Source of the DNA: Heterodontus francisci | Taxonomy: Eukaryota | Direction of reading: 5' to 3' | Length of the DNA: 64,000 nucleotides | Assembly (NCBI RefSeq): GCF_036365525.1 | Contig: NC_090404.1 | Span: 8,928,001-8,992,000, forward strand | Shown here: positions 1 through 64,000 of the stretch, piece by piece | Layout: each line of letters opens with the position of its first letter | How positions within the stretch are numbered: the first letter of the stretch is position 1 | Made by a program: the position numbers and the translations under genes | The notes under the pieces: model-generated | Databases searched by the model: none | What the model saw: the letters and a program-made list of their open reading frames with translations, nothing else | Told to the model about the DNA's origin: nothing

Positions 1-107
1 GCTGTTTTATTATTACTGTGGTTATGATTACAGTTATTGTTAGTGTTACTGTTGCCATTTTATTGTTTGGCTTTAGATACAATTGCTGTGTCATATTCAT
101 TCTCAGG

Positions 108-436
108 ATGTTCCGGATTTACAGACTCTCCTTGCTGTTTTACACTGTCTGTATGGATGCGGTCGGTGAAGAGGAGGTGATGCCTCTCCCTCCGCGGGTG
201 GTTGTCAGTGAAGCGAGAATTGTCTCCATGAATTGCTCCATTACCTTCCGTTTACTGTTCTACACTTTTACAGACAGCAACCTTATCAGCCCCTCCAGCA
301 TCTGGGGATGGCCACAAGCTCACTGATCAACACGGGAGGATCACTACTTCAATCGGGGGAGACTGCAAACGCAGTGCAGTGACTGTCAGAAAGGAGCGAG
401 TGACAGACACCGCCACCTTTCTCTGAGCTGTGAGGC
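108..436 (+). pseudogene. TCR V-alpha-like pseudogene, leader and V in one exon (copy 1)
   Basis: Allowing two frameshifts it reads MFRIYRLSLLFYTVCMDAVG-EEEVMPLPPRVVVSEARIVSMNCSITF..TVLHFYRQQPYQPLQHL..GRITTSIGGDCKRSAVTVRKERVTDTATFL*AVR. This shows the first Cys, YRQ, and the D(T/S)ATYLCAVR-type end with the Cys codon changed to TGA. CACAGTG follows immediately. Confidence 0.8.
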
Positions 437-482
437 CACAGTGTAACAAACAAATTACAAATTCAGAGTCGGTACAGGAACC
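437..482 (+). other. Defective 23-RSS (30-bp spacer)
   Basis: CACAGTG at 437-443, then 30 nt containing tandem ACAAATT-ACAAATT, then nonamer-like ACAGGAACC at 474-482. Removing one 7-mer gives a 23-nt spacer. Confidence 0.7.
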
Positions 483-958
483 CACAGAGTGGGAGAGCCG
501 CTCTTCTGTCTTTGAACTATTGATACTGTTGTAACAATCGATATCTATAGTGAATGAAATCAAAAATAGTAAATAGAGAGAGAGTGACACTGAGAGAGAG
601 AGAGAGATTTAAAGAAAGTGAGAAATAGAGTTGGAAACGCAAAGAGAGAAAATAGTAGTAAAAGCATGAAAGGAAGAATGAGAGAGAGAAACACTTTCCT
701 AATCCGTGTAGAGCAAATTAGGAAAATGAGAGGACTGAAATAAAAGAAACAACCAGAATGAAACACAAAGCTACAAGGTAAGAGAAAGCTATGAAGAAAT
801 GGATTCGGAAATTAAGTAATAGGCACTTTCCTTTCAACTCACTCATTTCCCTTTCTCCTATTTCCACAGTTGAATTGTCTGAAAAGCGTCTCCTCGTAAA
901 TGGCCGCTGGAAACTGACCAATAGATCAAATCACACTTTACTCTGCCCATTAACTGGA

Positions 959-2695
959 CATAGGAACATAAGAGGAGGAGCAGGCCATTCAGCCCATCAA
1001 GCCTGATCCGCAATTCAATATGATCATGGCTCATCATTCACTTCAAACCCTTTTCCCCCACCATATATATCTGTCAATCTCTACGTCCAACATACTCAAT
1101 GACTGAGCTTCCACAGTCCTCTGGGGTAGAGAATTCCAAAGATTCACAACCCTCTCCTCATCTTTGTTTTTTTTTTATTTAGAGATACAGCCCTGAAACA
1201 GGCCCTTCAGCCCACCGAGTCTGTGCCGACCATCAACCACCCATTTATACTAATCCTACACTAATCCCATATTCCTACCACATCCCCACCTGTCCCTATA
1301 TTCCCCTACCACCTACCTATACTAGGGGCAATTTATAAATGGCCAATTTACCTACCAACCTGCAAGTCTTTTGGCTTGTGGGAGGAAACCGGAGCACCCG
1401 AAGGAAACACACGCAGACACAGGGAGAACTTGCAAACTCCACACAGGCAGTACCCAGAATTGAACCCGGGTCGCTGGAGCTGTGAGGCTGCAGTGCTAAC
1501 CACTGCGCCACTGTGCCGCCCATCTCTGTCCTAAGTGTCTTCCCCCTTATTTTGAAATTGTGTCCCCTGGTTCTAGACTCCTCAACCAGGGGAAACATCT
1601 TACCTGCATCTACCCTGCCTATCCCTTTCAGTATTTTGTAGGTTTCAATGACATCACCTCTCATTCTTCGAAACTCTAGAGAATACAGGCCCAGTTTCCC
1701 CAATTGCTCTTCATAGGACAGTCCCGCCATCCTGGGAACAAGTCTGGTGAACCTTCATTGCACTCCCTCTATGGCAATAATATTCTTCCTCCGGTAAGGG
1801 GACCAAAACTGCACACAGTTCTCCAAATGCAGTCTAACCAAGGTTCTGTACAATTGAAGCAAAGCTTCACTTCTCCTGTGCTCAAATCCGCTTGTGATAA
1901 AGGCCTACATACCGTTAGCCTTCTTAATTACTTGCTGCACCTGCGTGTTCGCTTTCAGTGAATTATTGACAAGGACACCCAGGTCCCTTTGTACATCTAC
2001 ACTTTCTAATCTCTTATCATTGAACAAATACTCTGGACCTTTATTCCCATGCCAAAATGGATAACCTCACATTTTTCCACATTATTTTCCATTTGTAACG
2101 TTCTTGCCCACACACTAAGTTTGTCCAAATCCCCTTGAAGACGCTTTTCATTTTCCTCACAACACACATTCCCACCTAATTTTGTGTCATCTGCGAACTT
2201 GGAAATATTACATTTGGTCCCCACATCCAAATCATTGACATATATTGTGAACAGCTGGGGCCCAAATACTGATCCTTGTGGTACCCCACTAGTCACAGAC
2301 TGCCAATGCGAGTGTGATCCGTTTATTCCCACTCTCTGCTTTCTGCCTATTAACAATCCTGAATCCATGCCAGTATATAACCTCCTATCCCATGTGCTTT
2401 AATTTTGCTAACCACCTCCTGTGGGGACTTTATCAAAAGCCTTCTGAAAATCCAAGTATACTACGTCCACTACGTATCAATTCTGTCAGGAACATCCTCA
2501 AAAGCTCCAACAGTTTGGTCAAACATGATTTCCCATTCATAAATCCATGTTGACTATGCCCAATCAGATCATCATTATCCAAGTGTCCATTTATTACATT
2601 CTTAAGAATAGATTCTAAAATTTGCCCTACTGCTGATGCTGGGTTAACAGGTCTGTAGTTCCCTGTTTTCTCTCTCCCTCCCTTCGTAAATAGTC
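959..2695 (-). mobile_element. CR1 LINE, 5'-truncated and decayed
   Basis: Minus-strand ORF fragments SGVPQGSVFGP, KFADDTKLGG and NYRPV; CR1 3' tail at the left end. Confidence 0.9.
1166..1520 (-). mobile_element. tRNA-derived V-SINE (HE1-like) nested in CR1
   Basis: GGCGGCACAGTGGCGCAGTGGTTAGCAC head with A/B boxes, V-domain GGGTGCTCCGGTTTCCTCCCAC, LINE-type tail, approximate TSD CATCT(T/C)TGT. Confidence 0.9.
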
Positions 2696-3078
2696 TCACT
2701 GGGGCAAAAAAGAAACGCTCAACAACAACAGGTGAGGTCCACTTGCAGAATTAGATTAGTTTGCGAATTAAATTCGCATCTATAATTAAAAACAAGCTGT
2801 ATAAATACACCTGTGGAACCTGAACTGACTTTGTGTCTTTTGATGTCCTTTCTGTGCCTGTTCTTTCTCATCGCCTGTCTCCACGTTTTGCCCATCATAA
2901 TTTAAATTTCGTTCTTCCAGTTTTTAATTCAACAATATAAAATCTGCTTCTGCTCCGCATATTAATTTATAACAGATCCAATCCAGTTTCCCATAACCAG
3001 GAACTCGAAATAGGTCAGTGAATAAATACAGCATTGCTGAGACACTTTTCACCAGCAAATAAACACTTCTCAGAGGAT

Positions 3079-3092
3079 CCACCAGAGGGCGT
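3079..3092 (+). promoter_or_regulatory. CTCF-like motif
   Basis: CCACCAGAGGGCGT, a close match to the CTCF core CCACCAG(A/G)GGGCGC; conserved at 14905-14918. Confidence 0.5.
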
Positions 3093-3999
3093 CGAATCAT
3101 ACGCCGATCCATTTGTGGATCAAACCCCAGCCAGTGAGCGAAACCGTTGGAATAAATAGAACAATAGGTGAAATCAACATACCTCCATGGGATGGGAAGA
3201 TATATCAGGGCAATAACCATCACATGGAACCATCCATCTATCGAAGGATTGACTTCTGACGCTCAAAACCGAGAAGGATAAGTGAGTGGAAGGTGTGGAA
3301 CATGGCGAAAGCATATTAAAATGTGAATGACAGACACACCCTGAGATCTGAATTCTGAAGTTACTCACTATACCCTTAGTGGAGATCGGTGTTAAAGGAG
3401 CGAAAGACAAACCGAAACCGCCCGGATGTTGTTTCTTTTTCTGCTCCTTTTTTAATCTGGGTGAAAGTTATAAGGACAGTTTTTCATGTCCTGCTGGTGT
3501 TGGGTTCTTGTTATGAGAATCCGTCCTGCACCTCACCCTGGAGGTTTTGAACCCGCTCCCCGCGCTCTGCTCCCGCCACTTTCTTCCCATGAGAGGCAAA
3601 TTGCTAATGGAAAAGCATCGATTCGCCGCTCCTTCAATTTTCTCTCATCGCAAATCCAAAATCTGAAGATTATACATGTCTAATTTAAACATTATGGACA
3701 CAGAGAATGTCAGAATTCAACAGAAAGACTTGAAACAACATGTCAAATGGAAATTAGGGAAGAGGACAGTGTTGGAAACGCTGTTTAAATTACAGCGAGA
3801 GTTTATTCTTTATTTCTGTTCAGTTGTTTATTCAGTAACAGTTTCATCGTTCTAATATGACAGATCTATAAATCACTCTGGCAAAATACAGAATCATTGT
3901 TAGTTCACTAGTTAACTGATCGGTGAGGGAATGTACACTGGAGTCACGGTTACCAGTGTGCTGATGGTGAAGTAACGGGAATTTGAGAGGAAGAATTGA

Positions 4000-4671
4000 G
4001 ACATAGAGCAATACAAGCACAGAAACAGGCCCATCGGCCCATCGTGTCCATACCCATCAAGCACTTATCTATTCTAATCCCATTTTCCAGCACTTGGCCC
4101 GAAGCCTTGTATTATGGGGTTTCAAGTGCTCATCTAAATACTTCTTAAATGTTGTGAGGGTTCCTGCCTCTACCACCACTTCCGGCAGTGCGTTCCAGAT
4201 TCCAACCACCCTCTGGATGAAAACATTTTTCCTCAAATCCCCTCTAAACCTTCTGCCCCTTACCTTAAATCTATGCCCCCTGGTTATTGACAGCTCCGCT
4301 AGGGGAAAAAGCTTCTTCCTATCTACTCCGATCTATGTCCCTCATAATTTTGTATACCTCAATCAGGTCTCCCCTCAGCCTTCTCTGCTCTAAGGAAAAC
4401 AACCCTAGCCTATCCAGTCTCTCTTCATAGCTGAAATGCTCTAGCCCAGGCAACATCCTGGTGAATCTCCTCTGCACCCTCTCCAATGCAATCATATCCT
4501 TCCTGTGGTGTGGCGACCAGAACTGTACACAGTAGTCCAACTGTGGCCTAACTAGCGTTTTATACAGCTCCATCATAACGTCCTTGCTCTTAAATTCTTC
4601 GCCTCGGCTAATAAAGGCAAGTATCCCATATCCCTCCCTAAGCACCTTATCTACCTGTGCTTCTGCCTTCA
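4000..4671 (-). mobile_element. CR1 LINE 3' fragment
   Basis: ORF LYKTLVRPQLDYCVQFWSP...ERVQRRFTRM on the minus strand. Confidence 0.9.
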
Positions 4672-4696
4672 GTCACCACGCCAGAATAAACCAACC

Positions 4697-4956
4697 CCAT
4701 GAACAATCCCATGTTTCCTGTGACAATGACCAGACAAGGGTTTCAGTCCCCGCCCCACGTCTCTAACAGCGGAACCATTCCCCATATAAGGACAGTGACT
4801 GTAGCCCAGCTCGGGGTGTTTCCGTTCACTGACAGCCAGCTCACCACCTACCGCTCTCACAGCACCACTGGGGACACAAGGAAGTGAGATGAGAGAATCC
4901 TGAGACACGACAGCAGATTATTGAGGGTGGGGATTAGAACGGGTGTCTTCAAATAT
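4697..4956 (+). promoter_or_regulatory. V-segment upstream/promoter region; left arm of inverted repeat
   Basis: Lies immediately 5' of the leader ATG. Contains ETS-like AGGAAGTG and ends in TATA-like TTCAAATAT. It is the reverse complement of 5709-5968. Confidence 0.7.
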
Positions 4957-4988
4957 CCAACTCCCCTTTTACAGAGCTGACAGCGACA

Positions 4989-5453
4989 ATGCGGCTACTC
5001 AGCATCTGGGTTGTGTGGGGAGCATTTCTGACAGGTAATTGTGGATTAAACACATTTCATCTTTTCTCCCATTTCACAAACATGTTTTAAATCTGAATTT
5101 TAAACAGTCGTCAGTCTGACCTTGTCCTGTTTAAACTTGTTTTCAGATCCGAGTCATGGAGATTCTGTCACTCAGCTCCTGCCCTCAGATGTTAAGACAG
5201 AAGGAGAAGCGGTGACTTTAAGATGTACCTATGATACTACAATAAGCTTCTATTATTTATACTGGTACCGGCAACACCCAGATACACAGCCCGAGTTTAT
5301 ACTGTGGAAATACTCGAGCGGTGGTGAAGATAAAGCAGATTTTGCTAAAACCCGTTTCTCTGTTGAGCTCCAGAAAGCGACTAAATTCACCAGTTTAACC
5401 ATCTCGGGTCTGCAGCTGACTGACTCTGCCGTGTATTACTGCGCCTTCAGCCT
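4989..5453 (+). CDS. TRAV/DV: T-cell receptor V-alpha/delta gene segment (leader exon 4989-5034, intron 5035-5146, V exon 5147-5453), apparently intact
   Basis: Leader MRLLSIWVVWGAFLT, GT-AG phase-1 intron, then DSVTQ..VTLRCTYDTT..YLYWYRQ..RFSVELQKATKFTSLTISGLQLTDSAVYYCAF. Resembles TRAV38/TRDV1-type V domains and is followed by a 23-RSS. Confidence 0.95.
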
Positions 5454-5492
5454 CACAGTGATGGAAAGCAGTCTCACCCCTGTACAAAAACT
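5454..5492 (+). other. Recombination signal sequence, 23-bp spacer
   Basis: CACAGTG + 23 nt + ACAAAAACT. Confidence 0.97.
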
Positions 5493-5708
5493 GCCTTTGG
5501 ACTGTGGGTGGGAACTTCTGTCTGTTGGGAGGTGTGTCGAATCGCGGGCAGATGCAGCCACAATGTGCAGCGCGCTGTCAGGCTCTCAAAGACACACCGA
5601 GAGGAAACCAAATTAACCTCAGATCAAACTGTCACCCAACTGTTTCCAGGAGCGGCCGAGAAAACAAACTGCAGAATCCAGTCAGACAGACAGATCCAAC
5701 ACAGACAC

Positions 5709-5968
5709 ATATTTGAAGACACCCGTTCTAATCCCCACCCTCAATAATCTGCTGTCCTGTCTCAGGATTCTCTCACCTCACTTCCTTGTGTCCCCAGTGG
5801 TGATGTGAGACGGGTAGGTGGTGAGCTGGCTGTCAGTGAATGGAAACATCCCGAGCTGGGTTCCAGTCAGAGACCTGACAGGGGAATGGTTGCACATTTA
5901 GAGACCGGGGGTGGGAATGAAACCCTGGTCTGTTAATTATCACCAGCAAGATGGGGATTGTTGATGGT
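5709..5968 (-). repeat. Right arm of inverted repeat (inverted copy of V promoter region)
   Basis: ATATTTGAAGACACCCGTTCTAATCCCCACCCTCAATAATCTGCTGTC... is the reverse complement of the sequence ending at 4956. The inner ~140 bp is near-identical; the outer part is diverged. Confidence 0.95.
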
Positions 5969-6997
5969 GACAGAAAACATTCCAGCATTAAGGAGACACC
6001 CTGAAGCACAATGGACACAGGGGGAACTGTAATAGGAGCTTGTTTTAAAGATCACAGTCACCACCTTGTGAAATCTGCGCATTGTGTATAAACGGTCTCT
6101 GAATCAACAACACACTCTGATCAAATAAACCCTGTGAACAGGCTTCGGTCAAAGACTCCGGGAAACTGACAGGGGAGATGGGGAAAGAGCTGCTCAATAT
6201 TGCAGGCAGGCACGGAAAGGGCAGCAAAGTGCAAGAAGTAAATTACAACGTCACAAATGGATTTGTCAATTTCAGTTTTAGTGTAACTGCTCGTTTCAGG
6301 GCTTTGCAGAAAGACCAGGAGAATGAAACTGATTGGAAAGCTCTTTCAAAGAGCTAACTCGATGGGCCGAATGGCCTCCTCCTGTGCTGTCAGATTTCAT
6401 GATTTATAGAATTTCGATTGCCTCAGTCAAAACTTTCGGAATTATCCCCCTGAAGTTGCTATTTGCGATATTAGTATATGGAAGCTTCGCAGTAACAGTA
6501 TTAACCAATGTCATGGAGAAATTGTAAATAGAAAATGGCATCTTATCTTATTAAGGATTTTCGTAGCAGCTTGGCTAGAGTGACTGGACTCTGGTTTCAG
6601 CATCAGATTGTGGATTCCACCTCAACTTCAGAAGCTGTGTGTATTGACCAGGTTTCCAATCGGTGCAGTGCTGAAAGGACACGATCTTTCCGGTAAAATC
6701 TGAACGAATAATTCCTCCTCAACCCCTTGTCTGTTTAAGAACATAAGAAATAGGAGCAGGAGTAGGCCTTTGAGCCCCTCAAGCCTGCCCCGCCATTCAA
6801 TAAGATCATGGCTGATCTGTCGCAGGCCTCAACTCCTCTTTCAGGCCTGCTCTGCATAACCCTCAACTCCCCGAGATTTCAAAAATCTATCTACCTCCTC
6901 CTGAAATATATTTAGTGCCCTAGCCTCCAAAACTCTCTGAGGCAGAGAATTCCAGAGATTTACCACCTTCTGAGAGAAGAAATTCCTTCGCATCTCA

Positions 6998-8068
6998 GGG
7001 GCCCCTGTACATGTGGCCCCACCTGAAGGAGCAAGCGGAGCCTTGTTTGTGGTGGTGGAGCCTGGGACGCCCCTGGAGAACCTTTCCCATCTACTACTGG
7101 GTCAGGTTCCATGAGTGAAGGGGGGGTTGGTGGCGAGCCCTCTAAAGGCCGGCCCTCCCAGCCAAAATCCACTACCGATTAGGATGCACCCGACGCGGTT
7201 ATGGTTGAAAATGCTGCCCCGTCTGCTAGGCCTGTGGGCGCTGGTAGGGTGGGAGATTGCCTCCTCTCTCTGCCTCCAGTCTTGGTTTCGGCTGTATGTC
7301 TGGAGTCTGGAATTATCGTCTCCCCTGGGCTGCTCATTGGCTTGGGGACGGAGGTGGAGGGGCATCCTGAACCGCTGGCGCCCATTGTCTCCAGTTCCAC
7401 TCAAAAACCCAGTGAGGACTCCACCACCATGGATCCTGAGGGTGGGATCGTGATGGAGGCGGGACCAGCTGGCGAGGCCGGGACCTCCGCCCCACAGTGT
7501 GTTGTAGGTGTGTCGGCCGTTGGCAGTGATGACCCGGAGGAGGATGGGGACTTGGTGTGGGGCACGGAGGACGACCTTGAATCCATCACCAGTGAGACAG
7601 TGGACTCTGTCGTGCCTCCCACTGAGTCTCCTCTCATCCCCGCCATAGAACACCAGGAATTCTTCGCAGCATGCAGAGGTTGCCACAATAAAGTTCAGCT
7701 GGCCCTTGGCTGGTGGTCGAGTCTGGCACTAATCATCTAGTCTGTCTGTGCCACCTTCAGGAAGGCAGGTAGGGTGAGGGCATGAAACTGTTTGAGAGGC
7801 AATGGTTTAAAATGCTCCTCAATGGGTTGCTGGGGGAGTGTAAGGCGAGGTGTTCTTTCACTCCCTCATCACAATGAGGTATTGGTGATGGGATCAAATT
7901 ACTTTTGACATGAAGATAACCATAGCCAGCCTCAACATTAAGGGCAGCAGGGGGTCTCACCGCAGATTTCACAATCTCTCAGTTCTTGGGGAAGGGAGAT
8001 ATGCAGTGAGCTTTCTGAAGGAACCCCACACCGTTCTGGGAGACGAAGCCACCTGGCTCCTGGAGTGG
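6998..8068 (+). mobile_element. Tx1-clade (L1 group) retrotransposon fragment, ORF1 end and ORF2 endonuclease start
   Basis: MKITIASLNIKGSRG...YAVSFLKEPHT...WLLEW resembles the Tx1 ORF2 APE N-terminus. It abuts a minus-strand CR1 tail (6737-6997). Confidence 0.75.
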
Positions 8069-10730
8069 AGTTGGTGGAGGCAGAAATTAGGTAACTATAG
8101 GCCAGTTAGCTTGACGTCTGTCATGGGGGAGGTGTTAAAATCGATCATTAAGGAGGCTACAGCTGTGTACTTAGAAAACCCGAGGGAATCAGGAATAGTC
8201 AGCATGGTTTGTGAAAGGAAGTCATATTTGACCACTTTATTGGAGTTCTTTGAATGAGTAATATGCGCCGTGGATAAAGGGGTGCCGGTTGACGTTCTGT
8301 ACTTGGATTTCCAGAAGGCATTTGACATGGTGCCACATGAAAGGTTATTACGCAAAATACGAGCTCTTGCTCTAAGGGGTAACATATTATCATGGATAGA
8401 AGATTGGCTGGCTGGCTGGCAGAAAGAGAGATCATTCATAAATAGATCCTTTTCTGATTGGCAGGATGGGACGAGTATATTACTAACTTAATTGAGTTTT
8501 TTGTGGAAGTAACAAGAAGGATTGATGAGGGTAGTGCAGTGGATGTGGTCTATATGGATTTTAGTATGGCATTTAACAAGATCCCACATGGCAGACTGGT
8601 CAGTAAAATGAAAGCCCATGGGATACAGTGGAATGTGGCAGGCTGGATCCAGAATTGGCTGAGGGACAGGAAATAAAGGGTAGTACTCGACGGATATTTC
8701 TCTGAATGGAAAGCTGTTTCCAGTGATGTTCCACAGGACTCAGTGTCGGGTCCCTTGCTGTTTTTGGTATATATTAATGATTTGGACTTAAATGTGGGCG
8801 GCATGATTGGGAAATTTTCTGATGACACAAAAATTGGCCGTGTAGTTGACAGTGAAGAGGATAGCTGTAGACTCCAGAATGATATCAATGGTTTGGTTGA
8901 ATGGGTGAAAAAGTGGCAAATGGAATTCAATCAGAAAAGTGTGAGCTAATGCATTTGGGGAGGGCAAATAAAGCGAGGAAGTACACAATAAACGGGAAGA
9001 TATTGAGAGGGGTAGAAGATGTCCACGGTCCCTGAAGGTGGCAGGACAGGTAGATAGAGTGGTGAAGAAGGCATATGGAATGCTTTCCTTTATTGGCCGA
9101 GGTATAGAATTCAAAAGCAGGGATGTAATGCTGGGACTGTATAAAATGCTGGTTAGGCCACAGTTGGAGTATCGTGTACAGTTCTGGTCACCACATTACA
9201 GGAAGGACATAATTGCTCTGGAGAGAGTACAGAGGAGATTTACAAGAATGAACAGGATTCGAAAGTTGCAGCTTTGAAGAAAGATTGGATAGTCTAGGGT
9301 TGTTTTTTCTGGAACTGAGGAGGCTGAGGGGTGACTTAATTGAGGTGTACAAAATTATGAGGGGCCTAGATAGACAGGAAGGACCTGTTTCCCCTGGAGG
9401 ATAGGTTGACTAGCAGGGGGATCAGATTTAAAGTGATTGGTAGAAGGATTGGGATGGACATGAGGAAAAACGTTTTTTCACCCAGAGGTGGTGGGTGTCT
9501 GGAATTCACTGCCAGGAACGTTGGTGGAGGTGGAAACCCTCAATTCTTTTAAAAGGTAGCTGGACATGCACCTGAGGTGCTGTAACCTGCAAAGGTACGG
9601 ACCTGGTGCTGGAAGGTAGGATTAGATTGGGTGGCTAGTTATTTCGGCCGGCACAGAGGCGACAAAATGTTTCCATGGTTCTATGGAGTGGAGTCCCACA
9701 GAGGTCTGTGCTGGGGCCTTAGGTTTTTACAATTTATATCAACGACATAGACGAGGGGAGTGATAGCATGGTAGCAAAATTTACTGATGACACAAAGATA
9801 GGCAGGAAATTATGTTGTGAAGAGGGCAAAAGGAGCTTGCAGACCGATATAGATAGGCAGAGTGAGTGAGCAAAAATATGGCAGTGTATAATGTGGGAAA
9901 ATGTGAATTTGTTCACTTGGGAGGAAGAATAAAAGAGCAGAGTATTACTTAAACGGAGAAAGACAGCAGAATTCCGAGGTGCAGAGGGATCTAGGTGTTC
10001 TAGTGCATGAGCCACAAAAAGTTAGCATGCAGATACAGCAACGAATAAAGAAGGCGGATGGAGCACTATCCTTTATTATGAGAGGAATTGAAAATAAAAG
10101 TATGGATGTTATGCTTCAGTTATATAGGGCATTGATGAGACTGCATCTCAAATACGGTGTGCACTTTAGGTCTCCTTATTTAAGGAAAGATGTAAATGCG
10201 TTGCAGGCCGTTCAGAGAAGGTTTACCAGATTGATACTTGGAATGAGCGGGTTGTCTTATGAGGAAAGGTTGGACAGACTGGGCTTGTTTTTACTGATAT
10301 TTGGAAGAGTGAGGGGAGACTTGATTGAGATATATAAGATCCTGAACGGTCTTGATAAGGCGGCTGTGGAAAGGATGTTTCCTCTTGTGGGTGAGTCCAG
10401 AACGAAGGGGCACTTTTTTAAAATTAGGGGTCGCCCTTTTAGGACAGAGATGAGGAGAATATTTTTCTCTGAGGGTTGTGCGACTTAATTGGAACTCTCT
10501 GCTTCAGAAGGTGGTGTAGGCGGGGTCATTGAATATTTTTTAAGGCGAAGGTAGATAGATTCTTGTTAGGTAAGGGAATCACAGGTTATCAGGGGGAGAT
10601 GGAAGTGTGGAATTCGAAACACAAACTGATCAGCCATGATCTTATTGAATGCTGCAGCAGGCTCGAAGGGCTGAATGGCCCACTTCTGCTCCTAATTCGA
10701 ATGTTCAAATGTATGTTTCTATGTTGGTTG
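8069..10730 (+). mobile_element. Stack of decayed CR1 LINE fragments
   Basis: NYRPVSLTS, YLDFQKAFD, KFSDDTKIG and RPQLEY motifs in several broken ORFs. Confidence 0.9.
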
Positions 10731-11551
10731 ACGCTTTTCCTACATTACACGAGTGACTATACCTCAAAGGAACCTCTGACTATAAAGCGATTTGGGATGT
10801 CCTGGTGTCGTGAAAGGCCCTATAAGAATGCAAGTCTTTCTTTATTTATTTGATTTATGTAACTCATTTCTCTAACATGCCAAACAGGGATTGAAACTCA
10901 ACAGATCAATGTGGGCAATCTAATCCCATAATCACAACAATCCTGTCCCTCTCTGTCTGGCATAGTTGTGTTATCTGTCACAGGCAGCAGGGGGCTTGAG
11001 ACTGCAGTTCTGGACTGCTCTGGCAAGCTGCATCGCGGGGCTTCACTTAAATACTTCAGGGGTTCAAGTTATTTCGCCCAGAGCAGTGTCCCAGAGATCA
11101 TTGATGGGCCGCATGGTCCCTGAGTCACTGGCTGTGGGTTGTCTGAATAAACAACAGGTTCAAAACAAAAGCCTGTAGATTTCATACCGTCTCTGAGCAC
11201 TGTCTGAAAGACATTCCCACAATGGACTGATACACAGGAGGGAATCAACACGGAATGGAGTAATGAGCATGCGCATATTCACTGATAGGCATCACCCCGA
11301 GAAACTAATAGCAAACCATCGGTCCGGTGCAGTGAAAACTCAAACACTGTGATGGAGCGCCATCAAGTGATGATGAGAGGGAACTGACAGCCACTTTGTC
11401 CCAATCCTGCGACAAGATTATACTGTTTACTGATTACTATTACTGCTGTTTTATTATTACTGTGGCTATGATTACAGTTATTGTTAGTGTTACTGTTGCC
11501 ATTTTATTGTTTGGCTTTAGATACAATTGCTGTGTTATATTCATTCTCAGG

Positions 11552-11880
11552 ATGTTCCGGATTTACAGACTCTCCTTGCTGTTTTACACTGTCTGTATGG
11601 ATGCGGTCGGTGAAGAGGAGGTGATGCCTCTCCCTCCGCGGGTGGTTGTCAGTGAAGCGAAAATTGTCTCCATGAACTGCTCCATTACCTTCCGTTTACT
11701 GTTCTACACTTTTACAGACAGCAACCTTATCAGCCCCTCCAGCATCTGGGGATGGCCACAAGCTCACTGATCAACACGGGAGGATCACTACTTCAATCGG
11801 GGGAGACTGCAAACGCAGTGCACTGACTGTCAGAAAGGAGCGAGTGACAGACACCGCCACCTTTCTCTGAGCTGTGAGGC
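11552..11880 (+). pseudogene. TCR V-alpha-like pseudogene, leader and V in one exon (copy 2); defective RSS at 11881-11926
   Basis: Same frameshifts, same TGA at the second Cys and same 30-nt RSS spacer as 108-482. Confidence 0.8.
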
Positions 11881-12400
11881 CACAGTGTAACAAACAAATT
11901 ACAAATTCAGAGTCGGTACAGGAACCCACAGAGTGGGAGAGCCGCTCTTCTGTCTTTGAACTATTGATACTGTTGGAACAATCGATATCTATAGTGAATG
12001 AAATCAAAAATAGTAAATAGAGAGAGAGTGACACTGAGAGAGAGAGAGATTTAAAGAAAGTGAGAAATAGAGTTGGAAACGCAAAGAGAGAAAATAGTAG
12101 TAAAAGCATGAAAGGAAGAATGAGAGAGAGAAACACTTTCCTAATCCGTGTAGAGCAAATTAGGAAAATGAGGAGACTGAAATAAAAGAAACAACCAGAA
12201 TGAAACACAAAGCTACAAGGTAAGAGAAAGCTATGAAGAAATGGATTCGGAAATTAAGTAATAGGCACTTTCCTTTCAACTCACTCATTTCCCTTTCTCC
12301 TATTTCCACAGTTGAATTGTCTGAAAAGCGTCTCCTCGTAAATGGCCGCTGGAAACTGACCAATAGATCAAATCACACTTTACTCTGCCCATTAACTGGA

Positions 12401-14468
12401 CATAGGAACATAAGAGGAGGAGCAGGCCATTCAGCCCATCAAGCCTGATCCGCAATTCAATATGATCATGGCTCATCATTCACTTCAAACCCTTTTCCCC
12501 ACCATATATATCTGTCAATCTCTACGTCCAACATACTCAATGACTGAGCTTCCACAGTCCTCTGGGGTAGAGAATTCCAAAGATTCACAACCCTCTGAGG
12601 AAAGAAATTTCTCCTCATCATTGTTTTGTTTTAGTTTTTGAGATACAGCACTGAAACAGGCCCCTTCAGCCCACCGAGTCTGTGCCGACCATCAACCACC
12701 CATTTATACTAATCCTACGCTAATCCCATATTCCTACCACATCCCCACCTGTCCCTATATTCCCCTACCACCTACCTATACTAGGGGCAATTTATAATGG
12801 CCAATTTACCTACCAACCTGCAAGTCTTTTGGCTTGTGGGAGGAAACCGGAGCACCCGAAGGAAACCCACGCAGACACAGGGAGAACTTGCAAACTCCAC
12901 ACAGGCAGTACCCAGAATTGAACCCGGGTCGCTGGAGCTGTGAGGCTGCGGTGCTAACCACTGCGCCACTGTGCCGCCCATCTCTGTCCTAAGTGTCTTC
13001 CCCCTTATTTTGAAATTGTGTCCCCTGGTTCTAGACTCCTCAACCAGGGGAAACATCTTACCTGCATCTACCCTGTCTATCCCTTTAAGTATTTTGTAGG
13101 TTTCAATGACATCACCTCTCATTCTTCGAAGCTCTAGAGAATACAGGCCCAGTTTCCCCAATTGCTCTTCATAGGACAGTCCCGCCATCCTGGGAACAAG
13201 TCTGGTGAACCTTCATTGCACTCCCTCTGTGGCAATAATATTCTTCCTCCGGTAAGGGGACCAAAACTGCACACAGTTCTCCAAATGCAGTCTAACCAAG
13301 GTTCTGTCCAATTGAAGCAAAGCTTCACTTCTCCTGTGCTCAAATCCTCTTGTGATAAAGGCCAACATACCGTTAGCCTTCTTAATTACTTGCTGCACCT
13401 GCGTGTTCGCTTTCAGTGAATTATTGACAAGGACACCCAGGTCCCTTTGTACATCTACACTTTCTAATCTCTTATCATTGAACAAATACTCTGGACCTTT
13501 ATTCCCATGCCAAAATGGATAACCTCACATTTTTCCACATTATTTTCCATTTGCAACGTTCTTGCCCACACACTAAGTTTGTCCAAATCCCCTTGAAGAC
13601 GCTTTTCATTTTCCTCACAACACACATTCCCACCTAATTTTGTGTCATCTGCGAACTTGGAAATATTACATTTGGTCCCCACATCCAAATCATTGATATA
13701 TATTGTTAACAGCTGGGGCCCAAATACTGATCCTTGTGGTACCCCACTAGTCACAGACTGCCAATGCGAGTGTGATCCGTTTATTCCCACTCTCTGCTTT
13801 CTGCCTATTAACAATCCTGAATCCATGCCAGTATATTACCTCCTATCCCATGTGCTTTAATTTTGCTAACCACCTCCTGTGGGGACTTTATCAAAAGCCT
13901 TCTAAAAATCCAAGTATACTACGTCCACTACGTATCAATTCTGTCAGGAACATCCTCAAAAGCTCCAACAGTTTGGTCAAACATGATTTCCCATTCATAA
14001 ATCCATGTTGACTATGCCCAATCAGATCATTATTATCCAAGTGTCCATTTATTACATTCTTTAGAATAGATTCTAAAATTTGCCCTACTGCTGATGCTGG
14101 GTTAACAGGTCTGTGGTTCCCTGTTTTCTCTCTCCCTCCCTTCGCAAATAGTGGGGTGACATTTGCGACCTTCCAATCTGCAGGAACCGTTCCAGAATCT
14201 GTAGTATTTTGGAAGATGATCACCAATGCATCCACTATCTCCATAGCGACCTCTTTCAACACTCTTTGATGTAGAATATCAGGTCCTGGGGACTTCTCAA
14301 CCTTCAGCCCCATTAATTTCTCCAATACAACCTTCTTGCTAATAGTAATTTCCTTCAATTCCTCATTGTCACTTGTCCCTTGGATCTCAAATTCTGGGAG
14401 ATTTCGTGTATCTGCCTCAGTGAAAACAGACTCAAAGTTATCATTTAGCTTCTCTGCCATTTCTCTAC
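12401..14468 (-). mobile_element. CR1 LINE with nested V-SINE (12622-12978)
   Basis: KSPGPD, WKVANVTPLF, QHGFMNGKSCLT, VPQGS and FADD motifs. Confidence 0.9.
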
Positions 14469-15834
14469 CAATAACCAGAAACAATAATTCAGTCTCCACA
14501 GCGAGAGACACAGGGAGAGTCTCACTGGGGCAATAAAGAAACGCTCAACAACAACAGGTGAGGTCCACTTGCAGAATTAGATTAGTTTGCGAATTAAATT
14601 CGCATCTATAATTAAAAACAAGCTGTATAAATACACCTGTGGAACCTGAACTGACTTTGTGTCTTTTGATGTCCTTTCTGTGCCTGTTCTTTCTCATCGC
14701 CTGTCTCCACGTTTTGCCCATCATAATTTAAATTTCGTTCTTCCAGTTTTTAATTCAACAATATAAAATCTGCTTCTGCTCCGCATATTAATTTATAACA
14801 GATCCAATCCAGTTTCCCATAACCAGGAACTCGAAATAGGTCAGTGAATAAATACAGCATTGCTGAGACACTTTTCACCAGCATATAAACACTTCTCAGA
14901 GGATCCACCAGAGGGCGTCGAATCATACGCCGATCCATTTGTGGATCAAACCCCAGCCAGTGAGCGAAACCGAGTCTCCGTTGGAATAAATAGAACAATA
15001 GGTGAAATCAACATACCTCCATGGGATGGGAAGATATATCAGGGCAATAACCATCACATGTAACCATCCATCTATCGAAGGATTGACTTCTGACGCTCAA
15101 AACCGAGAAGGATAAGTGAGTGGAAGGTGTGGAACATGGCGAAAGCATATTAAAATGTGAATGACAGACACACCCTGAGATCTGAATTCTGAAGTTACTC
15201 ACTATACCCTTAGTGGAGATCGGTGTTAAAGGAGCGAAAGACAAACCGAAACCGCCCGGATGTTGTTTCTTTTTCTGCTCCTTTTTTTAATCTGGGTGAA
15301 AGTTATAAGGACAGTTTTTCATGTCCTGCTGGTGTTGGGTTCTTGTTATGAGAATCCGTCCTGCACCTCACCCTGGAGGTTTTGAACCCGCTCCCCGCGC
15401 TCTGCTCCCGCCACTTTCTTCCCATGAGAGGCAAATTGCTAATAGAAAAGCATCGATTCGCCGCTCCTTCAATTTTCTCTCATCACAAATCCAAAATCTG
15501 AAGATTATACATGTCTAATTTAATCATTATGGACACAGAGAATGTCAGAATTCAACAGAAAGACTTTAAACAGCATGTCAAATGGAAATTAGGGAAGAGG
15601 ACAGTGTTGGAAACGCTGTTTAAATTACAGCGAGAGTTTATTCTTTATTTCTGTTCAGTTGTTTATTCAGTAACAGTTTCATCGTTCTAATATGACAGAT
15701 CTATAAATCACTCTGGCAAAATACAGAATCATTGTTAGTTCACTAGTTAACTGATCGGTGAGGGAATGTACACTGGAGTCACGGTTACCAGTGTGCTGAT
15801 GGTGAAGTAACGGGAATTTGAGAGGAAGAATTGA

Positions 15835-16501
15835 GACATAGAGCAATACAAGCACAGAAACAGGCCCATCGGCCCATCGTGTCCATACCCATCAAGCACT
15901 TATCTATTCTAATCCCATTTTCCAGCACTTGGCCCGAAGCCTTGTATTATGGGGTTTCAAGTGCTCATCTAAATACTTCTTAAATGTTGTGAGGGTTCCT
16001 GCCTCTACCACCACTTCCGGCAGTGCGTTCCAGATTCCAACCACCCTCTGGATGAAAACATTTTTCCTCAAATCCCCTCTAAACCTTCTGCCCCTTACCT
16101 TAAATCTATGCCCCCTGGTTATTGACAGCTCCGCTAGGGGAAAAAGCTTCTCCCTATCTACTCCGATCTATGTCTCTCATAATTTTGTATACCTCAATCA
16201 GGTCTCCACTCAGCCTTCTCTGCTCTAAGGAAAACAACCCTAGCCTATCCAGTCTCTCTTCATAGCTGAAATGCTCTAGCCCAGGCAACATCCTGGTGAA
16301 TCTCCTCTGCACCCTCTCCAATGCAATCACATCCTTCCTGTGGTGTGGCGACCAGAACTGTACACAGTAGTCCAACTGTGGCCGAACTAGCGTTTTATAC
16401 AGCTCCATCATAACGTCCTTGCTCTTAAATTCTACGCCTCGGCTAATAAAGGCAAGTATCCCATATCCCTCCCTAAGCACCTACCTGTGCTTCTGCCTTC
16501 A
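15835..16501 (-). mobile_element. CR1 LINE 3' fragment
   Basis: Duplicate of 4000-4671. Confidence 0.9.
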
Positions 16502-16526
16502 GTCACCACGCCAGAATAAACCAAAT

Positions 16527-16785
16527 CCATGAACAATCCCATGTTTCTGGTTACAATAACCAGACAAGGGTTTCTGTCCCCGCCCCACGTCTCTAACAGC
16601 GGAACCATTCACCATATAAGGACAGTGACTACAGGCCAGCTCGGGGTGTTTCCATTCACTGACAGCCAGCTCACCACCTACCACTCTCACAGCACCACTG
16701 GGGACACAAGGAAGTGAGGCGAGAGAATCCTGAGCAGGACAGCAGATTATTGAGGGTGGGGATTAGAACGGGTGTCTTCAAATAT
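16527..16785 (+). promoter_or_regulatory. V promoter region; left arm of inverted repeat (copy 2)
   Basis: Reverse complement of 17539-17798. Confidence 0.7.
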
Positions 16786-16817
16786 CCAACTCCCCTTTTA
16801 CAGAGCGGACAGCGACA

Positions 16818-17283
16818 ATGCGGCTACTCAGCATCTGGGTTGTGTGGGGAGCATTTCTGACAGGTAATTGTGGATTAAACACATTTCATCTTTTCTCCCA
16901 TTTCACAAACATGGTTTAAATCTGAATTTTAAACAGTCGTCAGTCTGATCTTTTCCTGTTTAAACATGTTTTTCAGATCGGAGTCATGGAGATTCTGTCA
17001 CTCAGCTCCTGCCCTCAGATGTTAAGACAGAAGGAGAAGCGGTGACTTTAAGCTGTACATATGATACTACATGGAGCGACTATTCTTTATACTGGTATCG
17101 ACAACACCCAGATACACAGCCCGAGTTTATACTGTGGAAACACTCAGGCGGTACTGAAGATAAAGCAGATTTTGCGAAAACCCGTTTCTCTGTTAAGCTC
17201 CAGAAAGCGACTAAATTCACCAGTTTAACCATCTCGGGTCTGCAGCTGACTGACTCTGCCGTGTATTACTGCGCTCTCAGACT
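16818..17283 (+). CDS. TRAV/DV: T-cell receptor V-alpha/delta gene segment (leader 16818-16863, intron 16864-16976, V exon 16977-17283), apparently intact
   Basis: Same structure as 4989-5453; VTLSCTYDTTWSDYSLYWYRQ...DSAVYYCALR. Confidence 0.95.
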
Positions 17284-17322
17284 CACAGTGATGGAAAGCA
17301 GTCTCACCCCTGTACAAAAACT
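17284..17322 (+). other. Recombination signal sequence, 23-bp spacer
   Basis: CACAGTG + 23 nt + ACAAAAACT. Confidence 0.97.
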
Positions 17323-17538
17323 GCCTTTGGACTGTGGGTGGGAGCTTCTGTCTGTTGGGAGGTGTGTAGAATCGCGGGCAGATGCAGCCACAATGTGCAG
17401 CGCGCTGTCAGGCACTCAAAGACACACCGAGAGGAAACCAAATTAACCTCAGATCAAACTGTCACCCAACTGTTTCCAGGAGCGGCCGAGAAAACAAACT
17501 GCAGAATCCAATCAGACAGACAGATCCAGCACTTACAC

Positions 17539-17798
17539 ATATTTGAAGACACCCGTTCTCATCCCCACCCTCAATAATCTGCTGTCCTGTCTCAGGATTC
17601 TCTCACCTCACTTCCTTGTGTCCCCAGTGGTGATGTGAGACGGGTAGGTGGTGAGCTGGCTGTCAGTGAATGGAAACATCCCGAGCTGGGTTCCAGTCAG
17701 AGACCTGACAGGGGAATTGTTGCACATTTAGAGACCGGGGGTGGGAATGAAACCCTGGTCTGTTAATTATCACCAGCAAGATGGGGATTGTTGATGGT
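17539..17798 (-). repeat. Right arm of inverted repeat (copy 2)
   Basis: Inverted copy of 16527-16785. Confidence 0.95.
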
Positions 17799-18828
17799 GA
17801 CAGAAAACATTCCAGCATTAAGGAGACACCCTGAAGCACAATGGACACAGGGGGAACTGTACTAGGAGCTTGTTTTAAAGATCACAGTCACCACCTTGTG
17901 AAATCTGTGCATTGTGTATAAACGGTCTCTGAATCAGCAACACACTCTGATCAAATAAACCCTGTGAACAGGCTTCGGTCAAAGACTCCGGGAAACTGAC
18001 AGGGGAGATGGGGAAAGAGCTGCTCAATATTGCAGGCAGGCACGGAAAGGGCAGCAAAGTGCAAGAAGTAAATTGCAGTGTCACAAATGGATTTGTCAAT
18101 TTCAGTTTTAGTGCAACTGCTCGTTCCAGGGCTTTGCAGAAAGACCAGGAGAATGAAACTGATTGGATAGCTCTTTCAAAGAGCTGACTCGATGGGCCGA
18201 ATGGCCTCCTCCTGTGCTGTCAGATTTCATGATTTATTGAATTTCGATTGCCTCAGTCAAAACTTTCGGAATTATCCCCCTGAAGTTGCTATTTGCGAAA
18301 TTAGTATATGGAAGCTTCGCAGTAACAGTATTAACCAATGTCATGGAGAAATTGTAAATAGAAAATGGCATCTTATCTTATTAGGGATTTTCGTAGCAGC
18401 TTGGCGAAAGTGACTTGACTCTGGTTTCAGCATCAGATTGTGGATTCCACCTCAACTTCAGAAGCTGTGTGTATTGACCAGGTTTCCAATCGGTGCAGTG
18501 CTGAAAAGACACGATCTTTCCGGTATAATCTGAAGCCAATAATTCCTCCTCAACCCCTTGTCTGTTTAAGAACATAAGAAATAGGAGCAGGAGTAGGCCA
18601 TTCAGCCCCTCGAGCCTGTCCAGCCATTCAATAAGATCATGGCTGATCTGTCGCAGGCCTCAACTCCTCTTTCAGGCCTGCTCTGCATAACCCTCAACTC
18701 CCCGAGATTTCAAAAATCTATCTACCTCCTCCTGAAATATATTTAGTTCCCTAGCCTCCAAAACTCTCTGAGGCAGAGAATTCCAGAGATTTACCACCTT
18801 CTGAGAGAAGAAACTCCTTCGCATCTCA

Positions 18829-20018
18829 AGGGCCCCTGTACATGTGGCCCCACCTGAAGGAGCAAGTGGAGCCCTGTTTGTGGCGGTGGAGCCTGGGACG
18901 CCCCTGGAGAACCTTTCCCATCTACTACTGGGTCAGGTGCCCTGAGTGAAGTGGGGGTTGGTGGCGAGCCCTCTAATGGCCGGCCCTCCCAGCCAAAATC
19001 CACTACCGATTAGGATGCACCCGACGCGGTTATGGTTGAAAATGCTGCCCCGTCTGCTAGGCCTGTGGGCGCTGGTAGGGTGGGAGATTGCCTCCTCTCT
19101 CTGCCTCCAGTCTCGGTTTCGGCTGTATGTCTGGAGTCTGGAATTATCGTCTCCCCTGGGCTGCTCATTGGCTTGGGGCCGGAGGTGGAGGGGCATTCTG
19201 AACCGCTGGCGCCCATTGTCTCCAGTTCCACTCAAAAACCCAGTGAGGACTCCACCACCATCGATCCTGAGGGTGGGATCGTGATGGAGGCGGGACCAGC
19301 TGGCGAGGCCAGAATGTCCGCCCCACAGTGTGTGGTAGGTGTGTCGGCCGCTGGCAGTGATGACCCGGAGGAGGATGGGGACTTGGTGTGGGGCACGGAG
19401 GACGACCTTGAATCCATCACCAGTGAGACAGTGGATTCTGTCGTGCCTCCCACTGAGTCTCCTCTCATCCCCGCCACAGAACACCAGGAATTCCTCGCAG
19501 CATGCAGAGGTTGCCACAATAAAGTTCAGCTGGCCCTTGGCTGGTGGTCGAGTCTGGCACGAATCATCCAGTCTGTCTGTGCCACCTTCAGGAAGGCAGG
19601 TAGGGTGAGGGCGTGAAACTGTTTGAGAGGCAATGGTTTAAAATGCTCCTCAATGGGTTGCTGGGGGAGTGTAAGGCGAGGTGTTCTTTCACTCCCTCAT
19701 CACAATGAGGTATTGGTGATGGGATCAAATTACTTTTGACATGAAGATAACCATAGCCAGCCTCAACATTAACGGCAGCAGGGGGTCTCACCGCAGATTT
19801 CACAATCTCTCAGTTCTTGGGGAAGGGAGATATGCAGTGAGCTTTCTGAAGGAACCCCACACCGTTCTGGGAGACGAAACCACCTGGCTCCTGGAGTGGC
19901 AGGGTGGGCCTACATGAGTCACCTCACCCCTAATTCTGGTGGGGTGGCCATCTTGTTGGCCCCGACCTTTTAGCCAGAGATCTTGGGCATCAAGGAGCTT
20001 ATGCCAGGCTGCTTGTTG
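18829..20018 (+). mobile_element. Tx1-clade retrotransposon fragment
   Basis: MKITIASLNINGSRG..., continuing ...SHLTPNSGGVAILLAPTF (APE domain). Confidence 0.75.
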
Positions 20019-21382
20019 AGGCAGAGACCCTCACCTCATGCAAAAGGAGTCCGGATATGCATTTCAAGTGCTGTATTCCGCGGGGCTATGGACTAAACGC
20101 TGGAAGGTGGGATTAGAATAGGTGGATAGTTTTTCGGCCAGCACAGACATGATGAGCCAAGTGGCCACTTGCTTTGCCTTAAACTTTCTATGATTCTATC
20201 TCCCCTTTAGTCCTTCTACCAATCACTTTAAATCCATGCCCCCTAGTTACTGTCCCACTGCTCAGGTAAATAGGCCCTTCCCATTCACTCTATCTAGGCT
20301 GTTCACAATTCTTTGCATCTCAATCAAGTCGTCCCTCAACGTCCTCTGTTTCAAGAAGAACCACAATCTATCCAATCGTTACTCATAGTTGCAATTTTCC
20401 TGCTCTGGCAACATCCTCTTAAATCTCCTCTGCATCATCTCAACTGCAATTCCATCTTTGGATAATGAGCTGACCAGAACGGCACACAGTGATCAAGTTA
20501 TGGCCTAAGTAATGCTCTCCATGTATTTGGTTAAAATTGTGAGCAAGGTTGTGCTGGTCTGAACTATGATAAAAGACTGGGAATACACAAGAGAAGCTTA
20601 AAGACAAGATGAGGGGGAATAACAGGGGTCAGAGGGTTGAGCTCATTCTCCAAATATGAGAAGCAAAACATGGCAACTGGTCTGAACAGAGGGATTATTG
20701 AAAGCGTAGTGGGAGAGTGAATTGTGCCGTTGGACAAGCGGAGCAGTGGAAGGTCCGGATCATCAATCCAGATTAAACAGCTGGTTCTGTGATATTAGGA
20801 CGGAGGACAGGAAGCACAAAGGCGTCATTCAGGTTTCCGGACCCAGATCCGGCTTCGGGGGTCGAAGTGTTGCTGGAGATATTGGGAACTGTTGTTTTCG
20901 GCCCCTGTCACAAACTCTGTTCCCTTGCCACCAACACCATCTCTTTCCCTGGCAACTGTGTGAGACTGAACCAGACTGTTTGCAACCTGAGTGTCATATT
21001 TGACCCTGAGATAAGGTTCTGACCACAAATCCAAGCCATCACTAAAACTTTTTGTTACCTCTAAACTTGACTATTGCAATGCACTTCTGGTCAGCCTCTC
21101 GCATTCTGCCCTCAGTAAAGTCAAGATCATCCAAACTTCTGCTATCCATATCCTAACTTGCACCAAATTCCTTTCACCCATCACCCCTGGTTTATAAGGC
21201 CTGTGTTCTCAGCACTTTGCCGAATGGCTGTGAAAAGTGTGTGACTTACAGCTACCAGGAAAAGAAGCTCAATAATTTCCATCTTCGCTATTTGCGGCGC
21301 ATTTAAGGGTATATCCTGGCAAGGCAAAATCACAAATATGGCAGTCCTCTCAAAGACAGAGCTCCCAAGTGTGTTGGTACTA

Positions 21383-23170
21383 GGGCTTTCTATAGGTATA
21401 TCAGGAATAAAAGAATGACTAGAGTTAGATTAGGGCCAATCAAGGATAGTAGTGGGAAGTTGTGTGTGGAATCAGAGGAGATAGGGGAAGCGTTAAATGA
21501 ATATTTTGCGTCAGTATTTACAGTAGAGAAAGAAAATGTTGTCGAGGAGAATACTGAGATTCAGGCTACTAGGCTAGATGGGATTGAGGTTCACAAGGAG
21601 GAGGTGTTATCAATTTTGGAAAGTGTGAAAATAGATAAGTCCCCTGGAGCAGATGGGATTTATCCTAGGATTCTCTGGGAAGCTAGGGAGGAGATTGCAG
21701 AGCCTTTGTCCTTGATCTTTATGTCGTCATTGTCGACAGGAATAGTGCCGGAAGACTGGAGGATAGCAAATGTTGTCCCCTTGTTCAGGAAGGGGAGTAG
21801 AGACAGCCCTGGTAATTATAGACCTGTGAGCCTTACTTTGGTTGTAGGTAAAATGTTGGAAAAGGTTATAAGAGACAGGATTTATAATCATCTTGAAAAG
21901 AATAAGTTCATTAGCGATAGTCAGCACGGTTTTGTGACGGGTAGGTCGTGCCTCACAAACCTTATTGAGTTTTTCGAGAAGGTGACCAAACAGGTGGATG
22001 AGGGTAAAGCAGTGGATGTGGTGTATATGGATTTCAGTAAGGCGTTTGATAAGGTTCCCCATGGTAGGCTATTGCAGAAAATATGGAAGTATGGGGTTGA
22101 AGGTGATTTAGAGTTTTGGATCAGAAATTGGCTAGCTGAAAGAAGACAGAGGGTGGTGGTTGATGGCAAATGTTCATCCTGGAGTTTAGTTACTAGTGGT
22201 GTACCGCAAGGATCTGTTTTGGGGCCACTGCTGTTTGTCATTTTTATAAATGACCTGGATGAGGGTGTAGAAGGGTGGGTTAGTAAATTTGCGGATGACA
22301 CTAAGGTCGGTGGAGTTGTGGATAGTGCCGAAGGATGTTGTAGGGTACAAAGGGACATAGATAGGCTGCAGAGCTGGGCTGAGAGATGGCAAATGGAGTT
22401 TAATGCGGAAAAGTGCGAGGTGATTCACTTTGGAAGGAGTAACAGGAATGCAGAGTACTGGGCTAATGGGAAGATTCTTGGTAGTGTAGATGAACAGAGA
22501 GATCTTGGTGTCCAGGTGCATAAATCCCTGAAGGTTGCTACCCAGGTTAATAAGGCTGTTAAGAAGGCTGTTAGCTTTTATTAGTAGGGGGATCGAGTTT
22601 CGGAGCCACGAGGTCATGCTGCAGCTGTACAAAACTCTGGTGAGACCGCACCTGGAGTATTGTGTGCAGTTCTGGTCACCGCATTATAGGAAGGATGTGG
22701 AAGCTATGGAAAGGGTGCAGAGGTGATTTACTAGGATGTTGCCTGGTATGGAGGGAAGGTCTTACGAGGAAAGGCTGAGGGACTTGAGGTTGTTTTTGTT
22801 GGAGAGAAGGAGGGGGAGAGGTGACTTAATAGAGACATATAAGATAATCAGAGGGTTGGATAGGGTGGATAGTGAGAGTCTTTTTCCTCAGATGGTGATG
22901 GCAAACACGAGGGGACATAGCTTTAAGTTGAGGGGTGATAGATATAGGACAGATGTCAGAGGTAGTTTCTTTACTCAGAGAATAGTAGGGGCATGGAACG
23001 CCCTGCCTGCAACAGTAGTAGACTCGCCAACTTTAAAGGCATTTAAGTGGTCATTGGATAGACATATGGATGAAAATGGAATAGTGTAGGTCAGATGGTT
23101 TCACAGGTCGGCGCAACATCGAGGGCCGAAGGGCCTGTACTGCGCTGTAATGTTCTAATTCTAATTCTAA
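21383..23170 (+). mobile_element. Relatively young CR1 LINE, 5'-truncated
   Basis: 389-aa RT ORF (21415-22584) with VPQGSVLGP and FADD; 3' microsatellite tail (TTCTAA)n. Confidence 0.95.
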
Positions 23171-24080
23171 TTATATAGTTCCTGCTAAACCTCCCTGCTC
23201 TTACATGCTATGTCTCGGCTAATAAAGGAAATGATTCCATACGCCTTTAGGGAAGGAAGTCTGCCATCCTTACCTGGTCTGGCCTACAGTTGTTTCCAGA
23301 CCCACGCAAATATTTCCACTGGTATTTAAAAAGGAAAAGAGTAATTAAGGTGAGTGTTGGTCCTGAGATTGTGGAGTTTGTAGCAGATAATAATGAAATG
23401 GCAGATGAAATGAACCAATATTTTGCTTCTGTCTTCAGTGTAGAGGACACAAAAACATTCCAGTAAAGCTATAAATCAGGAGGTGGAAGGAAGAGAGGAA
23501 CTCAATGAAAGTACAATCACCAGGGAAGCAGTACTGAGCAAACTGATGGAACTGTGGGCCGACAAGCCCACGGGTCCTGGTGGACTTCATCCAAGGGTCT
23601 AAAAAGAGGTGGCAAATAAGGTAGTAGAAGAGTTGGTCTTAATTTTTCATTCTCTGTTTGGCAGGTTAGAGCACTGAGTTCATTAAATCAAATAATTAAA
23701 GAAAGACTTGCATTCTTATAAAGCCTTTCACGACATCGGGACATCCCAAAGTGTTTTACAGCCAGAGGTTCCTCTGAATTGGTAGATTCTGGGAAGGTTC
23801 CATCAGAATGGAAAGTAGCAAATATAACTCCTCTATCCAAGAATGGAGGTGGGTTGCCGGCGTGTGGGGTGGGGGGGAGCGGGGGGAGTTGGGGGGGAGG
23901 TGGTGGAGGCAGAAATCAGGTAACTATAGGCCAGTTAGCTTGACGTCTGTCATGGGGGAGGTGTTAAAATCGATCATTAAGGAGGCTACAGCTGTGTACT
24001 TAGAAAACCCGAGGGAATCAGGAATAGTCAGCATGGTTTGTGAAAGGAAGTCATATTTAACCACTTTATTGGAGTTCTTT

Positions 24081-27000
24081 GAAATTGGAGGGAGGGGGAA
24101 GGAGAGTCAGTATGAAATTGGAGGGAGTGGGGGAAGGAGAGTCAGTATGAAATTGGAGTGAGGTGGAAGGAGTGTCAGTGTGAAATTGGTGGGAGGTGGA
24201 AGGAGTGTCAGTATGAAATTGGAGGGAGGGGGAAGGAGTGTCAGTATGAAATTGGAGGGAGGGGGAAGGAGTGTCAGTATGAAATTGGAGGGAGGGGGAA
24301 GGAGTGTCAGTATGAAATTGGAGGGAGGGGGAAGGAGAGTCAGTGTGAAATTGGAGGGAGGGGGAAGGAGTGTCAGTGTGAAATTGGAGGGAGGGGGAAG
24401 GAGTGTCAGTGTGAAATTGGTGGGAGGTGGAAGGAGAGTCAGTATGAAATTGGAGGGAGTGGGGGAAGGAGAGTCAGTATGAAATTGGAGGGAGTGGGGG
24501 AAGGAGTGTCAGTGTGAAATTGGAGGGAGGTGGAAGGAGTGTCAGTATGAAATTGGAGGGAGGGGAAGGAGTGTCAGTATGAAATTGGAGGGAGGGGGAA
24601 GGAGTGTCAGTATGAAATTGGAGGGAGTGGGGGAAGGAGTGTCAGTGTGAAATTGGTGGGAGGTGGAAGGAGTGTCAGTATGAAATTGGAGGGAGGAGGA
24701 AGGAGTGTCAGTATGAAATTGGAGGGAGTGGGGGAAGGAGTGTCAGTATGAAATTGGAGGGAGTGGGGGAAGGAGTGTCAGTATGAAATTGGTGGGAGGT
24801 GGAAGGAGAGTCAGTATGAAATTGGAGGGAGGTGGAAGGAGTGTCAGTATGAAATTGGAGGGAGGTGGAAGGAGTGTCAGTGTGAAATTGGTGGGAGGTG
24901 GAAGGAGAGTCAGTATGAAATTGGAGGGAGGTGGAAGGAGTGTCAGTATGAAATTGGAGGGAGGTGGAAGGAGTGTCAGTGTGAAATTGGTGGGAGGTGA
25001 AAGGAGAATCAGTATGAAATTGGAGGGAGGAGGAAGGAGTGTCAGTATGAAATTGGAGGGAGGAGGAAGGAGTGTCAGTATGAAATTGGAGGGAGGTGGA
25101 AGGAGTGTCAGTGTGAAATTGGTGGGAGGTGGAAGGAGTGTCAGTATGAAATTGGAGGGAGGGGGAAGGAGTGTCAGTATGAAATTGGAGGGAGGGGGAA
25201 GGAGTGTCAGTATGAAATTGGAGGGAGGGGGAAGGAGAGTCAGTATGAAATTGGAGTGAGGTGGAAGGAGTGTCAGTATGAAATTGGAGTGAGGTGGAAG
25301 GAGTGTCAGTGTGAAATTGGTGGGAGGTGGAAGGAGTGTCAGTATGAAATTGGAGGGAGGGGGAAGGAGTGTCAGTATGAAATTGGAGGGAGGGGGAAGG
25401 AGTGTCAGTATGAAATTGGAGGGAGTGGGTGAAGGAGTGTCAGTGTGAAATTGGAGGGAGGTGGAAGGAGTGTCAGTGTGAAATTGGTGGGAGGTGGAAG
25501 GAGAGTCAGTATGAAATTGGAGGGAGGTGGAAGGAGTGTCAGTATGAAATTGGAGGGAGGTGGAAGGAGTGTCAGTATGAAATTGGAGGGAGGGGGAAGG
25601 AGTGTCAGTATGAAATTGGAGGGAGGGGGAAGGAGTGTCAGTGTGAAATTGGAGGGAGGTGGAAGGAGTGTCAGTATGAAATTGGAGGGAGGTGGAAGGA
25701 GTGTCAGTATGAAATTGGAGGGAGGTGGAAGGAGAGTCAGTGTGAAATTGGTGGGAGGTGGAAGGAGTGTCAGTATGAAATTGGAGGGAGGGGGAAGGAG
25801 TGTCAGTATGAAATTGGAGGGAGGGGGAAGGAGTGTCAGTATGAAATTGGAGGGAGGGGGAAGGAGTGTCAGTATGAAATTGGAGGGAGGGGGAAGGAGT
25901 GTCAGTATGAAATTGGAGGGAGGAGGAAGGAGTGTCAGTGTGAAATTGGAGGGAGGTGGAAGGAGTGTCAGTATGAAATTGGAGGGAGGTGGAAGGAGTG
26001 TCAGTATGAAATTGGAGGGAGGTGGAAGGAGAGTCAGTGTGAAATTGGTGGGAGGTGGAAGGAGTGTCAGTATGAAATTGGAGGGAGGGGGAAGGAGTGT
26101 CAGTATGAAATTGGAGGGAGGGGGAAGGAGTGTCAGTATGAAATTGGAGGGAGGGGGAAGGAGAGTCAGTATGAAATTGGAGTGAGGTGGAAGGAGTGTC
26201 AGTATGAAATTGGAGGGAGTGGGTGAAGGAGTGTCAGTGTGAAATTGGAGGGAGGTGGAAGGAGTGTCAGTGTGAAATTGGTGGGAGGTGGAAGGAGAGT
26301 CAGTATGAAATTGGAGGGAGGTGGAAGGAGTGTCAGTATGAAATTGGAGGGAGGTGGAAGGAGTGTCAGTATGAAATTGGAGGGAGGGGGAAGGAGTGTC
26401 AGTATGAAATTGGAGGGAGGGGGAAGGAGTGTCAGTGTGAAATTGGAGTGAGGTGGAAGGAGTGTCAGTATGAAATTGGAGGGAGGTGGAAGGAGTGTCA
26501 GTATGAAATTGGAGGGAGGTGGAAGGAGAGTCAGTATGAAATTGGAGGGAGTGGGGGAAGGAGTGTCAGTGTGAAATTGGAGGGAGGTGGAAGGAGAGTC
26601 AGTATGAAATTGGAGGGAGGTGGAAGGAGAGTCAGTATGAAATTGGAGGGAGGGGGAAGGAGAGTCAGTATGAAATTGGAGGGAGGGGGAAGGAGTGTCA
26701 GTATGAAATTGGAGGGAGGGGGTAGGAGAGTCAGTATGAAATTGGAGTGAGGTGGAAGGAGTGTCAGTATGAAATTGGAGGGAGTGGGTGAAGGAGTGTC
26801 AGTGTGAAATTGGAGGGAGGTGGAAGGAGTGTCAGTGTGAAATTGGTGGGAGGTGGAAGGAGAGTCAGTATGAAATTGGAGGGAGGTGGAAGGAGTGTCA
26901 GTATGAAATTGGAGGGAGGTGGAAGGAGTGTCAGTATGAAATTGGAGGGAGGGGGAAGGAGTGTCAGTATGAAATTGGAGGGAGGGGGAAGGAGTGTCAG

Positions 27001-28587
27001 TGTGAAATTGGAGGGAGGTGGAAGGAGTGTCAGTATGAAATTGGAGGGAGGTGGAAGGAGTGTCAGTATGAAATTGGAGGGAGGTGGAAGGAGAGTCAGT
27101 ATGAAATTGGAGGGAGTGGGGGAAGGAGTGTCAGTGTGAAATTGGAGGGAGGTGGAAGGAGAGTCAGTATGAAATTGGAGGGAGGTGGAAGGAGAGTCAG
27201 TATGAAATTGGAGGGAGGGGGAAGGAGAGTCAGTATGAAATTGGAGGGAGGGGGAAGGAGTGTCAGTATGAAATTGGAGGGAGGGGGTAGGAGAGTCAGT
27301 ATGAAATTGGAGGGAGGTGGAAGGAGAGTCAGTATGAAATTGGCGGGAGTGGGGGAAGGAGTGTCAGTGTGAAATTGGAGGGAGGTGGAAGGAGAGTCAG
27401 TATGAAATTGGAGGGAGGTGGAAGGAGAGTCAGTATGAAATTGGAGGGAGGTGGAAGGAGAGTCAGTATGAAATTGGAGGGAGGTGGAAGGAGAGTCAGT
27501 ATGAAATTGGAGGGAGGGGGAAGGAGAGTCAGTATGAAATTGGAGGGAGGTGGAAGGAGTGTCAGTGTGAAATTGGTGGGAGGTGGAAGGAGAGTCAGTA
27601 TGAAATTGGAGGGAGTGGGGGAAGGAGTGTCAGTATGAAATTGGAGGGAGGGGGAAGGAGTGTCAGTGTGAAATTGGTGGGAGGTGGAAGGAGAGTCACT
27701 ATGAAATTGGAGGGAGTGGGGGAAGGAGTGTCAGTGTGAAATTGGAGGGAGGTGGAAGGAGAGTCAGTATGAAATTGGAGGGAGGTGGAAGGAGAGTCAG
27801 TATGAAATTGGAGGGAGGGGGAAGGAGTGTCAGTATGAAATTGGAGGGAGGGGGAAGGAGAGTCAGTATGAAATTGGAGGGAGTGGGGGAAGGAGTGTCA
27901 GTGTGAAATTGGAGGGAGGTGGAAGGAGAGTCAGTATGAAATTGGATGGAGGGGGAAGGAGTGTCAGTATGAAATTGGAGGGAGGTGGAAGGAGAGTCAG
28001 TGTGAAATTGGAGGGAGGTGGAAGGAGAGTCAGTATGAAATTGGAGGGAGGGGGAAGGAGTGTCAGTATGAAATTGGAGGGAGGGGGAAGGAGTGTCAGT
28101 ATGAAATTGGAGGGAGGGGGAAGGAGTGTCAGTATGAAATTGGAGGGAGGTGGAAGGAGAGTCAGTGTGAAATTGGTGGGAGGTGGAAGGAGAGTCAGTA
28201 TGAAATTGGAGGGAGGGGGAAGGAGTGTCAGTATGAAATTGGAGGGAGGGGGAAGGAGTGTCAGTATGAAATTGGTGGGAGGTGGAAGGAGTGTCAGTAT
28301 GAAAGTGGTGGGAGGTGGAAGGAGAGTCAGTATGAAATTGGAGGGAGGGGGAAGGAGTGTCAGTATGAAATTGGAGGGAGGGGGAAGGAGAGTCAGTATG
28401 AAATTGGAGGGAGGTGGAAGGAGAGTCAGTATGAAATTGGAGGGAGGGGGAAGGAGTGTCAGTATGAAATTGGAGGGAGGGGGATGGAGTGTCAGTATGA
28501 AAGTGGTGGGAGGTGGAAGGAGAGTCAGTATGAAATTGGAGGGAGGGGGAAGGAGTGTCAGTGCGAAATTGGTGGGAGGGGGAAGGA
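24081..28587 (+). repeat. G-rich minisatellite, 33-bp unit, ~135 copies
   Basis: Unit GAAATTGGAGGGAGG(T/G)GGAAGGAG(T/A)GTCAGT(A/G)T, with occasional 34-bp variants. Confidence 0.98.
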
Positions 28588-29844
28588 TCCACCTTGAATT
28601 GGGGACAGAGGGTGAAGAAAAGGCAACGTTGTTCACAACACTGCTGTGGGCATTGATCTTGTGAATTGGAACTGTGATCAGAACAATGTCTCCTGAAGTT
28701 GACTCAGATTAATATTCCTGTTTTCTTTCCTCCTGAAAATCTCAGGATATATCACAGTTTTCCACAGCCTTACAAACACTTCAACAACTCCCAGTCACAG
28801 CTGACAGTTGAATTATCTGAGGGCTGAAAAGTCTCTCGAAACTCTCTCTCTGTATCGTTGTGATAGATTGGGATCAGACCGATCCCAAACCAACCTTTCT
28901 TCAATTCAATTTTTTCTTGTGTATATATTTCACAGTGACTGTTCAATGTGTATTAATAGATGAATTTATCCATCTGGTTGAGTCACTCCGATCCCCCTTT
29001 ATTTCCCCCGCATCAGTTTGCTCCAATCAGTAAATTTCAGATAACTTGAAGCCCCCCGTTCTGTATTTCTTTGTTTGATATGAATTGTATAAACACCAGG
29101 GTCCCAGCCGAGGTCCCTGCAGAATTCATTTGTCTATTAACAAACCACTTCTAACTTCCAGTTGGTCACTTTGGCTTGAAATAAATAACAGTTCAATTTG
29201 TTCATTGATTGTAAACAAATCACAACCATTCAGCACTCCAATTATCAACAGAAAAAGCAAATCTTACATTAAAAACATTTGATTTCAGTTCAGTGGGTTC
29301 TGATTCTCACTTTACAAGCCGTAAGTGGCATCAGTGATGGAGTTATAAAAATACCCAGCTTATTTCCAGAGTGCAGTCTGAGACTCTGGCCTGGAGTTTC
29401 CTCCCATCAGCACAATCTCACTTCCATCCAAGTCTACACAACGTTTTAAGCTTCGTTAATTGTTTGTGCACAGACTGCACGTCTCTCTCTGTGAAAATCC
29501 CGAGGAATCTCTGGGTCTGGATGTGGTGAACAGGACAATTCAACTACTGCTGGATACAACTGCAATATTATTGCCTTTAAAGCAACCACATTCTGTACAA
29601 CTGAGACCATTGATCTGTGTCCAATTATTTCTGTCAAGTTCCAGTTACTATCCTCCAGTCCTCATGGAAGGTCACACAGTTATACACCTAATGATATCCA
29701 GAATACTGAAACCAATATTGAGGAAAATAAACACAAAGTGACTGCAGGCTCAGTTGAGTTTTAGTAACAATTTCAGTAGTAAATTTTGATGATTTTCACT
29801 GTTTATTTTCACCACTTTATTCAAATACATCAGTTTTTTTTCTT

Positions 29845-30840
29845 TTATTTTTATGTGCCTCCCATGTGCATCTTTCCCGTAACTCCATATTTGAACCTTT
29901 CCAATCAGGTTTCTGTCCCTGCCACAGCACTGAAACAGCTCGAATCCATGTCACAAAGGACATCCTCTGTGACTGTAGGACACCATCCTTCCTCATACTT
30001 CCTGACCTCCCAGTCGACCACACCATCCTCCAACGCCTCTCTCCACTGTCCAGCTGAGTGGGACTGACCTCACTTGGCTCCACTCAGACCTGTCCAATTG
30101 TAGCTAAAGAAGCTGTAGCAATGGCTTCTCTTCTCACCCAAGGATTTATCGATGGCCCCTTCTATCCCTCATCTATCTGCTGTTCCTTGGTGCCATCATC
30201 CGAAGACATGACATCAGGTTCCACATGTACACTGATGACACCCACCTCTACCTCACCACCTCCTCTCTTGACCCCTCCAGTGCTTCTCTGTTGTTGGCTT
30301 GCTTGTCTATTCTAATGCTCTTCCGACTGACCTCCACCCTGCTTAAACTTGAACTCATCCAATCTCTGCTGCCTTTCACCCAACCATCACAAAGTCCCAC
30401 TCACCCATCACTACTGTGCTCGCTGACCTACAATGGCTCCAGGTCCACCAATGTCTCCATTTTAAAATTCTCATCTCGGGTTCAAATCCCTTCAAGGCCT
30501 CACCCCTCCCTATATCTGTAACCTCCTCCAGCCATACAACCCGGAGAACTCTGCATTCCTCCAACTCTGGCCTCTTACACATCCCTCACTCTCTCTGTCC
30601 CATTGCCTGAGCCTTCAGTCATCGGTCTAATCTCTGGAATTCTCTCCTTATACCTCTCTGCCAGTCTCCTTTAAGACCCTCCCAAAAACCTACATCTTTG
30701 ACCAAGCTTTCAGTCAGCCCTCCTAATATCCCCTTCTTTAGTTCAGTGTCAGTTTTTGTCTGCTTTGTTAGTTTAAGCTTGAGATGCACCTTGGGACACT
30801 TTCCTACCTTAAAGGTGCAATGTAGATGACAGCTGTTTTT
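29845..30840 (+). mobile_element. L2-like LINE remnants
   Basis: FEPFQSGFCPCHSTETA, YTDDTHLYL and LADLQWL motifs; L2-type 3' tail. Confidence 0.75.
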
Positions 30841-31296
30841 AAAATCACAATACAACAGACTGGGGAAGCTGGTATTAAAATAATATCTGGGTACACGGAG
30901 TTAGGTTGCAGATCAGCCATGATCTCATTGAATGGCAGAACAGGCTCGAGGGGCTAAATGGCCGATTCCTGTTCCTATGTCCCAAATAAACTTGGACTCA
31001 AACACAGCTGATGAATGGGAAGTCATGGGAGAACTGGGGAGAAGGCAGTGCAACAGGAAATCAGCATTTGGACAGAGTTAGAGAGTTGAGGAAGTCTGGG
31101 GAGAGAGTACATTGGCACTAGAGGAGGCCATTCAGTCCATCAAGCCTGATGCACCATCCAATTAGATCCTGCCTGATCAATTAATCTCACCTCCTGTGAC
31201 ATTTATCCACAATATTAGCCCTATAAAATGGCTTGGCATTTATCAACAGAAACAAACCTCAACTTTCAGAATGAGCAGGTTCAGTTCTGGATGTGA

Positions 31297-32259
31297 TTAA
31301 CAGCAGTAACAACAGCAGAATCCAACCCTTGCAGTCACTTGTGAACGCACTGGTATGTCAGCAAGTGGGATAACTGAGTGAATCTCTTTCCCACACACTG
31401 AGCAAGTGAATGGCCACTCCCTGGTGTAAATTCGCTGGTGTCGCAAAAGGTTGGATGCTCCAGTGAATCCCTTCCCACTCACTGAGCAGGTGAATAGCTT
31501 CTCCCCAGGTGAATTCTCTGGTGTCTCAGCAGGGTGGACGACTGATTAAATCCCTTTTCACAAATGGAGCAGGTGAATGGCCTCTCCCCAGTGTGAATGC
31601 GCTGGTGTCTCAAAAGGTTGGATGCTTCAGAGAATCCCTTCTTACACACTGAGCAGGTGAATGGCCTCTCCCCAGTGTGAACTCGCAGGTGTTTCAGCAG
31701 GTGAGATGACTGAGTGAATCCCTTATTACACACTGAGCAGGTGAATGGCCTCTCCCCAGTGTGAATGCGCTGGTGTGTCAGCAGGTGGGATGACTGAGGG
31801 AATCCCTTATTACACACGGAGCAGGTGAATGGCCTCTCTCCTGTGTGAATGCGCTGGTGTCTCAAAAGGTTGGATGCTTCAGAGAATCCCTTCTTACACA
31901 CTGAGCAGGTGAATGGCCTCTCCCCAGTGTGAATGTGCTGGTGTGTCAGCAGGTGGGATGACTGAGTGAATCCCTTCTCACACACAGAGCAGGTGAACAG
32001 CTTCTCCCTGGTGTGACAGCGCTGATTATTTTCCCACTTGGACAGGCAACTGAATCCCTTCTCACAATCCCCACATTTCCATGGTTTCTCCATGGTGTGT
32101 GTGTCCAGATGTTTCCCCAGGTTGAATGATAAGTTGAAGCCTCGTCCAGACACAGTACACGTGTACGGTTTTTTCCCCACCGTGAATGATGTGATGCTTT
32201 TTCAGGCTATATAAATGGTTAAAGCTCTTTCCACAGTCAGTGCACTGGAGCACACTCAT
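31297..32259 (-). pseudogene. C2H2 zinc-finger gene, no KRAB seen; frameshifted at both ends, core ORF from MEKPWKC (32093-31479) open
   Basis: Tandem CxxC..HxxxH fingers with TGERPFTC linkers. There is a +1 shift in an A-run near 32170 and a -1 shift near 31508. Confidence 0.85.
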
Positions 32260-32458
32260 TCAGGTGTGTGCACGTGTGGCTCAGTGTTTTTCCAGTCACA
32301 CGGATGTTTGAAAGCTTTTCCCACAGACTGACCAAACATTTCTCCTTCCACATTCAAAGGCTGAAGATAGTCAAGTCCTAATGAATCGAATAACTGTCAG
32401 ATCTTGACGTGATGTTTGATTTGAATTTCTTAACGGCAAAATATTCCCTTCCAATCCC

Positions 32459-33150
32459 CTGTAAAAGGAATTTGCAAAAATCATCACTGTCAGTACAGGA
32501 TAGAAATTCAGAACAATTTAGTTTCCATGGAACATTTATTTTCCTCTCTTGTTCCCCCAAAGCTGTAAATCCCTGTCCCACACACTCTCCCTCCTCCCTG
32601 TGCTGAAATCCAAACCCATCGCAGCATCTGCACCATTTCTTTCCTCCACTACCAGTTTTCTCCCTCCCTCTACTCTGTCTGGGTTCAGTTCTCCAACCCC
32701 TGTCTGCAGAGTGAGAATCAATGATTTTCTCTCCTGGTCACTGGGACCCTGAAACCCCGCCCACTCTATGTCGTCACCAAGATGGCCGCGCATACACTCT
32801 GCTCCGCACTCAACCAAGATGGCGATCGTTTACCTGGGCCTGTTCCCAGGAAAAAGACTCGAAATAGCAAACGCGCGAGGCCTAAAAGTTCTTATTCGGG
32901 GCTTGCGGCCTACACCAGCTGTTTCTGAAGTCGCCCCACCCACCCGTCGGCTCTCTCCCTCCCCTGCGCCCCGCCGACTCTCACCTGCTACACAAGCGCC
33001 TCCAGCACTCGCACAGCTCTGATCAAAGTGATGCTGCGCATGCTCCAGATAGAGTTCCGCCATCGCGCCTGCGCTCTAGGCTCCTGTCGAGTGAATAGGG
33101 CACGTTCACTTCCGTGGGGAACGCTGGGTAACATCAGCCGTGCTGATTGG
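32459..33150 (-). promoter_or_regulatory. CpG-rich promoter, non-coding exon 1 and intron (32833-32459) of the ZNF gene
   Basis: CpG-rich. YY1-like CAAGATGGC at 32778 and 32815, NRF1-like TGCGCATGC near 33036, GC box, CCAAT, donor CAG|GTAAAC and acceptor CCTTTTACAG. Confidence 0.6.
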
Positions 33151-33499
33151 CAAATAAATCTCTCTGATCCTATTGAGATGAAATTCATGAAAAATTCAAT
33201 CAGAAATCAAATTCCAGAGTTCTCTGGTATGCTGCAGTCCCGGATGTGATTAATTCAGCCGAATCTAATCCCTGCAGTTCACAGGTGAACTCACTGGTGT
33301 CTCAGCAATTGAATCACGGAATTGTTACAGCACAGGAGGAGGGCATTCGGTTCCAGCTCCTCTCATGAGCTTTTCCCTCTCCAAGTAAAACTCCATCTAC
33401 ACTGCACCATAAACACTCCCAGACCAGGTAAAATATGGGTTAGATACAGAGTAAAGCTCCCTCTACACTGTCCCCATCAAAAATTCCCAGCAGGCTTTG

Positions 33500-35325
33500 G
33501 GAGTCTGGTTACTTGGCGTTGCAGTGATGTCATAAAGCAACGCCATTCAGCCCAGCTGGTCCTCTCCTTGGCCCTTAAAGGCAGACAGCTGAGATATCCT
33601 GTCTCAAAATAAATCCCACCTATTCATACTGAGAATCCCAGGATAGAGAGCTGGGACATCCTGTCTCAAAAGGCAGCCCACCTGTTCATACTGAGAATCT
33701 CAGGGAAGGGTCAAGGCCCATAATAAAGAACATGACCAACGCAGCAGGGGTGGGGGCTGTGCGGTAAAGACAAGGCGACATGGTGCACTGTGGGAGGTGA
33801 AGGAGGAGGCTGCAAATTCCCAGGGGCAGATCAGACAAAGTGCTTTGATTGGTGGGTCCAGCAGTGAACCTGAAACCAAACCAAAGGGATCACATAAAAA
33901 TCCAGTCCAAGAGATTGGATTGGAATGCACATCCTGCGGTATGTGGAAAGTCATGGACGCATCACATGTCCTGGATGAACACATCTGCAGGAAGTGTCAC
34001 CCGCTGCAGAAGTTTGGGCTCCAGGTTTTGGAACTTGAGCGGCAGCTGGAACCACTGTTGTGCATCCACGAGGTGGAGGACTACATGGATAGCATGTTTA
34101 GGGAGGTGGTCGCACCACAGGCTAGGAACATGCAGGCAGATAGGGAATGCATGACCACAAGGCAGTCTAATACAACCAGGCAGGTAGTGCAGGAGTCCCC
34201 TGAGACGATCTCACTTGCTAATCAGTTTTCCATTTTGGATACTGGTGAGGGTGATGGTTCCTCAGAAGAGTGCAGTCAGAGCCAAGTTTGTGGCACCACA
34301 GCACTCAGATTCACAGGAGGGGAGGCAGAGAAGTGGAAGAACGGTAGTGATAGGAGATTCGTTAGTTAGGAGAACAGACTGGCGTTTCTGCGGCAGTAAA
34401 CGTGACTCCAGGATGGTGTGTTGCCTCCCTGGTGCCAGGGCCAAGGATGTCATGGAGCAGCTGCAGGACTTTCTTTAAGGGAGTGTGAACAGCCAGACGC
34501 CGTGGTCCACATCAGTACCAATGACATGGGTAAGAAGGGAGATGAGGTCCTAAAAGCAGATTTCAGGGAGATTAAGAAGCAGGACCTCAAAAGCAGTAAT
34601 CTCAGGATGCACGTGCAAGTGAACATAAGATTAGGAGAACTGAGCGATTGAACACGTGGCTGGAGAACTGGTTTAGGAGGGAGGGCATCAGATTTCTGAG
34701 ACATTGAGACCAGTTCTGGGGCATGTGGGACCTGTACAAGATGGAGGGGTTACATCTTGGCAGGACTGGGCCAAATGTCCTCGCAGGCAGATTTGCTGGT
34801 GCTGTTGGGGACGGTTTAAACTCAATTGTCGGGGGTGGGGGTGGGGAACCTAAGAGGGAACTCAGATTGGAGGGAAGCAAAACTTGTAACTTGTCAGGGG
34901 TGTGGGAACCAGGAGCAAGTATTAGAGAGGAATGCCAAGATGCATAGGATACTGGGGGAGATAGACAGCACGAGAGTAGGGAATAGAACATTATCAGGTG
35001 GGGGCAGAGTAAGGAAGAAAGTAATAAAGTCTGAATCAGGGTTAATGTGCATGTATGTGAATGCACGGAGTGTTAATAAGATTGGTGAGGTACAGGCACA
35101 GATTGCACTGTGGAAATATGATGTTGTGGCTATAACAGAGACCTGGCTCAAAGAAGGGCATTAAATATTCCTGGATATAAGGTGCTCAGGAAAGATATGA
35201 ACGGGAAAAAAGGGGAGGGGTGCTGGTATTCATTAAGGAGAGCACTGCAGTGCTGGAGAAAAAGGATGTCCCTGAGGGGTCACGGACAGAATGAATTTGG
35301 CTAGAGTTAAGGAACAAAATGTTCA
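33500..35325 (+). mobile_element. CR1 LINE 5' portion (5'UTR with 2x ~60-bp repeat, ORF1, start of ORF2)
   Basis: ORF1 CxxC-zinc/coiled coil (CTSCGMW..HICRKC), esterase VVIGDS, and endonuclease YVNARS..YDVVAITETW. Confidence 0.85.
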
Positions 35326-35478
35326 GTCCGGCTGGCTGTAGCATGCCTAATCGGTAGATGAGGTGCTGTTCCTCAACGTTGCGATGATGTTCACTGGAAC
35401 ACTGCAGCAATCCCAGGACAGAGATGTGAGCATGAGAGCATAAGCATGAGTGAGTTTGTGTCTGTCTGTTGTGTGTGT

Positions 35479-35774
35479 CTGAACCGTGTTGTGGGACTGT
35501 GTGAGTTTGTGTTTGTCTCTGAACCGTGTTGTGGGACTGTGTGAGTTTGTGCCTGTCGCTGAACCGTGTTATGGGACTGTGAGTTTGTGTGTGTTACTGA
35601 ACTGTGTTGTGGGACTGTGTGAGTTTGTGTGTGTCACTGAACTGTGTTGTGGGACTGTGTGAGTTTGTGTATGTCACTGAACTGTGTTGTGGGACTGTGT
35701 GAGTTTGTGTGTGTTACTGAACTGTGTTGTGGGACTGTGTGAGTTTGTGCCTGTCGCTGAACCGTGTTGTGGGA
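35479..35774. repeat. 40-bp minisatellite, ~7.5 copies
   Basis: Unit CTGAAC(C/T)GTGTTGTGGGACTGTGTGAGTTTGTGTGTGTCA. Confidence 0.95.
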
Positions 35775-36915
35775 ATGTTGAGAGTGGCTGTGTGTATCTG
35801 GACCATATTAATGCCTTCCCCGGGGTTGGGCTTTTATGGCAACCCCTCGCTACCCCACTGCCGCGATTTCCCGCCAGACATGGTACAATTGTGTGAACCT
35901 GCCGCCTGTTTCACATCTCTGCACTGTTTTTACATCAACGCGAGTAAAACTTGGGAGAGATGAAAAACAGGATCCTGGTTCATTATCACCTGTACAACAC
36001 CGAGTCCAAATCTCCCCCAGTGAAAGGCACTGAGACACAGAAACCAGAGATCCAGGGAGAAGGACAGAACTGAGTGAGAGAGAAATAAACCGAGGAAGGG
36101 AGGAACCAGTAATAGGAACTGAGAGCAGTAGGCAGAGATACCGAGAAACTGAGAGAGGGAAAGGCTGGCAGAGTTGTAGAGAGAGAGAAGAGAGATTAAG
36201 AACTTGTAGAAATATAGAGAGGCAGAGTATTAAAGAATGTCGAGAGATAGAGACACAGAGATATGAAGACTGTCGAAAGATAGAGACACAGGGATATAAA
36301 GAAATACTTGGAGATGCTGAGATACGAACAGCCAGGGAGGTGCAGAGATAAAGTTGCAGGAAGAGATGGAGAGGGTGAAATATACAGGTTACATTGGGGA
36401 CTCTGGAGCAGCGGTTCTCACCTTTGTGTTTCTGAGGGCCCCCTCCCCTTTATTGTAAAAATATCTCAAAACCCCTAAAACCTTTGTAAGTAAGAATGAG
36501 TGACACAGAGAAACATATATCTTTATTATTCCCCTCTGGAAGAAGCTCTTGTCCAAGGATTCCTTTTGCCAAAACACACTCTCTCTGCATCGACATGTTG
36601 CAGTTTCTAAAAGATCTGGAGAGAGAGAGAAATAAAACCTTAATGAAAACAAAGTAAAGACTTATTTAAATAAAAGACATAGCAAGATCCCAGGACTCCT
36701 TTTCTCTCTGTCACTCACTGACACGAGCAATCTCAGCAACACCATTCATATATTGCCTGCTTTAAACAGGGAACAGATTTGAATTGCGAGAGGAGCTATT
36801 AGTTGCTGAGATCTTGCTCATTGTCATGTTAATCCAGGTACCATGGCTGCTTTGAGCAGAGACATTCCAGGGAGCTTCTTTTTGATGATCTGTGATCTTA
36901 TCTCGACAAGGTCAT

Positions 36916-37533
36916 TGTTGAGAACATTTGCTGCATCTTTCAGCTAATCAACAGGAGGACAGTGACATGACCAGGCCCCAGTCTGTCCAGAAGCTGACAA
37001 ACTCTCTTTAAAACTGCCATTAAGATGCTCATTGCATATCATATCAGAAATGACTTCATAACTTCAGGGCTGCAGAGGCAACTTATCAGCAGAAACAGAC
37101 TAACAAGCAGAAAATAACGGGGCAGCTGCAGGCTGCTTAATAGTAGCCTATTGTACAACAATCAGCCTAACGGTTCACAAGGAGATAAGGGGATGGGAAA
37201 CTGGAGTAAGAAGTTAAAACAAATTGACAAGGCAGTACCCCAATCAGGCCCCGACACCAAGAAACTGCAGAAGTTTGTAGACCAATTGGGAACAAAGAGT
37301 AGGTGTTACTGATTTGTATGAATAACTATAATAAGGCTTGATTTGGCATGAACAGTTAGTTCGGGGGGGGGGGTGTGGTTAGTTCAGGGTTAGTTCAGTG
37401 TGTGTGTTGCTTTTAGTTTTAGTTCAGTTCATTGCTAAGTTTTCTGAAGATGTAACAATTAAGTACTGCAATAACATTTCTTAAAGCTACAGTCAGACTT
37501 TGTTTCTCTTTGTGCAAATAATGGGATCCAACA
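36916..37533 (+). mobile_element. Candidate solo LTR
   Basis: TGTTG...CAACA termini, CCAAT boxes and TATA-like sequence. The TSD is only partial (GTCAT/GGCAG). Confidence 0.4.
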
Positions 37534-38303
37534 GGCAGGAATATTTTTAAACGAAATAGCACTGCAAGAGCCCAGGGTCCCTCTCTCAGTTACACAGACA
37601 ATCACTCAGCAACATCCAAATACAAGTCACATTTAAAACCAGGGGCTTAAAAGATTAAAATTGTCACCTACACCCTATGTGTGTATCTATTCGTTTCTTT
37701 ATCTCTGTGTCTCTTCTTTCTCTCTCTGTTCCTGTCTCTCCCTAACTCTATTCTCCTAAATGTCTATCTGGGTTGCATCTCCGTCCCTCTTTCTCATCCT
37801 CTCTGCCCCTCTCTCCATCCATATCACTCTCTTTCTCTCTATCTCAGATGTTTTCTTAATTGAAATGTGTTGTCAAATATTTCTGTCTAAGCATTTTTTT
37901 AAATGACATCAGATTGCTGGGTGTGGCATGTTTTTATGTATTAAACAATTTAAATAGAGAAACAGTGAGAGAGAAAGCGCCTGTTCTGTCATTCTGATCT
38001 ACCCCACACTTTCCTCATATTCCTTGATTTCCCGTGTATCCAAAAATCGATCCCTGGCTGTCTTCAATGTACTCAGAGACGTAGCATCCACAGACCTCTG
38101 GGGTAGGGAATTTCAATCCTGAGTGAAAAAAGTTGCTCCTCATCTCAGTACTCAACTATCGAGAGGGCCCATTCACTTGGGTTTCTGTAAGAGTAGTTTG
38201 TTAATTTCATCTCAATTTGATGAGAAAACCAGCATTCGCTAGTCCCAATCAGTAGTTTGAATGGCGCTGCTGTTACCCAGCACCTCCCACGGAATTTTGG
38301 GGT

Positions 38304-38603
38304 TGGCACAGTGGCGCAGTGGTTAGCACCGCAGCCTCACAGCTCCAGCAACCCGGGTTCAATTCTGGGTACTGCCTGTGCGGAGTTTGCAAGTTCTCCC
38401 TTTTCGCCGGGTGCTCCAGTTTCCTCCCACAGCCAAAGACTTGCAAGTGATAGGTAAATTGGCCATTGTAAAATTGCCCCTAGTGTAGGTAGGTGGTAGG
38501 GAATATGGGATTACTGTAGGGTGAGTATGAATGGTTGGTTCTTGGTCGGCACAAGCTCTGTGGGCCGAAAGGCCTGTTGCAGTGCTGTATCTCTAAATAA
38601 AAT
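38304..38603 (+). mobile_element. V-SINE (HE1-like)
   Basis: GGCACAGTGGCGCAGTGGTTAGCACC head and the same body and tail as 1166-1520. Confidence 0.9.
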
Positions 38604-39375
38604 AAGTTGAATGTGCCCGATTCACGGTGCAGGAGGACAGTGCACAGGCACAGTAGTGGACTGTATCTGGAGCATGTGCAATGTCACTTTGATCTGAGTT
38701 GTGAGTACTGGATGACAGTTTTGCAGCGGGTGAGAGTCGACGGGACGCAGTGGAGGAATGGAGCCGGCGGGTGGGCGGGGAGGCTTCAGCAAAACCTGGT
38801 ATAGGCCGCAAGCCCCGAATAGAAACCTCCAGGCCCCACGTTTGCAGCTCTGGGCGTTTTCCCTGGAACAGGCCCCAGGTTAACGGTCACCTTGGTTGAG
38901 AGGGGAGCAGAGCGCATGCACGGCCATCTTGGTGACGACACAGAAAGTGGGCGGGGCTTCAGGGTTCCAGTGATCAGGAGAGAAAATCATTGACTTGATT
39001 TGATTTGACTCTCACTCTGCACACAGGGGCTGGAGAACTGAACCCAGTCTGAGTAGAGGAGGGAGAAAACTGGCAGTGGAGGAACGAAATGGTGCGGATG
39101 GTGCTCTGCCTTTGGATTTCAGCACAGGGAGGAGAGAGAGTGTGTGGGACGGGGATTTACAGCTTTGGGGGAACAGTAGAGGGAAAAATGTTCCATAGAA
39201 ACTAGAATTGTCTGTTCTGAATTTCTATCCTGTACTGACAGTGATGATTTTTATAATCTCCCTTTCACAGGGTATTAGAAGGGGAGGATTTCTGGGCAAA
39301 CATCACGTCAGGATCTGACAGAGTCACTTGATTCATCAGGATCTGAATATCTTTGGCCTTTGAAGGAGAAAGTTT

Positions 39376-39901
39376 GTGGGAAAAGCTTTCAAACATCAGT
39401 GTGACTGGAAACGCACTGAGACAGACACACCTGAGTGTTGCAGTGCACTGACTGAAAAAACATCGCACCATTCACAGCGGGGAGAAACTGTACATGTGTT
39501 CTCTGTGTGGCCGAGGTTTCAACTGATCATCCAACCTGGAGAGACACAAGGACACTCGCACAACGGAGAAACCGTGGAAATGTGTGGACGGGGGGAAGGG
39601 ATTCAGTTGACCGTCTGAATTGGAAACTCATCAGTGCAGTCACACTGGGGAGAGGCCGTTCACCTGCTCCGTGTGTGAGAAGGGATTCACTGAATCATTC
39701 CAGCTTGTGACACACCAGCGTGTTCACACTGGGGAGAGACCGTTCACCTGCTCAGTGTGTGAGAAGGGGTTTAATCAATCAACCAACCTTCTGACACACC
39801 AGTGAATCCACATCGGGGAGAGGCCGTTCACCTGCTCTGTACGTGGGAAGGGATTTACTCAGTCATCTCACCTGCTGAGACACCAGCGAGTTCACAAGTG
39901 A
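39376..39901 (+). pseudogene. C2H2 zinc-finger pseudogene
   Basis: [16 protein letters not shown] repeats, an in-frame TGA at 39803 and frameshifts. Confidence 0.85.
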
Positions 39902-41752
39902 CTGCAGGGGTTGGATTTCTACTGTTATTGCTGCTATTAACACTTCCAGGACTAAAACTGTTTATTTTGACAGGTGGGGTTTGTTTCTACTGATAATAAC
40001 CCCTATTATGGATATATGTCAAATAAATCTTGATTTCCTCATGGGAACGTAGACTAATTGATCAGCCAGGATCTAATTGAATGGTGCAGCAGGCTCGATG
40101 GGCTGAATGTCCCACTCCTGTTCCAATGTACTTTCTCCTCAGACTTCACCTACTCTCCAACTCTGCTCAAGTGCTGGTTTCCTGTTGCACTGCCTTCTCC
40201 CCAGTTCTCCCATGACTTTCCATTCATCAGCTGTGTTTGAGTCCAAGTTTATTCGGGACATTGGAACAGGAGTCGTCCATTTAGTCCCTCGAGCCTGTTC
40301 TGCCGTTCAATGAGGTCATGGCTGATCTGCAACCTAACTCCGTGTACCCAGATATTATTTTAATACCAGCTTCCCCAGTCTGTTATAATGTGATTTTAAA
40401 AACAATTGTCATCTACATTGCACCTTTAAGGTAGGAAAGTGTCCCAAGGTGCATCTCAGAAGCTTAAACTGACAAATCAGGCAAAAATTGACACTGAACT
40501 AAAGAAGGGGATATTAGGAGGGCTGACTAAAAGCTTGGTCAAAGACAGAGGTTTTTAGGAGGGTCTTAAAGGAGGAGAGATGTGGACTGGCAGAGAGGTA
40601 TAAGGAGGGAATTCCAGAGCTTAGGGTCGATGACTGAAGGCACAGCCAATGGGACAGAGAGAGTGAGGGATGTGTAAGAGGCCAGAGTTGGAGGAATGCA
40701 GACTTTTCTGAGGGTTGGACAGCTGGAGGAGGTTACAGATGTAGGGAAGGGTGAGGTCTTGATGGGATTTGAACCCCAGATGAGAATTTTAAAATGGAGG
40801 CACTGGTGAACCTGGAGCCACTGTAGGTCAGTGTGCACAGTAGTGATGGATGAGTGGGACTTTGTGATGGTTGGGGTAAAAGACAGCAGAGTTTGGATGA
40901 GCTCAAGTTTAAGCAGGGTGGAGGTCACTCTTGGGAGACTCCAAAGGTAATGGGGTGAGAAGCCATTGCTAGAGAATCTTTGGCTATGATTGGTAGGTTG
41001 AGTATAGCAAAGGTCCCAACTTGGTGTAAAAATCTTGTTTCATCATTAGCTTGTAGTCCAATTATTTGTAATACTCCAGTAATCGAATTATATTATTCGA
41101 TTAACCTAATATATTCTTCTTAGTTGTAATCAATGACGGACACTGTTCCCATGTGACTGCATCTTTATCTGTGAAGATGTAGCTGCATTCTTATCTGACA
41201 GGTGAAACATACCACATGCCCTAGGCCTACATGTAAAACTACAGTTTGTGGTTTAATCACAGAGTTATTGCTGTGAAGACAGTCAAGATTGAATAGTCCA
41301 GTGTCTGGAGCTGTGTCCGGACACAAACTCCCTAACCATTAAAACTTATCAGCTATACGTGATACATAAAATAACTGTCAGAGCCTTCGGCCTTGAGTTC
41401 TGTGTTTTAAATTAGTTACTTCTTTTAATAAAGCATTAACTTGTTAATTGCACAGTAATGCCTTAAAAAGAAACAGTCACTTTCTTTTGAATTATAGAAT
41501 TATAGATGTTCTATGTATCACTTTGGTTCTGTAAGCTTAATAATTAAGTTCTGTAATTAGTTGTGTAGTTATGTAGACTTTTTCCTTTTGCTTTTGTTAC
41601 TTATAAGCCTGTATTGAGTGTATCCTGCTGTATTTCATAAGTGCATCTTGCTCCCTCATCTTTACGCATGGATTGTCTTTATATGCTGGTTTCAAACATG
41701 TTATGTGTAGATTGTATGTATGAAATAGTTTTGTAATTTCTGTATTAATCTA

Positions 41753-43281
41753 GGGAAGTGACCCTAGAAATAGTGGATGCATTGGTGGTCATCTTCCAAG
41801 ATTCTATAGACTCTGGAACAGTTCCTACAGATTGGAGGGTAGCTAATGCTATTTAAAAAGGGAGGTAGAGAGAAAGCAGGGAATTATAGACCAGTCAACC
41901 TGACATCGGTAGTGGGGAAAATTCTAGAGTCCATTATCAAAGATTTTATACCAGAGCACTTGGAGAACAGTGGTAGAATCGGACAGAGTCAGCATGGATT
42001 TATGAAAGGGAAATCATGCTTGACAAATCAAATAGAACTCTTCGAGGATGTAACTAGTAGAGTTGATGAGGGACAGCCAGTGGATGTGGTTTATTTGGAC
42101 TTTCAGAAGGCATTTGACAAAGTCCCACATAAGAGATTAGCGTGTAAAATTAAAGCGCATGGGATTGGGTGTAGTTTATTGCGATGGATAGAAAATTGAT
42201 TGGTGGACAGGAAACAAAGAGTGGGGATAAATGTGTCTTTTTCCGAAGGGGAGGCAGTGACTAGTGGGGTACTGCAGGGATCGGTGCTAGGACCCCAGCT
42301 ATTCACAATATACATGAATGATTTAGATGAGGGAACTAATGTAATATCTCCAAACTTGCAGATGACACAAAACTAGGTGGGACGGTGAGTTGTGAGGAGG
42401 ATGCAGAGACTTCAGGGTGATTTGGACAAGTTAAGTGAGTGGGCTAATGCATGGCAGATGCAGTATAATGTGGATAAATGTGAGATTATCCACTTTGCTA
42501 GCAAAAACAGGAAGGCGGATTATTATCTGAATGGCTATAAACTGAGAGAGGGGAATATGCAGCGAGACCTGGGTGTTCTCGTACACCAATCGCTGAAGGT
42601 AAGCATGCAGGTGCAACACGCGGTAAAAAAGGCAAATGGTATGTTGGCTTTCATAGCGAGAGGATTCGAGTACAGGAGCAGGGATGTCTTGCTGCAATTA
42701 TACAGGGCCTTGGTGAGGCCACGCCTGGAATATTGTGTGGAGTTTTGGTCTCCTTAACTGAGGAGGGATGTTCTTGCTATAGAGGGAGTGCAGCGAAGGT
42801 TTACCAGACTGATACCTGGGATGGCAGGGCTGACATATGATGAGAGATTGAGTTGGTTCGGTTTATATTCGCTGGACTTCAGAAGAGTGAGGGGGGATCT
42901 CATAGAAACCTATAAATTTCTAACAGGACTTGACAGGGTAGCTGCAGGAAGGATGTTCCCGATGGTGGAGGAGTCCAGAACAAGGGGTCATAGTCTAAGG
43001 ATACGGGGTAAACCTTTCAGGACTGAGATGAGGAGAAATTTCTTCACCCAGAGAGTGGTGAGCCTGTGGCATTCGCTACCACAGAAAGCAGTTGAGGCTA
43101 AAACATTGAATGTTTTCAAAAAGGAGTTAGATATTGCTCTTGGGTCTAAAGGGATCAAAGGGCATGGGCGAAAGCTGGAACAGGCTACTGAGTTGGATGA
43201 TCAGCCATGATCATAATTAATGGCGGAGCAGGCTCGGAGGGCCAAATGGCCTACTCCTGCTCCTATTTTCTATGTTTCTAT
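41753..43281 (+). mobile_element. CR1 LINE, 5'-truncated
   Basis: NYRPVNLTS, YLDFQKAFD, RPRLEYC motifs; tail TTTCTATGTTTCTATG. Confidence 0.92.
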
Positions 43282-43286
43282 GGCTG

Positions 43287-43857
43287 TGTAATGTGCCATT
43301 GTATAATGATGGGTACTGAATATCACAAGGCACCATATAATCTTATTAGAAAACCATTAAATTTAATGAAGGGACAAAAATTAAATGCTGTAATAAGGGG
43401 TACTGTTCTGCAGGTGACTGACATCTGAAGGAACCAATCAGGAAATGATATCTGCAGGTGACTGCCTCTCTAAAGAACCAATCAGAAACTGATCATGCAC
43501 TGCCTGAACCAATCGGAGACTAGAAATTATGAGCATGGGCAGTGCATCAGAAAGGGTTAAAAAGACTCGTTGCCAGCAATACGGCGAAGAGTGTGATGTT
43601 GGAGACTGCATACCTGAAGTGATAGAGAGAGGGGACCACATCAAGTTGTGCCCAAGGCTGAATCAGGAGGCAAGACCCACATTGAGCCAGTGAAGTTACT
43701 GCCTAACCTTTGCTAAGTATTACTTTTGTTACTTAATAAATGTTTCCTGATATTACAACACCATATTATCTCTGATTGCCTCTTTCAAAAAGACAAATTA
43801 ATATTAATTGGATAAAGACTCACAGAGTGAGAGTTAATAAGACCCAGAACTCTTACA
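43287..43857 (+). mobile_element. Candidate solo LTR
   Basis: TGTAA...TTACA termini, three GAACCAATC repeats, TATA-like TTAAAAAG and AATAAA. No TSD is visible because the left flank is CR1. Confidence 0.5.
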
Positions 43858-44180
43858 GAAGGGACTCACTCAGTCATCCCACCTCACTGAACATCAACTT
43901 GTTCCTCAAGAAGGGTCACTGACCTGAAACGTTAACTCTGCTTCTCTCTCCACAGATGCTGTCAGACCTGCTGAGAATTTCCAGCATTTCTTGTTTTATG
44001 GAAACTTGTTCATCGTGGTCAGAGACCTTTTAAGTGTTCTGACTTAGAAGTGCTTTCAAAAAAGAGCTGCTGAAACACCAACACAGACACTAGGGAGAGG
44101 CCGATCATTTGCTCTGTGTGTGTGGGAAGGGATTCACTCAGTCATCCAACCGCTGAAACATAAGAGAGTTCACAAGTGAC
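43858..44180 (+). pseudogene. C2H2 zinc-finger remnant interrupted by a ~100-bp insertion
   Basis: KG.TQSSHLTEHQLV..QRPFKCSD..GERP.IC; the insertion is flanked by the 9-bp duplication AACTTGTTC. Confidence 0.7.
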
Positions 44181-44976
44181 AGCAGAGATTGGATTCTGCT
44201 GTTATTGCTGCTGTTAATCACATCCAGAACTGAACCATGTTCATTCTGACAGTTGGGGTTGGTTTATTTTTGCTGATGCTAAACTCCAGCCCAGTTCTAT
44301 GGGTGATTAATATTCTGATAACTGTCAAATGAATTGATGTTGTTTCAAACACATACTTTGCCAGGTCTTTATTTTCTCCAAAATCAGAGGAGACTAATTG
44401 GTGTCCTGTTACTGACTGTTACATTTTGGTGCCTTTTCTCCATTCTAACTCTAAATTATTTCAGTTCTCATACCTTCGGTTACTCTCACAGGCAAGTCCC
44501 AGATCCCCATACCTTCCAGAGTGCCTCAGCTAGTCTTGGGATCCAGGGAAGGTATCAGTAACACGCCCGGGATAACTAAACACAAAACCCAGTCTGTAAT
44601 TCGCTTTCAGCTACTGGACTTAGTGTGTGTCCCACAGCATCTCTCTCACCTTCGATGTGTGAGTAGAGCATCATGCCTGCAAACTTGGTTTAAATTTAAA
44701 TCCACTCAGGAATACAGTTAAATAAATACATTTAACAGGAACCTTTTAGGTTGATGAGACTCTCTAAAGGTGCCAATATTATAAACCCACAACCAAACCT
44801 GTAGGTAATTAGTTCAAATCATTTCATTCACATGTTTAAAATTAATGTGGGATTTATATCATGGCAATTTTTACATATCTGGATAAACCAACATTTTTGC
44901 TGCACAGAAGTCAGCCTTTTCCTAACACTCATAGTAAGGAAATGGTGATCTCACAAAAAGGGAAGATCCTGTATTT

Positions 44977-47900
44977 ATGGGGGAGTTTAGGGAGTTAGGT
45001 AGTAAGTTAAAATAACAGGACCTCTAGGGTTGTAATCTCTGGATTACTCCCTGTGCCACATGCCAGTGAGGCTAGAAATAGGAAGATAGTGCAGCTAAAC
45101 ACGTGGCTGAGCAGCTGGGGTAGAAGGGAGGGTTTCAGATATCTGGACCATTGGGCTCTCTTCAGGGACAGATGGGACCTGTACAAGGACGGGTTGCATC
45201 TAAACTGGAAGGGCACTAATATCCTGGCTGCAAGATTTCCTAGCGTCACTCGGGAGGGTTTAAACTAGTGTGGCAGGGGGGTGGGAACCAGAGCAGTAGG
45301 ACAGCTACTGAAGTAAATGAGGAGGACATAGTAAATAAGGCCAGTAGGACTAAGAGGAAGAGCAGGGTGTTGCTGAGCACAGCGGGACTGGTGGTCTGAA
45401 GTGCATTTGTTTCAATGCGAGAAGTATAACAGGTAAGGCAGATGAACTTAGAGCTTGGATTAGTACTTGGAAATATGATGTTGTTGCTATTACAGAGACT
45501 TGGTTGAGGGAAGGGCAGGATTGGGAGCTAAATGTTCCAGGCTTTCGAAGCTTCAGGTGGGATAGAGGGGGATGTAAAAGGGGTGGGGGAGTTGCATTAC
45601 TGGTTAAGGAGAATATCACAGCTGTACTGCGGGAGGACACCTCAGAGAGGTCATGCAGCGAGGCAATATGGATGGAGCTCAGGAATAGGAAGGGTGCAGT
45701 CACGATGTTGGGGGTTTACTACAGGCCTCCCAACAGCCAGCGGGAGGTAGAGGAGCAGATATGTAGACAGATTTTGGAAAGATGTAAAGGTAACAGGGTT
45801 GTAGTGGTAGGTGATTTTAACTTCCCCAATATTGACTGGGACTCAGTTAGTGCTCGGGGCTTGGATGGGGCAGAATTTGTGAGGAGCATCCAGGAGGGTT
45901 TCTTGAAACAGTATGTAGATAGTCCAACTAGGGATGGGGCTATTCTGGACCTGGTATTGGGGAATGAGCCTGGCCAGGTGGTCGAAGTTTCACTGGGGGA
46001 GCATTTCGGGAGCAGTGACCATAATTCCATAAGTTTTAAGGTAATTGTGAATAAGGATAAGAGTAGTCCTCGGGTGAAGGTGCTAAATTGGGGGAAGGCT
46101 AATTATAACAATATTAGGCAGGAACTGAAGAATTTAGATTGGGGGCGGCTGTTTGAGGGTAAATCAACATCTGACATGTGGGAGTCTTTCAAACGTCAGC
46201 TGATTAGAATCCAGGACCAGCATGTTCCTGTGAGGAAGAAAGACAAGTTTGGCAAGTTTCGGGAAGCTTGGATAACACGGGATATTGTGAGCCTAGTCAA
46301 AAAGAAAAAGGAAGCATTTGTAAGGGCTGGAAGGCGAGGAACAGATGAAGCACTTGAGGAATATAAAGACAGTAGGAAGAAACTTAAGCAAGGAGTTAGG
46401 AGGGTGAAAAGGGGTCATGAAAAGTCATTGGCAAACAGGATTAAGGAAAATCCCAAGGCTTTTTATACATATATAAAGAGCAAGAGGGTAACCAGGGAAA
46501 GGGTTGGCCCACTCAAGGACAGAGATGGGAATCTATGCGTGGAGCCAGAAGCAATGGGCAAGGTGCTAAATGAGTACTTTGCATCAGTATTCACCAAGGA
46601 GAAGGACTTGGTGGATGATGAGCCTAGGGAAGGGAGTGCAGATAGTCTCAGTCATCTCATTATCAAAAAGGAGGTGTTGGGTGTCTTGCAAAGCATTAAG
46701 GTAGATAAGTCCCCAGGGCCTGATGGGATCTACCCTAGAATACTGAGGGAGGCAAGGGAAGAAATTGCTGGGGCATTGACAGAAATCTTTGCATCCTCAT
46801 TGGCTACAGGTGAGGTCCCAGAGGACTGGAGAATAGCCAATGTTGTTCCTTTGTTTAAGAAGAGTGGTAAGGATAATGCAGGAAATTATAGGCCGGTGAG
46901 CCTTACGTCAGTGGGAGGGAAATTATTAGAGAGGATACTTTGGGACAGGATTTACTCCCACTTGGAAACAAACAAACTTATTAGCGAGAGACAGCTTGGT
47001 TTTGTGAAGTGGGGGTCGTGTCTCACTGTCTTGATCGAGTTTTTTGAGGAAGTGACGAAGATGATTGATGAGGGAAGGGCGGTGGATGTTGTCTATATAG
47101 ACTTTAGTAAAGCCTTTGACAAGGTCCCGCATGGTAGACTGGTGCAAAAAGTGAAGTCACACGGGATCAGAAGTGAGCTGGTTTTTCTGAATGGAGGGAT
47201 GTGACTAGTGGGATTCCGCAGGGATCAGTGCTGGGACCTTTGCTGTTTGTAGTATATATAAATGATTTGGAGGAAAATGTAGCTGGTCTGATTAGTAAGT
47301 TTGCAGACGACACAAAGGTTGGTGGAGTTGCGGATAATGATGAGGATTGTCAGAGGATACAGCAGGATATAGATCGGTTGGAAACTTGGGCGGAGAAATG
47401 GCAGATGGAGTTTAATCCGGACAAATGTGAGGTAATGCATTTTGGAAGGTCTAATGCAGGTGGGAGGGATACAGTAAATGGCAGAACCCTTAGGAGTATT
47501 GACAGGCAGAGAGATCTGGGCGTACAGGTCCACAGGTCACTGAAAGTGGCAATGCAGGTGGATAAGGTAGTCAAGAAGGCATATGGCATGCTTGCCTTCA
47601 TCTGACGGGGCAAAGAGTATAAAAATTGGCAAGTCATGTTGCAGCTGTACAGAGCCTTAGTAAGGCCACACTTAGAATATTGCGTGCAATTCTGGTTGCC
47701 ACACTACCAGAAGGACGTGGAGGCTTTGGAGAGGGTACAGAGGAGGTTTACCAGGATGTTGCCTGGTCTGGAGGGCATTAGCTCTGAGGAGAGGTTGGAA
47801 AAACTCGGATTGTTTTCACTGGAACGACAGAGGTGGAGGGGCGACATGATAGAGGTTTACAAAGTTATGAGCGGCATGGACAGAGTGGATAGTCAGAAGC

Positions 47901-48210
47901 TTTTTCCCTGGGTGGAAGAGTCAGTTACTAGGGGACATAGGTTTAAGGAACGGGCAAAGTTTAGAGGGGATGTGCGAGGCAAGTTTTTTTTACACAGAGG
48001 GTGGTGAGTGCCTGGAACTTGCTGCCAGGGGAGGTGGTGGAAGCAGATACGATAGCAACGTTTAACAGACATCTTGACAAATATATGAATAGGAAGGGAA
48101 TGGAGGGATATGGGCTCCGGAAGTGCAGAAGGTGTTAGTTTCGGCAGGCATCAAGATCGGTGCAGGCTTGGAGGGCCGAATGGCCTGTTCCTGTGCTGTA
48201 CTGTTCTTTG
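44977..48210 (+). mobile_element. CR1 LINE with near-complete ORF2 (EN+RT)
   Basis: 566-aa ORF with GVYYRPP, GDFNFP, LDLVL, SDHN and NYRPVSLTS, followed by PQGS/FADD fragments. Confidence 0.95.
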
Positions 48211-48214
48211 ATAT

Positions 48215-48705
48215 ATTAATATTGGAGGCAGTTCATAAAAGGTTCACTGGGCTGATTCCAGGGATGAAGGTGCTGTCTTATCAAGAACGGCTGAACAGGC
48301 TAGGCCTTTATTCATTGGAGTTTAGAAGAATGAGAGGTGATCTTATTGAAACAGATAATATTTTAACGAGGCTTTACAGGGTAGATGTTGAGGTGTTTCC
48401 ACTGGTGGGGGAATCTCGAACTCTTGGACATAGTTACAGAATAAAGGGGCACACATTTAAAACTGAGATACGAAGGAATTTCTTCTCTCAGAGGGTGGTG
48501 ATTCTCTGGAATTCTCTACCTCAGAGTTGTGGAGGCTCAATCACTAATTGTATTTAAGGAGGAGGTAGATAATTTTTGAAATCTCGGGGATTCGAGGGTT
48601 ATGCGGAGCAGGCCCGAAAGAGGAGTTGAGGCCTGGGACAGATCAGCCATGATCTTATTAGGCTAGAGGGGCTGAATGCCCTACTCCTGTTCCTATTTCT
48701 TATGT
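48215..48705 (+). mobile_element. CR1 3' fragment
   Basis: LYSLEFRRMRGDLIE..RRNFFSQRVV motif and CR1 tail. Confidence 0.85.
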
Positions 48706-49949
48706 TCAGTGGGGCTTTATGTCAGTACCTGACACACCAGGATGAGTCCAATTTCCTTCCACTCTGGTTAATGTTGTTTTTATCAATTGTGTCTGTATGT
48801 TGTCACAGCCCTGGCTCATCTTGGTGTTGTTTTAACCTTGCAGTAGCAGTTACTGTGTCTGAAGTGGAGAATCAATGGCAGTGTAATAGACAGAGAGTGC
48901 AGGATAATGTGAGAGAGACAGAGAGTGACAGACTGATAGTGATAGACAGAGTGAATGTCAAAACTTGACATGGATATATTTTTGTTGGGTATGGTTACTG
49001 AAGGATATGGAACCAAACCGGGTAAACACAGTTGAGATACATATCAGTCATGAGGTGACTGAATGGTGAACAGGCTAGAGGGGCTGAATGGCCTCCTCCT
49101 GCTCTTGTGATTCTCTATTTTACAAGATCACCAAGACTGAATCCCTGAGACTCTTCTCAATACTGGGGCCTTCAATTCCTGACAGTTATGGAACAAGGTG
49201 TTATGATGGCTGTGGAGATCACCAAAACAAAAGAATCGAATTTACCGGGAGGCCCCAATAGAAAAAGCAAATGGACAAGTTTTCATTTCTATAAATTTTA
49301 TCAAACCAAAAGCAACATAAATGAAACATGAACTAACACGTAAATCACGATATATATGCTGAAAAATTACACATTAATTATCAGCTACAACAGCGATAGA
49401 TCTCTCAGATTTACTCGGCAGGCCGCTCAGCGAAGGTGGCACCGAATACTCAAAGTTCCTCATGAACTTCTGCAGGTGGATTTCCAACTCCTGTCCTCCA
49501 AGATGCAAACACAGATGTATTGCCTCCTCGTCGATAGCGAGCGTTGCAGTCTTCCCTGTAACATTTCAGTCTGGTCACCTCTCAATGTCCTTGGTCCTGC
49601 TCATAATAGTTTTAATGTGTGGTTCCACCCATAACTCTTTAAGTCACTGAAAACATTTGTGAAGTACCAGCTCCCAGAAACAAGCCTTCCTTTTTTGCAG
49701 CCTGTCTTTTGAAAAACCAACAGCTTGTCTGGAAGAACAACAGCCTGCAGCTTGCTTCCATACTGCTGACCTGGGAACTGACCATTGAATAGCTCTATTC
49801 ACATGACTCTTTCATTTAACCTGGTTCTGACTTCCCAGAACTCTGAAGCTTTCAGTTTCATTTTCCAGTAAATGACTGTCTCAAAAAAAATTACAAGCTT
49901 TGATACCAAAGTCCTTGCACCTAACAGTACATTCAACAAGTCAACTGTT

Positions 49950-52090
49950 CAGATCTAGCAATGCAAAACTGGGCATCCATGAGGCGCTGTGGGCCATCAG
50001 CAGCAGCAGTATTGTATTCAACTACAATCTGTAACCTCATGGCCTGGCAAATACCCCACTCTACCATTACCATCAAGCCAGCAGACCAACCCTGGTTCAA
50101 TGAAGAGTGCAGGAGGGCATGCCAGGAGCAGCACCAGGCATACTGCAAAATGAGGTGTCAACCTGGTGAAGCTACAACCCAGGACTACTTGCATGCCAAA
50201 CTGCATAAGCAGCATGCAATAGACAGAGCTAAGCGATCCCATAACCAATGGATCAGATCTAAGCTCTGCAGTTCTGCCACATCCAGTCGTGAATGGTGGT
50301 GGACAATTAAACAACTAACTGGAGGAGGTGGCTCCACAAATATCCCCATCCTCAATGATGAGGGAGCCCAGCACATCAGTGCGAAAGATAAGGCTGAAGC
50401 ATTTGCAACAATCTTCAGCCAGAAGTGCCGAGTTGATGATCCGTCTCGGCCTCCTCCTGAAGTCCCCAGCATTACAGATGCCAGACTTCAGCCAATTCGA
50501 TTCACTCCGCGTGGTATCAAGAAACGACTGAAGGCACTGGATACTGCAAAGGCTATGGGGCCTGACAATATTCCGGCAATAGTGCTGAAGACCTGTGCTC
50601 CAGAACTTGCCAAGCCCCTAGCCAAGCTGTTCCAGTACAGCTACAACACTGGCATCTACCCTGCAATGTGGAAAATTGCCCAGGTATGGCCTGTACACAA
50701 AAAGCAGGACAAGTCCAACCCGGCCAATTACCACCCCATCAGTCTACTCTCAATCATCAGCAAAGTGATGGAAGGTGACATCAACAGTGCTATCAAGCAG
50801 TACTTGCTCAGCAATAACCTGCTCAGTGATGCCCAGTTTGGGTTCCGCCAGGGCCACTAAGTTCCTGACCTCATTACAGCCTTGGTTCAAACATGGACAA
50901 AAGAGCTGAACTCAAGAGGTGAGGTGAGAGTGACTGCCCTTGACATCAAGGCAGCATTTGACTGAGTATGGCATCAAGGAGCCCTAGCAAAACTGGAGTC
51001 AATGGGAATCAGGGGGAAAACACTCTGCTGGTTGGAGTCATACCTAGCGCAAAGGAAGATGGCTGTGTTTGTTGGAGCTCAATCTCCAGGAGCTCCAGGA
51101 CATCACTGCAGGAGTTCCTCAGGGTAGTATCCTAGGCCCAACCATCTTCAGCTGCTTCATCAATGACCTTCCTTCAATCATAAGGTCAGAAGTGGGGATG
51201 TTGGCTGATGATTGCATAATGTTCAGCACCATTCGCGACTCCTCAGATACTGAAGCAGTCCGTGTAGAAATGCAGCAAGACCTGGACAATATCCAGGCTT
51301 GGGCTGATAAGTGGCAAGTAACATTTGCGCCACACAAGTGGCAGACAATGACCATCTCCAACGAGAGAATCTAACCATCTCCCCTTGACATTCAATGGCA
51401 TTACCATCGCTGAATCCCCCACTATCAACATCCTAGGGCTACCATTGACCAGAAACTGAACTGGAGTAGCCATATAAATACCATGGCTACAAGAGCAGGT
51501 CAAAGGCTAGGAATCCTGCAGCAAGTAACTCACCTCCTGACTCCCCAAAGCCTGTCCACCATCTACAAGGCACAAGTCAGGAATGTGATGGAATACTCTC
51601 CACTTGCCTGGATGGGTGCAGCTCCAACAACACTCAAGAAGCTCAACACCATCCAGAACAAAGCAGCCCGCTTGATTGGCACACCATCCACAAACATACA
51701 TTCTCTCCACCACCGACGCACAGTGGCAGCAGTGTGTACCATCTACAAGATGCACTGCAGCAATGCACCAAGGCTCCTCAGACAGCACCTTCCAAACCCA
51801 CGATCCCTATCACCTCAAAGGACAAGAGCAGCAAATGCATGGGAACATCACCACCTGCAAGTTCCTGTCCAAGTCACACACCATCCTGACTTGGAACTAT
51901 ATCGCCGTTCCTTCACTGTCGCTCGGTCAAAATCCGGGAACTCCCTTCCTAACAGCACTGTGAGTGTACCTACCTCACATGGACTGCAGCGGTTCAAGAA
52001 GGCAGCTCACCACTTTCTCAATGGCAATTAGGGATGGGCAATAAATGCTGGCCTGGCCAGCGACGCCCACATCCCATGAATGAATAAATA
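49950..52090 (+). mobile_element. Non-LTR retrotransposon (CR1/L2 supergroup family with Deu-SINE-type 3' tail), 5'-truncated
   Basis: KAMGPD, NYHPISLL, QFGFR and VPQGS motifs; tail GGGCAATAAATGCTGGCC...CACATCCCATGAATGAAT. Confidence 0.9.
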
Positions 52091-52857
52091 AAAGATAAAA
52101 GTCTGCACACAAGGGTATTCAGGGTGATCTAGACAGTACAACAACCTCCCCTTCATAGATAATGATCCCGACTGCACAATGATGGTGAGTCCAGGGAGAT
52201 TGATGGGTGGATACATTATGTGTTGTCAATCCTACCCTCAATAAACAAACCGGCCCCAGAAGTGAAATATGAAACATGAAATTTATTTTGGATCAAATCA
52301 GATCTGGGATTGTCTTTCTCACACATGGATGCCAAGGTGGCCCATGTTACCTGGACTGGTGGAGCTGGACAAGGCCTGACCCAGCACCGACAGGACAGTC
52401 CCACTGCGAGGTGATATAAAGCCGAATTAACACTCACGTGTATCATTTTCATTGTTTAATTAATTTTACAATGAGACTCAGTGGATATTTCCTGTCGGTT
52501 TATCTTTCAGCTGAAAGGAAGATAAACGTTTTCACATCACCAATCACATCAATGTTCATTATATCGGACAGTCCTGGAAAACATTCCTGCAAATTCCTTT
52601 AACAGGACACTGATGAGCTTTACATTCAGAAATGTAAATGTACAAGGACTTTATAGTGTCATTGAAGTGTGGGGTCTGTGATTACTAATCCATTTGAAAA
52701 GGGGTCCTTCAAACAAAAATCTTTGAGAATCACTGCTGTCGATTCGATGTAACTCCATGTACTCGCTGTATTTCTCTGTAACTCTATCTTACTATGCCTC
52801 CGACTCCTGAGGTAGCTGGAAAAGCTTTTACTATTACCACAATTGTGCACCATCTCT

Positions 52858-53365
52858 TAGCTGTTAGGAAGGCAGTTCCAGGATTTTGACCTGGTGACAG
52901 TGAAGGAACAGCGATACAGTTCCAAGTCAGGATGGTGTGTGGTTTGGAGGGGAACATGCATGTGGCGGTGTTCCCATGCATCTGCTGTCCTTGTCCTTCT
53001 AGGTGGTAAAGGTCGCAGGTTTGGAAGGTGCTGTCAAAGGAGCCTTGGTGCGTTGCTGTAGATGGTACACACTGCTGCCACTATGCATCGGTGGTGGAGG
53101 GAGTAAATGTTTGTAGATGGGTTTCCAATCAAGTGGGCTGCTTTGTCCTGGATGGTGTCGAGCTACTTGAGTGTTGTTGGAGCTGCACCCATCCAAGCAA
53201 GTGGAGAGTATTCCATCACACTCCTGACTTGTGCCTTGTAGATGGTGGACAGGCTTTGGGGAGTCAGGACATACCTAGGCAATTCCCGCATTACCAGGTA
53301 GATGCCTGCGTTGTAGCTGTACTGGAACAGCTTGGCTAGGGGTGTGGCAAATTCTGGAGCACAAG
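52858..53365 (-). mobile_element. Fragment of the same LINE family, internally deleted
   Basis: Reverse complement of parts of 50600-51960. Confidence 0.8.
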
Positions 53366-53589
53366 GTTTCTTTATTACCAACCATAAAACCAATTGTCTT
53401 ATGTTATCACCTGAAAACTTCTTAACCAGAGCCCGCACATTTAAGTCTGAATCATTGATATATAACCACAAAAGTAAGTGGCCTAGTGCTGAGCCCTGTG
53501 GAAACCCAAATGTAAAAAAGGCTTCCAATCAGGATTCAATTCTAGATGTAATTAACAGCAGCAACAACAGCAGAATCCAAACCCTGCAG

Positions 53590-54596
53590 TCACTCGTGAA
53601 CTCGCTGGTGTCTCAGCAGATTGGATGATTGATTAAATCCCTTTCCACAAATGGAGCAGGTGAACGGCCTCTCCCCAGTGTGAATTCTCCGGTGTGTCAG
53701 AAGGTGAGATGACTGAGTGAATTCCTTCCCACAAACGGAGCAGGTGAATGGCTTCTCTCCTGTGTGAATTCGCTGGTGTCTCAAAAGGTTGGATGCTTCA
53801 GTGAATCCCTTCCCACACACGGTGCAGGTGAACGGCCTCTCTCCAGAGTGAACTCGCTGGTGTGTCAGCAGGTGGGAGGACCAAATGAATCCCTTCTCAC
53901 ACACTGAGCAGGTGAACAGGCTCTCCCCGGTGTGAACGCGCTGGTGAATCAGCAGGAGGGATGAATTAATGAATCCCTTCTCACACACTGAGCAGGTGAA
54001 CGGCCTCTCCCCAGTGTGAATTCTCCGGTGTATCAGAAGGTGAGATGACTGAGTGAATTCCTTCCCACAAACGGAGCAGGTGAATGGTTTCTCCCCAGTG
54101 TGAATTCGCTGGTGTCTCAAAAGGTTGGATGCTTCAGTGAATCCTTTCCCACACTCGGAGCAGGTGAACGGCTTCTCCCCAGTGTGAACTCGCTGGTGTG
54201 TCAGCAGGTGATATGACCGGGTGAATCCCTTCCCACACACAGAGCAGGTGAACAGTCTCTCCCCAGTGTGAACTCGCTGGTGTGTCAGCAGGTGATATGA
54301 CCGGGTGAATCCCTTCCCACACACTGAGCAGGTAAATGGCCTCTCCCCAGTGTGACTGCGTCGATGAGTTTCCAGCAGTGATGGGCAACTGAATCCCTTC
54401 CCACAGTCCCTACATTTCCACGGTTTCTCCGTGGTGTGAGCGTCCTTGTGTCTCTCCAGGTTGGATTATCAGTTGAAGCCTTGTCCACACACAGAACACG
54501 TGTACAGTTTCTCCCGGCTGTGAAGGTGCAATGTTTTTTCAGGCTATGTAACTGGTTAAAGCTCGTTCCACAGTCAGTACACTGGAACACACTCAC
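53590..54596 (-). pseudogene. C2H2 zinc-finger gene; ~9-10 intact 3' fingers, 5' part disrupted
   Basis: 244-aa open stretch of TGE(K/R)PFTC fingers. Upstream there is a frameshift and TGA-TAA, and the MEKPWKC Met codon reads ACG. Confidence 0.85.
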
Positions 54597-54924
54597 TCGG
54601 GTGTTTGTGTCTCGGTGCTTTTCCAGTCACACTGATGTTTGAAATCTTTTCCCACAGACAGAACAAACAAACATTTCTCCTTCCACATTCAAATCCTGAG
54701 GTGTTCTTTGGTTTGAGTTAGAGTCTGCATATCCTCCCCTTCTAATCCCCTGTAAAAGGAGTTTACAAAAGTCATCATTGTCAATACAAGATAGAAATTC
54801 AGAACAGGCAATTCTAATTTCCATGGAACATTTATTTCCTCTCTTGTTCCCCCAAAGCTGTAAATCCCCATCCCACACACTTTCCCTTCTCCCTGTGTTG
54901 AAATCCAAACCATCACACCATACT

Positions 54925-57900
54925 GGGGAGGTGGTGGCATAGTGGTATTGTCACTGGACTAATAACCTAGGGTATTGCTCTGGGGACATGGGCTCAAATC
55001 CCACTACAGCAGAAGGTGGAATTTGTTTTCAATTAATAAATCTGGAATTAAACAGCGAGTCTAATGGTGTCAAATTGTCATAAAAACCCATCTGGTTCAC
55101 ACATTCCCTTTAAGGGAAATCTGCCATCCTTACCTGGTCTGGCCTACACATGACTCCAGACCCACAGCAATGTGGTTGACTCTGAAATGGTCAAACCAGC
55201 CACTCAGTTGTGTCAAACCACTACAAAATCAATAAGGAATTAAACCAGACGGACGACCCGGCATTGACCTAGGCACCGGAAACAACAATGGCAAACCAAG
55301 CCCTGTTGACCCTGCAAAATCCTCCTTACTAACATCTGGGGCCTTCTGCCAAAGTTGGGAGAGCTGTCCCACAGACTAGTCAAGCAGCAGCCTGACATGG
55401 TCATATTCACCAAATCATACCTTACAGACAATATCCCAGGCACCGCCATCACCATCCCGCACCAGCAGGGCAGACATACGAATTAAGAGCAGGAGTTGAC
55501 CACTCAGCCTTTCGAGCTTGCTCCGCCATTCAGTAAGTTCATGGCTGAATTGATTACTCCACATTTCCATCTATCTCTGATAACCTTTGCACCCACTTGC
55601 TTATCAAGAGTCTCTCTACCTCTGCCTTAAAAATATTCATAGACTCTGCTTCCACTGCCTTTTGAGGAAGAGAATTCCAAAGACTCACGACCCTCAGAGA
55701 AAAAATTTCTCCTCATCTCTGTCTGAAATGGGCAACCCCTTATTTTTAAAGATTCTCCCACAAGGGGAAACATCCTTTCCACATCCACCCAGTCAAGAAT
55801 CCTCGGGATTTTATATATTTCAATCAAGTCGCCTCTTACTCTTCTAAATTCCAGCGAATACAAGCCAAGCCTGTCCAATCTTCCCTTGTAAGACAGCCCA
55901 CCCATTTCAGGTATTAGTCTAGTAAACCTTCTCTGTACTGCCTCCAATGCATTTACTCCTTCCTTAAATAAGGAGACCAGTACTGTACACAATAGCCCAG
56001 ATGTGGCCTCACCAAGGCCCTGTATAGCTGAAGCACAACCTCCCTACTTTTGTATTCAATTCCCTCGCGATGAACAATAACATCCTATTAGATTTCCTAA
56101 TTACGTGCTGTACCTGCATACTAACCTTTTGCGATTCATGCACTAGGACACCCTCTGCATCTCAGACCCAGAAGAGGTGGCAGCACAGTGGTATACAGTC
56201 AGGAAGCAGTTGCCCTGGGAGTCCTCAACATCAACTCCAGACCCCATGAAGTCTCATGGCATCAGGTCAAACATGGGCAAGGACACCTGCGGCTGATTAC
56301 CACCTACCACCCCCGACTTAGCTGATGAATCAGTACTCCTCCATGTTGAACACCACTTGGAGCAAGCAAAGTCACAGAATGTACTCTGGGTGTACTCATC
56401 AGCAAGAGTGGCTTGGTAGCACCATTACTGGCTGAGTCCTAAAAGACACAGCTGCCAGACTGGGTCTGCAGCAGGTGGTGAAGGAATCAACAAGGAAAAA
56501 TTTACTTGACCTTGTCTTCATCAATCTGCCTGTTGCAGATGCATCTGTCCATGACAGTATTGACTGGAGTGATCACGGCACAGTCCTTATGGAGACGAAG
56601 TCCCATCTTCACATTGAGGATACTTTCCATCGTGTTGTGTGGCACTACCACTGTGCTAATTGGGATACATTTCAAACATATCTAGCAATGCAAAACTGGG
56701 CAGCCATTAAGCACTGTGGGCCATCAGCAGCAGCAGTATTGTATTCAACTACAATCTGTAACCTCATGGCCTGGCATATACCCCACTCTACCATTACCAT
56801 CAAGCCAGGGGACAAACCCTAGTTCAATGAAGAGTGCAGGATGGCATGCCAGGAGCAGTACCAGGCATACTGCAAAATGAGGTGTCAACCTGGTGAAGCT
56901 ACAACACAGGACTATCTGCGTGCCAAACTGCATAAGCAACATGTGATAGACAGAGCTAAGCAATCCCATAACCAACGGATCAGATCTAAGCTCTGCAGTC
57001 CTGCCACATCCAGCCGTGAATGGTGGTGGACAATTAAACAACTAACTCGAAGGGGTGGCTCCACAAATATCCCCGTCCTCAATGATGGGGGAGCCCAGCA
57101 CATCAGTGCAAAAGATAATGCTGAAGCATTTGCAACAATCTTCAGCCATATCGGCCTCCTACTGAGGTCCCCAGAATCACAGATGCCAGTCTTCAGCCAA
57201 TTCGATTCACTCCACATGATATCAAGAAACGACTGAAGGCAGTGGGTACTGCAAAGGACAACATTCTGGCAATAGTACTGAAGACCTGTGCTCCAGATCT
57301 TGCCACACTCCTAGACAAGCTGTTCCAGTACAGCAACAACACTGGCATCTACCCGGCAATGTGGAAAATTGCCCAGGTATGTCCTGTACACAAAAAGCAG
57401 GACAAGTCCAACCCGGCCAATTACCGCCCCATCAGTCTACTCTCAATCAACAGCAAAGTGTTGGAAGGTGTCACTGACAGTGCTATCAAGCAGCACTTGC
57501 TCAGCAATAACCTGCTCAGTAACACTCAGTTTGGGTTCCGCCAGAGCCACTCAGCTCCTGGCCTCATTACAGCCTTGGTTCAAACATGGACAAAAGAGCT
57601 GAACTGAACAGGTGAGGTGAGAGTGACTGCCCTTGACATCAAGGCAGAAATTGAACGTGTATGGCATCAAGGAGCCGAGCAAAACTGGAGTCAATGGGAA
57701 TCAGGGGGAAAACCCTCCGCTGGTTGGAGTCATACCTAGCGCAAAGGAAGATGGTTGTGGTTGTTTGAGGTCAATCATCCCAGCTCCAGAACATCACTGT
57801 CGGTGTTCCTCAGGGTAGTGTCTTCAGCTGCTTCATCAACGACCTTCCTTCAATCTTACGTTCAGAAGTGGGGTGGTTCGCTGATGATTGGACAATGTTC

Positions 57901-59620
57901 AGCACCATTCGCGAGTCCTCAGATGCTGAAGCAGTCCGTGTAAAAATGCAGTAAGGACTGGACAACATCCAGGCTTGGGCTGATAAGTGAAAAGTAAAAT
58001 TTGTACCACAAAAGTGCCAGGCAATGACTAGCTCGAACGAGAGAGAAGCTAACCAACCCCTTGTCATTCAATGGCATTACGATCGCTGAATCCCCCACTA
58101 TCAACATCCTGGGGGGTGATCATTGAGAAGTAACTGAAGTGGAGTAGCCATATAAATACCGTGGCTACAAGAGCATGTCAGAGACTAGGAATCTTAGAAC
58201 ATAGAACAGTACAGCACAGTACAGGCCCTTCGGCCCACGATATTGTGCCGAACCTTTAACCTACTCTAGGGTCAAACTACCTACCCTTCATTCTACTATC
58301 ATCCATGTACCTATCCAGGAGTCGCTTAAATGTCCCTAATGTATCTGCTTCTACTACCACCGCTGGCAGTGCATTCCACGCACCCACCACTCTCTGTGTA
58401 AAGAACCTACCTCTGACCCCGAAACCTTCCTCCAATCACCTTAAAATTATGCCCCCTGGTGACAGCCCTTTCCACCCTGGGAAAAAGTCTCTGGCTATCC
58501 ACTCTATCTATGCCTCTCATCATCTTGTACCCCTCTATCAAGTCACCTCTCATCCTTCTTCGCTCCAATGAGAAAAGCCCTAGCTCCCTCAACCTTTCTT
58601 CGTCAGACATGCCCTCCAGTCCAGGCAGCATCCTGGTAAATCTCCTCTGCACCCTCTCTAAAGCTTCCACATCCTTCCTATAATGAGGCGAAAAGAACTG
58701 AACACAATATCTTGTGGCAAGTAACTCTCCGCCTGACTGTCCACCCTACCATTAGGAGCGTGATGGAATAGATTAGATTAGATTAGATTAGAGATACAGC
58801 ACTGAAACAGGCCCTTCGGCCCACCGAGTCTGTGCCGACCATCAACCACCCATTTATACTAATCCTACACTAATCCCATATTCCTACCAAACATCGCCAC
58901 CTGTCCCTATATTTCCCTACCACCTACCTATACTAGTGACAATTTATAATGGCCAATTTACCTATCAACCTGCAAGTCTTTTGGCTTGTGGGAGGAAACC
59001 GGAGCACCCGGAGAAAACCCACGCAGACACAGGGAGAACTTGCAAACTCCACACAGGCAGTACCCAGAATCGAACCCGGGTCCCTGGAGCTGTGAGGCTG
59101 CAGTGCTAACCACTGCGCCACTGTGCCGCCCGAATATTCTCCACTTGCCTGGATGGGTGCAGCTCCAACACACAAGAAGCTCGACATCGTCCAGGACAAA
59201 GCAGCCGCTTGATTGGCACCCAGTCCACAAACATTCACCTCCTCCACCACTATGCACAGTGGCAGCAGTGTGTACCATCTACAAGATGCACTGCAGCAAC
59301 ACACCAAGGCTCCTTAGACAGCACCTTCCAAACCCTTGACCTCCACCACCTAGAAGGGCAAGGGCAGCAAATGCATGGGACCACCTCCACCTGCAAGCCA
59401 CACGCACCCTGACTTGGAATTATATTGCCATTCCTTCACTGTCGCTGGGTCAAAATCCAGGAACTCCCTTCCTAACAGCACTGTAGGTGTACCTACACCC
59501 CAAGGACTGCAGCAGCTCAAGAAGGCAGCTCACCAGTACCTTCTGAAGGGCAATAAGGGATGGGCAATAAATGCTGGCCTAGTCGGCAATGCCCACATCC
59601 CAGGAATGAATGAAAAAAAA
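54925..59620 (+). mobile_element. Near full-length decayed LINE with tRNA-like head and Deu-like 5'UTR; nested CR1 (55473-56165, 58194-58710) and V-SINE (58772-59129), all minus strand
   Basis: GGTGGCATAGTGG head, CCTTACCTGGTCTGGCCTACA..GACTCCAGACCCACAGCAATGTGGTTGACTC, then endonuclease (NIWGL..PDMVIFTKSYL, LLDLVF, SDH), RT and the same tail as 49950-52090. Confidence 0.8.
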
Positions 59621-60169
59621 CAACTCCTGTATTTATACTAACTAGAATTTCAGAGACCTGAGTCAGCCCTGCTGACTAGGGAACCAGTTCTAACTAGCTA
59701 CCAAAGTAACTGCAGCTGACACTAGCAGGCAGCTTGTTTACCACTGAATAAGGCTGAAAGGAACTACAATTTAATGTTAAAGTCAAGTTAAATGCTCAAT
59801 GGAAACTTGATGAGATTTTAGAAAGAGATCAACTCTTGAAATTCCTACACTTACCAGATTCCCGAATTAAGCACTCTGTCACACAGCACTCAGTTGTTGT
59901 TCTGTTACATTAATCCAGAGGCTGAGAGTTCGAATCATGCCATGGCAGTTTGAGAATTGGAAGTCAAAATCTGGAAATAAAAAAGCTGGTTATCAGTAGA
60001 AGTGACCATGAAGCTGCTGGATTGCCTAAGAATGTTCATTTATACAGCACCTTTCCCGACCTCAGGGTGTTTCAAATTGCTTTTCAGCCAATTAAGCATC
60101 TTTAAAATGTGTACTCATTCTTGTAATTATGATAATGTGGGCAGCCCAAATTGCACACAGCAAGATCAC

Positions 60170-63100
60170 ACGAACATACGAATTAGGAGGAGTAGGCCAC
60201 TCGACCCCTCAAGCCTGCCCCGCCATTCAATAAGTTCATGGCTGAACAGATTACTCCACATTTCCATCTATCCCCAATAACCATCAACCTCCTTGCTTAT
60301 CAAGAATCTATCTACCTCTGCCTTAAAAATATTCAAAGACTCTGCTTCCACTACCATTTGAGGAAGAGAATTCCAAAGACTCACGACCCTCTGAGAGAAT
60401 AATTTTCTCCTCAACTCTGTCTTAAATGGGCAACTGCTTATTTTTAAACAGTGACCCCTAGTTCTAGATTCTCCCACAAGGGGAAACATCCTTTCCACAT
60501 CCATCCTGTCAAGAACTCTCAGGATCTTATACGTTTCAATCAAGTCGCCTCTTACTCTTCCAAATTCCAGCGGATACAAGTTGAGCCTCTCCAATCTTTC
60601 CTCGAAAGACAGTCTGCCCATTCCAGGTATTAGTCCAGTAAACCTTCTCCGCACTGCCTCCAATGCATTTACATCCTTCCTTAAATAAGGAGACCAGTAC
60701 TGTACACAGTACTCCAGATGTGGTCTCACCAATGCCCTGTATAGCTGAAGCATAACCTCCCTACTTTTGTATTCCATTCCCCTCACGATGAACAATAACA
60801 TTCTATTAGCTTTCCTAATTACGTGCTGTACCTGCATACTAACCTTTTACGATTCATGCATCAGGACACCCAGATCCCTCTGCATCTCAGAACTCAGCAG
60901 TCTCTCGCCATTTAGAAAATATGCTTCTTTTTTTTATTCTTCCTGCTAAAGTGGACAATTTCCCACTTTCCCACATTATACTCCATTTTCCAGGTCTTTG
61001 CCCACTCACTTAACCTATCTATATCCCTTTGTAGCCCCTTAAGTCCTCGACACAAGTTACTTTCCTACCTATCTTTGTGTCATCAGCAAATTTAGCAACC
61101 ATACCTTCGGTCCCTTCATCTAAGTCATTCACTCGTTACATCTTGCCAACCAGAAAATGATCCATTTATGCCTATTCTCTGTTTCCTGTTACCTAACCAA
61201 TCTTCTATCCATGCCAATATGTCACCCTCTACACCATGAGCTTTTATTTTCTGCAATAACCTTTGATGTGGCACCTTATCAAATGCCTTCTGGAAATCTA
61301 AGTACAATACATCCAACGGTTCCCCTTTATCCACAGCACGTAACTCCCTCAAAAAGAACAAACTCCAATAAATTGGTTAAACATGATTTCCCTTTCACAA
61401 AACCATGTTGACTCTGCCTGATTACCTTGAATTTTTCTAAATGCCCTGTTATAACAACTTTAATAATAGCTTCTAACATTTTCCCCAAGACTGATGTTAA
61501 GCTAACTGGCCTGTAGTTTCATGCTTTCTGTCTCCCTCCCTTTTTCAGTAGAGGAGTTACTTTCGCTATTTTCTCATCTAAAGGAACCTTCCCCAAATCT
61601 AGGGAATTTTGGAAAATTAAAACTAATGCGTCAACTATCTCACTAGCCACTTCTTTTAACAGCCTAGGATGAAGTCCATCAGGACCTGGGGATTAGTCAG
61701 CCTGCAGCTCCAACTTCAGTACAACTTCCCTGCGGATTGTAATTTTCTTGAGATTCTCCCTCCCTTCCATTTTCTGGCTGACAGCTAATACTGGGATGTT
61801 ACTTGTATCCTCAGTAGTGAAGACCGATGCAAAATATCTGTTCAATTCATCTGCCATCTCCTTTTTATCCATTAATTTCCCAGTCTCACTTTTTATAGGA
61901 CCAATGCTCTCTTGGTTACCCTTTTCTTTTTTTAAATATCTATAGAAACTCTTAGTATCTGTCTTTATATTTCTAGCTAGCTTTCTCTCGTACTCTAATT
62001 TTACCTTCCTTATCAATCTTTTAGTCCTTTTATGCTGTTTTTTATATTCTGTCCAATCTTCTGACCTGCCTCCCATCTTTGCGCAATTGTAGGCTTTTTC
62101 TTTAAGTTTGATACCATCTTTAACTGTTTTAGTTAACCATGGATGGCAGGTCCCACCCTTGGAATTTTTCTTTCTCGTTGAAATGCATCTTTTCTGTGTA
62201 TTCTGAAATATCTCCTTAAATGTCTGCCACTGCATCTCTAATGACCTATCCCTGAATCTGATTTGCCAGTTCACTTTAACTAGCTCTGCTTTCATGCCCT
62301 CATAATTGCCCTTATTTAAGTTTAAGATATTAGTCTTAGATCCACTCTTCTCTCCCTCAAGCTGAATGTAAAATTCAACCATATTATGATCACTGCTACC
62401 TAGGGGGGCCTTAACTATGAGGTCATTAATTACTCCTATCTCATCACACAATACCAGGTCTAGTATAGCCTGCTCCCTGGTTGGCTCCAGAACGTACTGT
62501 TCCAAGAAATTATCTCGAAAACATTCTATGTACTATTATTCTAGGCTACCTTTGCCCATCTGATTTTTCCAGTCTATATGCAAGTTAAAATCCCTCATAA
62601 TTATCGTTGTACCTTTCTGACAAGCTGCCATTATGTCTTCCTTTGTACCCCATCCCAGAGTGTGGTTAATGTTAGATGGCCTGTACACCACTCCCACAAG
62701 TGTCTTCTTGCCTTTATGATTTCTTATCTCTACCCAAACCGCTTCTACATCCTGGTCTCCTGAACTTAGGTCATCCCTCTCTATTGCGCTAATACCATCA
62801 TTAATTAAACGAGCTACCCCTCCACCTTTTCCCAGCTTCCTGTCCTTCCTAAATGCCAGGTATCCTTCAACATTCAGGTCCCAATCTATGTCGTCTGCAG
62901 CCATGTCCCTGGAATGGCTATCAGATAGTACTTATTTATTTCTATTTGCACTCTCAATTAATCAGTTTTATGTTGAATGCTACATGCAGATACAGAACCT
63001 TTAGTTTTGTCCTTTTATCATTTTTGTAATCTCTGACCTTAACTGTTGATTTACTCTTAGATTTGTATGCTCTGTCCCTCCCTGTCACAGTCTATCATTT

Positions 63101-63245
63101 CCCATATTAATACCTTTCTCTCTTGCCTTCTCTCCACCATATTTATCATATCTTCCCAAATTTGATCCTTTGTCCCCACTACTCAGTTTAAAACCCACTC
63201 TACTTCCTTAGTTATGCGGCTCACTAGAACACTGGCCCCAGCACG
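60170..63245 (-). mobile_element. CR1 LINE, decayed ORF2
   Basis: GVVYRP, LDLVL, SSDHN, YLDFQKAFD and RPHLEYC motifs on the minus strand. Confidence 0.92.
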
Positions 63246-63289
63246 GTCAGATCCCACAAACAGCAAAGGGATAAAGGACCTGATAGTCC

Positions 63290-63560
63290 ATAAATAGCGC
63301 AAAATTGGTTCATTAATGCCCCTCAAGGGATGGAAACCTGCTGACCTTACCCTGTCTGGGCCTGTATAAGTGACTGAAGTCTTACACTAACATGGGTGAC
63401 TATTAACTGCCCCTGAAGTGGCCGAACGAGCCACTCAGTCGTATGAAACCGGTTCAATGAGGCGGCCGCCCACCACCAGCACCTTCTCAAGAGGCGACTA
63501 GTGACAGGGTAATAAATACCAGCTTTACCAGCGATGCCCACATCCCAAGAATGAATTAGT
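63290..63560 (+). mobile_element. Deu-SINE body and tail (head probably at ~59900-60030)
   Basis: Diverged Deu-like block followed by AATAAATACCAGC..GATGCCCACATCCCAAGAATGAAT tail. Confidence 0.6.
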
Positions 63561-63749
63561 AAAAATTTGCAGCCAGTCCTTTCCTCAAAGGGACTGGTGG
63601 AAAATCTGAAGCCCACCCACTGGAGACACCAAAACCCATCCAAGCTCAGTAATTATCAACCAGGTTTTCTCGCACCCATTGCTTCCCCCTCAAAGGATGT
63701 GACATTAAAATCCCCGTGTTTTGGGTGGCCCCAGTCAGAGTGGTGTCCT

Positions 63750-64000
63750 CCCCAGGCAAGAGGCCAGCCCGGGGCCTACCGGCTGCCGCCTCCCACTCGA
63801 GCCCCAGGCTCTCTCCGCGGCCTTCCTCTCGACCTGCTGCTGCTGCTCAGCTCGAGCTCGAAGACCCACCTGTGCCGGCGCGCGCCGTTACCAAGCCCCG
63901 CCCCCACAGCCATGGCACCGCTGGCGACCGTTAACCGTTTCCCGTTCAAACTTCTTCATGTGGAACAAAATCCAGCGCGCGCCTCCAACAACCGCCACTC
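63750..64000 (-). promoter_or_regulatory. CpG island / probable first exon of a ZNF-family gene
   Basis: High CpG. Minus-strand GTTAACGGTCGCCA and GGGCGGGGCTT resemble the exon-1 donor region of the other ZNF units (32833, 38879). Confidence 0.45.

Follow-up and report, generated by a model that had tools for sequence, protein, structure and literature searches.

Inverted copies of their own 5′ region flank the V segments of one TCR alpha/delta-type subfamily in the shark Heterodontus francisci and may be a neutral relic of inverted duplication

Genomic palindromes, such as those of the sex chromosomes, are a known class of inverted repeats whose arms are partly kept alike by arm-to-arm gene conversion. 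Inverted orientation is also familiar among antigen-receptor genes, since the mammalian TCR beta and delta loci carry inverted V segments downstream of C. A third system concerns elements that accompany individual V segments. In the mouse VH8 family, the RSS is followed directly by V8E, a conserved element of about 200 bp that carries open chromatin and joins PAIR4 in enhancing VH recombination (PMC10390877; Hill et al., 2023). V8E elements were defined by open chromatin, active histone marks and genetic tests (PMC10390877), and the PAIR elements of mouse Igh are described there as giving rise to lncRNAs (Ebert et al., 2011, as cited in PMC10390877). A V segment enclosed between its promoter and an inverted copy of that promoter is a different arrangement, for which no description was found in a full-text literature search whose coverage leaves out most subscription journals. 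The arrangement reported here is real and apparently undescribed.

The locus lies in a stretch of 64,000 nucleotides (the window; contig NC_090404.1) that contains two V exons by tblastn and four copies of a 260-nt arm, all of them at V segments (Table 1). The left arm is the 5′ region of the V segment itself. As the original prediction held, it recurs in reverse orientation 216 bp past the RSS: a blastn search of the window with 4697-4956 matches 5967-5709 at 87.0% over 261 columns (E 3e-86), and the two arms enclose an insert of 752 nt. Two other matches, 16527-16785 (94.2%) and 17797-17539 (86.2%), make up the second arrangement that had been predicted, and beyond these four no arm copy is found in the window at E<=1e-3. 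A repeat search recovers the same layout, with a 176-nt inverted core at 91% in unit 1 and a matching pair in unit 2. The claim that each intact V segment is so enclosed holds for both V segments of the window, but the two amount to one independent case because both lie within one recent tandem duplication: positions 1-8068 and 11445-19899 are tandem copies that are 97.5-98% identical, with a unit length of 11.83 kb and the V cassettes at the equal place in both. The arm length of 260 nt is a minimum, since at its outer edge the left arm borders directly on a high-copy repeat.

Table 1. Features of the two V units, with the divergence of unit 1 from unit 2 and the ratio of RNA to DNA contig depth where available
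Feature	Position	Strand	Divergence between units	RNA/DNA depth ratio	Description and evidence
High-copy dispersed repeat	4000..4695	.			adjoins outer edge of left arm; depth 6e5-2e6; several copies in window
Upstream flank			0.95%		
Left arm	4697..4956	+	5.8%		V's own 5′ region (distal promoter and part of 5′UTR); blastn, four-arm alignment
Left outer part	4697-4804	+			carries CATATAAGG (TATAA 4785-4789)
Left inner part	4805-4956	+			ETS-like AGGAAGTG at 4871-4878; ends in TTCAAATAT
Leader exon	4989..5034	+		2.6	start MRLLSIWVVWGAFLT; ATG at 4989; sequence reading and spliced RNA joint
Leader intron	5035..5146	+		0.04	112 nt, GT..AG; RNA joint table
V exon	5147..5453	+	6.8%	4.5-7.8	intact, TCR alpha/delta type; translation, Pfam, PDB matches
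23-RSS	5454..5492	+	0 differences in 38 nt		CACAGTG, 23-nt spacer, ACAAAAACT; read from sequence
RSS-to-right-arm spacer	5493..5708	.	3.2%	0.13-0.29	216 nt
Right arm	5709..5968	-	0.77%		inverted copy of left arm; inner part 5709-5860, outer part 5861-5968
Downstream flank			2.5%		
Beyond right arm				0.2-0.6	
Unit 2 left arm	16527..16785	+			tandem duplicate, offset 11,830
Unit 2 V exon and 23-RSS	16977..17322	+			V intact, 90% protein identity to unit 1
Unit 2 right arm	17539..17798	-			2/260 positions differ from unit 1 right arm

The enclosed segment has all the parts of a complete V segment. Unit 1 shows the split-leader layout of a leader exon, a short intron and a V exon, and the leader ATG follows the end of the left arm after a gap of 32 nt. 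The leader is joined to the V exon by a splice at 5034>5147 (reported as 5031>5144, the cut being shifted by +3 to GT..AG) with a depth of 588 in RNA run X5. The V exon carries a V-set domain (Pfam E 3e-17), and its translation contains the Cys...WYRQ...YYC framework. Its best single-domain PDB matches are TCR alpha chains and Vdelta1 at E about 5e-19, with multi-domain antibody scFv chains ranking higher by summed score, and the closest proteins are bamboo-shark Ig-like proteins at 69% identity. Each V has a perfect CTCF core 1.9 kb upstream (at 3079 and 14905), and no CTCF site was found in the spacer between RSS and right arm. Within this spacer, the sub-stretch 5566-5652 is two to three times deeper than its neighbours in every DNA run.

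When the four arms (L1 and R1 of unit 1, L2 and R2 of unit 2) are aligned together, the likeness between left and right changes abruptly along their length. Left-right identity is 73-74% in the outer part (4697-4804) and 95% in the inner part (4805-4956), and of the fixed differences between left and right arms, 22 fall in the outer 108 nt, whereas the inner 152 nt have three and a further complex site. This step, which had been noticed beforehand as a near-identical inner and a diverged outer arm, is significant (Fisher p 3e-6), with its boundary near 4805-4816. At the other end, the homology of the arms stops abruptly, right after TTCAAATAT, and the ETS-like AGGAAGTG is retained in all four arms. 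Judged by divergence, the outer parts of the arms are an estimated five times older than the inner parts, which suggests an old inverted duplication whose inner part was later re-copied, probably by gene conversion.

The same alignment bears on when such re-copying would have occurred. Over the whole arm, identities are 86.6% for L1-R1, 85.8% for L1-R2, 86.2% for L2-R1 and 85.4% for L2-R2, so that in neither unit are the arms nearer to each other than to those of the other unit. In the inner part, L1-L2, L1-R and L2-R are tied at 95.4% (the left-right combinations span 94.7-95.4%) and R1-R2 reaches 99.3%. The three-way tie places the common ancestor of the right inner part and the left arms at about the depth of the V1/V2 split, and since arms of one unit show no special closeness, conversion has not continued since the units separated. 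The proposal that the arms are kept homogeneous by conversion thus survives in part: conversion fits the sharp step (22 against 3-4 fixed differences), but it is not an ongoing process. Constraint is a poor explanation of the left-right similarity, because the left inner part is not slow-evolving; it differs between units at seven of 152 positions (4.6%), compared with 4.5% in the intron and 7.4% in the outer part.

These observations are most readily brought together if the right arm is a neutral relic of inverted duplication, confined to one V subfamily and bearing one past conversion tract, an account to which we give slightly better than even weight. Under it, the 5′ region of the V would have undergone a small inverted duplication, and the copy would have come to lie directly beyond the 23-RSS, tail-to-tail with the V. 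It would be a single event in the ancestry of one TCR alpha/delta-type V subfamily, and later multiplication of the 11.8-kb unit would have carried the structure along. The outer 108 nt, about 26% diverged, would still date from the first duplication, and the inner 152 nt, about 5% diverged, would be the product of a much later copying from arm to arm. A single gene-conversion tract extending as far as the inner homology breakpoint is the most likely cause; it would be about as old as the split of the V1 and V2 lineages, after which the arms would have drifted independently. No dedicated job for the right arm would be needed, as relics of this kind may be made by inverted duplication and conversion without selection. 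A template switch by fold-back could have founded the structure, as could a convergent partner V that lost its leader, V and RSS. Another close inverted repeat, this one without a V, is present in the same 64 kb at 51535-51956 and 52860-53269, which indicates that such structures form here by ordinary processes.

The second of these founding events can also be taken as a full explanation, in which a convergent partner V once stood tail-to-tail with the present one, and the deletion of its leader, V exon and RSS left the right arm as a stump. We consider this improbable. It would, with the same low probability, reduce the identity step to the usual pattern among V paralogs, conserved in the proximal 5′ region and free in the distal one, with no arm-to-arm conversion at all. 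The inner arm and the leader are indeed far more widely shared than the outer arm in the runs of other organisms (depth 682-2814 as against 40-166). However, the left inner part is not slow-evolving between the units, and some 500 nt would have to be lost cleanly from a point exactly 32 nt ahead of the start codon. Nor does the 216-nt spacer hold a detectable leader, V or facing RSS. Local alignment of the spacer against the region from 5′UTR to RSS, under three scoring schemes, gave nothing significant for a leader or V remnant (z 0.7-2.5 against shuffles), in agreement with the prediction that neither follows the inverted arm. A match of the spacer to the start-codon region seen by eye was dropped as not significant.

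The copy level of the arm was assessed in Logan contigs of four runs, aligned to 4000-6600 at 80% likeness, one of which (X1) is DNA of the source sample. Summed depth in X1 is 100-308 over the arms, 146-564 over the V exon and 45-150 over plain flank, and typical positions across the whole unit are covered by about 4-11 distinct contigs each. It reaches 6e5-2e6 over 4000-4695, thousands of times above the arm, and 5.8e4 in the bin 6349-6435, which holds a short repeat motif at about 6357-6398. Because its contig depth equals that of the V exon, the arm is V-family sequence and no dispersed repeat or transposon. It had been allowed at the outset that the arm might be a common dispersed repeat unrelated to V genes; a depth equal to that of the V exon and four copies in 64 kb speak otherwise.

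A pair of 260-nt inverted arms around a 752-nt insert, with a high-copy repeat adjoining the left arm, does recall a fold-back or MITE-like element, with terminal inverted repeats and a captured V inside, a scenario that we find scarcely credible. The copy level is that of the V family and not that of a dispersed repeat, and all four arm copies in the 64 kb stand at V segments. No target-site duplication is seen at 4697 and 5968, as the flanks share no direct repeat there (a test weakened by the other repeat that adjoins the left edge), and the arm has no Rfam match. Past the outer ends of the arms, the sole match (3981-4109 with 6296-6431) comes down to 30 nt, a motif of a common repeat that turns up in many places and in both orientations. 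The second, outer inverted pair at 4016-4047 and 6357-6388 is this motif too. A transposon origin was rejected on the copy level, the missing target-site duplication and the lack of an Rfam match.

The contigs also bear on the age of the layout. Diverged paralogous contigs, about 81-85% and 89% identical, bridge both the junction between spacer and right arm and the outer junction of the right arm; the layout is therefore older than the local duplicate and no assembly artefact. Runs of two other organisms match the V, the spacer, the right arm and the sequence past it at 80% likeness or more, with no bridging contig seen, and in these runs the inner arm and leader region again stands out over the outer arm. 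The inverted-arm layout is a trait of one V subfamily and not of V segments generally. The persistence of the layout in contigs only about 81-85% identical, and the at least 80% likeness across spacer, right arm and beyond in two other organisms, both count against a neutral relic.

The right arm might be a working, family-specific regulatory element past the RSS, either an orientation-independent enhancer or an antisense promoter, that was copied from the V segment's own promoter; we think this unlikely, although it is the most plausible of the alternatives. Such an element would, again with rather low probability, open the chromatin of the RSS before rearrangement and then be lost when V and J join by deletion. 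The ETS-like AGGAAGTG and a proximal 150 nt that is 95-100% identical in both units fit this idea, as does the junction, which persists in paralogs that have diverged by about 16-19% and, probably, in two further organisms. A family-specific block is kept just downstream of the RSS in both units and in the diverged paralogous contigs, and the mouse VH8 V8E/PAIR4 module offers a mammalian precedent (PMC10390877). On the other side, the arm is confined to one V subfamily and TATAA has been lost in the right arms. An extended version of the idea, to which we attach less weight still, would have a shark V subfamily recycle an inverted copy of its promoter and 5′UTR as a private element on the RSS side, which as enhancer or antisense promoter would make the RSS accessible in precursor thymocytes, be discarded on joining and be renewed by conversion from the real promoter, making it an independent counterpart of the mouse VH8 V8E/PAIR module.

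Divergence between the units bears on these functional readings. Since the units split, the right arms have accumulated two changes and the left arms 15 (p 0.002), a difference that favours a regulatory element and counts against a neutral relic. The imbalance is explained, however, by a left arm and V block that is unusually fast (5.5-6.8%) and not by a slow right arm. The upstream flank is as well conserved between the units (0.95%) as the right arm, the right arms show no significant excess conservation relative to the flanks (2/260 against 18/716, p 0.12, a comparison of low power), and 260-nt windows with two or fewer changes make up 24% of all such windows. The V exon itself differs between units by a synonymous proportion of 9.1% and a non-synonymous proportion of 6.2%. 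The left arm and the V make up an older or separately converted block set in younger flanks.

Transcription was examined in run X5, which was treated as RNA because it contains the spliced joint and is depleted of the intron; its contigs are unstranded and its tissue is unspecified. RNA depth is about 10 in the leader intron as against 633-2218 in the exons. Over the left arm it climbs from 28 (4751-61) through 49 (4768), 124 (4824) and 293 (4870-4956) to 653 (4978) with DNA depth flat, a stepwise rise that identifies part of the left inner arm as 5′UTR. Coverage by RNA contigs already extends upstream of TTCAAATAT, which is therefore probably no TATA box. The original reading of the arm signals therefore stands for the ETS-like AGGAAGTG and for the exact end of homology after TTCAAATAT, and not for TTCAAATAT as a TATA-like element. 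The only canonical TATAA of the left arm is the one in its outer part, and both right arms have lost it.

Past the RSS the picture is different. RNA depth between RSS and right arm is 28-80 (27.6 in 5479-5565), which is background, and the unstranded X5 contigs give no sign of transcripts running from the right arm toward the RSS or of sense read-through from the V into the right arm. The V RNA in X5 probably comes mostly from rearranged genes, which already lack the right arm. As weak evidence, the X5 data thus offer no support for an antisense promoter, and they cannot reveal an antisense transcript of precursor thymocytes. The dedicated antisense promoter that was first proposed does not find backing in the RNA depth, the conservation of the right arms or their TATAA.

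The arms might instead act by pairing. A read-through germline transcript could fold a stem of about 137 bp around the V and so mark unrearranged transcripts, or the V cassette could flip; either is very unlikely. The predicted fold of 4815-5870 does pair 137 of its first 142 nt with the right arm, and the inner-arm duplex has a computed energy of -303 kcal/mol. However, the read-through on which such a stem depends is not seen, as RNA depth falls to background right after the RSS. Flipping fares no better, since arms that are 87% alike are poor recombination substrates and no inverted form occurs among the joints listed for the source sample. The sole joint between opposite strands at the arms (organism C, 4862 to 5792, among the joints listed) links equivalent positions and fits a mosaic arm. 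For the invertible V cassette suggested earlier, no flipped form stands among the best-supported joints listed.

The neutral relic is favoured because the right arm lacks significant conservation, has lost TATAA and lies in a stretch with RNA at background, and because an inverted repeat without a V is found nearby. Beside the points already set against it, the ETS-like site has stayed almost unchanged in the right arm, as have the final 60 nt of the 5′ region, and from its sequence the arm could still start transcription. If the right arm is active, it would provide a simple, sequence-defined handle on per-V RAG accessibility in the oldest jawed-vertebrate lineage, and V-private elements past the RSS, known so far from mouse VH8, would have arisen more than once. 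If it is a relic, which is more likely, it would serve as a marker of one V subfamily and as the record of a dated conversion event, and it would show the mosaic history of a tandem V array in which flanks are 1-2.5% and the V block 5.5-7% diverged.

Set beside the known systems, the shark structure shares a different property with each. With the V8E/PAIR system it has in common a family-specific block just past the RSS of the V that would be lost on deletional joining. V8E, however, is not a copy of the V segment's own promoter, whereas the shark arm is an inverted 5′ region that starts 216 nt after the RSS; the shark arm is known from sequence and contig depth, with no RNA signal or significant excess conservation. 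Like convergent or inverted V segments, it has V-type 5′ regions that face each other across the RSS side of a V, but the shark site comes without a second leader, V exon or RSS and holds only the 5′ region of the would-be partner. The likeness to genomic palindromes lies in two inverted arms, a short spacer and a tract of much higher arm-to-arm identity. The shark structure differs from these in being tiny (260-nt arms, 752-nt spacer), in what would be a single past conversion, and in having a complete V segment with its RSS as the spacer. By its structure, it is best placed among small inverted duplications that gene conversion has shaped.

The two tandem V units, each carrying one TCR alpha/delta-type V segment, appear to have a mosaic history. 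In a unit-to-unit comparison, the block formed by the left arm (the V segment's own 5′ region) and the V segment is 5.5-6.8% diverged (4697-5453 versus 16527-17283), with a synonymous divergence of 9.1% for the V exon, whereas the flanks of the block differ by only 0.95-2.5% and the RSS shows no differences. This disparity suggests either that the flanks were homogenised or that a third paralog served as conversion donor for the V block. The amino acid differences between the two V segments are concentrated in CDR1, CDR2 and the V end.

Positions 5566-5652, part of the spacer between the RSS and the right (inverted) arm, reach two to three times the contig depth of adjacent sequence in all three DNA runs, two of which are from other organisms. 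This stretch is therefore common to more V units than the remaining spacer; candidate explanations are a conserved element downstream of the RSS and a small repeat.

Further features of the window are given in the table. A 32-nt inverted pair around the cassette (4016-4047 / 6357-6388) was considered as a second pair of arms and rejected, being a motif of the abundant dispersed repeat. The reverse-transcriptase fragment lies within the duplicated unit, 5′ of V. Each unit also contains one CTCF core, approximately 1.9 kb 5′ of the V leader; the three cores found in the whole window are not above the 2.2 expected by chance.

Features in and around the tandem V units
Feature	Position	Strand	Details
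LINE-type reverse-transcriptase fragment	2006-2368	-	Pfam RVT_1, 2e-11
Perfect CTCF core CCACCAGAGGGCG	3079-3091 and 14905-14917	+	
Dispersed repeat, extremely abundant	4000-4695		Contig depth 6e5-2e6, all three organisms
Dispersed repeat, extremely abundant	6357-6390		Contig depth 6e4, all three organisms
4.5-kb satellite	24080-28587		136 copies of 33-nt purine/G-rich unit, 93% matches
C2H2 zinc-finger arrays	31276-33108 and 38608-40930		Seeming 84-nt tandem repeats
Second close inverted repeat	51535-51956 / 52860-53269		420-nt arms, 85-92% identity, 903 nt in between
C2H2 zinc-finger array	53590-54324	-	Seeming 84-nt tandem repeat; Pfam zf-C2H2, 2e-59

The second close inverted repeat has no relation to V genes. 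It adjoins LINE reverse-transcriptase fragments (49961-50860, 51069-51374), and a third copy of its arm is found at 59132-59619. The satellite, with a GC skew of approximately 0.87, lies just 3′ of the second V unit. Since the apparent 84-nt repeats are C2H2 zinc-finger arrays, with nine fingers within one ORF (Pfam zf-C2H2), the V units are adjoined by ZNF gene copies, KRAB-less or KRAB-type.
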